Of a stretch of 56,600 nucleotides of DNA, positions 1-56,600 are shown piece by piece (position 1 is the stretch's first letter; every line of letters starts with the position of its first letter). The position numbers and the translations under genes are program-made. The notes under the pieces are model-generated. The model was not told where the DNA came from and searched no databases. It saw only the letters and a list, made by a program, of their open reading frames with translations. This stretch comes from Candidatus Nomurabacteria bacterium (GTDB taxonomy: Bacteria; Patescibacteriota; Minisyncoccia; Phycocordibacterales; UBA9973). Location: contig JAPLXV010000003.1 of assembly GCA_026395895.1 (NCBI GenBank), positions 1-56,600 of the forward strand. The letters are read 5' to 3'.

Positions 1-1506
<1,506 letters not shown>

Positions 1507-1512
1507 AAATCC

Positions 1513-2037
1513 ATGCTTAATAAATTCAAAATTTTTACTGTTTTTATTGGCTGTCTATTATTTAGATTGCTCCCTTTAAGAGCACCTAATGTGGAGCCGA
1601 TAATGGCTTCTATTATGCCCCTAGGACGCAAATTTGGAGCCTTGACGGGTTTTTTATTTGGCTTCCTATCTATTATTATCTATGATCTTTTTACTCATTT
1701 TGGGGCTTGGACTTGGACGGTATCCATAACCTATGGGCTTGTTGGAATAGCTTCTTTTTTTTATTTTAAAAGGTTTAAATCTTCAGCTTTTAACTTTGCA
1801 GTTTTCGCATTTTTTGCCACCATAATTTTTGATTTAATAACTGGAGTTTTATTTGCTCCAATGTTTGGGCAAACTATGCTTAATGCTTTAGTTATGCAAA
1901 TTCCTTTTACTGCCCTGCACCTAGCAGGGAATATTGGTTTTGCACTTACTTTAAGTCCGCTTATAAACAAGTGGCTTGCGTCCGAACAATTTTTTGCACT
2001 AAAAACAAGTCCCTCATTGTCAGGAGCAAAAATTTAA
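1513..2037 (+). CDS. Polytopic membrane protein of unknown function (weak DUF6580 / ECF S-component-like N-terminal motif)
   Basis: 174 aa ORF, hydrophobic throughout, with an RLLPLRAPNVEPIMA motif near the N-terminus. It lies 6 nt after ligA. Confidence 0.7.
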   Translation: MLNKFKIFTVFIGCLLFRLLPLRAPNVEPIMASIMPLGRKFGALTGFLFGFLSIIIYDLFTHFGAWTWTVSITYGLVGIASFFYFKRFKSSAFNFAVFAFFATIIFDLITGVLFAPMFGQTMLNALVMQIPFTALHLAGNIGFALTLSPLINKWLASEQFFALKTSPSLSGAKI

Positions 2038-3649
2038 TGTAGATTAAGAACATGGAGGCGTCGCATAGCGGTCTAGTGCACCATCTTGGAAAGGTGGCAG
2101 ACCTGAAAGGGTTTCGAGAGTTCAAATCTCTCCGCCTCCGCAATTTTTCAAAAAGGGTTTCCGAATGCAAAATGGGGTCGGCGCGAAGCGCCGACACTAA
2201 TGTATTTCCCCCGCCGAATTCAGAATCCAAAAGGGTTTTCCACGCTCCGCGTGGCTCAAAAAGTACGGTTCGATCTTTAATTAAAAAGTTCGAACCGACT
2301 TTTTTAAACAAATGAAGATTTTCTTCATTTGTTTTCTCGTTTGCCAATTCCATATTGTATATATTGGCTTTTAGGAATTTGTCGGTAAGTTCGAACCGAT
2401 TATGAGATTTTTTCTCAAAAGCTAGTAATTTCTCTTTGAGAAGCTGTTTTGAGCTAACCAACTTGTTTTTAGATTCGCGATATTCGTCGAGTGAAAGTGC
2501 ATTTTCAAGATAAGCGTTCATCAGCTTCTCAACTTTTGAATCCAAAAGAGAAATTTCATCTTTTGTTTTTTGAGAAAAAATCTCACTCGATTGATTTTCT
2601 GATTGTCGGTCTTTCTCATTTTCGACAATCATCCAATTTGCCCAATCGAGTGGCGAAGAAACTTTTTTGATTTCTTCCTTAATTTGAGAAGTGATGATTT
2701 CCTTACGAACATATTTTTGCAAACAAGGATTTTTCCGTTTGGTACAGCGAAGATAATTATGACCTTTTTGTGTTTCGGTAGTTATAAAACATCCACATTC
2801 TCCACAACGGAAAAATCCTCTATACAAAAATGGTTTCAATCCTTTGCTATGCGGTTTAGATTTTCGGCTCATCACTTCTTGAACAGAATCAAAAAGTTTC
2901 TTTGTGATAATCGGCTTGTGCTTTCCTTCGTATATTTCACCACCATATCTCATCAAGCCAGTGAATATCGGATTTCTCAAAATTTGTTGGTAGTTGGAAA
3001 CGGAAAGCACCTTTCCATTCTTTCTACTCAATCCAAGAGCGTTAAACTTATCGTGGAGCTGTCGCAAAGTGAAATTTCCAGTTGCGTAGGCCTCAAATGT
3101 TTTCTTGATTAACGGAGCAATATTTTCATCTGGTACTATTCCAGCACCTTTCACATTTACATAACCCAGAGGCGACATTTGAGGCCATATACCGTCTTTC
3201 ACTTTGTTTCTGTGCCCACGCTTGATATTCTCACTCAAATTGTCCACATAGTACTTGGATTGCGAAAAAGCAATGGAAAGCATGAACTTACCTTGTGGAG
3301 TTGTATCACACCAGAAAGTTGGAAAATTAAGCTCGGCAATTTTTCCCGTATCGAGCAAATATATTATCTTTCCACCATCAACAGAATTACGAGCAAGGCG
3401 GTCTGGATGCCACGCTAAAATTCCACTTGCCTCATTTGCTTCGATACGGAGAAGCATTTCATTAAATACTGGCCGACCCGGAGCTTTAGCGGTTTGTTTC
3501 TCCACGAAAATATCTACAACCTCAATTTGTTCTTTAACCGCTAACTCTTTGAGTTCGGCCAGTTGGTCTGAAATGCTTCTAACTTGCCGATCTTCTGTGT
3601 CGGTAGATTTTCTAGTGTATATAAAAAATTTTCTAGTTTGGTTATTCAT
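1961..3649 (-). CDS. Large serine recombinase (integrase); ORF reads through attL and antisense to tRNA-Ser
   Basis: N-terminal resolvase motif IYTRKSTDTEDRQ..SISDQ, a recombinase domain, a zinc ribbon (CGECGC...LRCTKRKNPC) and a coiled coil. There is no stop before 1961, so the last ~100 codons come from the X arm, the tRNA antisense strand and the 3' end of the preceding gene. Confidence 0.9.
   Translation of the reverse strand: MNNQTRKFFIYTRKSTDTEDRQVRSISDQLAELKELAVKEQIEVVDIFVEKQTAKAPGRPVFNEMLLRIEANEASGILAWHPDRLARNSVDGGKIIYLLDTGKIAELNFPTFWCDTTPQGKFMLSIAFSQSKYYVDNLSENIKRGHRNKVKDGIWPQMSPLGYVNVKGAGIVPDENIAPLIKKTFEAYATGNFTLRQLHDKFNALGLSRKNGKVLSVSNYQQILRNPIFTGLMRYGGEIYEGKHKPIITKKLFDSVQEVMSRKSKPHSKGLKPFLYRGFFRCGECGCFITTETQKGHNYLRCTKRKNPCLQKYVRKEIITSQIKEEIKKVSSPLDWANWMIVENEKDRQSENQSSEIFSQKTKDEISLLDSKVEKLMNAYLENALSLDEYRESKNKLVSSKQLLKEKLLAFEKKSHNRFELTDKFLKANIYNMELANEKTNEENLHLFKKVGSNFLIKDRTVLFEPRGAWKTLLDSEFGGGNTLVSALRADPILHSETLFEKLRRRRDLNSRNPFRSATFPRWCTRPLCDASMFLIYIKFLLLTMRDLFLVQKIVRTQATCL
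2054..2140 (+). tRNA. tRNA-Ser (anticodon GGA), no encoded CCA
   Basis: Acceptor GGAGGCG/CGCCTCC. Anticodon stem CCATC/GGTGG with loop TTGGAAA. Long variable arm. T arm GAGAG-TTCAAAT-CTCTC. Discriminator G at 2140. Confidence 0.9.
2144..2257 (+). repeat. X arm (P' arm of the att site), diverged inverted repeat of 3671-3784
   Basis: Collinear with the reverse complement of 3671-3784. Both encode EPRGAW....GGN...ALRAD....SE.LFEKL and keep the hairpins CCACGC-GGA-GCGTGG and GTCGGCGC-TTC-GCGCCGAC (CGGCAC-TTC-GTGCCG in X'). Confidence 0.75.
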
Positions 3650-3670
3650 ATTGTTGTATTGGCTAGCGAG

Positions 3671-3784
3671 GAGCCACGCGGAGCGTGGCGAATCCTTTCA
3701 GAATCAGGATTTTTTGGGGGGAATTCAGAACAGACGGCACTTCGTGCCGATCATTTTTTTGGTTCCGAAGCCCTTTTCGAAAAA
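3671..3784 (-). repeat. X' arm, inverted copy of the X arm
   Basis: See 2144-2257. It abuts core TTGCGG at 3785-3790. Confidence 0.75.
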
Positions 3785-3790
3785 TTGCGG

Positions 3791-4016
3791 TATTCATTGT
3801 ACAAAATTCGAACCTTTTTTGAAAGCAATCCTGATGAAGAAATCTGAAACAATGCGGACGAAGTTTTGCGGAAACAATTTTCTGGGGAAAGGATTCCGCA
3901 AAACTTCGGCTGATTCCTTTTTTCTGAATTCGGATGTCGCAAGCGGAGGAGGAGGGGTCTGGGGAGGAATCCTCCGCTTGCTCCTCTTTTTGTTTTGGCA
4001 AAATTCGGGCGGGCTT
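3791..4016 (+). repeat. Y arm: 226 bp inverted repeat, near-identical to 6046-6271
   Basis: I count 4 mismatches against the reverse complement of 6046-6271. Perfect internal stems CGAAGTTTTGCGGAA 3859-3873 / TTCCGCAAAACTTCG 3894-3908 and GCAAGCGGAGGA 3939-3950 / TCCTCCGCTTGC 3970-3981. Confidence 0.9.
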
Positions 4017-4032
4017 CCATAAAAAATACAGA

Positions 4033-4061
4033 TTGATAAAATCCATAATTTTTGCTATCAT
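4033..4061 (+). promoter_or_regulatory. Candidate sigma-70 promoter for the element cargo operon
   Basis: TTGATA 4033-4038, 17 nt spacer, TATCAT 4056-4061, about 60 nt upstream of the XRE gene. Confidence 0.35.
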
Positions 4062-4120
4062 TGTTTTGTGAGCAAAGAAAGTAATCACTCATAAGATAAT
4101 ACTATCAAAGTTTGGATACT

Positions 4121-4318
4121 ATGGCAACTATATCAGAAAACATAAAACGAATACGAACAAAACAAGGATTGACGCAAGACGACTTGTCGAAGAAAGCGGA
4201 CATCAAATACTCTACCCTGACAAAAATTGAGGGTGGCGTCGTTACCAAACCAAGCGTTCAAACAATTCAAAAAATCGCCAAGTCGTTAGGCGTTTCCATT
4301 GAGGAATTATTAAAATAA
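4121..4318 (+). CDS. XRE-family helix-turn-helix transcriptional regulator
   Basis: NIKRIRTKQGLTQDDLSKKADIKYSTLTKIEGG..KPSVQTIQKIAKSLGVSIEELL is a classic HTH_3 pattern. ATG at 4121 is preferred over the TTG at 4112 in the track. Confidence 0.85.
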   Translation: MATISENIKRIRTKQGLTQDDLSKKADIKYSTLTKIEGGVVTKPSVQTIQKIAKSLGVSIEELLK

Positions 4319-4329
4319 CTTAAAAAATT

Positions 4330-4941
4330 ATGTATATACCACTTTGGATAATTGTTATCGGTGTCGTCGTATATTTCTTTTGGGCTAAAAACAAAAAAGA
4401 AAAACCGGAACACAAAAAAGAAGCAACCCCGCCTTTAAATGACAAAAGAACAAGTTTGAATCCTTTATTTTCTGAAGAAGAAATAGCTCGCAAAAAAGAA
4501 ACCGCAGACAAATGGCAAGAATATGTTGTGCAGTATTTTGATGAGTTGTTCAATCAAGAAAAAAAAGAAGTAGAAGCTCACCAGAAATCTGGTAAAGATA
4601 AGGACACTTTCAAGCCAAGTGAAAAACTTATAGGCATTATTCAAAAACAATCAATGTCATTATTGGGACGAAATAATGCAATGAAAGATTATCGAAAAAT
4701 GATTGAATCCAATATTGCTATTATTAACGGAGGAGAAATTGAGAAAGTGGAAAAAACATATTGGGATCAAATGTGCCATATTCCTTACGATAACTTTGAC
4801 ATTATTTATAACCCCGATATTTATTTGGACGATAAAGAAATGAAGGAAATGTACAATAGCAATATGGAGCATCGCAAGAAATTCTGGAAAGACAGTTGGG
4901 ACTACATTCTTAAAAAAGAGTATGTGCAGAAAGAAGACTAA
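4330..4941 (+). CDS. Hypothetical protein with N-terminal transmembrane anchor (element cargo)
   Basis: 203 aa ORF with N-terminal IPLWIIVIGVVVYFFW, then a charged K/E-rich region. I recognise no family. Confidence 0.6.
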   Translation: MYIPLWIIVIGVVVYFFWAKNKKEKPEHKKEATPPLNDKRTSLNPLFSEEEIARKKETADKWQEYVVQYFDELFNQEKKEVEAHQKSGKDKDTFKPSEKLIGIIQKQSMSLLGRNNAMKDYRKMIESNIAIINGGEIEKVEKTYWDQMCHIPYDNFDIIYNPDIYLDDKEMKEMYNSNMEHRKKFWKDSWDYILKKEYVQKED

Positions 4942-4965
4942 TTATTAAAATAACTTAAATACACT

Positions 4966-5502
4966 ATGGACAAAAATAATATAAAACCAAAAGAATTATT
5001 TGAGAAATTAAAATCGGTTGGATTAGCCGAAGAAGTAAGCCCATTTTTATTAAAAGGAATAGATACTCACACTGAAAAAGATAATTTGGGTGGGTATTTA
5101 GTGTTAGAAGATCTAAAAGATTTTATTAAGAAAAAACTACCGTCCCTAGAGCAAAAAATAAGTGGCTGGGCAAAAGGAGGAATGCGTTCTTATACTAAAG
5201 ATGAGTTACTTGCATACGAACAAAGCAAGGTGCTTATTGATTTGCTTGAATCAACGGGTGGAAACGGCGAAAAACTTAGGGAATATTGGTTATCACATTG
5301 TCCAACACAACACAAAACAATCAAGGAATCAAAATTGTTTGACTCAAATAGTGAAGAAACAGAAGTTTTTGATAAAGTTCTTGGAAAAATCGTGAAAGAT
5401 GGTGGTGACGAAAATGATGAGAATTTTTTAAAGGAAGTTGAAAAGCGTTTGGGACACCCAATCAAAAACTTTTTTGATTGGTCGCTTCCTAGCGAAAAAT
5501 AA
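4966..5502 (+). CDS. Hypothetical protein (element cargo)
   Basis: 178 aa ORF on the same strand and tightly spaced. I recognise no family. Confidence 0.6.
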   Translation: MDKNNIKPKELFEKLKSVGLAEEVSPFLLKGIDTHTEKDNLGGYLVLEDLKDFIKKKLPSLEQKISGWAKGGMRSYTKDELLAYEQSKVLIDLLESTGGNGEKLREYWLSHCPTQHKTIKESKLFDSNSEETEVFDKVLGKIVKDGGDENDENFLKEVEKRLGHPIKNFFDWSLPSEK

Positions 5503-5503
5503 A

Positions 5504-6040
5504 GTGGAATTTTCAGAAATTCTTAAAAGTATAGAAAGTAAGTCTACTAAAGCAAACCATGAGTTGATTTGGGCTTATTTTTTTATTTTTCACTTAAACA
5601 AAGAAAAATCTTTTGACTATGAAGTTGAGGAAGGTCCAAATGACTTAACCGATGTTTATGCAAAATCTAAAAGCGAAAAGTTTCCAGTTTTGAAATTACA
5701 ACTTACATGGGCAAAAGAAAAAGATTTCAGTCCTAAAATAGTAATTAAGGATTTGAAGTTTAGTACAGAAATTATTTTAGAAGCCGTTAAAAGAAAATAC
5801 GAAAAGTATGAAAAACAAGGTAAAGCGGATTCACTAAATGAAATAATTCTTGTTATACAAGGCGACCTTCCAAGTGGGTGGGATGATTTAGTTGATGATA
5901 AAAAAATAAAAGAAGAAATTGTAAAATATCCTTTTCGTGGAATTTATTACATTACTCCACCTGGAACTAAATCATCCTTGAAAGATAGAACGCCTATTAT
6001 GCATAACGGATTCGTTCTATGTTTCAAGGAGGCATTTTAA
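5504..6040 (+). CDS. Hypothetical protein (element cargo); start uncertain (GTG 5504 or ATG 5438)
   Basis: The ORF is open over 5438-6040. GTG at 5504 lies 1 nt after the upstream stop, whereas ATG at 5438 would overlap by 65 nt. Confidence 0.55.
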   Translation: MEFSEILKSIESKSTKANHELIWAYFFIFHLNKEKSFDYEVEEGPNDLTDVYAKSKSEKFPVLKLQLTWAKEKDFSPKIVIKDLKFSTEIILEAVKRKYEKYEKQGKADSLNEIILVIQGDLPSGWDDLVDDKKIKEEIVKYPFRGIYYITPPGTKSSLKDRTPIMHNGFVLCFKEAF

Positions 6041-6045
6041 TTTAT

Positions 6046-6271
6046 AAGCCCGCCCGAATTTCGCCAAAACAAAAAGAGGAGCAAGCGGAGGATTCCTCCC
6101 CAGACCCCTCCTCCTCCGCTTGCGACATCCGAATTCGGAAAAAAGGAATCAGCCGAAGTTTTGCGGAATCCTTTCCCCAGAAAATTGTTTCCGCAAAACT
6201 TCGTCCTCATTGTTTCAGATTTCTTCATCGGGATTGCTTTCAAAAAAGGTTCGAATTTTGTACAATGAATA
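6046..6271 (-). repeat. Y' arm, inverted copy of 3791-4016, abutting the attR core at 6272-6277
   Basis: See 3791-4016. Confidence 0.9.
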
Positions 6272-6307
6272 CCGCAAATGGTTTTTTTATGCTAAAATTG
6301 TAGGTAT

Positions 6308-6805
6308 ATGGAACAAAATAAAAACTTGGGTTATATTTTAGGATTATTAAGATTAATAATAGGTTGGGTTTTCTTGTGGGCTTTTATTGATAAATTATTT
6401 GGTTTGGGTTTTGCCACAATAGCTGAAAAATCTTGGCTCGCCGGAGTTTCTCCGACTGCCGGATTTTTGCAATTCGGCGTGCATGGCCCTTTTGCCGATT
6501 TCTTTCACAGTCTGGCTGGTCTTCCGTTGATAGATTGGTTATTTATGCTCGGTTTATTATTTATTGGCGTTTCTTTGATGTTCGGTATTTTTATGAAGCT
6601 AGGTGGTTTTTCCGGAATAATTATGTTGGTTCTTATGTATGGAGCTCTTGGATTATCTCCGGCTAATAACCCACTGATAGATGAGCACATCATTTATATT
6701 CTAGTTATTTTTGTTTTGATGATGACAAACTCCGGACAATATTGGGGTTTTGGTAAATGGTGGGAGGGTACTTCTTTTGTGCAAAAATATAAGTTTTTAA
6801 AATAG
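6308..6805 (+). CDS. DoxX-family membrane protein
   Basis: LGLLRLIIGWVFLWAFIDKLFG motif, four hydrophobic segments, 165 aa. Confidence 0.8.
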   Translation: MEQNKNLGYILGLLRLIIGWVFLWAFIDKLFGLGFATIAEKSWLAGVSPTAGFLQFGVHGPFADFFHSLAGLPLIDWLFMLGLLFIGVSLMFGIFMKLGGFSGIIMLVLMYGALGLSPANNPLIDEHIIYILVIFVLMMTNSGQYWGFGKWWEGTSFVQKYKFLK

Positions 6806-6816
6806 TCGTAAAATTA

Positions 6817-6954
6817 TTAGAAAAATAATGTAACGAAGTGAAATATATTTTTCTTAACCCTGTTAAATAATTTTTGCAAGGTAAAAATTGCCCGAAGGGC
6901 ATTTAACAGGGTGATGATTTTTATACTCATTACATTCGTTAAAAATCAATCATG
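6817..6954 (+). ncRNA. Structured leader element, copy 1 (ends at the ATG of the cupin gene)
   Basis: Shares TTAGAAAAATAA...ATATTTTTCTTAACCC..GTTAAATAATTTT...TTTAACAGGGTGATGATTTT...AAAATCAATCATG with 27631-27776. There is a 12 bp stem 6857-6868/6901-6912 enclosing two hairpins. Confidence 0.55.
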
Positions 6955-7350
6955 AAAGGATTTAATGTAAACATAGAGAAAGAAACTTTGGAGAATACAA
7001 ATTTTCGCAAAGTTTTATATACGGGCAAACATAGCCAGTTGGTTTTAATGAGTTTAAAACCCAATGAAGAAATTGGCATGGAAGTTCATACTGACAACGA
7101 TCAATTTTTCCGCATAGAAAGCGGACATGGCAAATGTATTATTGATGGTAATTCCTATGACCTGATCGATGGGTCGGTTATTATTGTTCCTTCTGGTGCT
7201 CAGCACAATGTCATCAATACATCCAGCTCAGAAGATTTGAAACTCTACACAATTTATTCTCCAGCTCATCATCAAGATGGGGTAGTAAGATTTACTAAAG
7301 CAGAAGCGGAAGCCGACAGTCCAGAATTTGATGGAAAAACAACGGAATAA
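6952..7350 (+). CDS. Cupin domain protein
   Basis: GMEVHTDNDQFFRIESGHG...VIIVPSGAQHNVINT shows cupin motifs 1 and 2. Confidence 0.85.
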   Translation: MKGFNVNIEKETLENTNFRKVLYTGKHSQLVLMSLKPNEEIGMEVHTDNDQFFRIESGHGKCIIDGNSYDLIDGSVIIVPSGAQHNVINTSSSEDLKLYTIYSPAHHQDGVVRFTKAEAEADSPEFDGKTTE

Positions 7351-7358
7351 AAAAGTTC

Positions 7359-8852
7359 ATGAAATTAACCAAAACCGATTATCTCATATGGAAAGATTGC
7401 GCCAAAAATGCTTGGCTTAAAATACACAAGCCAGATATTTATTTTGCCGAACCTTTATCTGCTTTTGATCAGGGGATAATAGAAACAGGCAATGAAGTTG
7501 ATGTTCTAGCTCGAGAACTATTTCCGGGTGGTGTTTTAGTGTCAGGACTTGATGCCTCAGAAGAAACAAAAAAATTAATAAAATCCCAAACGTCTGTGAT
7601 TTATCAGCCGGTATTTGAGACTGCTTTATATAAAGTTATTTGTGATATTTTAGTATGGAATGCGGATTCCAAAACATATGATTTATATGAAGTAAAAGCT
7701 TCCAACAGCGGAGATGACAAAAAGAAAAAAGACGAACTTTACACTTACGACATTGCTTTTCAATATTTGGTGCTTAAAGAGTTGAATGTTCCTTTAGGAA
7801 GATTATCTCTTGTAAGATTTAATAGTGAATATGTAAGAGGAGCAGAACTTGATTTGGAGCAACTTTTTTTGAAAGAGGATTTTACTGAAAAAGTTATGAA
7901 AGTATCCAATATGGTTAAAGAAGAAATGAAAATCGCTCAAGAATTTCTTGCTTCTGAAAAAGAGCCATTTGGCCCATGCAAATGCGTTACTCGGGGAAGA
8001 AGCGCTCATTGCACCACTTTTTCGTATTCAAATCCTCATATTCCAGATTACAGCGTGCATGATATTTCTCGCATAGGGATGTCAAAAAAGAAACTAGAGG
8101 AATTGATTGATAGTAGTATTTTTCTTATTGAAGACGTTCCAGAAGATTTTCCATTAAGTGAAAAACAAAGAAATCAAGTTACGGCTACTCAACTGGATAA
8201 AGTTTTTATAAAAAAAGATGAAATAAATGCTTTTTTAAAAAATATTTCTATGCCAATATCTTTTTTGGACTATGAAACTTTTGCAGCTGGAATTCCGAGG
8301 TTTGCTGGTTTTAGTCCTTTTAATCAAATAACTTTTCAATTTTCCTTGCATATTCTTGAAGAAAAAGACAAGGAACCCAGACATGCTGAATTTATTTTTA
8401 CAGAAGATAAAAATCCGGATGAAGAATTTATTTTAGCCTTGAAAGAAAAATTACCAAGCAAAGGTTCAGTTATAACTTGGAATAAAAGTTTTGAGATGGG
8501 AAGAAATAAAAATCTTGCAAAAAGAAATCCAGAACATAAAGAATTTTTGGAAAATTTGAATTCCAGAGTTATCGATTTGATGGATGTTTTTTCTGAACAG
8601 CACTATATTCATCCTAAATTTAAGGGGAAAACGTCTATAAAATATATTTTACCTGTTCTTGCTCCAGAATTATCTTACAAAGCGCTTGATATACAAGAAG
8701 GAGCTAGTGCTTCAGACTCATGGAATAAAATAGTAAAAGGTGAGTATTCTAAAGAGGAGAGACTAGAAAAAATTGAACAATTAAAAACATACTGCAAACT
8801 TGATACCTATGCGATGTACGCAATCTGGAAGCATTTAAGTGATTTAGTTTAA
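7359..8852 (+). CDS. DUF2779-like protein (N-terminal PD-(D/E)XK/Cas4-like nuclease fold with Cys cluster, C-terminal exonuclease-like domain)
   Basis: 497 aa with LYEVKAS, the Cys cluster GPCKCV...HCT, and ISFLDYETFAAGIPRF...QFSLHI, as in DUF2779 proteins. Confidence 0.75.
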   Translation: MKLTKTDYLIWKDCAKNAWLKIHKPDIYFAEPLSAFDQGIIETGNEVDVLARELFPGGVLVSGLDASEETKKLIKSQTSVIYQPVFETALYKVICDILVWNADSKTYDLYEVKASNSGDDKKKKDELYTYDIAFQYLVLKELNVPLGRLSLVRFNSEYVRGAELDLEQLFLKEDFTEKVMKVSNMVKEEMKIAQEFLASEKEPFGPCKCVTRGRSAHCTTFSYSNPHIPDYSVHDISRIGMSKKKLEELIDSSIFLIEDVPEDFPLSEKQRNQVTATQLDKVFIKKDEINAFLKNISMPISFLDYETFAAGIPRFAGFSPFNQITFQFSLHILEEKDKEPRHAEFIFTEDKNPDEEFILALKEKLPSKGSVITWNKSFEMGRNKNLAKRNPEHKEFLENLNSRVIDLMDVFSEQHYIHPKFKGKTSIKYILPVLAPELSYKALDIQEGASASDSWNKIVKGEYSKEERLEKIEQLKTYCKLDTYAMYAIWKHLSDLV

Positions 8853-8944
8853 AATCTTGGTCCGTTGTCTAACCAACCTAAATAAAGACCCAAAAGCACA
8901 AAAATAATAGTTAAAATGATTAGAATCCAATCAATCTTTTTCAT
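8849..8944 (-). CDS. Possible 31 aa single-pass membrane peptide (not in track)
   Basis: Reverse strand reads ATG AAA AAG ATT GAT TGG..., giving MKKIDWILIILTIIFVLLGLYLGWLDNGPRF then a stop. It is short, so weak. Confidence 0.25.
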   Translation of the reverse strand: MKKIDWILIILTIIFVLLGLYLGWLDNGPRF

Positions 8945-8999
8945 AGTGGAATTATAACTCTTAATAGAATTTAAACCAATTTTGTGATATATTTTCTAT

Positions 9000-9710
9000 A
9001 TGGAAAAGGAAATAAAAAAAGGCAAAGAACACCCGCTTTCTATAATCATAAATAAGTCAGTCAAAATTTTCACTGATTTGGGTTTTGAAATTGCTACTGG
9101 GCCAGAATTGGAAAATATTTGGCATAATTTCGATGCTTTGAATATTCCAAAAGATCATCCAGCTCGCGATATGCAAGATACTTTTTATATTAAAGGAGAA
9201 AAAGATAAAGTTTTAAGAACACATACTTCCAATGTGCAGATTAGATATATGGAAAATTTAGTGAAATCAGGCGGGAAGCCCCCCTTTGCCATCATTGCTC
9301 CTGGAAAATGTTTTAGAAATGAAGCGACAGATGCGACACATGAAATGCAATTTTATCAAATTGAAGGATTGATGATTGGGGAAGATATTAATATGGCTCA
9401 CCTAAAAGGAGTTCTTTCTCATTTTTATAAAAAAATGTTAGGCGACGATGTTGATCTTCGTTTTCGTCCGAGTTTTTTTCCTTTTACTGAACCATCCATA
9501 GAATTCGATTTGAAATTTAATGGTAAATGGCTTGAGATAGGAGGAGCTGGAATGGTGCATCCAAATGTTCTTAAGAATTGTGGTATTGATTCGGATAAAT
9601 ATCAAGGTTTTGCTTTTGGTCCAGGTCTAGAAAGATTGATGGTTATTAAATATGGTATGCCTGATATCCGTCCAGCTTATCAGGGCGACTTAAGATTCAA
9701 TCAATTTTAA
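9000..9710 (+). CDS. pheS: Phenylalanine--tRNA ligase alpha subunit (short form lacking the N-terminal coiled coil)
   Basis: HPL..I...F..LGF....GPE, DHPARDMQDTFY, LRTHTS, FRPSFFPFTEPS, GAGMVHPNV; 236 aa. Confidence 0.95.
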   Translation: MEKEIKKGKEHPLSIIINKSVKIFTDLGFEIATGPELENIWHNFDALNIPKDHPARDMQDTFYIKGEKDKVLRTHTSNVQIRYMENLVKSGGKPPFAIIAPGKCFRNEATDATHEMQFYQIEGLMIGEDINMAHLKGVLSHFYKKMLGDDVDLRFRPSFFPFTEPSIEFDLKFNGKWLEIGGAGMVHPNVLKNCGIDSDKYQGFAFGPGLERLMVIKYGMPDIRPAYQGDLRFNQF

Positions 9711-9715
9711 AATAT

Positions 9716-11530
9716 ATGCTGATTTCTTATAAATGGTTAAAAAATTATGTTCCAGATTTACCAGAGCCAAATAAATTGGTAGATATTTTTACATTTCATC
9801 TTTGTGAAGTAGAAGGAACAAAAAAAACAGAAGACGATACCATTTTTGATTTAAATATTTTGCCGGATAGAGCACATGACTTGCTATCTTATAGGGGAGT
9901 AGCTAGGGACTTAGCAGGGCTTCTGGATATAGAATATAAAGACATAGAGTATAAAATTGAAGTAGGTGGAACTACAAAGCTTTCTATAAAAGTAGAAAGT
10001 GAAAATTGCCGTAGATATATGGGTAGAATAATAAAAAAGGTAGAGGTTTTACCTTCCCCAGACTGGATGAGGAATTATCTTTTATCGATGGACCAACGCT
10101 CAATAAATAATTTAGTTGACGCTTCTAATATTGTTATGTTCGACAGAGGAAATCCTATTCATGTTTTTGATTTAGATAAAGTAGAGGGTAGTATAATAAT
10201 TCGCCAAGCAAAAGAAGGAGAAAAAATGACTACACTAGATAATAAGGAAGTTAAATTAAGTCCTTCAAATATGGTTATTGCCGACGAAAAAAATATTTTG
10301 GCTCTTGCTGGGGTGAAGGGTGGAAAAATAGCAGAAGTAGATGAAAATACAAAAAATATAATTATTGAAGTTGCCAATTTTGATCCGATAAGCGTGAGAA
10401 AAACTTCCAAAGAAGTAAATATATTTACTGACGCAGTAAAGAGATTTGAAAATGATTTATCTCCTGAAGTAGCAAGTGATGCGATAAATGATATGAGCGC
10501 TTTAGTTTTAGAGATGTGTAGAGGTGCTATCTTAGAAGAGGTAGTGGATGTTTATACAAAAAAACAAGAGAAGATAAAATTATCTTTTGATATAAAAAAG
10601 ATATCTAAAAGATTAGGTTTAGATATTTCTATTACTACAGTTCAAGACATATTAAAACGTTTTGGTGTTCTATATAAAAACACTGGTAACAATTTTGAGA
10701 TTATTGTTCCCGATATGAGGCTTGATCTAAAAACAAAAGAAGATATGTCTGAAGAAATAATAAGAATTTTAGGATACGATAAAATAAAACCAAAAATTCC
10801 CAAAATAAATTTTAAACCACAAGTAAACGAGGTATATGCCAAAATTTCTTGGGCAAGAAATAAACTTTTAAACGAGGGATATAGTGAAGTGATGACTTAT
10901 ACTTTTTGTAATAAAGGAGAAGTGGAAGTGCTTGCTTCTGCTTCAGATAAGAAATTCTTAAGAACAAATTTGAGTGATGGATTAAAAGAAAGTCTAAAAT
11001 TAAATCAACTAAATATGCCGTTGCTCGAGATGGATGAAATAAAAATTTTTGAAATAGGAACTGTTTTTTTGGAAGATAAAGAACAGATGAATGTTTGTTA
11101 TGCAGATAAGAAAAATATTACAGAAGTTTCTTTGGAAACGTTTTGTATGAATTCTCCTCTTGAGGAGTACTCCGACTTAAAGTTGGAGGGAGGTGGAGGT
11201 GTTTTCCACCCCGCCTTCGGCACCCCTCAAGAGGGGAATAAATTCAAACTCTGGTCTCTATTTCCATTTATTGTTCGTGACATTGCAGTTTGGGTTCCGG
11301 AAGAAATAAAAAGTGTAGATGTGGAAAAAGTCATAAAAAATAGTATGGGAGAGCTTGTAATTCGAGGTCCAGAACTCTTTGATCAGTTCAAAAAAGATGG
11401 CAAAATATCCTATGCTTTCAGGCTAGTTTTTCAGTCCTACGATAGGACCCTTACAGATGCTGAAATAAACGAAATTATGACTAAAATAACCAATAAAATC
11501 AAGGAGAAAAATGATTGGCAAGTAAGGTAG
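9716..11530 (+). CDS. pheT: Phenylalanine--tRNA ligase beta subunit (short form, no OB-fold tRNA-binding B2 domain)
   Basis: MLISYKWLKNYV start, ILPDRAHDLLSYRGVARDLA, B3/4 and B5 regions, and a C-terminal FDX-ACB-like domain (RDIAVWVPEE...YAFRLVFQS). Confidence 0.93.
   Translation: MLISYKWLKNYVPDLPEPNKLVDIFTFHLCEVEGTKKTEDDTIFDLNILPDRAHDLLSYRGVARDLAGLLDIEYKDIEYKIEVGGTTKLSIKVESENCRRYMGRIIKKVEVLPSPDWMRNYLLSMDQRSINNLVDASNIVMFDRGNPIHVFDLDKVEGSIIIRQAKEGEKMTTLDNKEVKLSPSNMVIADEKNILALAGVKGGKIAEVDENTKNIIIEVANFDPISVRKTSKEVNIFTDAVKRFENDLSPEVASDAINDMSALVLEMCRGAILEEVVDVYTKKQEKIKLSFDIKKISKRLGLDISITTVQDILKRFGVLYKNTGNNFEIIVPDMRLDLKTKEDMSEEIIRILGYDKIKPKIPKINFKPQVNEVYAKISWARNKLLNEGYSEVMTYTFCNKGEVEVLASASDKKFLRTNLSDGLKESLKLNQLNMPLLEMDEIKIFEIGTVFLEDKEQMNVCYADKKNITEVSLETFCMNSPLEEYSDLKLEGGGGVFHPAFGTPQEGNKFKLWSLFPFIVRDIAVWVPEEIKSVDVEKVIKNSMGELVIRGPELFDQFKKDGKISYAFRLVFQSYDRTLTDAEINEIMTKITNKIKEKNDWQVR
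11192..11242 (+). repeat. GC-rich hairpin module in frame in pheT (shares a 22-mer with trmD)
   Basis: GGTGGA 11192-11197 / TCCACC 11205-11210. CACCCCTCAAGAGGGGAATAAA at 11221-11242 is identical to 24809-24830. It encodes GGGVFHPAFGTPQEGNK. Confidence 0.8.
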
Positions 11531-11552
11531 TTTATGATATAATTGCCTTATA

Positions 11553-13631
11553 ATGGCTAAAGAAAAAGAAGTAAAAAATGGGCACCATTATGATGCCTCT
11601 GATATCTCTGTTTTAGAAGGACTTGATCCAGTCAGACGTCGTCCAGGAATGTATATCGGAACCACCGGTCCAGAAGGTTTACACCATCTCGTTTGGGAAA
11701 TTTTTGATAACTCGCGCGATGAAGCGATGGGTGGTTTTTGTGATGATATAGAAGTTGTCCTTTTGCCGAACAATCGTATTCGAGTGGCAGACAATGGGCG
11801 AGGTGTGCCTGTTGATATTCACAAAAAAACTAAAGTATCTGCTTTGGAAACTGTTATGACTACTCTGCATGCTGGAGGAAAATTCGGTGGAGAAGGCTAT
11901 AAAGTTTCTGGAGGCTTGCATGGAGTGGGAGCGTCAGTAGTAAATGCGCTCTCAATTTATTGTAAAGCGGAAGTGCATAAAGATGGTGGTAAATATATAC
12001 AAGAATATTCTCAAGGTAAGAAAAAAGCTTCAGTAAAAAAAATTGGGTCTTCAAAATTACATGGAACCATCATTACTTTTGAACCAGATCAAGAAATTTT
12101 TAAAGATATAAAGTTTGATTTAAGTACAATTATAAATCATATTCGTCAGCAAGCTTATTTAGTTAAAAAATTAAAAGTTTCAATAATAGATGCGCGAGGT
12201 TGGGATAATAAAAAAGGACTTGATGACTCTGACGTATTTTATTTTAGAGATCTTGGCATAGAACTTCCCTCCACTTCTTTTTATTTTGAAGGAGGATTGA
12301 TTTCTCTTATAAAATATTACAACAAGTTTCAAAAACCACTTCACGATCATATTTTTTATGTTGAAAAAGAATTGGACGGTGTGATGGTTGAAATAGCTTT
12401 ACAATATGTTGATGACATTGTTGATAGAATAATTCCTTTCGCAAATAATATACATACCGCTGAAGGTGGGACACATGTGACTGGTTTTAAAACTGCTCTT
12501 ACTCGCACCTTGAATACTTATTGTAAAAAGAATGAAATGATGAAAGATTCAGAAGGTGGATTTACCGGCGATGATGTACTGGAAGGTCTTACAGCTGTCA
12601 TTTCGGTGAAGTTAAGAGAGATACAATTTGAAGGTCAAACCAAGGCAAAATTAGGCTCTATGGAGGCCCAAGGAGCTGTTGGGACAATTTTTGGGGAGGC
12701 TTTTGCTGCTTTTCTAGAGGAAAACCCAGATGAAGCAAAAGCTATAATAAATAAGTCTATTTTGGCCTTAAAAGCTCGTAAAGCAGCCAAAGCGGCTAAA
12801 GATTCAGTTCTTCGTAAAGGTGCGCTTGAAGGTATGACCCTGCCTGGAAAATTAGCAGATTGCCAAAGCAAAAGTGCAGAAGATTCAGAATTATTTTTAG
12901 TAGAAGGAGATTCGGCAGGAGGTTCGGCTAAACAAGGTAGAGATAGACGCACTCAAGCCATTCTTCCGCTTCGTGGAAAAATTTTAAATGTTGAACGTGC
13001 TCGCATAGATAAAATGCTTGCTTCTAAAGAAGTAAGAGCTCTGGTTATTGCGATGGGTACTTCTATTGGAGACACTTTTGATCTTTCTAAAATGCGTTAT
13101 CACAAAATAATTATTGCCACAGATGCTGATGTGGACGGTGCGCACATTCGCACCCTTTTGCTGACTCTTTTTTATAGATATTTTAGACAAGTTGTGGACG
13201 CGGGCTATATTTATATTGCTCAACCACCACTTTATAAAATAAAAAGAGGAAAGGAAGTTAGTTATGCATATTCCGATGAAGAGAAAATAAAAATTATCGG
13301 TAAAGAAACAGATGTAAGTGAGATACAAGCGGTTAATGATGAAGAACCCCTACCCGACCTCCCCCTTAGTAAGGGGGAGGAGAAAGGAGGGGGTCTAGAG
13401 TCTAAACAATCTACAAAAATTCACATTCAGCGTTATAAAGGTCTCGGAGAAATGAACCCAGAAGAACTTTGGGAAACAACCATGGACCCAGCTCATCGAG
13501 TATTAAAAAAAGTAAATATAGATGATGCCGAAGAGGCCAACAAAATTTTTGAAATTCTGATGGGTTCCGAAGTTCCTCCTCGAAAATCCTTTATCCAATC
13601 TAATGCTAAATTAGCAGAGATTGATATTTAA
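11553..13631 (+). CDS. gyrB: DNA gyrase subunit B
   Basis: YDASDISVLEGLDPVRRRPGMYIG, GGLHGVGASVVNALS, EGDSAGGSAKQGRDR, PLRGKILNVE, QRYKGLGEMNPEELWETTMDP. Confidence 0.97.
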   Translation: MAKEKEVKNGHHYDASDISVLEGLDPVRRRPGMYIGTTGPEGLHHLVWEIFDNSRDEAMGGFCDDIEVVLLPNNRIRVADNGRGVPVDIHKKTKVSALETVMTTLHAGGKFGGEGYKVSGGLHGVGASVVNALSIYCKAEVHKDGGKYIQEYSQGKKKASVKKIGSSKLHGTIITFEPDQEIFKDIKFDLSTIINHIRQQAYLVKKLKVSIIDARGWDNKKGLDDSDVFYFRDLGIELPSTSFYFEGGLISLIKYYNKFQKPLHDHIFYVEKELDGVMVEIALQYVDDIVDRIIPFANNIHTAEGGTHVTGFKTALTRTLNTYCKKNEMMKDSEGGFTGDDVLEGLTAVISVKLREIQFEGQTKAKLGSMEAQGAVGTIFGEAFAAFLEENPDEAKAIINKSILALKARKAAKAAKDSVLRKGALEGMTLPGKLADCQSKSAEDSELFLVEGDSAGGSAKQGRDRRTQAILPLRGKILNVERARIDKMLASKEVRALVIAMGTSIGDTFDLSKMRYHKIIIATDADVDGAHIRTLLLTLFYRYFRQVVDAGYIYIAQPPLYKIKRGKEVSYAYSDEEKIKIIGKETDVSEIQAVNDEEPLPDLPLSKGEEKGGGLESKQSTKIHIQRYKGLGEMNPEELWETTMDPAHRVLKKVNIDDAEEANKIFEILMGSEVPPRKSFIQSNAKLAEIDI
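13346..13394 (+). repeat. GC-rich palindromic module in frame in gyrB (family 3)
   Basis: 10 bp stem CCTCCCCCTT 13358-13367 / AAGGGGGAGG 13371-13380. Outer pair ACCCC 13346-13350 / GGGGT 13390-13394. It encodes PLPDLPLSKGEEKGGG just upstream of the RYKGLGEMNP motif. Confidence 0.8.
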
Positions 13632-13632
13632 T

Positions 13633-15384
13633 TTATTTTTTTTCTTCAATTTCCTTTTTGAGTTTTGAGACAAATTCTTCGGAAGAAATATTTTCTAGTT
13701 TTTCGTTATTTCGTCCTTCTATGGTGAGTTTTTTTGAATCTTTTTCTTTGTCTCCGATAATTATCAAATAAGGAATCTTTTGAATTTTGGCATTACGGAT
13801 TTTTTTACTCAAAGATTCATTTGATTCATCTAATTCTACGCGGATATTATGTTCTTTAAGAATTTTAAAAACTTCACTGGCATAATCTAAATGTTTATCT
13901 TCAGAAATCGGAATAACTTTCACTTGCACAGGGGAGAGCCAAAGAGGGAAGGCGCCGGCATAATGTTCGATCAAGATACCCATGAATCTTTCAAAAGATC
14001 CGAAGATGGCCACATGAAGCACAACCACGCGATGTTTTTTGCCATCTTCTCCAGCATAATCCATTTCAAAATTTTCCGGTTGATTAAAATCAAGTTGTAT
14101 AGTTGCTAGTTGCCATTCTCTTCCTATCGAATCTTTTATCTTTATATCGATTTTTGGTCCGTAAAAAGCAGCTTCTCCCTCTTCAATACTATATTTCAGT
14201 TTCATTTTTTCAGCGGAATTAACCAAGATTTTTTCCGCTTTTTCCCATACGTCATCATTACCGAAATATTTTTCTTTTTTCAATGGGTCTCGTATAGATA
14301 TTTCTATTTTATAATTGTCAAAACCGAATGTGCCATAAACTTTTTTCATTAGACCAAAAATCATTTCAATTTCTGATTCGATTTGGTCGGGTCTTATGAA
14401 ATGGTGCGTGTCATCTTGAGTCAAATTCTTAACACGCAAAAGGCCAGCTAATTCTCCACTTTTTTCATTACGATATACAGTTGTGTTTTCTGCTATACGT
14501 AACGGTAAATCACGATAACTATGTTGTTCAGCGTTATATATTTCAAAATGATGAGGACAATTCATGGCTTTCATGACAAATTCTTCACCATTTTCATCCG
14601 TCATGATTGGCATCATTGCATCGTATTTACCCATGTGTCCGCTTTTTATATAAAGTTCTTTTTTTGCGATATGCGGAATTGTGACAAAAGAATAACCCAG
14701 ATCTTCTTTTTCTTTTCTTATAAAATTTTCTAGTTCAGTTTTTATAATATTACCCTTAGGCAAATACATCGGTAGACCTTTTCCGACTAAATTTGAAACA
14801 GTAAATAATCCCAGTTCTTTTCCTAATTTTTTATGATCTCTCTTTTCTGCTTCTTCGCGCATTTTGATATATTTTTCCAATTCTTCTTTTGTCTCAAATG
14901 CCAATCCATAAATACGAGTGAGCATTTTATTTTTTTCATCTCCACGCCAATATGCTCCAGCTACGCGGTCTAATTTAAACGAGTCCGGTTTTATTTCTTT
15001 AGCTGGGTTTTCTAAATGCCCGCCTCGGCAAAGGTCTGTAAACTTGCCACAAGTATAAAATGTTATTTTTTCTTTCTTCCCAACGATCTCATCTATCAGT
15101 TCTATTTTGTATTCATTTTTTTTGAAGTGTTCTTTTGCTTCTTTTTCACTTTTTTCTGCACTTTCAAATACTTTCCAAGACTTCAAAATCTCTTTCATTT
15201 TCTTCTCTATTTTAGGTAAATCTTTATCAGAAATAGGATTTTTGAATTCAAAATCGTAGTAGAAGCCGTCCTCTATTGACGGACCAATAGTATTTTTAGT
15301 ATCTGGGTACATCTCTAAAACAGCCGCAGCCAAAAGGTGAGCCAATGAGTGTCTTAAATTGTGTAATTTATCAACCTCTGCCAT
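13633..15384 (-). CDS. thrS: Threonine--tRNA ligase (no N-terminal TGS domain)
   Basis: It starts in the editing/SAD region (LRHSLAHLLAAA). Class II core (NCPHH, RVKNLTQDDTHHF, GPKIDIK) and a C-terminal anticodon-binding domain. Confidence 0.95.
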   Translation of the reverse strand: MAEVDKLHNLRHSLAHLLAAAVLEMYPDTKNTIGPSIEDGFYYDFEFKNPISDKDLPKIEKKMKEILKSWKVFESAEKSEKEAKEHFKKNEYKIELIDEIVGKKEKITFYTCGKFTDLCRGGHLENPAKEIKPDSFKLDRVAGAYWRGDEKNKMLTRIYGLAFETKEELEKYIKMREEAEKRDHKKLGKELGLFTVSNLVGKGLPMYLPKGNIIKTELENFIRKEKEDLGYSFVTIPHIAKKELYIKSGHMGKYDAMMPIMTDENGEEFVMKAMNCPHHFEIYNAEQHSYRDLPLRIAENTTVYRNEKSGELAGLLRVKNLTQDDTHHFIRPDQIESEIEMIFGLMKKVYGTFGFDNYKIEISIRDPLKKEKYFGNDDVWEKAEKILVNSAEKMKLKYSIEEGEAAFYGPKIDIKIKDSIGREWQLATIQLDFNQPENFEMDYAGEDGKKHRVVVLHVAIFGSFERFMGILIEHYAGAFPLWLSPVQVKVIPISEDKHLDYASEVFKILKEHNIRVELDESNESLSKKIRNAKIQKIPYLIIIGDKEKDSKKLTIEGRNNEKLENISSEEFVSKLKKEIEEKK

Positions 15385-15464
15385 ATACCTTTATAATATC
15401 ATATTTTAACATTTCGCAAAAATTGTTTTGCTTTTTATGCCTATTATGTTAGTATAGAAATATT

Positions 15465-15692
15465 ATGGTAGTACGAATGAGACATACAAAATCGCATACA
15501 GCAAACCGACGTTCTCATCATGCATTGACGAGTACGGGTTTTACTAAATGTGAAAATTGTAAAAATCCAAAGAAACGTCACACGGTTTGTTCATCTTGTG
15601 GATATTATCGTGGAATGAAAGTTTTGGATTTGGTGAAGAAAATGGAAAAGAAGCAAAAGAAAGAAAAGGCTAAACAGAAACAAGCTAATTAG
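15465..15692 (+). CDS. rpmF: 50S ribosomal protein L32
   Basis: MRHTKSHTANRRSHHAL with CxxC...CxxC (CENC, CSSCGYYRG) and a lysine-rich tail. Confidence 0.85.
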   Translation: MVVRMRHTKSHTANRRSHHALTSTGFTKCENCKNPKKRHTVCSSCGYYRGMKVLDLVKKMEKKQKKEKAKQKQAN

Positions 15693-15771
15693 CTTATAGT
15701 TTTTGGCTTTTTAGGCAAGAAATGATTTGCTAAGAAGCTAATAGCTAAAAAGTTAGAAAGCTATTAAAAAA

Positions 15772-16710
15772 ATGGCAAATAGGCACCTTTCAAGATCAAT
15801 AGTTCTCCAAACGCTTTTTGAGTGGGATTTTATGTCTGCAGAAGAGAGTGGTGTTTGGAATGATAAAAAGATAAAAGAAGCACTTAATAGAAATTTAAAA
15901 GAATTTGCTCCTGGGTTAGAGGACGATATTTTTGTTTTTTCTTTGGTGGAACAAGTTTTAGAAAAATCTAAAGTAATTGATGAAATAATAAAAAAAGCTG
16001 CGCCGGACTGGCCTATTGATAAAATTTCCGTGGTGGACAGAAATATTTTACGAATTGGTTTAACTGAACTTCTTTTTGGTGATAGAAGCCAAGTACCTCC
16101 GAAAGTAGCTATTAATGAAGCCATAGAATTGGCCAAAACTTTTGGCGGGGAAAATTCTGGTAAATTTGTAAACGGTGTATTGGGTGCAGTTTATAAAGAA
16201 ATTGGCGAACCTGGCAAAGAACAAGTAAGTAAAAAGAAAAAAATTGAAGAACCAGTAGATATAACAAAATTGCCAGTTGAAAAACTGGGGGGTGCCTTGA
16301 TTTATGCCAAAAGGCCTGCCCGTTTCTCTGGCGGGGGCAATGATATTTTATTTGCCTTAGTGCACGACGTTTTTGGTTACTGGACTTTGTCTAAAGGTAG
16401 TATTGAAGATAGTGAAAATATAGAAGAGGGGACAATAAGAGAGATAAAAGAAGAAACGGGCCTTGATATTTTTATCAAAGAAAAAATTGGAGAAAATGAA
16501 TATGTAGCTAGTCATCCGGAAAAAGGAAAAACATTAAAAAAAGTGACATATTTTTTGGCAGAAAGTAAATATCAAAAACTTAAACTCGGAACTTCTGGCG
16601 GGCTAGATGACGCTAAATGGTTCCAGCTTTCAGAAATTCCTGAGCTTCGTATTTACAATGACATTATTCCACTTATTACAAAAGCGATCGAAATTATCAG
16701 TAAAAAATAA
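15772..16710 (+). CDS. nusB: NusB antitermination factor fused to a C-terminal NUDIX hydrolase domain
   Basis: The N-terminal ~145 aa are NusB-like (RSIVLQTLFEWDF..., DRNILRIGLTELLF, VAINEAIELAKTFGGENSGKFVNGVLG). The C-terminus has a Nudix box GSIEDSENIEEGTIREIKEETGL. Confidence 0.85.
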   Translation: MANRHLSRSIVLQTLFEWDFMSAEESGVWNDKKIKEALNRNLKEFAPGLEDDIFVFSLVEQVLEKSKVIDEIIKKAAPDWPIDKISVVDRNILRIGLTELLFGDRSQVPPKVAINEAIELAKTFGGENSGKFVNGVLGAVYKEIGEPGKEQVSKKKKIEEPVDITKLPVEKLGGALIYAKRPARFSGGGNDILFALVHDVFGYWTLSKGSIEDSENIEEGTIREIKEETGLDIFIKEKIGENEYVASHPEKGKTLKKVTYFLAESKYQKLKLGTSGGLDDAKWFQLSEIPELRIYNDIIPLITKAIEIISKK

Positions 16711-16721
16711 TTTTTTATATT

Positions 16722-17417
16722 ATGATTCAATTTTCAGGTTTTGAAAAAAATACAAAAGTGATTTTTAAAGATAAAAATTTATTAAAACAGGCTTTTATCC
16801 ATCGTTCCTATATAAATGAGAATCCGGGTTCTAATCTTTCACACAACGAGCGTTTGGAATTTTTAGGAGATGCAGTACTGGAGCTTGTTGTGACTGATTT
16901 TCTTTATAAAAAATATCCGAATTATACAGAAGGAGAATTAACTGCTATTCGTTCAGCTTTAGTAAATGCCATTATTATTTCTGAAGTTGCTTCAAAAATT
17001 GGGATGAATGATTACTTACTTTTATCTAAGGGCGAAGCTAAAGACAACGGTAAAGCCAGACAATATATTTTAGCTAATACGTATGAAGCGTATATTGGAG
17101 CGGTTTATTTGGATCAAGGCTATAATGCTGTAAATAAATTTGTCACTGCCACTCTTTTACCGCACACAGAAGAAATTGTGGCTAAAAAACTTTGGCGTGA
17201 TGCTAAAAGTTTGGTACAAGAAAAAGCCCAAGAATTTGTTGGAGTTACTCCTGCTTATAAAGTTTTACACGAATCGGGTCCTGACCATGATAAACATTTT
17301 ACGGTAGGTATTTTATTTGGCTCTGATTTAATTGCTGAAGGAAAAGGAAAATCAAAACAAGAAGCGGAACAGAAGGCTGCCGAAATGGCATTAAAAGTGA
17401 AAAATTGGATGGAATAA
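16722..17417 (+). CDS. rnc: Ribonuclease III
   Basis: NERLEFLGDAVLELVV signature and a C-terminal dsRBD (GPDHDKHFTV...GKGKSKQEAEQKAA). Confidence 0.95.
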   Translation: MIQFSGFEKNTKVIFKDKNLLKQAFIHRSYINENPGSNLSHNERLEFLGDAVLELVVTDFLYKKYPNYTEGELTAIRSALVNAIIISEVASKIGMNDYLLLSKGEAKDNGKARQYILANTYEAYIGAVYLDQGYNAVNKFVTATLLPHTEEIVAKKLWRDAKSLVQEKAQEFVGVTPAYKVLHESGPDHDKHFTVGILFGSDLIAEGKGKSKQEAEQKAAEMALKVKNWME

Positions 17418-17418
17418 T

Positions 17419-19566
17419 ATGCGACTAAAAAACCTTGAAATAAATGGCTTTAAATCATTTTCTAAAAAAACTGTTTTGGAGTTTCAAAATTCGATTGTGG
17501 CTATTGTCGGTCCCAATGGATCTGGTAAATCAAATGTAGTGGAAGCTTTGCGTTTTGTTTTAGGCGAACAGTCAATGAAATCAATGCGTGGGTCATTGGG
17601 AGCTGATTTGATTTTTAAAGGGTCAAAAAACTTACCCAAAAGTTCCCGAGCAACTGCTACTATATATTTTAATAACTCTGATAAAATTTTTAAACTTTCT
17701 AATGAAACAGGAGAAAATATAAATTTAAATTATGATGTTATTTCAATTTCTCGTGAAGTTTTTTCTGATGGCTTAAATAAATATATTTTGAATGGTTCAG
17801 AAGTAAGATTAAAAGATATTAATAATCTTTTATCCTCAGTTAATATTGGTTCTTCTGGGCACCATATTATTTCGCAAGGTGAGGCGGACAGAATTCTAAA
17901 TGCTTCTCCTAGGGATAGAAGGGAAATGGTAGAAGATGCTCTTGGACTTAAAATTTACCAATATAAAATAAAAGAAGCGCAACGCAAATTAGAAAGAACT
18001 ACCGACAATATGAAAGAGGTTTCACTTTTGCGTCGAGAAAATGCTCCGCATTTAAATTTTCTAAAAAAACAAGTAGATAAATTTGAAAAAGCAAAAGAAA
18101 TGCAGGTAACATTGTTATCTCTTTATAAAGAATACTTAAAGAAAGAAAGTGTTTATTTAGAAAAAGAACAATCAAATTTACTTTCAGAAAAAAATAAAAT
18201 TTCTTTAGAGTTGAAAAACGTAAAAGAGAAAATCTCTGATACAGATGAAACTGAAAAGAGAGGAGAAAGTGAAAAAGAAAAAGAATTAAAAGTATTTGAA
18301 AAAAAGATAAGTGAAATTCATGCAGTCAAAAATGAAATAGAACGCAAATTGGGAAGAATTGAAGGAATTCTTGAATCAAAAGGAAATAAAGTTAAAATTT
18401 CTGGTAAATGTCCTTTATGTGGCAGTGAAATTAAGGAAAAAGAAGAAGGTCAGATAGAAAAGAGACAAAATGATGAAAAAGAATTGGAAGAATTAAAAAA
18501 TTCTCAAGCTGGTATTCTAGCTGAAATGGAGAATTTAAAAAATGAGGAGGGAAATATTTTTGAAAAAATAGAAATATTGAAAAAAGAAATTAATCAAGAG
18601 AATGAAGCTCTGCATATAAAAGAAAAGGAGAAATTTAATTTTAGAGTTAGGCACCAAGAGTTATCCTCTTCTTTAGATCTAATTTCTGTCAAAGAACAAA
18701 ATCTTAAAAGAGAGATAGAATCTTTCGAAAATGAAATAAAAGAAGGTGAAGCTTTAATTGGAAGTGAAATTTTGTCTTATAAAAATTTTGAGGTGAATGA
18801 AATAATTGATAGAAATGCGCAAGAAGAATCAAGACGAAAAATTGAACGTATAAAAATGAAGTTAGAAGACGTTGGTGTGGGTGGAGGATCAGAAGTAATG
18901 AAAGAATATGAGGAAGTTTTTCAAAGAGATAATTTTTTAGCCAAAGAGATGGAAGATTTAGCTGTAAGTATAGAGTCTCTTCGAAAATTGATGGCAGATT
19001 TGAAAGAAAAAATAGATATAGAATTTAAAGAGGGTATTAAGAAAATAAATGTAGAGTTTGATAAATTCTTTTCTTTGATGTTTGGCGGAGGAACTGGCTA
19101 TCTTGCAATTGTTGTTGAAAGTAAAAAGAAGAAAGAAGCCCCGACGCTCGAAGAGGTCGGGGTCCCGACTCCTGATGAAGATCAGGACGTCGGGAAAGAA
19201 ATCGTTCCTGAACAAGGCATTGAAATTAATGTTTCGCTTCCACATAAAAAAGTGAAAGAACTGAATGCACTTTCTGGAGGAGAAAGGTCTCTTACCTCTA
19301 TTGCTCTTCTTTTTGCTATGTCCCAAGTAAATCCACCGCCATTTTTGGTACTTGATGAAACAGATGCTGCGCTAGACGAAGCAAATTCTCGCAAATATGG
19401 GGATATGCTAGAAAAACTCTCTCATCACTCTCAGCTTATAGTCGTTACTCATAATAGGGAAACAATGTCTCGCGCTGGCATTTTATATGGCGTCACTATA
19501 GGTTCCGATGGTGCCTCCAAACTTCTCTCTGTCAAACTGGACGAAGCCGCCGCAATTGCAAAGTAA
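17419..19566 (+). CDS. smc: SMC-family ATPase, short form (715 aa) with no recognisable hinge and a central CPLC motif
   Basis: SMC-type heads: GFKSFSKKTVLEF...GPNGSGKSNVVEALRFVLGEQS at the N-terminus and LSGGERSLTSIALLFAM...FLVLDETDAALDEAN...VVTHNRETM at the C-terminus. The middle is all coiled coil, with GKCPLCGSE at aa 331-334. Confidence 0.85.
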   Translation: MRLKNLEINGFKSFSKKTVLEFQNSIVAIVGPNGSGKSNVVEALRFVLGEQSMKSMRGSLGADLIFKGSKNLPKSSRATATIYFNNSDKIFKLSNETGENINLNYDVISISREVFSDGLNKYILNGSEVRLKDINNLLSSVNIGSSGHHIISQGEADRILNASPRDRREMVEDALGLKIYQYKIKEAQRKLERTTDNMKEVSLLRRENAPHLNFLKKQVDKFEKAKEMQVTLLSLYKEYLKKESVYLEKEQSNLLSEKNKISLELKNVKEKISDTDETEKRGESEKEKELKVFEKKISEIHAVKNEIERKLGRIEGILESKGNKVKISGKCPLCGSEIKEKEEGQIEKRQNDEKELEELKNSQAGILAEMENLKNEEGNIFEKIEILKKEINQENEALHIKEKEKFNFRVRHQELSSSLDLISVKEQNLKREIESFENEIKEGEALIGSEILSYKNFEVNEIIDRNAQEESRRKIERIKMKLEDVGVGGGSEVMKEYEEVFQRDNFLAKEMEDLAVSIESLRKLMADLKEKIDIEFKEGIKKINVEFDKFFSLMFGGGTGYLAIVVESKKKKEAPTLEEVGVPTPDEDQDVGKEIVPEQGIEINVSLPHKKVKELNALSGGERSLTSIALLFAMSQVNPPPFLVLDETDAALDEANSRKYGDMLEKLSHHSQLIVVTHNRETMSRAGILYGVTIGSDGASKLLSVKLDEAAAIAK
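19139..19195 (+). repeat. 57 nt double-hairpin module in frame in smc (family 1, TCCCGAC/GTCGGGA)
   Basis: CCCCGAC-N10-GTCGGGG, then TCCCGAC-[TCCTGAT GAAG ATCAGGA]-C-GTCGGGA. It encodes APTLEEVGVPTPDEDQDVGK. Confidence 0.85.
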
Positions 19567-19568
19567 AT

Positions 19569-21485
19569 TTATTTGAATTTGATTTTTTCTTCCTTGCCGA
19601 TTATTAATTGATTTGGCTGGAAGAATTTGTTTAGTTTAACGGTGTCTTTTTTTATGGACATACTTCCATCTCTATTTAATTTAATTTCCAAAAGCATACC
19701 CTGCATTGTATTTACGGAAAAACCCTGGTCAAAAATAAAGTTGCCTAGCGAATAAGCGATAAAACCCACGCACGAATTTTGAGTGCAATCTTTTGGGCTA
19801 TAAACTTCTGTATCTTCTACCACGTGTGGATGAGTGCCAATTATAATTTTAGCCCCGTCATCTATTGCCTTGTGCGCTAAATATTCTTGTCTGGAATTAT
19901 GTTTTATTTTATATTCGTCTCCAAAATGAAATGACACGACTAAATAATCAACTTGCTTAGATGCATTTTGCACTATTTCATCAAAACGCGGATTGCTTGC
20001 AAATAATAAACCAGCTTTGTCTGCTCCTGCCTCCATCCAATCTGGCCCTACATCTGAAAATCCCAAATATCCTATTTTCATTCCATATTTTTCTATAATA
20101 ACAGGCATTTCTGCTTCGTTTGCATTCATTCCTCCACCAATATATGAAATTTCATTTTCTTTTAATCTAGTTAAAGTATCAACATAAGCATTTTGTCCCC
20201 AATCTCCCATATGATTATTAGCAACCGAAACCACAGAAAATCCTGCGCCTTTTAATGCAGGAATAGTGGAAGGGTCCATTCTAAATGAATATAAATTATG
20301 CATATCTTTTCCTGCATCAGAGGCTGGACCTTCCAAATTTGCAAAAGTTATATCAGATCTTTTTAAGATTCCTAATTTTTCAAAAAGGGCTGAGTAATCT
20401 CCTTTGAAATTTTTGTTTACAGAATTTTTAACTCCACGATCAAGCATTATATCTCCACCGAACAAAAGAGTGACGAAATCTTGATCATATACTACAGGTA
20501 AATCAGTTCTTTCTTTGACCCAAGCAGTATTAGCGTCAGCTTCTCCGCCATAATATATATTTTTATTTAAATATTTTAAAATATTTTCTACGTCCTTAAA
20601 ACGATCTTTACTTTGTAAAAGAGTGATAGCAATATGGCGTGTTCCAGCTTCTGAAAGGGGAACTGAAAAAGTGGAAATAACTGTTTGTAAAGCGACATCT
20701 GTATAACCACTTTTACCTCCCAAATAGCCATTTTCAAGCAGGAATTGATTATTACTGAACCAATTGTGTGTTTTATTGGAATAGCTTCGTTTGGTTGTGA
20801 TTTGTAGTAAATTTGGGTCTTTTTGATTTAAATATCCTGCTAATTTAAACATATCAAAAACAGTTGATTGATTTTTAGGAGAAAGTCCGCTTGGGTCGTC
20901 AAAACTAGTCTTAGATAATTCTAATTTGAGAGCCTCCTGGTTCATTTTTTTTAGAAAAATATCTCGGCCAAAAAATTCAGCTATTACTTCGGCAGCATCA
21001 TTGCTTGATTCTAAAAGTAGGGGATAAATGAGGTCTGTAATTTTTATTTTTTCTCCTATTTTCAAATTACCATTCTTTCCAGAGGTGGCTGAGGCTTTTT
21101 TAGAAACTTTAGCAATATCATCTGAGCTTTTTGATTCTGTGGCCACAAGCGCAGTCATAAGTTTAGAAACAGAAGCAAGTGAATATTGTTCATCTTGATT
21201 TTTTGTCAAAATAATTTCTCCCGTATCTAAATCACCAACTAAAAAAGCCTTGGCTGATACTTTTGGTTTCAAATTTAAATCTTTTACGAAATAAGAAAAT
21301 CCAGATGTTAATTCTGGTGCTGTCAGAGATTCCATGGCTGTTGCGGTATTTTCATTTGGTTCTATTATTTTTTTATATTCAGCATCTTTAAAAAAGAGAG
21401 AGACAAAAAAAATACCAACCATAGTAGCAGAGATTGTCCAAAATCCGAGTTTAATTTTTGGACCTAGGGTAGATTTCATATTCAT
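19569..21485 (-). CDS. Fusion protein: N-terminal D-alanyl-D-alanine carboxypeptidase (S11 PBP) and C-terminal CapA-type metallophosphatase domain
   Basis: N-terminal TM, then SVSKLMT (SxxK), ESSNDAA (SxN) and KSGYT (KTG). The C-terminus has GGDIMLDRGV, ANLEGP, VANNHMGDWG, SFHFGDEY and GTHPHV. Confidence 0.85.
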   Translation of the reverse strand: MNMKSTLGPKIKLGFWTISATMVGIFFVSLFFKDAEYKKIIEPNENTATAMESLTAPELTSGFSYFVKDLNLKPKVSAKAFLVGDLDTGEIILTKNQDEQYSLASVSKLMTALVATESKSSDDIAKVSKKASATSGKNGNLKIGEKIKITDLIYPLLLESSNDAAEVIAEFFGRDIFLKKMNQEALKLELSKTSFDDPSGLSPKNQSTVFDMFKLAGYLNQKDPNLLQITTKRSYSNKTHNWFSNNQFLLENGYLGGKSGYTDVALQTVISTFSVPLSEAGTRHIAITLLQSKDRFKDVENILKYLNKNIYYGGEADANTAWVKERTDLPVVYDQDFVTLLFGGDIMLDRGVKNSVNKNFKGDYSALFEKLGILKRSDITFANLEGPASDAGKDMHNLYSFRMDPSTIPALKGAGFSVVSVANNHMGDWGQNAYVDTLTRLKENEISYIGGGMNANEAEMPVIIEKYGMKIGYLGFSDVGPDWMEAGADKAGLLFASNPRFDEIVQNASKQVDYLVVSFHFGDEYKIKHNSRQEYLAHKAIDDGAKIIIGTHPHVVEDTEVYSPKDCTQNSCVGFIAYSLGNFIFDQGFSVNTMQGMLLEIKLNRDGSMSIKKDTVKLNKFFQPNQLIIGKEEKIKFK

Positions 21486-23611
21486 TATGTTGTTAGCGCA
21501 TAATCTATCGTTTTTCTTTCTAAATCAACACTTTTTACTTTTATCTTTACTCGGTCGCCTAGTCTGTATTTTTTCCCCGACGCTTTCGGTCGGGATCCCG
21601 GCCCCAAAGGGCGTCGGGACTTTTTCCCTTGTCCGACTAGTTCCAATTTTTTTTCATTAAAAATATAAAAATTATCTTCCATATCTCGTACTCGTACCAG
21701 ACCCTCGCATTTTGTTTCTACTTCTTCTACATAAATACCCCATTCTGTTATACCACTAATAATACCTTCAAATGTTTTTGAAATACGAGAAGACATATAT
21801 TCAACTTGTTTGTATTTTATAGAGGCTCGTTCAGCATCTGAAGCAAATTTTTCTCTTTCTGATGCTTTTCTGGAAATTTCTTCATAGATACTTAATTTCT
21901 CTTTGCCCACTTTTAATCCTTTTAGGTAATCTGTCAAAAGTCTGTGGACTACTACATCTGGGTAGCGTCTGATGGGGGAAGTAAAATGAGCATAGTATTC
22001 AAAAGCCAAACCATAGTGGCCGACATTTTTTGTGGAATAAATTGCTTTGGCCATAGAGCGTATAATTGCGCGATTGACTGTATTTTCTTCATTTTTTCCC
22101 TCAAGACTCTTTAGAAGATTATTTAATTCATAATTTGGAATAACCCCATCAATTAAAGATATTTTATATCCCAAACTCCTTAAAAAGAATGCCAAATCAG
22201 TCATTTTTTCTTTACTAGGATTATCATGGATACGATAGACAAATACTCCTCCATCTTTCTTGGTGCCTTTGGAGATAGTTTCAGCCACTTTTTTATTTGC
22301 TAAAAGCATAAATTCTTCAATTAATTTGTTTGAATCACCTCGTACTTTTTTTATTACTTTTAACGGTGTTCCATTTTTATCTAAAACAAATTTTACTTCT
22401 TCTTGTTCGAGCGAGATAGCTCCATTTGCAAATCTTTCTTTGTTCAATTTTTTAGCCAAATTATTTAAAATAAAAAGTTCTTTGTGCAGTGGCGCTGAAT
22501 TTTCTTTTATAGATTTTTCCGCTTCTTCGTAAGTAAATCTTTTTTGAGAATGTATCACCGTACGTCCGTACCATTCTTTTTTTACTTGCGCGTTTTTGTC
22601 TAGGACAAAAACTGCGCTCATGGTCAGTCTGTCTTTATTGGGAACTAGAGAACAGAGGTCGTTAGAAAGTACTTCCGGAAGCATTGGGATAGTTCTATCT
22701 ACTAAATAAACAGAAGTGCCTCTTTTTTTTGCTTCCTTATCAATTTCGCTTCCAATTTTTACATAATGAGAAACGTCGGCTATATGAATTCCGATTTCAT
22801 ATACCTCACCCCCTAACCCCCTCTCCTTGAAACCCCCTTGCTCCCCCTTATCAAGGGGAAACCATTTGCCTCCCCTGACAAGGGGAGGTCTGGAGGGGTT
22901 AAGGAGAGGGGGGAGAATACGGAATGAAATGGCATCATCAAAATCTTTTGCATCATCTGGGTCAATAGTAAAAGTGAGAGTTTTTCTAAAATCGCGTCGC
23001 CCATTATAATCTTCATTTTTAATACCTAAACTTTTTATTTTTTCCGCTTCCTCCTCAACTTTTTGAGGCAGTTCACTATCAAACCCTTTTTCTATAGCGA
23101 TAGCATGCATTTCCGCATTATTGTCTCCGGGTTTTCCTAAAACTTTTATTATTTTTCCTTCTGGTGCTTTTAGTCCATCTTTCCAAAAAATTATTTCTGT
23201 ATAGACTTTTTGTCCTGCCTTTGCGCCATTTAGCATTTTTTCGGGTATTAGAATATCGGTATACATTTTTGTATCATCGGGTTTTAGAAAATATATGCCG
23301 TCTTCTTTCTCTAAGACTCCCGAAAAGCCCATCTTTGCACGAGAGATTATTTTTAATACTTCGGCTGTCAAACGCCCTTTTCCTTTTGGATGCAAAGTAA
23401 TTTCAACCATATCACCGTGCAGAGCTGTATTTAAGTGCCTAAAATCAATCTCAGGGTCCTTCCCGACGTTCTGATTTCTATCAGAAGTCGGGATCCCGAC
23501 CCCATTGGGCGTCGGGACCTCATTCAATATTCTTACATATCCAATACCCTTGCTTGTTATAGATATAATACCCTGTACTGTCTTTTGAATTTTTTTTGTT
23601 TTTCCTTTCAC
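21485..23611 (-). CDS. rnr: Ribonuclease R (start probably GVG-context GTG at 23611; track ORF extends to 23722)
   Basis: Cold-shock/OB N-terminus, an RNB domain (DPDDAKDFDDA, GIHIADVSHYV, VYLVDRTIPMLP) and a C-terminal S1 domain. The 23612-23722 extension overlaps the rpsP start region on the opposite strand. Confidence 0.9.
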   Translation of the reverse strand: MKGKTKKIQKTVQGIISITSKGIGYVRILNEVPTPNGVGIPTSDRNQNVGKDPEIDFRHLNTALHGDMVEITLHPKGKGRLTAEVLKIISRAKMGFSGVLEKEDGIYFLKPDDTKMYTDILIPEKMLNGAKAGQKVYTEIIFWKDGLKAPEGKIIKVLGKPGDNNAEMHAIAIEKGFDSELPQKVEEEAEKIKSLGIKNEDYNGRRDFRKTLTFTIDPDDAKDFDDAISFRILPPLLNPSRPPLVRGGKWFPLDKGEQGGFKERGLGGEVYEIGIHIADVSHYVKIGSEIDKEAKKRGTSVYLVDRTIPMLPEVLSNDLCSLVPNKDRLTMSAVFVLDKNAQVKKEWYGRTVIHSQKRFTYEEAEKSIKENSAPLHKELFILNNLAKKLNKERFANGAISLEQEEVKFVLDKNGTPLKVIKKVRGDSNKLIEEFMLLANKKVAETISKGTKKDGGVFVYRIHDNPSKEKMTDLAFFLRSLGYKISLIDGVIPNYELNNLLKSLEGKNEENTVNRAIIRSMAKAIYSTKNVGHYGLAFEYYAHFTSPIRRYPDVVVHRLLTDYLKGLKVGKEKLSIYEEISRKASEREKFASDAERASIKYKQVEYMSSRISKTFEGIISGITEWGIYVEEVETKCEGLVRVRDMEDNFYIFNEKKLELVGQGKKSRRPLGPGSRPKASGKKYRLGDRVKIKVKSVDLERKTIDYALTT
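21575..21619 (-). repeat. 45 nt double-hairpin module in frame near the rnr C-terminus (family 1, read in a different frame)
   Basis: CCCGAC-GCTTTCG-GTCGGG, then TCCCGGC-CCCAAAGGGC-GTCGGGA. It encodes SRRPLGPGSRPKASG. Confidence 0.8.
22807..22914 (-). repeat. ~108 nt nested multi-hairpin GC-rich module in frame in rnr, just upstream of the HIADVS catalytic motif (family 3)
   Basis: Outer 12 bp stem CCCCCTCTCCTT 22817-22828 / AAGGAGAGGGGG 22901-22912. Inner hairpins CCCCTT-ATC-AAGGGG (22844-22858) and CCTCCCCT-GACA-AGGGGAGG (22869-22888). It encodes PPLLNPSRPPLVRGGKWFPLDKGEQGGFKERGLGGE. Confidence 0.85.
23461..23517 (-). repeat. 57 nt double-hairpin module in frame in the rnr N-terminal region (family 1)
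   Basis: TCCCGAC-[GTTCTGAT TTCT ATCAGAA]-GTCGGGA, then TCCCGAC-CCCATTGGGC-GTCGGGA. Same length, orientation and frame as the smc copy. It encodes VPTPNGVGIPTSDRNQNVGK. Confidence 0.85.
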
Positions 23612-23673
23612 TCTTTTAATATAACATAAATTTTTGTATTTGCCTTTTTGGGGAATTATGTTAGACTCTAAAG

Positions 23674-23982
23674 ATGTTAAAAATAAGATTACAAAGAATT
23701 GGAAGGAAAAATGACCCATCATTTCGGGCGGTTTTGACTGATTCTAAAAACAGCACTAAAAGCGGAAAATTTTTAGAAATAGTTGGTACTTATAATCCAA
23801 AGGCGGGCGAGACTAGTTTTAAGACTGAAAGAATACAATACTGGGTTTCAAAAGGGGCACAACTTTCCGATACCATGCATAATTTTATGGTGCATCAAAA
23901 AGTGATAGAAGGGAAGAAGAGAAACGTATTGCCGAAGAAAAAACCGACAGTTAAAAGAAAGGAGTTGAAAGCTAAAAAATAA
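23674..23982 (+). CDS. rpsP: 30S ribosomal protein S16
   Basis: MLKIRLQRIGRKNDPSFRAVLTDS...GTYNP...W...GAQLSDT. Confidence 0.93.
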   Translation: MLKIRLQRIGRKNDPSFRAVLTDSKNSTKSGKFLEIVGTYNPKAGETSFKTERIQYWVSKGAQLSDTMHNFMVHQKVIEGKKRNVLPKKKPTVKRKELKAKK

Positions 23983-24044
23983 TCGTATATAATTATTACA
24001 GCAGTGCAGTTAATCATTTAAGGTCGTAACACTGCCAAACATTT

Positions 24045-24075
24045 CAGCCAGTGGGCTGATCCGCCTACTGGCGGA
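24045..24075 (+). repeat. Intergenic tandem-hairpin module (family 2, TCCGCC/GGCGGA)
   Basis: CAGCC-AGTG-GGCTG, A, TCCGCC-TACT-GGCGGA. Same architecture as the 30 nt modules in rpoB and the HMA permease gene. Confidence 0.7.
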
Positions 24076-24107
24076 AAAAATTATTAATAAAATATTTCTG
24101 AACACAT

Positions 24108-24443
24108 ATGCAAGACGCAGACAAGATATTTCTGGAATATGTAGTAAAAGCTTTAGTTGACAATCCGAACGATGTAAAAATCGATCGTACTGTTGATGAG
24201 ATGGGTGTCCTTATTTCTCTTACAGTAAATCCTGCCGACATGGGTAAGATTATTGGAAGAATGGGAAATACCGCCAAAGCTATTCGTACCTTGTTAAGAA
24301 TTATAGGTATGAAGAATAATGCCCGTGTGAATTTGAAAATCAACGAGCCGGAAGGTGGAATGAGACCTGAGCCAAGACCTGCAACTGGAGGAATGGCTAC
24401 TAAGACTGTTGATCAGGCTATGGAAGACCTCAAGGGAATTTAG
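24108..24443 (+). CDS. KH-domain RNA-binding protein (UPF0109/YlqC-like)
   Basis: LEYVVKALVDNPNDVKI......VLISLTVNPADMGKIIGRMGNTAKAIRTLL. It is in the conserved position between rpsP and trmD. Confidence 0.88.
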   Translation: MQDADKIFLEYVVKALVDNPNDVKIDRTVDEMGVLISLTVNPADMGKIIGRMGNTAKAIRTLLRIIGMKNNARVNLKINEPEGGMRPEPRPATGGMATKTVDQAMEDLKGI

Positions 24444-24474
24444 GATAGCTGATAGGTTTTAGCTTTTAGCTAAT

Positions 24475-24500
24475 AAAAAACCGCCTTCAGGCGGTTTTTT
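24475..24500 (+). terminator. Rho-independent terminator after the KH gene
   Basis: AAAAAACCGCC-TTCA-GGCGG followed by TTTTTT. Confidence 0.8.
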
Positions 24501-24542
24501 GTATGCTTGTATTTTTTTTCTATAAGCTATAAACTATAAGCT

Positions 24543-25250
24543 GTGAGATTCCATATCATTACAATTTTCCCAGATATTTTTGACTCATACCTCAAAGAGT
24601 CTATTATTGGGCGGGCGATAAAAAATAAGTTTATTTCAGTGAAGTTTTATAATCCTAGAGATTTTATTAGGGGTAATAAAAGTAATTACAAACCAGTAGA
24701 TGACAAGCCTTACGGCGGAGGGCCGGGGATGGTGATGAGAGCCGAGCCAATTCTTAAAGCTATAGAAACCGTAGTAAAAAAGATATCCACCCTGTCTCGC
24801 AAACGAGTCACCCCTCAAGAGGGGAATAAAAAAATATTAATTATCAATTTTATTCCTAGCGCTGAAAAATTTACCACTAATTATGCCAAGACGATTTCCA
24901 AAAAATATACAGATATTATTTTAATTTGCGGAAGATATGAAGGCATAGATGCGAGAGTAGATAAAATTCTCAAAACAAAGAAACTTTCAATAGGGGATTA
25001 TGTTTTGACCGGCGGAGAAATACCAGCTATGATTTTAGTGGATTGCGTTTCTCGCCAAATAGAAGGTGTCCTTGGTAATTTTGATTCAAGGGAAGAAGAA
25101 AGAATCTCTTCAAGCGAAGTTTATACAAGGCCAGAAGTTTTGAAACATAAAAACAAAAATTATAAAGTCCCTAAAGTGTTATTATCTGGGGACCACAAAA
25201 AGATAGAGGATTGGAAAAAGCGCGAGAAGAATGATAAAATAAATAAGTGA
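24543..25250 (+). CDS. trmD: tRNA (guanine37-N1)-methyltransferase TrmD (GTG start)
   Basis: FHIITIFPDIF, DDKPYGGGPGMVM, CGRYEGIDARV, SIGDYVLTGGE, YTRPE, LLSGDHKKIEDW. Confidence 0.93.
   Translation: MRFHIITIFPDIFDSYLKESIIGRAIKNKFISVKFYNPRDFIRGNKSNYKPVDDKPYGGGPGMVMRAEPILKAIETVVKKISTLSRKRVTPQEGNKKILIINFIPSAEKFTTNYAKTISKKYTDIILICGRYEGIDARVDKILKTKKLSIGDYVLTGGEIPAMILVDCVSRQIEGVLGNFDSREEERISSSEVYTRPEVLKHKNKNYKVPKVLLSGDHKKIEDWKKREKNDKINK
24809..24830 (+). repeat. GC hairpin module in frame in trmD (identical 22-mer to pheT)
   Basis: CACCCCTCAAGAGGGGAATAAA encodes TPQEGNK in the same frame as in pheT. Confidence 0.8.
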
Positions 25251-25696
25251 AAGATTATTTTAAATGGCATGCTATAAAATCTGATATTGAAAATTCTGGG
25301 AAAGAAATTCTTTTTCGTGATAGAGAAATTTGGTGGTGCTCGCTTGGAGAAAATGTTGGTTTTGAGCAAGATGGAAAAAATGAGAAATATGAACGGCCCG
25401 TTTTAGTTTTCAGAAAATTTAACAAAGGGATGTTTTGGGGATTACCACTTACTTCAAAAGAAAAAAATGATTCTTTTCACTATAAACTTACTTTACATAT
25501 AAAAAATGAAAATGATGAAATTGAAGAAAAAATTTCTATGGTTATATTATCTCAATTAAGGTTGTTGAGTGGAAAGCGTTTAATTCGTCGTGTTGCTCGT
25601 ATTAATGAAAATAATTTTAAAGAAATAGAAAACAAGGTTATTAGTCTAATAAAAACAAACGAAAACGGACCCCTTTCGGGGTCCTCGAGTGCCTAA
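25247..25696 (+). CDS. PemK/MazF-like toxin-fold protein (GTG start overlapping the trmD stop)
   Basis: REIWWCSLGENVGFEQDGKNEKYERPVLVFRKFNKGMFWGLPLTSK matches the conserved core of MazF/PemK-family proteins. GTGA start/stop overlap with trmD. Confidence 0.7.
   Translation: MKDYFKWHAIKSDIENSGKEILFRDREIWWCSLGENVGFEQDGKNEKYERPVLVFRKFNKGMFWGLPLTSKEKNDSFHYKLTLHIKNENDEIEEKISMVILSQLRLLSGKRLIRRVARINENNFKEIENKVISLIKTNENGPLSGSSSA
25667..25684 (+). repeat. GC hairpin at the 3' end of the MazF-like ORF (possible terminator or palindromic module)
   Basis: GGACCCC-TTTC-GGGGTCC encodes GPLSGS just before the stop. Confidence 0.5.
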
Positions 25697-25736
25697 CGGC
25701 AATTTGTATTTAGATATTACCATTTATTGGATATCT

Positions 25737-26309
25737 ATGCAAGCGAGGTTATCCACTTTTATGAAAAATAGGAATATAGAAAAATTTGATAAAGCATATA
25801 AACAATTTTTATCTGAGAAAGATTCACTAGCCCATTTTAAGGCTATAAAAATATTACTCTCTGGACCCGATTTAGAAGAGTGGTTTGAAGAATTCATTGA
25901 AGAAAAAGATAGTGTAAAAGATTTCTTTCTGATGTGGAAAGATGCCTATAAATATGAAAATAATCAAAAAGATAAAGAAGGATTAAAAAAGCTGGGTATA
26001 CAATCAAAAAAGTTATATATAAAAAAGGATTATAAAAAATTAACTGAGCTTTTCTTTGATATTACCTTGAGACACCTAGTTGATTTTATTCACCTGGAAG
26101 ATCGTGAAGATTTTGAAAAAATAACAGATGTGGAAATATACACAAAAGGACTAATCCCCAATGAAATTTATTTCCAATTTTTCTTAATGGAGACAATGAT
26201 AAAAAGAAAAGATTTTGATTGGGATAGAGGAGAAGTAATTATTAACCAAAGCTTAGCTTGTTTTATAATTTGTTTTTTAGATATTAATGCTTTTTTCAAT
26301 GGAGAATAA
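25737..26309 (+). CDS. Hypothetical protein
   Basis: First in-frame ATG of the track ORF 25689-26309. I recognise no family. Confidence 0.55.
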   Translation: MQARLSTFMKNRNIEKFDKAYKQFLSEKDSLAHFKAIKILLSGPDLEEWFEEFIEEKDSVKDFFLMWKDAYKYENNQKDKEGLKKLGIQSKKLYIKKDYKKLTELFFDITLRHLVDFIHLEDREDFEKITDVEIYTKGLIPNEIYFQFFLMETMIKRKDFDWDRGEVIINQSLACFIICFLDINAFFNGE

Positions 26310-26489
26310 TTTTTAGCTAGACAAGGTTTTAAGATTTATATGAGTAGAAAATTGAAAACAAAAAAATAATTCCTTGGTTGTGTTAGGCAAGACCTAGCTG
26401 GAACATAGTATCTAAAGAAATGTCATTCTTTTTACTTATTGTGCTATAATTATATTATATAAATTTAACCCCAATAACCCTAATAGCCT

Positions 26490-27458
26490 ATGTTTGGAAA
26501 AGAATCATTAAATATTCCTACTATTAAAAAAGAAAAAAAGGAAATTTCGCCCGAAATGCGTGATGGTATTTCATGGGAGGAAAAAATATCTAAATTATAT
26601 TCTTTTTTACGTGAGAAATATCCTGCATTAGAAAAAATAGCAAAAACCTCAAGAGCAACAATTCGTTTGCTTACAGCATTAGTGATACTAGAAGGTGGGC
26701 AACTTTTTGCACAAGAAATTCCTACTAAAAATATTTCAACGAAGGACTTATTCTCTACGGAGGAAATAACCAATCTTAATAGCATGACATTCACTGAAAT
26801 AGCACATCGCTTGGAGCCATTAAAAAAATCACTACCGAATGGCAAGGAGGTGACTTTTTCAAGCACTTTCAAACAAGATGATCAATTAGAAGGGACAGAT
26901 TATAACGGTGTTTTTTCGGAAGGATCTGTACCATCAGACACTGGAATGGTCGGAGATGCAGCAATAGTGTTAAATGATCGACATATTGAAAGAATGGATT
27001 CTGAATCAAGTACAAAAAAGGGAGACGAATTTGATTTTGATCTATATGATCGTGATATTTATTCGGAGATGAAATTTTCCAAATTTGATTCAGGGGAAAT
27101 TAAAGAAATAGGAAATAAAATTACTGTAGTGGGAGGAGGATCAACGAAAGAAGAAGCTGTTATAGAAGCTATGAAATGGCTTTCCATGCGGTATGGACAA
27201 CATCTTTATGGAGGAGATACTGATAATTTAGTAGCTAAAGATTCTAAAGATAATACACACGAATTCAAGCATGTTCGTACAAGTTATGCTTCTTGGAATG
27301 GTATTTCTTTTTTTAAGAATATTCATATAGATAAATTTGAAAGAAAGAATTTAACTAAAGTTGATGCTCTTGGAAAAGAGATAGGGAAAAGTGACAAAAT
27401 TATCTACCATGTTTATGTTTCGGCCCAAAAGGGAATATATGACGGGGAGGAAAGATAA
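26490..27458 (+). CDS. Hypothetical protein with an internal hydrophobic anchor or signal-like segment
   Basis: 322 aa with ATIRLLTALVILEGGQLFAQE near aa 55-75. I recognise no family. Confidence 0.6.
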   Translation: MFGKESLNIPTIKKEKKEISPEMRDGISWEEKISKLYSFLREKYPALEKIAKTSRATIRLLTALVILEGGQLFAQEIPTKNISTKDLFSTEEITNLNSMTFTEIAHRLEPLKKSLPNGKEVTFSSTFKQDDQLEGTDYNGVFSEGSVPSDTGMVGDAAIVLNDRHIERMDSESSTKKGDEFDFDLYDRDIYSEMKFSKFDSGEIKEIGNKITVVGGGSTKEEAVIEAMKWLSMRYGQHLYGGDTDNLVAKDSKDNTHEFKHVRTSYASWNGISFFKNIHIDKFERKNLTKVDALGKEIGKSDKIIYHVYVSAQKGIYDGEER

Positions 27459-27481
27459 TTACAAAAATATTGAATTTTGAT

Positions 27482-27509
27482 TTGACAAAAAAGGGAATGT
27501 GAGTATACT
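27482..27509 (+). promoter_or_regulatory. Candidate sigma-70 promoter for rpoBC
   Basis: TTGACA 27482-27487, 16 nt spacer, TATACT 27504-27509. This implies a ~260 nt 5' UTR. Confidence 0.55.
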
Positions 27510-27630
27510 AGGGTATAAGAGATTGATTGAGTTTCGGATGTATCTCCTAGTTTGTATTAATAGAGCTTAATCATAAATACCTAAATAAATTTAAAAGAAG
27601 CTAGAGAAAAGCATTTCTTTTTTGTTTTGT

Positions 27631-27776
27631 TTAGAAAAATAAGGAACGTAGTGACTATATTTTTCTTAACCCCAGTTAAATAATTTTCTGACTTAGGTCA
27701 GAAAATTCCCTGCAAAGCAGGGATTTAACAGGGTGATGATTTTAATAGTCGTTTCACTCCTTTAAAATCAATCATG
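27631..27776 (+). ncRNA. Structured leader element, copy 2 (ends at the ATG of rpoB)
   Basis: Conserved 5' and 3' blocks shared with 6817-6954. Internal hairpins TTTTCTGAC-TTA-GGTCAGAAAA and TCCCTGC-AAA-GCAGGGA replace the two hairpins of copy 1. Confidence 0.55.
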
Positions 27777-30700
27777 CAAACAGAAAAACGTCCAAAGAAG
27801 TATTTTGCCAGATACAAGGATCCATTAATAGAATTTCCTAATTTAATAGAAGCTCAAACTAAATCTTACAAGTGGCTTGTGGAAGAGGGTTTGAAGGAAG
27901 TTTTTAAGGAATTTTCTCCAATCATCGATTACTCTGGAAAAAAGTTTGAACTTGAGTTCACCTCTTTTTCTTTGGGTGAGCCTAATTGCGATGAGAATGA
28001 TGCGAAAATAAATAAACTCTCATATCAAGGGCTTTTGAAGACGCGAGTAAAATTAAAAAATAAAATTTTAGGAACCGAAAAAGAGCAAGAAATTTTTATG
28101 TCTGAAATTCCACTTATGACTGCACACGGAACTTTTATTATCAATGGAGTAGAGCGTGTGATTGTGCCACAGCTTGCAAGAAGTTTTGGAGTCTTTTTTA
28201 CTGAATCTGAAAATAAAGGCAAAAGATATTTTGGGGCAAAAATTATTCCAGCTCGTGGAGTTTGGATTGAAATAGAATCAGAATCTGATGGGGCAATTTA
28301 TATAAGAATAGACAAAAAAAGAAAATTTCCTGCTACCGCTTTGCTTCGAGTAATGGGATATGAAACGAATGAGATGATGCTCAAAGCATTTTCCGCCAAA
28401 GGCGGACAAGCCTCTGGCTTGGAAAACATATGCAAAGAAGCCATTGAAGCTTGTTTGGCAAAAGATGTAGCCAAAACATTAAATGATGCATATATTGAAA
28501 TATATAAACGCTTAAGAGACGGAGACATGGCTACTCCCGAGAATGCTAAAGAATTTATTAATTCTTTATTTACCCCTGAAAGATATGATCTTTCTCCAGT
28601 TGGACGATACCGATTTAATAAACGTTTTGAAAAATCTCTGGAAGAAGACGAACTTGCTCGCCGAACTATTTCTAAAGAAGATTTAATGACTGTCATTGCA
28701 AATATTATTGTTTTAAACAATACTCCTGGAGCTAAATCCGACGATATTGATCACTTGGGCCAAAGACGTGTTCGATTTGTTGGAGAAATGCTTCAGCAAA
28801 AAGTGCGTACTGGTATGATGCAAATAAAGAGAAACATTCAAGACAGAATGTCTATTATTGATGTTGATACTGCCATGCCCATCCATATTATCAATCAACG
28901 TCCACTCCAAGCTCGCATTAAAGAATTTTTTACTACCAACCAACTTTCGCAATTTATGTCGCAGGAAAATGTGCTGGCAGAGATAGAACACATTCGTTTG
29001 CTTTCTGCCCTTGGTCCTGGGGGACTTACTCGTGAACGCGCAGGTCTAGAAGTTCGAGACGTGCACCCTTCTCACTATGGACGTGTTTGTCCTATTCATA
29101 CTCCAGAAGGTCCAAACATTGGACTTATTTTACATCTTTCTACTTATGCAAAAATAAATGATTTTGGAATTATTGAAACTCCATATATAAAAGTTAAAAA
29201 TGGAAAAATCACCGGAGAAGTTCAATATTTAAATGCACTGGAAGAAGAAAAATACAATATTGCCCATGCTGGAATTCTTTATGATGAGCATGGAAAAATA
29301 ACAGAAGAAAAAGTAGCAGCCAGAATAAAAACTAATCCAGGAATGATAAATCGCGATCAAGTTGATTTTATTGATGTGGCTGCTAATCAGGGTTTTTCTC
29401 TAGCAACTTCTATGATTCCATTTTTGGAACATAATGACGCTAACCGTTCGCTCATGGGAAGTAACATGCAAAAACAAGCAGTGCCTTGTGTTCTTCCTGA
29501 AGCACCATTGGTGGCCACCGGAATTGAAGCGATGGCTTCTCGCTACTCTGGTAGAATGGTTATTGCTTTAGAAGATGGGGTTGTTTCTTATTTAGATGCA
29601 AAGAAAATAGTAGTCAAAGGAAAATCAGAAAAAACTTATACGCTCGTTAATTTTTTGAGGAATAATAACTTTTCTGCCTTTCATCAACGTCCTTCGGTAG
29701 ATGTTGGCCAAAAAATAAAAAAAGGAGACGTTTTAGCTGATACAACCAGCACAGTAGATGGACAAATTTCAGTTGGACAAAATATCTTTGTGGCTTTCTT
29801 GTCTTGGTCTGGATCAAACTATGAAGATGCTATAGTTATTTCTGAACGTCTTATAAAAAAGAGTAAATTTACCAGTGTTTATGTTGAAGAGTTCGTTTGC
29901 ACAGTTCGTGATACGAAACTTGGACCTGAAATTACTACTCGAGATATTCCAAACGTTGGAGAATTAAAACTAAAAGATTTGGATGAGGATGGTATCGTTC
30001 GTATTGGAGCTGAAGTGAGAGAGAATGATATTTTAATAGGTAAAATTACTCCCAAAGGTGAAACAGAACTTACTCCAGAAGAAAGATTACTTCGTTCAAT
30101 TTTTGCCGAAAAAGCACGTGATGTGAAAGATACATCACTTCGCATGGAACACGGCAAACGTGGACGTATTATTGGTGTTAAAATTTTCTCTCGCGATTTA
30201 GGTCATACACTTGAAGCAGGAATTATTAAAAAGATTGTGATTGAAGTTGCTCAAATTAGAAATATTTCAGTCGGGGATAAACTTTCTGGACGACACGGAA
30301 ACAAAGGAGTTATTTCAAGAATTCTTTCAGAAGAAGATATGCCTTATACAGCAGATGGTACACCAGTTGATATTGTTCTTTCACCTTTAGGTGTTCCTTC
30401 TCGTATGAATCTAGGACAAGTTTTAGAAATGCATCTTGGTATGGCAGCCAATACTCTAGGATATCAAGCCATCGTTCCTCCATTTTTAGGAGCCAGTCAT
30501 GAAGAAATAAAAGAGGAATTAAAGAAAGCTGGATTTCCTGAAAATGGTAAATTAAAACTTTTTGACGGACGCACAGGAGAAGCTTTTGATCAAGATATTG
30601 CTGTTGGTTATATGTATATGTTGAAGCTTCATCATATGGTAGAAGATAAAATTCATATGCGTTCTATTGGACCTTACTCTCTTATTACTCAACAGCCATT

Positions 30701-30968
30701 AGGCGGTAAAGCTCAAGGTGGAGGACAAAGATTCGGAGAAATGGAAGTATGGGCCTTGGAAGGATATGGCGCAGCTTATACTTTACGAGAAATGCTTACT
30801 ATCAAGTCTGATGACATTTTAGGTCGTTCCCAGACTTTTGATTCTATTATCAAAAACGAAGTCATTAAACCGCCAAATTCTCCAGCATCATTCAATGTGT
30901 TGCTAAATTATTTACGAGGGCTTGCGCTTGATGTTAACTTGAAAAAATACAATGAAAACTTTAAATAA
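27774..30968 (+). CDS. rpoB: DNA-directed RNA polymerase subunit beta
   Basis: LIEAQTKSY, GTFIINGVERVIV, RLLSALGPGGLTRERAG.EVRDVH.SHYGR.CPI.TPEGPNIGL, GRHGNKGV, GGQRFGEMEVWALE. Confidence 0.98.
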   Translation: MQTEKRPKKYFARYKDPLIEFPNLIEAQTKSYKWLVEEGLKEVFKEFSPIIDYSGKKFELEFTSFSLGEPNCDENDAKINKLSYQGLLKTRVKLKNKILGTEKEQEIFMSEIPLMTAHGTFIINGVERVIVPQLARSFGVFFTESENKGKRYFGAKIIPARGVWIEIESESDGAIYIRIDKKRKFPATALLRVMGYETNEMMLKAFSAKGGQASGLENICKEAIEACLAKDVAKTLNDAYIEIYKRLRDGDMATPENAKEFINSLFTPERYDLSPVGRYRFNKRFEKSLEEDELARRTISKEDLMTVIANIIVLNNTPGAKSDDIDHLGQRRVRFVGEMLQQKVRTGMMQIKRNIQDRMSIIDVDTAMPIHIINQRPLQARIKEFFTTNQLSQFMSQENVLAEIEHIRLLSALGPGGLTRERAGLEVRDVHPSHYGRVCPIHTPEGPNIGLILHLSTYAKINDFGIIETPYIKVKNGKITGEVQYLNALEEEKYNIAHAGILYDEHGKITEEKVAARIKTNPGMINRDQVDFIDVAANQGFSLATSMIPFLEHNDANRSLMGSNMQKQAVPCVLPEAPLVATGIEAMASRYSGRMVIALEDGVVSYLDAKKIVVKGKSEKTYTLVNFLRNNNFSAFHQRPSVDVGQKIKKGDVLADTTSTVDGQISVGQNIFVAFLSWSGSNYEDAIVISERLIKKSKFTSVYVEEFVCTVRDTKLGPEITTRDIPNVGELKLKDLDEDGIVRIGAEVRENDILIGKITPKGETELTPEERLLRSIFAEKARDVKDTSLRMEHGKRGRIIGVKIFSRDLGHTLEAGIIKKIVIEVAQIRNISVGDKLSGRHGNKGVISRILSEEDMPYTADGTPVDIVLSPLGVPSRMNLGQVLEMHLGMAANTLGYQAIVPPFLGASHEEIKEELKKAGFPENGKLKLFDGRTGEAFDQDIAVGYMYMLKLHHMVEDKIHMRSIGPYSLITQQPLGGKAQGGGQRFGEMEVWALEGYGAAYTLREMLTIKSDDILGRSQTFDSIIKNEVIKPPNSPASFNVLLNYLRGLALDVNLKKYNENFK
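28392..28421 (+). repeat. 30 nt tandem-hairpin module in frame in rpoB (family 2)
   Basis: TCCGCC-AAA-GGCGGA, then CAAGCC-TCT-GGCTTG. Codon-aligned; encodes SAKGGQASGL. Confidence 0.8.
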
Positions 30969-33900
30969 AACTGATTTTGATTATATTTCGCTCAAGCTCG
31001 CATCACCTGAGCAAATAAAAGACTGGTCTTACGGAGAAGTAACCAAACCGGAGACTATCAATTATCGTACCGGCCGATCTGAGCGCGGGGGTCTTTTTGA
31101 CGAAAAAATATTTGGACCGGAAAAAGATTATGAATGTTATTGTGGAAAATATCGCCGAATTCGTTATAAAGATATTATCTGTGAAAAATGTGGAGTGGAA
31201 GTAACTCGTTCTATTGTTAGACGAGAAAGAATGGGACACATTGAATTGGCAACACCTGTTGCTCATATTTGGTTTTTGCGTGGAGTCCCTTCTCGCATGA
31301 GTATTCTTTTAAATATTTCTGTTTCGGATCTTGAAAAAGTAATATATTTTGCTGGATATATCATTACTAAAGTTCATGAAGATGAAAAAGAAAAAATAAC
31401 TAGTAATTTAGAAAAAGAATATAAAACTAAGTTAAAAAATGCAGCTGATGATGACACTCGTGAAAAATTAAAAAATTTATTTTCTAATACCAAAAAAGAA
31501 ATTTTAGAAATTTATGAAGGGAAAGTTTTAAATGAAATTTCTTTTCATCATTATTCGTTGAAATATGGTATTTGTTTTGAAGCAAACATTGGAGCTGAAG
31601 CGATTTATTCTATTTTCAAAAACCTTGACTTGAATAAATTAAAAATTCATACCGAAAAAATGCTTGAAAAAACAAGCGTAATTGAAAAAGAAAAATTACA
31701 AAAAAGACTTTCACTTATTCGGGCAATGACCTACGCTGGCATCAGACCTGAGTGGATGTTTTTGACTGTTATTCCAGTTATTCCTCCAGTTTTACGTCCA
31801 ATGGTTGCCTTAGATGGAGGACGCCATGCTACTTCAGATTTAAATGATTTATACAGACGAGTTATAAACAGAAATAACCGCTTGAAGAAATTAAAGGAAA
31901 TTAATGCGCCAGATGTGATTTTAAGAAATGAAAAAAGAATCATTCAAGAAGCCGTAGATGCGTTAATTGATAACTCAATCGCCAAGCAAAACGACAGTGC
32001 GGCTATGAGTCAATCTCAAAAGCGTCCGTTAAAATCTCTATCAGATAACTTAAAATCAAAACAAGGTTTATTCCGCCAGAATTTGCTCGGTAAGCGTGTA
32101 GACTATTCAGGTCGCTCAGTGATTGTGGTTGGTCCGGAACTAAAATTAAATCAATGTGGTCTACCAAAACATATGGCATTGGAACTTTTCAGGCCATTTG
32201 TTATTTCAAAAATTCTACAAGCTGAATTAGCCTTTAATATTCGTGGAGCAAACAAATTAATAGAAGAACGCACACCAGAAGTTTGGGCAATGCTCGAAGA
32301 AGTAATTCAAGGAAAATATGTTCTTTTAAACCGCGCGCCTACGCTTCATCGATTAGGCATTCAAGCTTTCAATCCAATTTTGATTGAAGGAAATGCTATT
32401 CAAGTACATCCACTCGTTTGTGCCGCTTTCAATGCAGACTTCGACGGAGACCAAATGGCAGTTTATGTTCCTCTTTTAGAAGAAGCTCAGTGGGAAGCCA
32501 GAGAATTAATGGCTGCAAACAAAAACTTACTTAAACCCCAAAACGGAGAGCCAATAGTGCATCCAAGCCGAGACATTGTGCTTGGAGCTTATTGGATGAC
32601 CAAATCTGTTGATGGTGAAAAAGGAGAAGGTAAATATTTCTCAAGCCCGAACACGGCTATAACTGCTTACGGATATGGTGTTGTTTCTCTAAGAGCTAAA
32701 ATAAAAGTTTTATCCACAAACAGTCATAAATACAGTAAATTTGGCGGAGAAATTTTTGAAACGTCTGTAGGGAAACTTCTTTTCAACAGTATCTTACCTG
32801 AAGATTTTTCTTATGTCAGCGATGAAATGGGTGTGAAAAGATTATCGTCTTTGGTGGATGAATTGATTGTGCATTATGGAGTGGATGAAACTCCTCCTAT
32901 TTTGGACAAAATCAAGAATTTTGGTTTTCATTACTCAACTATTTCTGGTACGACTTGGGGGCTGGAAAATATAAAGGTACCAAAAGAAAAGGCAAAAATA
33001 ATTGAAGAGGGAAGAAAACAGGAAGAAAAAATAATTTCTGAGTGGAGTGAAGGTCTTCTTTCAGAAGAAGAAAGATATCAGAAAGTTATTGAAATCTGGA
33101 CATACGCTAAAAAAGAATTAGAAAAAATATTGCCACAATCTTTGGACAAAAATGGTTCGGCTTTTGATTTGCTTACTTCCGGAGCTAGAGGTTCAATGGG
33201 ACAGCTGGTTCAGATGACTGGAATGAAAGGACTTATTCAAAATAACCAAGGAAGAACATTAGAGTTTCCAATTATTCCAAGTTATCTTGAAGGGCTTTCT
33301 CCAATAGAATATTTCGTTACCACTCACGGTGCTCGTAAAGGTGCTTCAGATACTGCTCTAAATACCGCTAAAGCTGGATATTTGACTCGTAGATTAGTTG
33401 ACGTGGCGCAGGATGTGGTTATCACTGAAGAAGATTGTGGTACCAAAGAGGGTAAAATAGTAACAAGGGAAAACATTTCTGGAATTGAAATTCCACTTTC
33501 AAAAAATATTCGTGGACGTGTTTTGGCTGGTGATCTTAAAGATAAAAATGGAAAAGTAGTTTACAAAAAAGGATTTTTAGTCACTAAAGAAGAAGCTTAT
33601 AACATTGAGGGAGCAGGTTTTGAAGAAGTCTTTGTTCGTTCTCCTCTCACTTGTCGCACTACTCATGGTCTCTGTCAGATGTGTTATGGATTAGACCTTG
33701 GACGAAATCATCTTGTTGATTTGGGTGAAGCAGTCGGTATTGTTGCTGCTCAAGCCATAGGAGAACCGGGTACTCAGCTCACCCTTCGAACATTCCATTC
33801 TGGAGGGGTTGCAGGAACGGACATAACCACAGGCTTGCCTCGTGTTGAAGAAATTTTTGAAAGACGCATTCCTAAAAATCCAGCTATAGTTTCTGAAACC

Positions 33901-34584
33901 GATGGAGAAGTCTTTGAAATAAAAGATAAAGATGGAAAAGAAAAAATACTTAAAGTACTTTCTGATATACCGGATGGTAAAGTAAGTTCAAAAGCTGGAA
34001 CTAAATCAAATGAAATGGAATACACTATACCATTTCGTCGAACGCCAATAGTAAAAGTAGGTCAAAAGGTAAAGAAAGGTGAGTTGTTAACTGATGGGTC
34101 AGCTGATATTGCTGAAATATTTAAATTCGGAAGCAAGGAATTTGTGGAAGAATATATAATTCGAGAAATAAATAAAGTTTATGAATTGCAAAGCGCTTCC
34201 ATTTCCAGAAAACATACGGAAATAATAATTCGTCAAATGTTTTCACGTAGAAAAATAAAAGATGCCGGCGAAACCAATTTTTCTGTTGGTGACATTGTAG
34301 AAAATACAGCTTTTATTGAAGAAAATAATAGAGTAGTTAAAGCAAAATTACAGGAAGCCAAAGCAGAAACAATCGTACTTGGTATTACGGAAGTTTCTCT
34401 TCGTACTAAGAGTTGGTTGTCTGCGGCATCATTCCAAAATACCAACCGTGTTCTCATCGAAAATGCAGTTAAAGGCGGAGTTGATTCTCTCAGAGGTTTA
34501 AAAGAAAATGTTATCATCGGGCGATTAATTCCAGCTGGGACTGGATTTAAAAGTAAGGTAATTTCTCCCGAGGAGGAGGAATAA
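30952..34584 (+). CDS. rpoC: DNA-directed RNA polymerase subunit beta'
   Basis: Zn finger CYCGKY...CEKCGVEV, NADFDGDQMAV and GEPGTQLTLRTFHSGG. It overlaps the rpoB stop by 17 nt. Confidence 0.98.
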   Translation: MKTLNKTDFDYISLKLASPEQIKDWSYGEVTKPETINYRTGRSERGGLFDEKIFGPEKDYECYCGKYRRIRYKDIICEKCGVEVTRSIVRRERMGHIELATPVAHIWFLRGVPSRMSILLNISVSDLEKVIYFAGYIITKVHEDEKEKITSNLEKEYKTKLKNAADDDTREKLKNLFSNTKKEILEIYEGKVLNEISFHHYSLKYGICFEANIGAEAIYSIFKNLDLNKLKIHTEKMLEKTSVIEKEKLQKRLSLIRAMTYAGIRPEWMFLTVIPVIPPVLRPMVALDGGRHATSDLNDLYRRVINRNNRLKKLKEINAPDVILRNEKRIIQEAVDALIDNSIAKQNDSAAMSQSQKRPLKSLSDNLKSKQGLFRQNLLGKRVDYSGRSVIVVGPELKLNQCGLPKHMALELFRPFVISKILQAELAFNIRGANKLIEERTPEVWAMLEEVIQGKYVLLNRAPTLHRLGIQAFNPILIEGNAIQVHPLVCAAFNADFDGDQMAVYVPLLEEAQWEARELMAANKNLLKPQNGEPIVHPSRDIVLGAYWMTKSVDGEKGEGKYFSSPNTAITAYGYGVVSLRAKIKVLSTNSHKYSKFGGEIFETSVGKLLFNSILPEDFSYVSDEMGVKRLSSLVDELIVHYGVDETPPILDKIKNFGFHYSTISGTTWGLENIKVPKEKAKIIEEGRKQEEKIISEWSEGLLSEEERYQKVIEIWTYAKKELEKILPQSLDKNGSAFDLLTSGARGSMGQLVQMTGMKGLIQNNQGRTLEFPIIPSYLEGLSPIEYFVTTHGARKGASDTALNTAKAGYLTRRLVDVAQDVVITEEDCGTKEGKIVTRENISGIEIPLSKNIRGRVLAGDLKDKNGKVVYKKGFLVTKEEAYNIEGAGFEEVFVRSPLTCRTTHGLCQMCYGLDLGRNHLVDLGEAVGIVAAQAIGEPGTQLTLRTFHSGGVAGTDITTGLPRVEEIFERRIPKNPAIVSETDGEVFEIKDKDGKEKILKVLSDIPDGKVSSKAGTKSNEMEYTIPFRRTPIVKVGQKVKKGELLTDGSADIAEIFKFGSKEFVEEYIIREINKVYELQSASISRKHTEIIIRQMFSRRKIKDAGETNFSVGDIVENTAFIEENNRVVKAKLQEAKAETIVLGITEVSLRTKSWLSAASFQNTNRVLIENAVKGGVDSLRGLKENVIIGRLIPAGTGFKSKVISPEEEE

Positions 34585-34589
34585 AAACA

Positions 34590-34609
34590 AAACTCCCTTG
34601 TGGGAGTTT
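34590..34609 (+). terminator. Hairpin after rpoC (possible terminator)
   Basis: AAACTCCC-TTGT-GGGAGTTT, with only a short T run after it. Confidence 0.4.
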
Positions 34610-34657
34610 CTCGGAGGCCGAAGCCATTGTAACTAAAGTATATTAAACACAGAAAAT

Positions 34658-35167
34658 ATGTCAAACAAGCAGAAAAATAACTATGCTTTTATAGACAGTC
34701 AGAATCTTAATTTAAGCATTCGTAGTTTGGGTTGGAACTTAAATTTTAGGCATTTTCGTGTATATCTAAAAGATAAATATAATGTCTCAAAAGCTTTTCT
34801 TTTTATTGGTTATGTAGAGGGGAATAATGACCTTTATAAATCTCTTCAAGAAGCTGGTTTTATTTGTATCTTCAAACCTACACTAAAATATAAAGACGGG
34901 ACAACAAAAGGAAATTGTGATGCAGAATTAGTTTTACAAACCATGGTTGAATATCTTAATTACGAGAAAGCTGTTATTGTTACGGGTGATGGTGATTTTT
35001 ATTGTTTAGTAAAGTATTTAATTGAACAAAAAAAGCTACAGGCAATTATTGTTCCTAATCGTTTAAAATTTTCAGCTTTGCTTAAATTTAAAATTTGTCG
35101 TTCATATTTACGTTTTTTGAACGATTTACAGAGAAAATTAGAGTATAAAAAAGAAAAGACCCCATAA
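34658..35167 (+). CDS. NYN/LabA-like (PIN-fold) domain protein
   Basis: YAFIDSQNLNLS...FLFIGY...GNCDAELVLQTM...VIVTGDGDFYCLVKYL. Confidence 0.8.
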   Translation: MSNKQKNNYAFIDSQNLNLSIRSLGWNLNFRHFRVYLKDKYNVSKAFLFIGYVEGNNDLYKSLQEAGFICIFKPTLKYKDGTTKGNCDAELVLQTMVEYLNYEKAVIVTGDGDFYCLVKYLIEQKKLQAIIVPNRLKFSALLKFKICRSYLRFLNDLQRKLEYKKEKTP

Positions 35168-35234
35168 GGACAAAACCTTAAGGGGTGGTCTCTTCTGTTG
35201 GTGATATACTAGTATAATAGCAAATCGTAAACAA

Positions 35235-35516
35235 ATGTCAAGCTTTAAAAATATACAGAAATTATTTAAGAAATTAAGAGAAAAAACTATTTTAGGATGG
35301 ATAATCATTATTCTTCTTGGAATTATAATTCTTGGTACTTGGCCTATCTTAGTTTTTGTTTATGGAATTTATATTTTGTATTCCAATAAGATAGAAGACT
35401 CAAAAAAAATTGAGATATTAAAAGAATGTATTGGTTTAATATTATTATTGATAACCCTCGGAGTTATTTTTTGTCTTTCCAATCTTATTTTTGGTTCAAA
35501 TCCCATCAACTATTAA
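35235..35516 (+). CDS. Small membrane protein, unknown function
   Basis: 93 aa with three hydrophobic segments. Confidence 0.5.
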   Translation: MSSFKNIQKLFKKLREKTILGWIIIILLGIIILGTWPILVFVYGIYILYSNKIEDSKKIEILKECIGLILLLITLGVIFCLSNLIFGSNPINY

Positions 35517-35532
35517 TAATAAATCTATTTAT

Positions 35533-37323
35533 ATGAATTCACCAGTCGAACAAATTAAGGAGAGGCTTTCGATTGAAGAGATAGTCTCTTCCTACATAAA
35601 ACTAGAAAAAGCGGGCGCAAACTTTAAAGCCAAGTGTCCTTTTCACAATGAAAAGACACCTTCCTTTTTTGTCTCTCCAGACCGTGGCAGTTATTATTGT
35701 TTTGGTTGTGGAGCTAAGGGTGATATTTTCACTTTTATAGAAGAATTTGAAGGGCTTGATTTTAAGGGTGCATTAAAAATCTTGGCCGAACGTGCAGGAG
35801 TTTCGCTTGCGCAATACAGTAGAGAAAAAGAAGGAGAAAAGGAAAAATTATACAGAGCGATGGAAGAATCAACCAAATTTTTTGAAAAAAATTTAGAAGA
35901 GAACAAAAAAGCGCTAGAATATCTGAAGGCAAGAGGGTTAGAAGATAAAACTATTAAAGATTTTAGAATTGGATTTGTAAAAAATGATTGGCGTTTGCTT
36001 TACACTTATCTTAGAGATAAAAATTTTACAGATATAGAAATAGAAAAAGCTGGATTAATTAAATACCCCCACCCGGCCTCCCCCGAAGGAGGAGGAGGAG
36101 AATTACCCTCTCCTTTGGGGAGGGTTGGGAGGGGTTATGATAGATTTCGTGGGCGAATTATGTTTCCGATTTCAGATTCGAGTGGTCGCATCATCGCTTT
36201 TTCCGGCAGAATTTTTGAGGATGACCCTTCGACAAGCTCAGGGCAGGCGGTTAATCAGGCCAAATATTTAAACAGTCCAGATACCCCAATTTTCAGCAAA
36301 TCAGCCGTTTTATATGGATTAGACAAAGCTAAAGAATCAATCCGCAAAAATAATTTTTCTATTCTAGTTGAAGGACAAATGGATCTAGTTTTGTCTCACC
36401 AAGCAGGGTTTAGAAATACTGTAGCCACTTCTGGGACAGCTCTTTCAGATTCTACAGTTTCCAAAGAAAATGTTGTATCAAATTTAGGGCTATTACGTCG
36501 TCTTTCTGGGAATATTGTTTTGGCTTTTGATGCAGATCGCGCAGGATTTAATGCCTCTTCACGCGCAGGTAAAATTGCTCTTTCTTTTGGGATGGATGTA
36601 AAAGTAGTTTCTATGCCAGAGGGTATTGACCCAGCCGATTTAATTTCTAAAAGCGGAACGGACGCCTGGCGTACGGCTATTCGTAATTCAAAACATATCA
36701 TAGAGTTTTTATTGGATAAAGTTTTGGCTAGTCATAAAGATGATATGCGCAAAGCTGGGAGAGAAATAAGAGAAAAAGTATTGCCTTATGTTGATGCTGT
36801 TGAAAGTTCAATCGAGAAATCACATTTTATTAAGCTTATTAGTAATAAATCGGGGATAGCTGAAAATGCACTTCTAGAAGATTTAAAGAAAGTTCAATCC
36901 GAATTAAAGTCTGAAACGGAAGAAACAAAAATTGCTACAGAAAATGTGGAGAAAAGAATGAGAAAAGACCCGATTGAACGTAGACTTTTAGGTATAGCTT
37001 TTTGGCAAGAAAGTATTCAAAAGAAAACAATAGATCCAGAATTAATCTTTCAAAAATTAGATAAAGTGAAAGAAATTTATAAAAATATAAAAGAAGACTT
37101 AATTTATGAAGCGGAAGAATTTTATTTGGATAACGAAAATTTACAAAAAGATGTAAAGGAAATGCTATTGAATATAGAAGAAGAATATTTGAATGAAGAT
37201 TTGAATGAAAAAATGGTAGAATTAAAAGATTTTAAAGATAGAAAAGAAGAAGTAGAAATTTTAAAAAAGATAGACGAGATACATAAAAGAAAAGAAAAAA
37301 TTAAAAATAGAAGCGGTCGTTAA
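35533..37323 (+). CDS. dnaG: DNA primase DnaG
   Basis: Zinc-binding [14 protein letters not shown]....[11 protein letters not shown], a TOPRIM domain ([22 protein letters not shown]) and [11 protein letters not shown] at 35533 is preferred over the track start. Confidence 0.93.
36065..36135 (+). repeat. GC-rich palindromic module in frame in dnaG (family 3)
   Basis: CCTCC-CCCGAA-GGAGG (36077-36092), CCCTCTCC-TTT-GGGGAGGG (36106-36124), and outer ACCCC/GGGGT. It encodes [23 protein letters not shown]. Confidence 0.8.
36223..36248 (+). repeat. Second GC-rich module in frame in dnaG (family 4, GACCCTTCGA...CTCAGGGCA)
   Basis: GACCCTTCGACAAGCTCAGGGCAGGC compares with GACCCTTCGATTTCTCTCAGGGCAAGC at 51584-51610. 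It encodes DPSTSSGQA. Confidence 0.65.
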
Positions 37324-37334
37324 ATAAAAAACAC

Positions 37335-38540
37335 ATGAAAAAAAAAAACAAAAAAAAGAAAATAAGAAAAGCTAAGAAAAAAATTATAAAAAAATTAGCT
37401 CCAAAAAGAAAAAAAGTCAAAAAAGCTAAAAAAACCTTGAAAACTAAGGTTAAAAAACTAACGACAGCAGAGAAAAAAGCCGAAGGATTTGCTAAACTCT
37501 CAAATATCCTTATAGAAAAAGGACGAAAAAGGGGATTTGTGACTTATGACGAAATATTAAAAACATTTCCTGATATTGAAAACAATATTTTCTTTTTGGA
37601 TGAACTTTATGAAAAATTCGCAGTAGCTGGGATAGATGTATTAGAAGGTGGAAATTTACTCAATCTTGATAATGATATTACTGACAAAGATTTAAACAAA
37701 TCTACCATTCATGATTCTATTCAAATGTATTTGAAGGAAATAGGGCAATATTCACTTATTCATGCAGTGGACGAAAAAGATCTCGCTAAACGAATAGAGC
37801 TAGGAGATCCAGAGGCAAAAAATTTATTAGCTAGAGCCAATTTGCGTTTGGTAGTTTCCATTGCTAAAAAATATGTAGGTAGAAGTGCTAATTTAAGTCT
37901 CTTGGATTTAATTCAGGAGGGGAATTTAGGATTGTTTAAGGCGGTTGAAAAATTTGATTGGACTAAGGGATATAAATTTTCTACTTATGCGACTTGGTGG
38001 ATTCGCCAATCTATTACTCGTGCTTTAGCTGATCAGAGTCGCACCATTCGCATACCAGTGCATATGGTAGAAACTATTTCAAAATACAAACAAACTTATC
38101 GTAGACTTAGTCAGGATTTAGGCCGAGAACCTTTAGCCGAAGAAATAGCTACAGAAATGGGTATTCCGGTTGAAAAAATTCATGTGATTGAAAATATCAG
38201 TCAAGAAACTATTTCTCTAGAACAACCAGTAGGGGATGATGATGATAAATCAACTCTAGAAAACTTTATTCCAGATGATAAAATTTTGCGTCCAGATCAA
38301 GAATCTTCCAGGCGCATTTTGTCTGACCAGATTCGTGAAGTTTTAAATGAACTCAATCCAAAGGAATGTAAAATTCTAGAAATGCGTTATGGGTTAGTAG
38401 ATGGTATTCAACATACTCTTGAGAGAGTAGGAGAAGAGTTTGGTGTCACTCGTGAACGTATCCGCCAGATTGAAGCTAAAGTGCACGAAAAACTCCGCCA
38501 GCATGAAAAAATCGCTCGTCTTAAAAACTATTTTGATTAG
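37335..38540 (+). CDS. rpoD: RNA polymerase sigma factor RpoD (sigma-70) with lysine-rich N-terminus
   Basis: Region 2 ([37 protein letters not shown]), region 3, and region 4 ([23 protein letters not shown]). Confidence 0.96.
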
Positions 38541-38616
38541 ATAACTTGCTTTTTAAAATATGGTATAATCATAGTATTATTAAAGGTCATTTATAAATTA
38601 ATTTAACAAAATATTT

Positions 38617-38916
38617 ATGTGTAAAAATTGTTGTAAAGGGGGTTGCACTATGTCTATGATTGCTAAGATTTTAGTAATTGTAGGAGGAGTAAATTGGGGT
38701 CTAATAGGCTTAGGTATGCTTCTAGGTACAGTAGGGGGCTGGAATGTTCTCAATATGATTTTTGGTTCTGTGCCAGTACTTGAGGGAATAATTTATGTGC
38801 TTGTAGGTATTTCAGCTGTGATGATGATTTTTGGTTGTAAATGTGGTAAATGTATGAGTGGTGTTTGTGCTTCTTGTGCAGATCCAGACACAAACAAGGT
38901 AGGAGGAAGTATGTAA
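38617..38916 (+). CDS. DUF378-like membrane protein with Cys-rich N- and C-terminal extensions
   Basis: Core IAKILVIVGGVNWGLIGL...NMIFG...IIYVLVGISAV. Flanks MCKNCCKGGC and GCKCGKCMSGVCASC. Confidence 0.7.
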   Translation: MCKNCCKGGCTMSMIAKILVIVGGVNWGLIGLGMLLGTVGGWNVLNMIFGSVPVLEGIIYVLVGISAVMMIFGCKCGKCMSGVCASCADPDTNKVGGSM

Positions 38917-38964
38917 AGTAAGATTGCTTTTTCTTCTCAAAATGTTATATTACTGATATAGGAT

Positions 38965-40209
38965 ATGACTTCAATTTCAAATGTAGTCTTTTATATATTG
39001 ACCTTTTTATCTGTCTACGTGCAGGTGTTTTTTCTAATTACTTTTCTTGAAAACAGAAAAAGAATAATTACCAGAAACGGAACTACAAAACTTACAAAAT
39101 ATCCCAGAGTAACAATTATTGTTCCTTCTTGGAATGAAGAAAAAACAATTTATAAAACAGTGCGTTCATTACTTGATTTAAATTATCCGAAAGACAAGGT
39201 TCAGATCTTTTTAGTAGATGATGGATCTACTGATGGCACTTTGAATGCAATTTCAAAATTTTCTAAATATCCAAATATAAAAATTTTTCATAAAGAAAAT
39301 GGCGGAAAATATACCGCTCTCAATTTAGGACTAGAACATGTTCAGACTGATTTTTTGGGTTGTCTTGATGCTGATTCTACTGCGGACCCTGAGTCTCTTG
39401 TTCGTCTTATGAGTTATTTTGAAAAAGATTCCAGCATTATGGCAGTAGCGCCTTCTCTTATCGTTAATAATTCTAAAAATATTATTCAAGGCGCCCAGAA
39501 AGCGGAATATGATTTAGGTGTTTTTGTAAAAAAGATGCTTGGTTTTTTAGGAGCCATTCATGTCACCCCTGGTCCGTTGACCATTTTTCGTAAAAAAGTT
39601 TTTGATGATTTAGGCCCATATCGTCATGCCCATAATACAGAAGATATGGAAATCGCTTACAGAATGCAAAAAAATCTTTACAAAATAGAGCAATGTAATG
39701 ATGCCTATGTTTATACCAATACTCCTTCTTCAATTAGAAATCTTTTTAGACAAAGATTACGCTGGATTTATGGATTTATAAACAACACTATTGATTATAG
39801 AAGTATTCTTTTTAGAAAGAAGTATGGTAATTTTTCTATTTTTACAATACCTTCCAGTATTATTTCTGTTTTTGCTGTTAGTTTTCTTTTCGGGAAAATG
39901 GCCTATAGTTTTGGTAATTTTATATTTTCAAAAATTTTGGAATTTCAAGCTGTTGGTTTTAGTTTTTCTAGCAAAGTAAATTATCTTGATCCATTTTTCA
40001 TCAATACTCAGTCTCTTTCTTTTATTGTTATTTTGTTATTTGCTTTTATTATTTTGTCAATAATTTTAGGTAAAAAAATGGTTGAAGGAAAATGGAGGTT
40101 TTCTTTTAATATGATTTATTTTCTTTTTGTTTTTAGTATCATTGGTCCATTTTGGCTTTTGAAAGCAATGTATAATACTCTTTTATCAAGAAAGCCGGCT
40201 TGGAGGTAG
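38965..40209 (+). CDS. Family 2 glycosyltransferase, processive type (membrane-embedded)
   Basis: VTIIVPSWNEE, FLVDDGSTDGT, LDADS and the QRLRW motif (FRQRLRWIYG), with N- and C-terminal TM segments. Confidence 0.88.
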   Translation: MTSISNVVFYILTFLSVYVQVFFLITFLENRKRIITRNGTTKLTKYPRVTIIVPSWNEEKTIYKTVRSLLDLNYPKDKVQIFLVDDGSTDGTLNAISKFSKYPNIKIFHKENGGKYTALNLGLEHVQTDFLGCLDADSTADPESLVRLMSYFEKDSSIMAVAPSLIVNNSKNIIQGAQKAEYDLGVFVKKMLGFLGAIHVTPGPLTIFRKKVFDDLGPYRHAHNTEDMEIAYRMQKNLYKIEQCNDAYVYTNTPSSIRNLFRQRLRWIYGFINNTIDYRSILFRKKYGNFSIFTIPSSIISVFAVSFLFGKMAYSFGNFIFSKILEFQAVGFSFSSKVNYLDPFFINTQSLSFIVILLFAFIILSIILGKKMVEGKWRFSFNMIYFLFVFSIIGPFWLLKAMYNTLLSRKPAWR

Positions 40210-40246
40210 GGTAGTAGAAAGTTATAAAGTAATCAGGTTATAAAGT

Positions 40247-40942
40247 ATGGAACAAAATCATCCGATAGATTGGAAAAAATATTTAATTGTGTTTTTGTTT
40301 ACAGTGGCGCTTTTTATGACTGCCAGTTATGTTAGTAATTATTTTAGTAATAAAAAAGTTGATCAACTAAAAACGATTCAGGATTCTATCTCTATTGATA
40401 TTCTTTCTTCTGAAACTCAGTTTTCTTTACTTTCAGAACTTTCTTGCAAAAATATTTCTGATTCATCTGTTCTTTCTGGTGAACTTGCCGAGCTTGGAAA
40501 TAAGCTAGAATGGGGACAACAAAATTTAGGAATGACTGATACAGTTTTATATCTGAAAAAATATTATTCTCTTCTAGAGATAAAAGATTATCTTTTATCA
40601 AAAAATATTTCTACACGTTGTAAAACAAAGGCAGCTTTTATCCTTTATTTTTATACCACAGCCCAAAATTGTAGTGAATGTGAAAAACAGGGGCTAGCCC
40701 TTTCCGCTCTCAGAGATAAATACCCAGAACTTCGTGTTTATTCTTTTGATTACAGTATTGATCTTTCAGCTGTAAAATCGATGCTTCAAATATATAAAAT
40801 ACAGGACACAAAACTACCAGCTCTAGTTGTAGATGATAATGTACTAACTGGTTTTCATGGGGTAGATGAGCTTGAGACTATGGTCAAAAACTCTTTTAAG
40901 CTTTTAGAGACAACACCTAAAGAAATTCCCAAAAAATCATAA
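40247..40942 (+). CDS. Membrane-anchored protein with possible thioredoxin-like CxxC (CSEC)
   Basis: N-terminal TM (YLIVFLFTVALFMTASYV) and FILYFYTTAQNCSECEKQG. The product call is tentative. Confidence 0.55.
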   Translation: MEQNHPIDWKKYLIVFLFTVALFMTASYVSNYFSNKKVDQLKTIQDSISIDILSSETQFSLLSELSCKNISDSSVLSGELAELGNKLEWGQQNLGMTDTVLYLKKYYSLLEIKDYLLSKNISTRCKTKAAFILYFYTTAQNCSECEKQGLALSALRDKYPELRVYSFDYSIDLSAVKSMLQIYKIQDTKLPALVVDDNVLTGFHGVDELETMVKNSFKLLETTPKEIPKKS

Positions 40943-40957
40943 AGGGCAGAAAGCTAC

Positions 40958-40986
40958 TTGACTTATACCCCTAGGGGGTATATACT
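40958..40986 (+). promoter_or_regulatory. Sigma-70 promoter with embedded CsoR-type operator
   Basis: TTGACT 40958-40963, a 17 nt spacer TATACCCCTAGGGGGTA holding the inverted repeat TATACCCC/GGGGTATA, then TATACT 40981-40986. Confidence 0.7.
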
Positions 40987-40997
40987 AATCATTGTAT

Positions 40998-41402
40998 ATG
41001 AAATATTTACTTTCACTGGTTTTACTTGTTAGTTTTGTCGGGATAGCTATTTTTGGCTTCACTCTTTTTGCTCATGGGATGGATAGCTCTGACAATAATT
41101 GTATTACTTCTCCTATAGATGGAACAGCATGTCCAACTAGTATCGCTGCTATGACCTTGCATCACATCTCTTCTTTGCAAACCCTTTTAACATCAGTAAC
41201 CCCATCAATTTCTAACTGGCTTTTATTGCTTGCGTTTATACTTCTTATTTCGGTTTCAGTGTTTCAGTTATATAAAAATTTATTATTTCCAAAGCTAGAG
41301 CTGTTACGAAAACGCTTACATGATCTAGAAACTAATCTCTCATATAGTAAACAAAAAATTATCTCCTGGCTTTCTTTATTTGAGAATAGCCCTGCTTTCT
41401 AA
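40998..41402 (+). CDS. Membrane protein, unknown function (first gene after the CsoR-type operator)
   Basis: ATG at 40998 (the track uses TTG at 40992). Two TM segments and a C-terminal coiled segment. Confidence 0.6.
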   Translation: MKYLLSLVLLVSFVGIAIFGFTLFAHGMDSSDNNCITSPIDGTACPTSIAAMTLHHISSLQTLLTSVTPSISNWLLLLAFILLISVSVFQLYKNLLFPKLELLRKRLHDLETNLSYSKQKIISWLSLFENSPAF

Positions 41403-41501
41403 TATCGGCACGCATTAAGCGCAAGCTTTTTCGTGCTTTTTAATATCCTTTTTAAGGGTATTTTTACTAACTCTAATTAATAAATCTATGCAAAAAATTA
41501 T

Positions 41502-42368
41502 ATGGAAACACTTGTAGGAACATCATTAATAGCAGCGTTCGTGGCAGGAGTCGCTGCGCTCTTTGCTCCATGTTGCATCACAGTACTTCTCCCATCTTAC
41601 TTGGGGAATATATTCAGAGAAAAATACAAAATATTCTTTATGACCTTTGTATTTTTCTTGGGAGTGGCGACAGTTTTCTTGCCAATCGGATTAGGGGCAT
41701 CTTTCTTAGCTCAAGCATTTAGCAAATATCACAACATAATATTTACCGTTGGGGGAATCTTCTTACTTGTGCTTGGAATAACAATGCTTTTTGGCAAAAA
41801 GTTTTCTACTCCGACATCTGTTCGTGACGGAATGAAAAAGCACGTTTCATCAATCTATGTTCTTGGTATCTTCTCTGCGATAGCTACTACTTGTTGCGCG
41901 CCAGTATTGGCTGGAGTGCTGACACTATCTGTAGCAAGTGGAACAATTGCTTGGGGGTTACTCTATACCCTAGCTTATGTCATAGGTATGACCTTGCCGT
42001 TGTTTATAATTGCGGCGTTTCTCGACAAATTTAATCTAACCGAAAAATTCACTGGAATAAAGAAAACTATCCCAATGAAAATTGGAGGTTTCAGTTGGCA
42101 GATTACTATTTCAGAGTTAATCTCTGGATTAATCTTTCTTTTGATGGGTGGTTATATAACCTTCCTGGCCTTCAGTAATAAGTTATTTGTCCATTCGGAT
42201 TATCAATTAGAAATGAATCTGTGGAATGCCAAATTCTTGGGAGCAATAAATGGCTTTACGTCTTTGATTCCCGAATACATCTGGGCATTTCTACTTATCG
42301 GAATAGTCGTAGGTATATCTTACTTATTTATTAAACAATATAAAAAACAAAAATATGAGCAAAAATAA
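41502..42368 (+). CDS. DsbD/CcdA-like transmembrane thiol-disulfide (or metal) transfer protein
   Basis: Polytopic, with two membrane-embedded CC motifs (FAPCCITVLLP and ATTCCAPVLAG). Confidence 0.65.
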   Translation: METLVGTSLIAAFVAGVAALFAPCCITVLLPSYLGNIFREKYKIFFMTFVFFLGVATVFLPIGLGASFLAQAFSKYHNIIFTVGGIFLLVLGITMLFGKKFSTPTSVRDGMKKHVSSIYVLGIFSAIATTCCAPVLAGVLTLSVASGTIAWGLLYTLAYVIGMTLPLFIIAAFLDKFNLTEKFTGIKKTIPMKIGGFSWQITISELISGLIFLLMGGYITFLAFSNKLFVHSDYQLEMNLWNAKFLGAINGFTSLIPEYIWAFLLIGIVVGISYLFIKQYKKQKYEQK

Positions 42369-43020
42369 TAACAATGAAAAATCACCGATAGTGTCAATTA
42401 TTATAGTTTCGGTTGTGGTTTTGGGTCTAGGATATTTCTTGTTTAAGAGTTCTCCTGATAATTCACAAGCAAAGCAAAATGTTGTTAATAACACAAATGC
42501 AAATGTAGACAATATGCATGGCGGTGGAGCAGTTGCTAATAGTGAGGGATTAAACGCTCTTGTGGAAAAACCAATACCAGATATTCAGCTGTCAGACAAA
42601 GATGGAAAAATATATACAACCTCAGACTTCAAAGGAAAAAACACAGTTCTGTTCTTTAACGAGGGCTTGATGTGCTATCCGGCTTGTTGGAATCAAATGG
42701 CGTCATTCGGCAGCGATCCAAGGTTTAATAGCGATCAAATTCAAGCTATATCAGTCGTAGTTGACTCTCCGAGAGATTGGCAGACAGCTATAGCTAAAAT
42801 GCCACAGCTTGCGAAAGCAAACACAATGTTTGATACAAATGCCAATACTTCAAGGCAGATGGGTATGTTGACTACAGCTTCCTCAATGCATCGAGGATCA
42901 TTGCCAGGACATACTTACGTGATAATAAATAAAGAAGGTGTAGTTAAATATGTGTTTGATGATCCAAACATGGCGATAGCGAACGATATGCTTTTTAAAA
43001 GAATCGGTGAATTACAATAA
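42355..43020 (+). CDS. Membrane-anchored redoxin / AhpC-TSA-like thioredoxin-fold protein
   Basis: N-terminal TM, then LSDKDGKIYTTSDFKGKNTVLFFNEGLMCYPACWNQM. Confidence 0.7.
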   Translation: MSKNNNNEKSPIVSIIIVSVVVLGLGYFLFKSSPDNSQAKQNVVNNTNANVDNMHGGGAVANSEGLNALVEKPIPDIQLSDKDGKIYTTSDFKGKNTVLFFNEGLMCYPACWNQMASFGSDPRFNSDQIQAISVVVDSPRDWQTAIAKMPQLAKANTMFDTNANTSRQMGMLTTASSMHRGSLPGHTYVIINKEGVVKYVFDDPNMAIANDMLFKRIGELQ

Positions 43021-43032
43021 TAAATCAAAAAT

Positions 43033-43950
43033 ATGGAAAACAAAAATGAAGTAAAAGAAGAAATAAAAAAGGAAAACAATCTGCCTCCAATAACAAGTAT
43101 TATCATTGTAATAGCTTTAATTATCGGAGCTGTCGTTTACACAACACTATTAAAGAATCAGGGAGAGTTAGGAAATTCACATCCTGCAAAATTAAGCGCC
43201 GAACAACAAAGGGAAATTTCACAAAACGGCATAGAGTTGCCTGTGAAATGGGGAAACTTGGGAGTACAAATGACAGAAGCGGGTGTGATTGATAAAGTAC
43301 AGTTTGAAAATCTATACAGCCAAAGAGGTGGCTTAAGTGAAGCAGATAAAAAGTTGCTTGAGAGTGTTGATAATGGGAATCTTGTAATTAACTCCGAAAA
43401 TTCTGGAGTAATCTTAAATATGCTTTGGGCTTTAGGATTGGGAAATAAAAATCCTGTGCTTGAAAATGGTCCGATGATGGACCCTAAGTATGGAGGGGCT
43501 GGAAATTTTGCCTCGACTGGTGGATGGACATTGGCAAATGGTAAAGCGATGTCTCACTACAGCATGCACAAATTCATAACCTTGACGGCAGAACAACAAG
43601 CATTAGTGGAAAAAATCGCTAAAAATATTTACCGACCTTGTTGTGGAAACTCAACATATTTTCCGGATTGCAATCACGGCATGGCTATGCTCGGATTATT
43701 GGAACTCATGGCTTCACAAGGAGTGTCTGAAGCAGATATGTATAAAGTTGCGTTACAAGTAAATACCTTCTGGTTCCCTGATCAATACGCGGCGATTAAA
43801 ACCTTCGTGACCTCTCAAGGTGTTGATTGGAATACTGTTGATCCAAATAAAATTCTGGGAGCTGAATATTCCTCTGCTGCTGGCATTCAAAAAGTAATGT
43901 CGCAAGTAAAACCACAAGAACAGAAGGGCGGAGCAGGTTGCGGAGCTTAA
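43033..43950 (+). CDS. Membrane-anchored Cys-rich protein, unknown function
   Basis: N-terminal TM, RPCCGNSTYFPDCNHGMAM motif, and a C-terminal GGAGCGA. Confidence 0.6.
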   Translation: MENKNEVKEEIKKENNLPPITSIIIVIALIIGAVVYTTLLKNQGELGNSHPAKLSAEQQREISQNGIELPVKWGNLGVQMTEAGVIDKVQFENLYSQRGGLSEADKKLLESVDNGNLVINSENSGVILNMLWALGLGNKNPVLENGPMMDPKYGGAGNFASTGGWTLANGKAMSHYSMHKFITLTAEQQALVEKIAKNIYRPCCGNSTYFPDCNHGMAMLGLLELMASQGVSEADMYKVALQVNTFWFPDQYAAIKTFVTSQGVDWNTVDPNKILGAEYSSAAGIQKVMSQVKPQEQKGGAGCGA

Positions 43951-43975
43951 ATTATTATTAATTAACATCAATATT

Positions 43976-44506
43976 ATGAAAACGGAAAACAAGGTGTTTA
44001 TAGGCATTGGCTTGTTAACGCTGATTATCATAATCGGTGGTGTTTGGTTATCTAATAAAGAAGAAGTTCAAAATCAGGAGAAGCTGAGCAAGCCCATGAT
44101 GGGTGAAAAGATTCCTGATATGGGAGGTGAACATGTGGCTCGTGGAGCTACACATTCGGCATACAATTCAAATCCTCCAACTTCAGGCCCTCATTGGGCT
44201 GATGTAGCAGGACCTGGAATTAAGGATGAACCTATACCTGACGAGCTTGTTCTTCATAGCATGGAACATGGAGCAGTAGTAATTTGGTATAAAGAAGGGT
44301 TAGAACAAAGTCGAGTAAATAGAATAAAAGAAGTATTTAATCATTTTCTTGGAAAGAAAATAATGTTGCCTCGTAAGGATCTAGATGTGCCAGTTGCGCT
44401 AACGTCATGGGGCTATCTCTTAAAATTAAATACTGTTGATGAACAGGCAATGATAGAATTTATGCAAACTAACAGCGACAGAGGACCAGAACAGGCGCCA
44501 ATTTAA
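43976..44506 (+). CDS. DUF3105-like protein
   Basis: N-terminal TM, YNSNPPTSGPHW and LVLHSMEHGAVVIWY, as in DUF3105. Confidence 0.75.
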   Translation: MKTENKVFIGIGLLTLIIIIGGVWLSNKEEVQNQEKLSKPMMGEKIPDMGGEHVARGATHSAYNSNPPTSGPHWADVAGPGIKDEPIPDELVLHSMEHGAVVIWYKEGLEQSRVNRIKEVFNHFLGKKIMLPRKDLDVPVALTSWGYLLKLNTVDEQAMIEFMQTNSDRGPEQAPI

Positions 44507-44510
44507 GAAT

Positions 44511-44539
44511 TTGACAAATAGGGGGTGGGGGTATAGAGT
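44511..44539 (+). promoter_or_regulatory. Candidate promoter with G-tract operator-like spacer upstream of the csoR-family gene
   Basis: TTGACA 44511-44516, 17 nt spacer AATAGGGGGTGGGGGTA, TAGAGT 44534-44539. Confidence 0.5.
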
Positions 44540-44579
44540 ATAGGTAAGGTCGAGCTTATACATTAACTTATAGAAACTT

Positions 44580-44852
44580 ATGTTAGATCAAAAATTAAAA
44601 AATAAAGCGCTCCACCGAGCAAAAATTATACACGGTCAGCTTGGCGGATTAATAAAGGCAATTGAAGAAGAAAAGTATTGTATTAATTTGATAACACAAT
44701 CTCGATCAATACAGCTTTCTTTAAAGAGCATGGACAGATTGCTTCTCGCCAATCATCTTAGTGGTCATGTAAAACATATGCTCAATGACACCAAACAGGA
44801 ATCTAAGGCGATTAAAGAACTGGTCGACTTGTACGCGTTATCAAATAAATAA
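44580..44852 (+). CDS. CsoR/RcnR-family metal-sensing transcriptional repressor
   Basis: RAKIIHGQLGGLIKAIEEEKYCINLITQSRSIQLSL...LLLANHLSGHV is the DUF156 fold pattern, with Cys, His and His at the ligand positions. Confidence 0.85.
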   Translation: MLDQKLKNKALHRAKIIHGQLGGLIKAIEEEKYCINLITQSRSIQLSLKSMDRLLLANHLSGHVKHMLNDTKQESKAIKELVDLYALSNK

Positions 44853-44863
44853 AATAAATTATT

Positions 44864-45100
44864 ATGTACGGGATATATAATGGATGGGGTGTAGGTAATA
44901 TGATGGGTTGGTTTGGAGGTGGAATCATGATGATTTTGTTTTGGGCGGCAGTTATTTATTTCATTGTTTGGTTTATTCGCAATAATAAAGCAAACGGAGT
45001 GGATGATAAAAAAGCTCTAGATATTCTGAAAGAGAGATACGCCAAGGGTGAAATAGATAAAAAAGAATTCGAGGAAAAGAAAAAAGATTTAATTTCTTAG
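44864..45100 (+). CDS. SHOCT-domain small membrane protein
   Basis: N-terminal TM and C-terminal LDILKERYAKGEIDKKEFEEKKKDL. Confidence 0.75.
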   Translation: MYGIYNGWGVGNMMGWFGGGIMMILFWAAVIYFIVWFIRNNKANGVDDKKALDILKERYAKGEIDKKEFEEKKKDLIS

Positions 45101-45142
45101 AAAACATAAGTTTAATAAAAAATAATAATTAAGTAATATATT

Positions 45143-45418
45143 ATGCACGATCATAATAATGGAAAAGGTAATAATAGCATGCTGTGGATGATGCTCCCAT
45201 GTATTCTTTTGATAGTGGTTGTACTTTTTGGTGGAGGAAAATTAGTTGCATCAAATTATCTCTGGTTGGTTATTCTCGGTGTCTGCGTAGTTCCTCATCT
45301 TTGGATGATGTTTAAAGGAGGACATGGTGGACATAATGATAATACTGAAAATAAAATGGATGATATCCAAACAAAAAATGAAAATGATAAATCTAAACAT
45401 AGTGGTGGTTGTCACTAA
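45143..45418 (+). CDS. DUF2933-like small membrane protein with His/Cys-rich tail
   Basis: MLWMMLPCILLIVV...CVVPHLWMMFKGGHGGH, ending in KHSGGCH. Confidence 0.7.
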   Translation: MHDHNNGKGNNSMLWMMLPCILLIVVVLFGGGKLVASNYLWLVILGVCVVPHLWMMFKGGHGGHNDNTENKMDDIQTKNENDKSKHSGGCH

Positions 45419-45449
45419 AAATTAACAATTAATTAAAACACATAAATTT

Positions 45450-45620
45450 ATGTTTAATATATTTAAAGAAAAGTGTCCAGTTTGTAAAATGGAACTGGAA
45501 AAAGAAAAAGATTATCCTATGGAATCTGGTAAAAAGTTTTGTTCTGAGAATTGTAAAGAAGAATACGGAAAACAATCTGAAACACAGTCACATCATTCTA
45601 GTGGTGGCTGTTGTCATTAA
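45450..45620 (+). CDS. Unlisted 56 aa Cys-rich TRASH/YHS-like metal-binding protein
   Basis: ATG at 45450 gives MFNIFKEKCPVCKMELEKEKDYPMESGKKFCSENCKEEYGKQSETQSHHSSGGCCH, with stop TAA at 45618-45620. CxxC...FCSxxC is the TRASH pattern. Confidence 0.6.
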   Translation: MFNIFKEKCPVCKMELEKEKDYPMESGKKFCSENCKEEYGKQSETQSHHSSGGCCH

Positions 45621-45661
45621 AAGTTAAAAATATTATTAATTTTGCTTTAACAAAAAATTAT

Positions 45662-45862
45662 ATGAATCAAAATTTAGGAAAACTAGACAGAATTTTTAGG
45701 TTTATCTTGGGAATATTGTGGCTTAGCCCGATGGCTCCGCAATTTAATGCTCCTTGGGCAAATACACTTGTTTTTATTGTGGCCTTAATTGCGCTTGTCG
45801 AAAGTTTTCTTGGTTGGTGCGGACTTCACAGTTTCTTTAAGATAGATAATGAGAATCAGTAA
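45662..45862 (+). CDS. DUF2892 (YgaP-like) small membrane protein
   Basis: LGKLDRIFRFILGILWL...ALVESFLGWCGLHSFF. ATG at 45662 is preferred over the track start at 45611. Confidence 0.7.
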   Translation: MNQNLGKLDRIFRFILGILWLSPMAPQFNAPWANTLVFIVALIALVESFLGWCGLHSFFKIDNENQ

Positions 45863-46503
45863 TGGAAAACTCTTACGGCCTCTGGCCATTGGTCATTATA
45901 AATTCGCTGGTTTTTATTATCTTTGCTTTTAGTTTTACTAAACCAAAGACTTCTCGAGACTGGCGTTCATTTGGCGGATTCTCGGCATTTATTGTTGCTC
46001 TATTCACAGAGATGTATGGTTTTCCTCTGACGATTTATTTATTTTCTGGTTGGCTTTCTTCTAAATTTCCTAATGTTGATTTCTTTGCGCACAATTCAGG
46101 GCATCTTTTTGAAGATTTCTTCGGCTGGAGCGGTGATCCGCATTTCGGGCCATTCCATATTGCAAGCTATATTTTAATCATATATGGCTTCACACTTCTC
46201 TCTATGGCATGGAAGATTCTTTATAAAGCTCAAAGTGAACACACCTTAGCCATTACTGGATCTTATGCTTACATTCGTCATCCGCAATATATTGGTTTTA
46301 TGCTGATTATGTTTGGATTCTTCTTGCAATGGCCGACACTTCTTACGTTAGTCATGTTCCCGATTCTTGTATGGATGTACACACGACTTGCTAAAAGCGA
46401 GGAGAAAGATTCTCAAAAAGAATTTGGAGAATTGTGGAATGAGTATGCAGAAAAAACTCCAGCATTTATTCCCCAATGGAAAAAATTAACAGCTAATTCT
46501 TAA
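45862..46503 (+). CDS. Isoprenylcysteine carboxyl / phospholipid methyltransferase-family membrane protein
   Basis: LAITGSYAYIRHPQYIGFMLIMFGFFLQWPT...E...F; polytopic. Confidence 0.75.
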   Translation: MENSYGLWPLVIINSLVFIIFAFSFTKPKTSRDWRSFGGFSAFIVALFTEMYGFPLTIYLFSGWLSSKFPNVDFFAHNSGHLFEDFFGWSGDPHFGPFHIASYILIIYGFTLLSMAWKILYKAQSEHTLAITGSYAYIRHPQYIGFMLIMFGFFLQWPTLLTLVMFPILVWMYTRLAKSEEKDSQKEFGELWNEYAEKTPAFIPQWKKLTANS

Positions 46504-46508
46504 ATTAT

Positions 46509-46721
46509 ATGGAAAACAGAATTAAATCATTAATTAAAAAATTAAGCAGGCTTGGCTATCATGTTAGGCCAAAAAATAATACCAAAATAGATCCTGTGTG
46601 TGGAATGAAAGTATCAAGTGATTTGTTAAAGACTGATTATCAAGGAGAAAGTTATTTTTTCTGTGCAGAACATTGCAAAGAGCAGTTTGATAAGGATCCT
46701 GAAATCTATATCTTGAAATAG
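46509..46721 (+). CDS. YHS-domain metal-binding protein
   Basis: DPVCGMKV......YQGESYFFCAEHCKEQFDKDPEIY. Confidence 0.8.
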   Translation: MENRIKSLIKKLSRLGYHVRPKNNTKIDPVCGMKVSSDLLKTDYQGESYFFCAEHCKEQFDKDPEIYILK

Positions 46722-46723
46722 TT

Positions 46724-47164
46724 ATGATAAATAAAACAAAACCAATTTTATATGGAACATTGGCAAGCGCAATTCTGCTCGGAGTTTATTTTGCGGTGCT
46801 TACATTGGTTTCTGGGTGGAATTTTACCCTGAGTCAATTTACAGATTACTGGTATTTTGTTGTCAGTTTGGCTATAGGTTTCGGAATTCAAATTGCATTG
46901 TATCAATACATTAAAAATTTGGTACATAGCGGAAAAGGCATGGGAAAAGTAGTTGGAGTATCTGGGACTACCTCTACTGCAGCTATGATTTCTTGCTGTG
47001 CGCACTATTTAGTGAATCTAGTGCCTATCATAGGAGTGACGGGACTTGCAACATTCGCGGCGCAATATCAAGTAAAGTTGTTTTGGGTTGGAATTTTCTT
47101 TAATGTGGTCGGGATTGCGTACATGACAAGTAGAATTATTAAAATAAAAAAAGATTATGAATAA
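46724..47164 (+). CDS. Membrane protein with intramembrane CC motif, unknown function
   Basis: Four TM segments with TSTAAMISCCAHYL. Confidence 0.6.
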   Translation: MINKTKPILYGTLASAILLGVYFAVLTLVSGWNFTLSQFTDYWYFVVSLAIGFGIQIALYQYIKNLVHSGKGMGKVVGVSGTTSTAAMISCCAHYLVNLVPIIGVTGLATFAAQYQVKLFWVGIFFNVVGIAYMTSRIIKIKKDYE

Positions 47165-47627
47165 TAAAAATCTAATAATACTCACATTAATACTTGCTTT
47201 CTTGGGAGGATTTCTCTTTTTCTATCGTAGTAATTCTGCAAAACAAATAACTCCTATTTTCAATCAAGCGAATCAGCAAACAACTAATGCTAAACAAAGT
47301 TGGGAAACAAAAACCGATGAAAAAGAGAATGTAACAGTAATTATTACTCCCATAGATTTATCATCAGATTATAAAGAATGGAAATTTGATGTCATTATGA
47401 ACACCCATTCAGTTGAATTAGATCAAGATATGATAAAATCTGTGATTCTTGTGGATGATGCTGGAAAAGAATACAAACCAATAGCTTGGGATGGACAAGT
47501 TGGAGGACATCATAGAGAAGGTGTGTTAATATTTAATCAAGTAACACCAATGCCAAAATCTGTCGAATTAAAAATTTCTGGTATTGGGGAGATAGTTAGA
47601 AGTTTTACTTGGAAATTAAATAAATAA
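47157..47627 (+). CDS. Membrane-anchored or secreted protein, unknown function
   Basis: N-terminal TM or signal, then a beta-rich domain with GGHHREG. Confidence 0.6.
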   Translation: MNNKNLIILTLILAFLGGFLFFYRSNSAKQITPIFNQANQQTTNAKQSWETKTDEKENVTVIITPIDLSSDYKEWKFDVIMNTHSVELDQDMIKSVILVDDAGKEYKPIAWDGQVGGHHREGVLIFNQVTPMPKSVELKISGIGEIVRSFTWKLNK

Positions 47628-47628
47628 T

Positions 47629-48321
47629 ATGCAATATATCTGGTTAATTTGGAGCTTAATATTAGTTGTGATTTGGCTAGTTATTTATGTCTCTCTCGGT
47701 TCTAAAAAGGCCCAAAAAGAGATGCTGATAGTTAGTCTATGGACATCGCTTCTTGGTTTCACTGAGCCCCTTTTTGTTCCGTCATATTGGTCTCCGCCAT
47801 CTTTGTTTAATCTTGCTCTGCAAACAGGATTCGACATAGAAAGCTTGATTTTTTCTTTTGGTATCGGAGGTATTGCAATTATTTTATACAATAAAATTTT
47901 TCACAGGCAGGACATTTCTATGCCAATGAAAGATCATTATTCATCCAGGCATAAATTTCATATGTGGGCACTTATTTCCACGCCAATAATTCTTATCTTA
48001 CTCTTAATTACAACAAATTTAAATCCTTTACATTCAGCAATTATTGCTATGATCATCGGCGGACTAGCCACATGGTATTGCAGGCCAGATTTGAAGAAAA
48101 AAATGATCGTAAGCGCATTTATATTTTTTATTCTTTATTTTTTCTATTTCCTGACACTTATAGCAATTTCACCTGGTTATGTTGAGCAAGTTTGGAATCT
48201 TAAAGCCATTTCCGGGATTTTAATCATTGGAATTCCTCTTGAAGAACTATTGTTTGCTTTCAGTTTCGGTTTTTTGTGGTCGAGTGTGTATGAACATATT
48301 ACTTGGAAAAAATTAATATAA
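47629..48321 (+). CDS. Lycopene-cyclase-domain-like polytopic membrane protein
   Basis: 230 aa with ~7 TM segments. It shows a repeated pattern with PLEELLFAFSFG, as in lycopene cyclase domain proteins. Tentative. Confidence 0.55.
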   Translation: MQYIWLIWSLILVVIWLVIYVSLGSKKAQKEMLIVSLWTSLLGFTEPLFVPSYWSPPSLFNLALQTGFDIESLIFSFGIGGIAIILYNKIFHRQDISMPMKDHYSSRHKFHMWALISTPIILILLLITTNLNPLHSAIIAMIIGGLATWYCRPDLKKKMIVSAFIFFILYFFYFLTLIAISPGYVEQVWNLKAISGILIIGIPLEELLFAFSFGFLWSSVYEHITWKKLI

Positions 48322-48331
48322 ATATAAATTT

Positions 48332-48496
48332 ATGGATCCTAAAAACGATAATTATGAAACCAACGAAAAATTATTCCAATGTCCCGAGTGCGGTTTGTAT
48401 TACAAAGAAAGTGAATGGGCGGAAAAATGCGAAGTATGGTGCAAAGAACACAAAAGTTGCAACCTTGAAATTATAAGTCATTCGGTCATGTTATAA
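48332..48496 (+). CDS. Unlisted 54 aa Cys-rich protein upstream of copA
   Basis: MDPKNDNYETNEKLFQCPECGLYYKESEWAEKCEVWCKEHKSCNLEIISHSVML then stop (TAA 48494-48496). Confidence 0.5.
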   Translation: MDPKNDNYETNEKLFQCPECGLYYKESEWAEKCEVWCKEHKSCNLEIISHSVML

Positions 48497-48524
48497 TATA
48501 TAAATTAAAATAAATAAAAAAAAG

Positions 48525-51080
48525 ATGAAAAAAGAAACATATAAAATTCAGGGAATGCATTGTGCGAGTTGTGTCGCTACGATTGAAAAAGTACTTTCAA
48601 AGACGAATGGGATACATTCTGCTTCTGTTAATTATGCGACCGAGTCGGCCTTGATTGAATTTGATGAAAATATTATTTCTGAATCGGGTCTTGAGAAAGT
48701 GGTAGATGAAGTAGGATATCATCTCGTTATTTCAAATAGTGCTAGAATTAATTCTCCTAAAAAAGATGAGATAATTTCTAGCGGGAATGTTAAAACAATC
48801 TCAATAAAGGTAATGGGTATGGATTCTCCTCATTGCGCTATGATAGTAGAAGGAGCGATCAAAAAATTATCTGGTGTAAAAAATACTGATGTTGATTTTT
48901 CAAATAGCCGTGCAAAAGTTGTTTTTGATTCATCTCTAGTAAATGTTGATGATATTTTTAAGGTTATAATTGATTCAGGTTATAAGCCAATGAAAGAAGA
49001 AGGCGAGGCGGAAGATATTTTAGATAAAGAAAAAATCGAAAGAGAAAAACAATTAAAAACATTAAAAACCAAACTCATTATCGGAGGTATTCTTTCCGTT
49101 TTTATATTTTTAGGCAGTTTTCCTGAATGGTTTTCTTTTGTTCCTAAAATTTTAAATAATAATTGGGTGCTTCTTTTATTGACAACACCGGTGCAATTTT
49201 GGGTTGGTTGGCAGTTCTATAGCGGTCTTAAACTTCTTATAAAATACCGTACGGCTGATATGAATACCCTGATTGCCATTGGAACACTGGCAGCCTTCTT
49301 TTATAGCGTCTCCGTTACGCTGTTTCCGGATTTCTTTGCCAAAGGAGGAATCGTACCGAAAATATATTTTGACACTTCGGCAATTATTATTGTCTTAATT
49401 CTTCTGGGAAAATATTTTGAGGTTTTAATGAAAGGAAGAGCTTCAGAAGCTATTAAAAAACTCATAGGATTGCAACCAAAAACTGCAAAGATTTTAAAAG
49501 ATGGAAAAGAATTTGAAATATCTATATCAGAAGTACAAGTAGGAGATTTGATAATTGTTCGACCGGGAGAAAGAATTCCAGTTGATGGAAAAATAATTGA
49601 AGGGGATTCAGAAATTGATGAATCAATGATTACTGGTGAGTCTATGCCAGTTCATAAAAAAATTGATAGCTTAGTTATTGGTAGCACTATAAATAAATTC
49701 GGCACTTTTACTTTTAAAGCAACAAAGGTTGGCAAGGACACTATGCTTTCACAAATTATTAAGATGGTAGAAGAAGCCCAGGGTTCTAAAGCTCCTATAC
49801 AGCGTTTGGCTGATTTAGTTTCTTCTTATTTTGTTCCGGCAGTATTTATTATAGCTGTTTTAACCTTTGTTGTTTGGCTTTTTTGGGGACCAAGTCCCGC
49901 TTTTACCTTTGCGCTTGTAAATTTTGTGGCAGTTTTAATAATTGCTTGTCCCTGCGCTCTTGGGCTAGCGACTCCTATGGCTATTATGGTTTCTTCAGGT
50001 AGCGCCGCTTCTCGAGGAATCTTAATCAAAGATGCTACCTCTTTAGAAACGGCTAATAAAATAAATACAGTAGTCTTAGATAAGACAGGTACTCTTACAG
50101 AAGGAAAACCACAGTTGACAGATATTATTGCTTTTAATAAAGAACATAGAACAGAGATTCTTAATTTAGCTGCTTCTTTAGAACAGCGTTCAGAACATCC
50201 TTTAGCTCAAGCCATATTGCAATATGCTGCAAGTCTTGACCAAAAGTCTTCACATCCCCTTGATAAAGCAATATTAGATGAAGTAAAAAAAGAAAAACTT
50301 GAACTTTATAAATTAGAAGAATTTAAAGCTATTTCTGGTAAAGGATTGCGAGGTTTTTTACAAATCCAGAATCAGAGAGTTGAAGCATATTTAGGGAATC
50401 GAGCTTTAGTGTTAGATATGGGTCTTGATATAAATCCTTTTGAAACAGATATTAGTAAACTTGAAAATGAAGGCAAGACGGTAATGATTCTTATGGTTGA
50501 TAAAAAATTAAAAGGCGCACTTGCTGTTGCAGATGTATTAAAAAAAGAATCAAAAGAAGCAATACAAGAACTCAAAAAAAATGGCATAGAAGTTTGGATG
50601 CTTACAGGAGACAATGATCGTACCGCTAGAGCTATAGCATCTCAAGTAGGTATAGATAATGTAATGAGTGAAGTATTACCTGATAAGAAATCAGAGAAAG
50701 TCCGTGAACTCCAAGAACAAGGGAAAATTGTGGCAATGATTGGTGATGGTATAAATGATGCTCCAGCTCTGACTCAAGCCAATATTGGTATCGCTATGGG
50801 AGAAGGCACAGATATCGCGATGGAATCAGCAAATATTACTTTAATGAGAGGGGACTTGATGCTTATTTTTGAGGTGATAAAAATCTCAAAGAGAACAATG
50901 AGAATAATAAAACAAAATCTTTTTTGGGCATTTTTCTATAACATTGCTTTTATCCCGGTTGCTGCCGGCCTTCTTTTTCCATTTTTTGGAATTCTTCTTA
51001 ATCCAATTTTTGCCGCAGTGGCAATGGCTTCCAGTAGTATTAGCGTTGTTCTGAATTCTTTAAGATTAAAAAAAATATAA
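48525..51080 (+). CDS. copA: Copper-translocating P1B-type ATPase
   Basis: N-terminal HMA (GMHCASCV) plus a second, degenerate HMA (GMDSPHCAM). CPC motif (IACPCALGLATP), DKTGTLT, SEHPLA, GDGINDAP. Confidence 0.95.
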   Translation: MKKETYKIQGMHCASCVATIEKVLSKTNGIHSASVNYATESALIEFDENIISESGLEKVVDEVGYHLVISNSARINSPKKDEIISSGNVKTISIKVMGMDSPHCAMIVEGAIKKLSGVKNTDVDFSNSRAKVVFDSSLVNVDDIFKVIIDSGYKPMKEEGEAEDILDKEKIEREKQLKTLKTKLIIGGILSVFIFLGSFPEWFSFVPKILNNNWVLLLLTTPVQFWVGWQFYSGLKLLIKYRTADMNTLIAIGTLAAFFYSVSVTLFPDFFAKGGIVPKIYFDTSAIIIVLILLGKYFEVLMKGRASEAIKKLIGLQPKTAKILKDGKEFEISISEVQVGDLIIVRPGERIPVDGKIIEGDSEIDESMITGESMPVHKKIDSLVIGSTINKFGTFTFKATKVGKDTMLSQIIKMVEEAQGSKAPIQRLADLVSSYFVPAVFIIAVLTFVVWLFWGPSPAFTFALVNFVAVLIIACPCALGLATPMAIMVSSGSAASRGILIKDATSLETANKINTVVLDKTGTLTEGKPQLTDIIAFNKEHRTEILNLAASLEQRSEHPLAQAILQYAASLDQKSSHPLDKAILDEVKKEKLELYKLEEFKAISGKGLRGFLQIQNQRVEAYLGNRALVLDMGLDINPFETDISKLENEGKTVMILMVDKKLKGALAVADVLKKESKEAIQELKKNGIEVWMLTGDNDRTARAIASQVGIDNVMSEVLPDKKSEKVRELQEQGKIVAMIGDGINDAPALTQANIGIAMGEGTDIAMESANITLMRGDLMLIFEVIKISKRTMRIIKQNLFWAFFYNIAFIPVAAGLLFPFFGILLNPIFAAVAMASSSISVVLNSLRLKKI

Positions 51081-51097
51081 ATTATTAAAAAACATTT

Positions 51098-52171
51098 ATG
51101 CAAAAAACATACACATTTCATGTAAACGGTATGCACTGTAACGCGTGTGTAGTATTAACCGAAAGCGAACTTTCTGAAGTGTCTGGGATTTCTGGTGTTA
51201 AAGCATCACTGAATGATTTTAGTGTTGAGGTAACAGGGGATTTTTCCGCCAGAGGCGGATCCGCCTCTGGCGGAGGAGATACACCAGAAGCTGTGGCTGA
51301 ATATTTATCTACAGTATTAAAACCACATGGTTATACGCTTTCGCTTCAAAAGGAAGAACATTTGGTTAAATGGTCTGATTTTCGCATTGCTTTGCCGATT
51401 GCCGTCGGTTTTGTTTTTGTGTTTTTTATTTTACAAAAACTTGGCATTGTAAATTTAATAAATGTGTCAAAAGTCAATTATGGAACTGCTTTTATTATTG
51501 GTCTTGTTGCTTCTGTTTCTACATGTATGGCGGTAGTTGGTGGTTTGGTTCTTTCTATGTCGGCAAATTTTGCTAAAGAAAACGACCCTTCGATTTCTCT
51601 CAGGGCAAGCAATATGCGACCGCAAATTTTATTTCATATTGGCCGGCTCGCATCGTTTTTTATTCTTGGTGGAGTAATCGGGGCACTTGGTTCGACATTT
51701 CAACTTGGGACAATTGGCACCTTTATTCTTAGTTTTATTGTGGCAATTGTTCTACTTATTCTCGGTATTAATCTTTTAGATGTTTTTCCTTGGGCAAAAA
51801 AACTTCAACCAACTATTCCAAGTTTTATTGGTAAACGTGTTCATGGTCTAAAAAATATTAATCATACCCTTACTCCTCTTTTGGTTGGTGTTGCCACTTT
51901 CTTTTTGCCTTGCGGTTTTACTCAATCAATGCAAATATATACTTTAACTACTGGAAGTTTTTTGACTGGATCTTTAATCATGTTTTCATTTGCTCTTGGA
52001 ACACTTCCAGTATTATCACTTTTAAGTTTTAGTTCATTGGGGATACATAAAAAAGCGCAGTCCGGAATTTTTTTCAAAACAGCTGGTCTTATTGTGATAT
52101 TTTTTGGAATCTTTAATCTAATCAATGCTTTGGTCGGCGCTGGAATTATTCCTCCAATTTTTAATTTTTAA
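51098..52171 (+). CDS. HMA domain fused to a DsbD_2/TauE-like permease
   Basis: N-terminal NGMHCNACV. The membrane domain has VSTCMAVVGG and FFLPCGFTQSMQIY. Confidence 0.8.
   Translation: MQKTYTFHVNGMHCNACVVLTESELSEVSGISGVKASLNDFSVEVTGDFSARGGSASGGGDTPEAVAEYLSTVLKPHGYTLSLQKEEHLVKWSDFRIALPIAVGFVFVFFILQKLGIVNLINVSKVNYGTAFIIGLVASVSTCMAVVGGLVLSMSANFAKENDPSISLRASNMRPQILFHIGRLASFFILGGVIGALGSTFQLGTIGTFILSFIVAIVLLILGINLLDVFPWAKKLQPTIPSFIGKRVHGLKNINHTLTPLLVGVATFFLPCGFTQSMQIYTLTTGSFLTGSLIMFSFALGTLPVLSLLSFSSLGIHKKAQSGIFFKTAGLIVIFFGIFNLINALVGAGIIPPIFNF
51245..51274 (+). repeat. Perfect 30 nt palindrome in frame in the HMA domain (family 2)
   Basis: TCCGCC-AGA-GGCGGA, then TCCGCC-TCT-GGCGGA. Codon-aligned; encodes SARGGSASGG. 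Confidence 0.85.
51584..51610 (+). repeat. Family 4 GC-rich module in frame in the permease domain
   Basis: GACCCTTCGATTTCTCTCAGGGCAAGC encodes DPSISLRAS. It is related to 36223-36248 in dnaG. Confidence 0.6.
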
Positions 52172-52175
52172 TTCA

Positions 52176-52568
52176 ATGAAAACGAACAATGCAATTTATA
52201 TATCAATAATTATTGTTCTACTCTTAATATGGGGAGCAATTTTTTTGTCTGGAAATAATAAAAATTCAGATGGCAATGTCAATAATGTGAGTATTGTAGA
52301 TGGCAAACAAATTATCGAAATCAACGCTAAGGGTGGATATGCTCCCAGAATAACAACTGCCAAAGCAGATATTCCAACAGTCATAAAAATGAAAACGAAC
52401 GGCAGTTTTGACTGTTCGTCCGCTTTAGTCATCCCCAGTTTAAATTATCGTAACAACCTTCCGCTGTCTGGTGAAACCTTGATTGATGTGCCTGCCCAAA
52501 AATCTGGCACAAAATTGCAAGGCTTATGCGCCATGGGGATGTATAGTTTTACAGTAGAATTTAACTAA
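52176..52568 (+). CDS. Cupredoxin-like domain protein (membrane-anchored)
   Basis: ATG at 52176. N-terminal TM, then IEINAKGGYAPRIT....FDCSSALVIPSL...GLCAMGMYSFTVEF. Confidence 0.7.
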   Translation: MKTNNAIYISIIIVLLLIWGAIFLSGNNKNSDGNVNNVSIVDGKQIIEINAKGGYAPRITTAKADIPTVIKMKTNGSFDCSSALVIPSLNYRNNLPLSGETLIDVPAQKSGTKLQGLCAMGMYSFTVEFN

Positions 52569-52571
52569 TTG

Positions 52572-52605
52572 AGCCGCCTCTCAGATTCGAACTGAGGACC
52601 TTCGC
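52572..52605 (-). other. Orphan tRNA 3' fragment (T arm plus 3' acceptor strand); candidate relic att site
   Basis: Reverse strand reads GCGAA GGTC CTCAG-TTCGAAT-CTGAG AGGCGGC T. No matching 5' acceptor strand (GCCGCCT), D arm or anticodon arm lies upstream. Confidence 0.65.
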
Positions 52606-52635
52606 TTTAATATAAACAAACCCATAAAAGTAGAT

Positions 52636-53024
52636 TTAATTTTCAGATGGTATGTTTTTTTTCAAAATGGGAAAGATATAAGGATAATAAAAATTTATTA
52701 GGTTATCAATCAAATCTGTGTCTTTTTTTGAAAATCCTTCCTTTTCTAACTCGTTAATAGTACCTGCATAATTATATTGGAGAGAATCAATGGCATTACT
52801 AATACCTAAAGTTTTAAAGTAGTCTTTTTGGGTAAAATTTCTAGAAGTTTAAATAATCTTGCTAATTGTATAAATGCTTTGGGACAATTCCAAAAGTATT
52901 TGCTCAAAAATTCTTTTATTTTTTCATTTTTTATGTTAAAAAAGTTAACAAAATTGTCGGGAATCGGATCTCTAATTTCTTTTAGAGTTATATTTGGTTG
53001 TTGTGAAATTTGATCAAAATTCAT
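52636..53024 (-). pseudogene. Hypothetical gene split by a 1 nt frame change at an A5 run (indel, sequencing error or -1 frameshift)
   Basis: The ORF at 52806-53024 stops 8 codons after CCC AAA AAG. The -1 frame then stays open for 64 more codons (QKDYFKTLGISNAIDSLQYNYAGT...) down to the TAA at 52636-52638 and has no start codon of its own. Confidence 0.4.
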
Positions 53025-53041
53025 AAAAAAGTAAATATAGT

Positions 53042-54049
53042 TTATATTTTAATGAATTTTTTTGCGTATATTTTTGTTTTTGCAGAAAAAGTGTTATTAT
53101 CATCATTATCAAGTACTATTTCAGCAGAAGCACCAGCGTGATCAATTTTGTTTTTCAATGGGTATTTTATCCCCGCAGTATCAAGTAAGATTTGTAATTT
53201 TGTAATATCTCCATCAGTCCAAAGAGTGATATTTTTTCCTTGTGCTTCAAATTTTTTGAGTATATCAAGAGTTTTTGTATTTAATTCTTCGCCGTTAAAC
53301 AAAGTACCCTCAATATCACAATACACTCCTTCAATATTTTTTCCCTTCATAACTTCTGGAACATTTTGTCGTATTGCAAACAAAAACTCAACAATTTCTT
53401 TATCAGTTTTATCAATCAAAGCGGGAAAATATTCTTTAGCTTCTATAATTGTTCGAGCAAGTCTGCTTGGATCTGCTTGCGAGATATCTTCCGCTGATCT
53501 GACATTACTAATTGCATGCAATAATACTGATACTTCATGACTAATTTCCTTATCTTGAATTTCTTGTAATTTGTCTCCCACAATATATTTATTCATACCA
53601 CTATTCAATATATTAATTGCATCTTTGGTAGCAAAAGGTAATCGTGTAAATTTTACATTTTCTTTAGCAAGCAAAAGATCAATTTTAGGTTTTATTTTTC
53701 GGATTGCATCCAAATTAGAAAAACCATATAGTAAAATTTTTCTTTCATTATTCTGGTTTATTAAATTTTCTACTAAATCAACATTATCGAAACCCTGTCT
53801 TTGTTTGTTAGCTATTTTGGCTTCAATATTTACAAAAGTAGAATTATTTAAACCAGTGAGGTCAATGCTCATTAAATCTTTTTTAAAAGAGTCAATAAAT
53901 TCTTGATTATCATCATAAAAAGAAAAACTTTTGAGAATTTCTAAATTTTCCGCATATTTTTCAGGGTTTTCCTTTTCTATTAGATGTGAAACTTTAATGT
54001 CTTTTTTTTCACCGGAATAAGATTCTGGATTTATATTTATTTGTTCCAT
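53042..54049 (-). CDS. Hypothetical protein with possible C-terminal HAD-like domain
   Basis: 335 aa. The C-terminus has VYCDIEGTLF (DxDxT-like) and NITLWTDGD. The N-terminal two thirds are unrecognised. Confidence 0.6.
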   Translation of the reverse strand: MEQININPESYSGEKKDIKVSHLIEKENPEKYAENLEILKSFSFYDDNQEFIDSFKKDLMSIDLTGLNNSTFVNIEAKIANKQRQGFDNVDLVENLINQNNERKILLYGFSNLDAIRKIKPKIDLLLAKENVKFTRLPFATKDAINILNSGMNKYIVGDKLQEIQDKEISHEVSVLLHAISNVRSAEDISQADPSRLARTIIEAKEYFPALIDKTDKEIVEFLFAIRQNVPEVMKGKNIEGVYCDIEGTLFNGEELNTKTLDILKKFEAQGKNITLWTDGDITKLQILLDTAGIKYPLKNKIDHAGASAEIVLDNDDNNTFSAKTKIYAKKFIKI

Positions 54050-54123
54050 ATATTTATTTTTTATTATTTAATAATGTATTTTGCCTTTTTAACTTTGGTG
54101 ACTATATTTTATATATTAACATT

Positions 54124-54690
54124 TTACATATTTTCTCTCAATTTAACAGCAAACATCCACAAATTTTGAACTTCTCGTGAAAGTCTATCTAGGCTTAGGC
54201 GTAATTCCTTACTTTTTTCTTCCATTTTTTTGTTCTCCATTTCAATTGGTAATTTTCTCCCACTTTCTTGGCAAGAAGCAGAAAAAATCTTTGCTCCAGA
54301 TATAAGTTTTTCTACATTCTGAGAATCTTCTGCCATTCGATTACCGACTGGTTGAAATTTCATATCATTAAACAATCGACTAAGTTTATTTATATTTTCA
54401 TTTATTTTTTCAATAGATTCTATATTAAATTTTTCTTCAAAATTTTTTATGTTTTTAATATGACTAACCATTCCCTGGAATTGCTCATTGTTTTGTAACG
54501 GCGTCAATCGATTCTGTTGTCGTTCATACAAAGCATCAATCATTATTTTTGATTGAGTTGAAAAATCTTCAATGATTTGTCTCAAATTACTCTCAAACCT
54601 TTTAGTATCTTCGGATTCCTCGTTCGTTTGACTAGAGTCTTTGTCTCTAATATTTACTGGTGGCTTTTTAAATGGGTTATTATCTTCCAT
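54124..54690 (-). CDS. Hypothetical coiled-coil protein
   Basis: 188 aa, charged and helical in composition. I recognise no family. Confidence 0.55.
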   Translation of the reverse strand: MEDNNPFKKPPVNIRDKDSSQTNEESEDTKRFESNLRQIIEDFSTQSKIMIDALYERQQNRLTPLQNNEQFQGMVSHIKNIKNFEEKFNIESIEKINENINKLSRLFNDMKFQPVGNRMAEDSQNVEKLISGAKIFSASCQESGRKLPIEMENKKMEEKSKELRLSLDRLSREVQNLWMFAVKLRENM

Positions 54691-54883
54691 ATAGATATAT
54701 TAACATGAAATTAATATTTTTTAAATAGCCTCTCAGGCCATGAGTTTTTTATATATTTTTTCATTCTCCATTTTCTACCTTTTCCTTTATTTATATTTTT
54801 ATAAAAAGGTCTAAAATTAATTTATTTTTTAAAATATAGATATTTGATTTTTAAATAATATATGCTAATCTAGAAGATAGCAA

Positions 54884-54956
54884 GCCGGCATAGCTCAGTT
54901 GGTAGAGCATTCGCTTTGTAAGCGAAATGTCCGGGGTTCGATCCCTCGTGCCGGCT
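54884..54956 (+). tRNA. tRNA-Thr (anticodon TGT)
   Basis: GCCGGCA/TGCCGGC acceptor, GCTC-AGTTGGTA-GAGC D arm, TTCGC-TTTGTAA-GCGAA anticodon arm, CGGGG-TTCGATC-CCTCG T arm. Confidence 0.92.
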
Positions 54957-54962
54957 CAATTA

Positions 54963-55376
54963 TTATTCTATCCCTTCTTCTTCTTTTATTCTATGTTTCA
55001 TCTGCCTAATTTTTTCTCGATATTCTGAAATTGTCTTTAAATATTTAGAAACTTCTTTTTTCTCCACTATTTCTTCCGGCACATTTTTTCTTAATTTTTT
55101 TAGTGTGTTTTTAATTTTTTCTATAAAAATTACACTTTGGGTTTTTAGAAAATTTGAAGATCTGATAAAAAATCTTAAAGTGGTAAAAACCGCGATGTAT
55201 CCAAATTTTTTGCCGTTTTTAAAGGTTAAATGTTTTATTTTTTGCAAGTCAGGTACAAAAGGATGCGAATGTCTGGTTGCAATAACCTGGCCGTTTCTAA
55301 CTAATACCAACTCGCGCCATATCATTATGATAATGCCGGCCAGAGATATTAAGAAAAAAAATAAGGGTAGATACAT
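54963..55376 (-). CDS. Membrane-anchored hypothetical protein
   Basis: 137 aa with N-terminal TM YLPLFFFLISLAGIIIMIW. Confidence 0.55.
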   Translation of the reverse strand: MYLPLFFFLISLAGIIIMIWRELVLVRNGQVIATRHSHPFVPDLQKIKHLTFKNGKKFGYIAVFTTLRFFIRSSNFLKTQSVIFIEKIKNTLKKLRKNVPEEIVEKKEVSKYLKTISEYREKIRQMKHRIKEEEGIE

Positions 55377-55383
55377 GATAATT

Positions 55384-56163
55384 TTAAATAGAATAACGTT
55401 TTACTTCTTTTATTTTTGCTTTATTTTTTTCAAGAAGTTGGCCAATTGTTTCATCTCCGTTTTTTATAAATACCTGATCCAGTAGGGTTTTTTCTTTGAA
55501 ATAGGTGTTTATTTTACCTTCCAACATTTTTTTCTTGATTTCTTCTGGTTTATTTACTTCAGCAATTTCTTTTTCAAAAATTTCTCGCATGGTATTTTTT
55601 ATTTCTGTAGTTATTTCATCTCTAGAAAGATATTCTGGTTTCATAGCGGTGATGTGCATAGCAATGTCTTTAGCTAATTCTTCATTGCCACCTTCCAAGG
55701 AAACAATTACTCCAATTTTATTATTGTGTACATAATTTCCCAAAACATTTCCTTTTACTTCAGATACCTCTCCCAATTCTATTTTTTCTCCGGTTTTTTG
55801 AATTATTGGATCAATTAAATCTTTTGCTTCTTCTTTCATTTTTTCTACTCCATCCTTGAAAACTTTTTCTGTTAGTTTTGAAATTAAATTTACAAAATCT
55901 TCATTTTTAGAAACAAAATCAGTTTCACAATGAAGGGCAACTAACACAGATTTTTTACCGTCAGTTTTTATACAAACTCTTCCATCTTTGGCATCACGAC
56001 CTGCTTTTTTTAATGCAATATCAGAACTTGTTTTTTTTAAGATAGCTAAAGCTTTTTCCATATTGCCCTCAGCTTCTTCCAAAGCATTTTTACATTGCAT
56101 TACAGAGATGCCTGTTGCATCTCTAAGTTCTTTTATCAACTCAGTAGTTACATCTTTAGACAT
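55384..56163 (-). CDS. tsf: Translation elongation factor Ts
   Basis: MSKDVTTELIKELRDATGISVMQCKNALEEAEGNMEKALAILKK (UBA-like N-terminus). The internal ATG at 56163 is chosen because the track extension overlaps rpsB. Confidence 0.92.
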   Translation of the reverse strand: MSKDVTTELIKELRDATGISVMQCKNALEEAEGNMEKALAILKKTSSDIALKKAGRDAKDGRVCIKTDGKKSVLVALHCETDFVSKNEDFVNLISKLTEKVFKDGVEKMKEEAKDLIDPIIQKTGEKIELGEVSEVKGNVLGNYVHNNKIGVIVSLEGGNEELAKDIAMHITAMKPEYLSRDEITTEIKNTMREIFEKEIAEVNKPEEIKKKMLEGKINTYFKEKTLLDQVFIKNGDETIGQLLEKNKAKIKEVKRYSI

Positions 56164-56167
56164 AATA

Positions 56168-56600
56168 TTATTTAGTGGGCAGAGACATTTGGCCTCCCTT
56201 GTAAGCATTAGCAATAGAAGCAGTGAAAAGTTTGATGGAAGGAATTCCGGAATCATTGCCAACTATAGGGTAATCAATCCCTTTAATATTTGAATCAGAA
56301 TTTACTAAAGCAACGACAAGTACGCCAGATTTTCTAGCTTCAGTGGCAGCAATATGTTCTGCTTTTGCATCAACAACGAACAACGCATCAGGAGTTTTCT
56401 TCAAACCAATTAAACCACCGTAGTATTTGGTAAGTTTTTCCATTTTTTTAGCCATCATCACTCTTTCTTTCTTTGTGTATTTTTCAAGTCCACCTTCTGC
56501 AATATCTTTATTATATTTTTCAAGTTCAGCAATTCTTTTTTTTATTTCTGTGAAATTACTTAAGGTGCCTCCAATCCAACGAGTATCAACATAAGGCATA
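56168..56600 (-). CDS. rpsB: 30S ribosomal protein S2, N-terminus beyond window edge
   Basis: RWIGGTLSNF...LFVVDAKAEHIAATEARKSGVLVVALVNSDSN...IDYPIVGNDSGIPSIKL. Confidence 0.93.
   Translation of the reverse strand, partial: MPYVDTRWIGGTLSNFTEIKKRIAELEKYNKDIAEGGLEKYTKKERVMMAKKMEKLTKYYGGLIGLKKTPDALFVVDAKAEHIAATEARKSGVLVVALVNSDSNIKGIDYPIVGNDSGIPSIKLFTASIANAYKGGQMSLPTK

Follow-up and report, generated by a model that had tools for sequence, protein, structure and literature searches.

Results

The HMA insert and its host protein

The DNA analysed here, a 56.6-kb stretch to which we refer as the window, belongs to the Patescibacteria (CPR) and has a GC content of ~34%. One of its genes, encoding an HMA metal-binding domain joined to a DsbD_2/TauE-like membrane domain, is flanked by a copper P-type ATPase gene on one side and a cupredoxin-like gene on the other, and this HMA + DsbD_2 operon context recurs at the orthologue loci. 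Within the HMA domain lies a 30-nt palindrome (Table 1), which an earlier sequence-only reading had described as its own reverse complement and as embedded in the ORF; both points were confirmed on the plus strand, with the palindrome in frame.

Table 1. Coordinates of the HMA insert, its surroundings and its relatives in the window
Feature	Position	Strand	Remarks
Intergenic copy, TCAGCC-AGTG-GGCTGA + TCCGCC-TACT-GGCGGA	24044..24075	+	4-nt loops; flanks TT...AAAAA
rpoB copy, TCCGCC-AAA-GGCGGA + CAAGCC-TCT-GGCTTG	28392..28421	+	In frame, FSAKGGQASGL
Host gene, HMA metal-binding domain + DsbD_2/TauE-like membrane domain	51098..52171	+	Pfam HMA 6-50, DsbD_2 130-338
T-run including the invariant F49 codon	51241..51244	+	Abuts the insert 5'; target DNA pre-dating the insertion; fits the family's TT(T/C) flank preference
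30-nt double-hairpin element, TCCGCCAGAGGCGGATCCGCCTCTGGCGGA	51245..51274	+	Perfect palindrome here; in-frame insertion of exactly 30 nt relative to empty orthologues L008 and L009
Hairpin 1, TCCGCC-AGA-GGCGGA	51245..51259	+	6-bp stem, 3-nt loop
Hairpin 2, TCCGCC-TCT-GGCGGA	51260..51274	+	Pairing backed by covariation across the family
Downstream patch, start of helix alpha-2, GDTPEAVAEYLSTVL	51275..51319	+	Transferred along with the insert

The insert is translated as SARGGSASGG (residues 50-59) and has a GC content of ~77%, against a background of 34-36%; C occupies 6 of the 8 third codon positions in its stems, compared with 17 of 162 across the gene. We calculate that 56.6 kb should contain a perfect palindrome of 30 nt only ~5e-5 times, and none of 100 dinucleotide-preserving shuffles of the window gave a match with three or fewer mismatches. 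Folding predictions for the insert give a 16-bp RNA hairpin (-31.4 kcal/mol, z = -6.1) and, for single-stranded DNA, a 13-bp hairpin on both strands (~-18 kcal/mol, z = -6.7 and -7.6).

The palindrome had been thought to lie between HMA beta-strands. The structure model instead places it after strand beta-3 (residues 42-47) and before helix alpha-2 (63-77), with a pLDDT of ~85 for the HMA domain that falls below 50 in residues 53-59 alone. The predicted structure shows the ten-residue loop as tolerated at the beta3-alpha2 surface, with the HMA fold kept.

A dispersed family of double hairpins

The insert belongs to a family with the plan NNNGCC-NNA-GGCNNN + NNNGCC-TNN-GGCNNN, that is, two adjacent inverted hairpins, each with a 6-bp stem and a 3-nt loop. 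Three copies are present in the window: the HMA insert, one in rpoB, whose second stem is changed on both sides with pairing retained, and one in the spacer that separates the S16 gene from a KH-domain gene. A family scan returned at least 129 sites in at least 120 genome stretches. The records among the matches listed comprise 54 from CPR, 57 from other phyla and 9 unlabelled; many of the non-CPR matches are MAGs, and therefore some phylum labels may be binning errors. Fifteen bona fide family sites were found in viral contigs, where we detected no GIY-YIG gene beside the element (see below). In the metagenomes of the source lake the element is high-copy, with hundreds of contigs sharing its sequence within unrelated flanks and the match beginning at 51241-51243. 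Furthermore, contig depth spikes exactly over 51224-51277 (12 to 790; 22 to 8,336), and the loose ends are unrelated.

The ends of the element are TCC and GGA, with TT(T/C) upstream and (A/G)AA downstream; among the matches listed, the frequency of T at positions -3 to -1 is 0.56, 0.80 and 0.51, with A mirrored downstream. The T-runs lie 5' and the A-runs 3' of the hairpins on both strands, opposite to an intrinsic terminator, and we rejected a terminator role. Family copies lie both between genes and inside unrelated genes, and all three phases are represented. Among the matches listed, ORFs of 150 aa or more hold 51 of the 102 bona fide sites and ORFs shorter than 80 aa hold 31, the phases in the longer ORFs being distributed 35:8:8 in favour of the one encoding Ser/Ala/Gly. 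Rfam covariance models matched tRNAs alone, both in the window and in 10 of the cassette loci described below, and our literature search found no account of this kind of element from CPR bacteria.

Two small hairpins are the conserved fold

The three unconstrained base pairs of hairpin 2 are all complementary at 102 of 129 sites among the matches listed, as compared with ~1/64 by chance. In its outer 3 bp, 79 cells are changed on both sides (28 ± 4 in shuffled alignments; 0/500 shuffles as high), and the covariation score is 0.171 versus 0.063 in shuffles (0/500 as high). This covariation supports two small hairpins, rather than one long hairpin, as the family-conserved fold. The two structures had been offered as alternatives by the sequence-only reading, and it is the former that stood: the 15-bp arm shows no excess covariation, and its pair 3-28 is unpaired in 52 of 103 cells.

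Selection for perfect palindromy was also rejected. Among the matches listed, the two loops are reverse complements of each other at 10 of 102 sites (10.6 expected), and symmetry at the middle loop base is, if anything, below the chance level. Self-complementarity is therefore true of the HMA copy and not a property of the family, whose loops match at chance; the perfect 30-nt palindrome is incidental, a homodimer with the two commonest loops, AGA and TCT.

Empty, filled and decayed alleles of the HMA gene

Among 120 HMA orthologues, the insert is absent in 113, which read VTGDF/GDK (the slash marks the insertion point) without interruption, and intact or remnant in 7. The empty site is GAT TTT/GGT; filled alleles carry exactly 30 nt more after the invariant Phe49 codon, and no target-site duplication was found in the filled versus empty comparison (TTT/GGN). 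Assembled contigs, in which rare variants stay hidden, yielded no empty joint that would reveal an empty/filled polymorphism. In the filled alleles the loop of hairpin 1 is AGA or ATA and its stem does not vary. Two alleles have decayed: one hairpin is lost in L007, nested extra DNA disrupts the element in L005, and the ORF persists. The view of the palindrome as an inserted, spreading module is borne out by these data, since the peptide has no counterpart in 113 of 120 orthologues and related copies lie in the window (two), at the sites recovered elsewhere, in viral contigs and in the source metagenomes.

A patch shared by filled alleles

Filled HMA alleles are polyphyletic, forcing at least five changes on the tree of the TM domain. 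Over codons ~53-75, identity of the window allele with the filled allele P0002 is 95-100%, but with P0003 and P0004, its nearest whole-gene relatives, it is just 50-60%. Likewise, the 45 nt 3' of the insert are 96% identical between the window and L001, and nucleotide identity of 96-100% between these two is confined to the patch. The drop in identity at the patch is repeated in all filled/empty sister pairs. Filled alleles also have in common a derived VA[E/D]YL[S/N] stretch downstream, which the empty ones lack, and patch identity is 0.60 between filled alleles versus 0.41 between filled and empty ones. The upstream junction lies no more than ~6 nt from the insert.

Since the filled alleles are polyphyletic and the insert travels together with the start of helix alpha-2, we read these alignments as showing that a ~75-nt patch comprising both has been transferred from one diverged orthologue to another, through homologous recombination or gene conversion. 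The palindrome thus served as the natural test of module spread that had been anticipated for it, the outcome being a recombination patch among orthologues. Co-conversion of flanking markers, a trait of homing, is seen in the ~45-nt downstream tract that travels with the insert. However, the HMA gene is mosaic outside the patch too (P0003 and P0004 differ at codons 29-51 and 90-112), so that ordinary recombination, rather than element-driven homing, may lie behind the patch.

Two patch types exist among the filled alleles, and the insert is far more conserved between them than the flanks. In all allele pairs it is 93-97% identical, against 40-82% for the flanks, the downstream patch of the window-L001 pair excepted. 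Across filled alleles, four-fold sites are invariant at 8/8 positions in the stems versus 5/94 elsewhere (Fisher P = 6e-9), and the alleles differ at 67% of four-fold sites outside the stems. Invariant stems amid a ~45% diverged co-transferred flank are not what a wholly selfish relic would be expected to show; they hint that selection or copy correction is at work.

A mini GIY-YIG gene and tRNA-Ser accompany the hairpins

All-against-all clustering of 1,745 ORFs near the 129 listed sites revealed a GIY-YIG gene as the sole recurrent close neighbour, a link that emerged blind (6 loci, median distance 32 nt). Members of this mini GIY-YIG group were gathered by BLAST cluster and HMM. The reverse test started from 80 loci retrieved for their protein similarity to the mini GIY-YIG. 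In 33 of these a double hairpin lies no more than 120 nt away; 32 are of the family type, almost all immediately 5' of the ATG, inside tRNA-Ser-invading cassettes. Double-hairpin density at these loci is 2.04 per kb, compared with 0.03 per kb in the background (68-fold). The cassettes run in the order tRNA-Ser 5' fragment, double hairpin, mini GIY-YIG (SLX1/UPF0213-like) gene and intact tRNA-Ser, and the double hairpin is constantly present on their 5' side. The encoded proteins are 79-94 aa long, have no DNA-binding extension, and find their nearest solved structures in UPF0213 and SLX1 (SLX1: PDB 4xlg, 6seh).

No GIY-YIG gene of the mini cassette family occurs within the window, and the HMA locus has no linked nuclease gene, the distant exception being a GIY-YIG gene 2.4 kb off in L003/L004. 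The association could alternatively mean that the hairpin is a leader, insulator or immunity determinant of the nuclease cassette.

Discussion

Considering the above results, the HMA insert is probably a copy of a non-coding mobile 30-nt double hairpin that entered the gene in frame, passed between alleles by patch recombination and would be mobilised by the mini GIY-YIG nuclease. Solo copies would be non-autonomous derivatives of the GIY-YIG/tRNA-Ser cassette, and the nuclease would recognise and cut the extruded hairpin or cruciform form. Against such a mechanism, GIY-YIG enzymes act as hydrolytic nucleases and, to our knowledge, are not known to carry out strand transfer. Insertion may take place at TT/AA-like sites without target duplication, host repair finishing the event, and selection would afterwards retain only in-frame copies tolerated as loops. 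We put forward more tentatively, and with considerable doubt, a wider proposal: an undescribed mobile system in which a 79-94-aa nuclease, carried by tRNA-Ser-invading cassettes, drives cross-phylum spread of the hairpin, its in-frame entry into essential genes and its maintenance at the nucleotide level.

It is unlikely, in our opinion, that a host function keeps the hairpin or the peptide loop, be it as a translation pause, an mRNA stability determinant, an RNase site or a flexible loop, with mobility being secondary. Such a function would fit the invariant four-fold stem sites, the strong mRNA hairpin and an insert better conserved than either flank, yet most orthologues lack the insert, the ORF survives its partial deletion in L007 and its disruption in L005, the element also occupies intergenic DNA and other, unrelated genes, where each of the three phases is used, and the loop is modelled as disordered.

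Repeated independent entry at one HMA site, by site-specific insertion or true homing rather than general patch recombination, also seems unlikely to us. The VA[E/D]YL[S/N] stretch shared by filled alleles, their higher patch identity, the confinement of near-identity between the window and L001 to the patch, and an HMA locus with no linked nuclease gene, bar the one 2.4 kb away in L003/L004, all argue against it. On its side are the scatter of filled alleles over the gene tree, the conservation of the insert between the two patch types and the close upstream junction.

Mobilisation by an HUH Y1 (RAYT/TnpA-type) transposase acting on single-stranded DNA hairpins, in the style of REP/REPIN or IS200/IS605 and with the GIY-YIG gene being coincidental, appears quite improbable. 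An element made of two subterminal-type hairpins, with no target-site duplication at the HMA site and with a short conserved 5' target-like motif, TT(T/C), would suit such an enzyme, and both dimeric REPs and REPs inside genes have been described (Di Nocera et al. 2013, PMC3733652). However, the GTAG or CGTC tetranucleotide tag that REPs carry at one end (PMC3733652) is missing here; no transposase recurs among the ORFs near the listed sites, where the GIY-YIG gene stands alone; and the reverse test ties the double hairpin to that gene.

Finally, a local origin, in which template switching produced the palindrome or a 15-nt hairpin was duplicated in inverted orientation, is very improbable, and so is an assembly artefact: an intramolecular template switch would yield a perfect palindrome and Logan contigs do break at the element, but the identical sequence lies within unrelated flanks in hundreds of contigs, family loop symmetry is at chance level, the in-frame insert is present in independent assemblies (ENA, NCBI, JGI, Logan), and in three metagenome studies contigs from the left and right sides overlap through all 30 nt.

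Returning to the mobile double hairpin, small palindromic repeats such as REPs, RPEs and mitochondrial hairpin elements are widespread. Here, a single orthologous gene offers empty sites together with intact, half-deleted and disrupted copies and a mapped recombination patch, which amounts to a natural experiment. The allele series and the patch show allelic recombination, with ~45 nt of flank, to be at least one way in which the element has spread between lineages. Moreover, the strong statistical link to a mini SLX1-like nuclease gene beside tRNA-Ser provides a concrete candidate enzyme. When genomes of CPR and other uncultured bacteria are annotated, recognition of these 30-nt modules accounts for unusual Gly/Ser/Ala-rich stretches inserted into conserved proteins, as well as for metagenome contig breaks at element positions.

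Relation to known systems

In contrast to a MITE, which derives from a DDE-transposase element and has terminal inverted repeats plus a target-site duplication, the HMA insert shows no duplicated target bases, its joint being TTT/GGN plus exactly 30 nt. A likeness is found in the Rickettsia palindromic elements (RPEs), which also lie in frame within protein genes, even essential ones, and are translated into a tolerated surface segment. RPEs, however, measure ~100-150 bp and belong to Rickettsia and relatives, whereas the double hairpin is 30 nt long and occurs in CPR and other phyla. We know of no enzyme linked to RPEs.

The double-hairpin elements (DHEs) of Allomyces mitochondria offer a second parallel. 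Like DHEs and GC clusters, our elements are paired short GC-rich hairpins in an AT-rich genome, coding regions included, for which mobility is deduced from presence/absence polymorphism. Those elements are organellar, lineage-specific and without a nuclease gene, whereas the double hairpin is bacterial and tied to a GIY-YIG/tRNA cassette. Further mitochondrial hairpin analogues are the yeast GC clusters (PMC4478555) and the repetitive hairpin elements of sponges (PMC2800124).

The cassette gene lies directly beside tRNA genes, as SegB-type genes do, and here too flanking markers are co-converted with the inserted DNA. SegB of phage T4 is a free-standing GIY-YIG homing endonuclease gene adjoining tRNA genes. 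The catalytic domain comes nearest to nucleases of the SLX1 kind, whose substrates are branched or stem-loop DNA. Unlike SegB and SLX1, the cassette proteins have only 79-94 aa and no DNA-binding extension; unlike SegB-type genes, the cassettes duplicate a tRNA 5' fragment and always carry the double hairpin, and solo hairpins spread gene-free.

REPs are associated with RAYT genes. The double hairpin resembles REPs and REPINs in being a GC-rich imperfect palindrome of the 20-40-nt class, high-copy, dispersed and arranged as inverted dimers, and it approximates a spacer-less version of the head-to-head REP dimer, which has 0-2 bp spacing and can adopt either a pair of hairpins or a single long one. 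Differences are equally clear: it has no GTAG/CGTC tag, the gene that recurs beside the listed sites is a mini GIY-YIG rather than an HUH Y1 transposase, about half of the listed copies are intragenic while REPs are mainly extragenic, and one consensus extends across many phyla while REP families are species- or genus-specific. As with REPs, intragenic copies may occur without inactivating the gene, and a small nuclease-type gene is bracketed by double hairpins much as RAYT genes are by REPs. If the wider proposal is true, the GIY-YIG gene and the double hairpin would be a counterpart of the REP/RAYT pair.

An inserted double hairpin in the HMA-DsbD_2 gene

The sequence-only reading had described a perfect 30-nt palindrome in the HMA ORF, and we confirmed that the 30-mer (see table) is its own reverse complement. 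It translates to SARGGSASGG, residues 50-59 of an HMA-DsbD_2 protein whose gene is preceded by a copper-type P1B ATPase gene and followed by a cupredoxin-like gene. The GC content is 77% in the island around the 30-mer, compared to 29-40% in the window, and none of 100 shuffles matched the 30-mer. The region is predicted to fold into a 16-bp hairpin as RNA (-31.4 kcal/mol, z = -6.1) and into a 13-bp hairpin as single-stranded DNA, both strands alike.

Comparison of aligned orthologues identifies the element as an insertion. The motif VTGDF|GDKEPE is uninterrupted in 113 of the 120 best homologues (71-100% identical; mostly 339-340 aa), and SA(R/I/L)GGSASGG or its remnants occupy exactly the VTGDF|GDK point in 7 of the 120. 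At the DNA level, the empty site reads GGG GAT TTT|GGT GAT AAA in two alleles without the insert (L008 and L009), and in filled alleles TTT and GGN are separated by exactly 30 nt. Filled and empty DNA, when compared, revealed no duplicated target bases at the HMA site.

In an AlphaFold2 model including the insert, the HMA fold is kept (pLDDT about 85). The insert is predicted to lie in the beta3-alpha2 loop, and only there does the modelled domain have low confidence (pLDDT below 50 at residues 53-59). The site had been placed between HMA beta-strands; according to the model, it does follow beta-3, but the next unit is helix alpha-2.

Features of the window, with the domains and modelled fold of the HMA-DsbD_2 protein
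Feature	Position	Strand	Description
Palindromic 30-mer	51245-51274	+	TCCGCCAGAGGCGGATCCGCCTCTGGCGGA; in frame in ORF 51098-52171
HMA domain	residues 6-50		Pfam, ORF 51098-52171
DsbD_2 membrane domain	residues 130-338		Pfam, ORF 51098-52171
HMA fold	beta-1 3-10, alpha-1 15-26, beta-2 31-37, beta-3 42-47, alpha-2 63-77, beta-4 80-82		AlphaFold2 model
rpoB copy	28392-28421		TCCGCC-AAA-GGCGGA, CAAGCC-TCT-GGCTTG; in frame, FSAKGGQASGL
Intergenic copy	24044-24075		4-nt loops
Insertion hotspot	51584-51613		aa 163-172, HMA-DsbD_2 gene
Hairpin islands, first group	692-781, 11185-11239, 13347-13382, 22817-22913, 36060-36135		
Hairpin islands, second group	19133-19175, 21572-21628, 23482-23525		
Inverted pair	~3800-4010, ~6050-6250		~200 nt each, internal hairpins
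tRNA-Ser	2054-2141		

A dispersed element with a two-hairpin fold

A genome scan with TCCGCCNNNGGCGGANNNGCCNNNGGC, one genome per species, returned at least 120 stretches with at least 129 unique sites and established the dispersal of the element, its two-hairpin structure and a filter on reading phase. By record title, the matches listed comprise 54 from CPR/Patescibacteria, 57 from other phyla (Omnitrophota, Ignavibacteria, gammaproteobacterial MAGs, Planctomycetota, Verrucomicrobiota/Kiritimatiellae and Zixibacteria among them) and 9 unlabelled. Some non-CPR matches sit on contigs of 0.36-1.63 Mb. A few high-GC matches are probably due to chance. Predicted viral contigs hold 15 bona fide sites. 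Copies also recur within single loci: twice in one 832-aa ORF (L064, 5845-5874 and 6865-6894), as two identical copies with identical flanks, part of a larger repeat (L025, 4587 and 6408), and at three sites inside 3.5 kb (L079).

Either two hairpins or one 15-bp arm had been proposed, and covariation favours the former. Among the matches listed, 97.7% of cells are paired in the two-hairpin fold, and 79 cells carry changes on both sides, compared with 28 +/- 4 in shuffles; none of 500 shuffles was as high. The long hairpin has no covariation excess (27 vs 28), and its pair 3-28 is unpaired in 52 of the 103 sequences listed; we therefore rejected it as the conserved structure. Hairpin 2 occurs in at least nine stem versions among these matches, with all three unconstrained outer pairs Watson-Crick in 102 of 129 sites (chance about 1/64). 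The listed loops follow NNA / TNN, and loop 1 is the reverse complement of loop 2 in 10 of 102 listed sites, where 10.6 are expected, so that perfect palindromy is a chance variant. The flank preference of the matches listed is symmetric, TT(T/C)...(A/G)AA, and where they lie in ORFs of 150 aa or more, the reading phase that encodes S-A-x-G-G-S-A-x-G-G prevails 35:8:8.

We further checked source metagenomes, in four lake or freshwater runs from three studies. Over exactly 51224-51277, depth rose from about 12 to 790 and from about 22 to 8,336; loose ends with unrelated sequence begin at 51241-51243 and 51274-51275, and the element is where contigs break. The filled HMA allele is present in all four runs, and no empty joint was seen in their contigs.

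Short GC-rich hairpin islands of two further families also lie within long ORFs of the window (ligA-like, gyrB-like, smc-like, RNase R-like and others), one family being built on CCCCTCC/GGAGGGG and the other on TCCCGAC/GTCGGGA. Separately, two mutually reverse-complementary stretches bracket ~2 kb beside a tRNA-Ser gene.

Stem conservation and allele exchange

In the four intact alleles, every change falls in the loops: AGA/TCT in the window allele, ATA/TCT in L001/L002, ATA/TCG in L003/L004 and ATA/TAT in L006, likewise a perfect palindrome. In all eight stem codons (Ser TCN, Ala GCN, Gly GGN) the four-fold third position is the same across these alleles, compared to 5 of 94 four-fold sites being invariant in the rest of the gene (mean pairwise difference 0.67; Fisher P = 6e-9). 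Insert identity is 93-97% in all allele pairs, against 40-82% for the 45 nt on each side, a range that leaves out the window-L001 downstream tract. The alignments thus demonstrate conservation of the stems at the nucleotide level, although the co-transferred flank is ~45% diverged between the same alleles. Since C occupies 6 of 8 stem third positions but only 17 of 162 four-fold codons of the gene, the insert sequence is DNA-driven rather than codon-driven. Selection on structure, correction between arms (quasi-palindrome templating) and conversion from other copies are candidate causes of the stem conservation. Two further alleles are altered: L007 lacks precisely one 15-nt hairpin and has a stem mismatch in the other, and P0012 (L005:3148-3198) has 21 extra nt (...DARLPDWH...) nested in hairpin 1 and a stem mismatch in hairpin 2.

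When the membrane domain (residues 95-357) is used by itself for a maximum-likelihood tree, the seven filled alleles fall in scattered positions; the filled/empty state needs seven changes, of which well-supported branches force at least five. Filled alleles each pair with an empty one: P0001-P0004 (99/91), P0002-P0017 (100/97) and P0018-P0091 (100/92). In a sliding comparison, the window allele shares 80-95% nucleotide identity along the gene with its closest, empty relatives P0003 and P0004, except at codons ~53-75, where it is 50-60% identical to them and 95-100% to the filled P0002. The dip recurs in every filled/empty sister pair; for P0018/P0091, segment identities are 0.93, 0.95, 0.31, 0.95, 0.90 and 0.96, the low value being residues 60-75. 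What was transferred is therefore the insert together with ~45 nt that encode the start of helix alpha-2. The patch is limited by the conserved blocks EVTGDF and LKPHGY, with the left junction within ~6 nt of the insert, and these comparisons demonstrate its movement by recombination between diverged alleles. Because the gene is also mosaic elsewhere (codons 29-51 of the window allele match P0003 not P0004, codons 90-112 the reverse; L008, L009), the element need not have initiated this exchange, and the mosaic indicates frequent recombination in this copper-operon gene.

The same gene has a second polymorphic insertion hotspot, reading ...KENDPSISLRASNMRPQ in the window and ...KEGDKVRPQ in most orthologues; other alleles have DPSIPLRAGN or DPTSPRLRWAMQ, and one has AVQALNSPQARR. 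This may be another family of inserted modules.

Association with a GIY-YIG/tRNA-Ser cassette

Among 1,745 ORFs around 129 listed sites, blind clustering picked out a single recurrent close neighbour, a protein of 79-94 aa at six loci (seven with L122, from an HMM search), a median of 32 nt from the element. It carries a GIY-YIG domain (Pfam E = 1e-10 to 1e-13), and its closest solved structures are UPF0213 (1zg2, 1ywl), then SLX1 structure-specific endonucleases. In the reverse test, an alignment of the six proteins retrieved 80 metagenome loci by protein similarity alone; 33 had an adjacent double hairpin within 120 nt, 32 of the exact type of this element. Double hairpins occur at 2.04 per kb close to the gene and at 0.03 per kb in the remainder of the loci. 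On this genomic evidence, the element is statistically associated with a GIY-YIG/tRNA-Ser cassette.

The cassette double hairpin usually begins 37-69 nt upstream of the GIY-YIG ATG, and several loci have a second copy past the stop codon. Its position is always inside the 5' portion retained from a Ser-type tRNA, either the D-arm (GGCC|DH|GAGTGG, DH being the double hairpin) or the anticodon loop (CTTG|DH|AAAAC), as in L130, L132, L134, L139, L141, L147, L158, L169 and others. It does not end the fragment: tRNA homology extends ~7-10 nt past it and ends just before the ATG. An intact class-II tRNA gene begins 14-30 nt past the stop codon. No mini GIY-YIG gene of the cassette type was found within the 56.6-kb window. 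On two groundwater contigs (L003:6440-6733, L004:6379-6654), the filled HMA gene is followed, ~2.4 kb downstream, by a small GIY-YIG gene that is more distantly related.

Solo copies may be non-autonomous derivatives that would need a structure-specific GIY-YIG nuclease, working on extruded hairpins, for their insertion; selection would retain those that are in frame and in tolerant loops.

Comparison with known systems

No Rfam family matches the element, and our literature search turned up no description of it in CPR bacteria. It resembles a head-to-head REP dimer that lacks a spacer, and REPs inside genes have been described (PMC3733652); however, it has no GTAG/CGTC tag, is half intragenic, and is tied to a GIY-YIG gene instead of RAYT. 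It shares in-frame translation with the Rickettsia RPE, but is shorter by a factor of four to five and occurs across phyla. It is also similar to the double-hairpin elements and GC clusters of mitochondria (PMC4478555, PMC2800124), though its hosts are bacteria.
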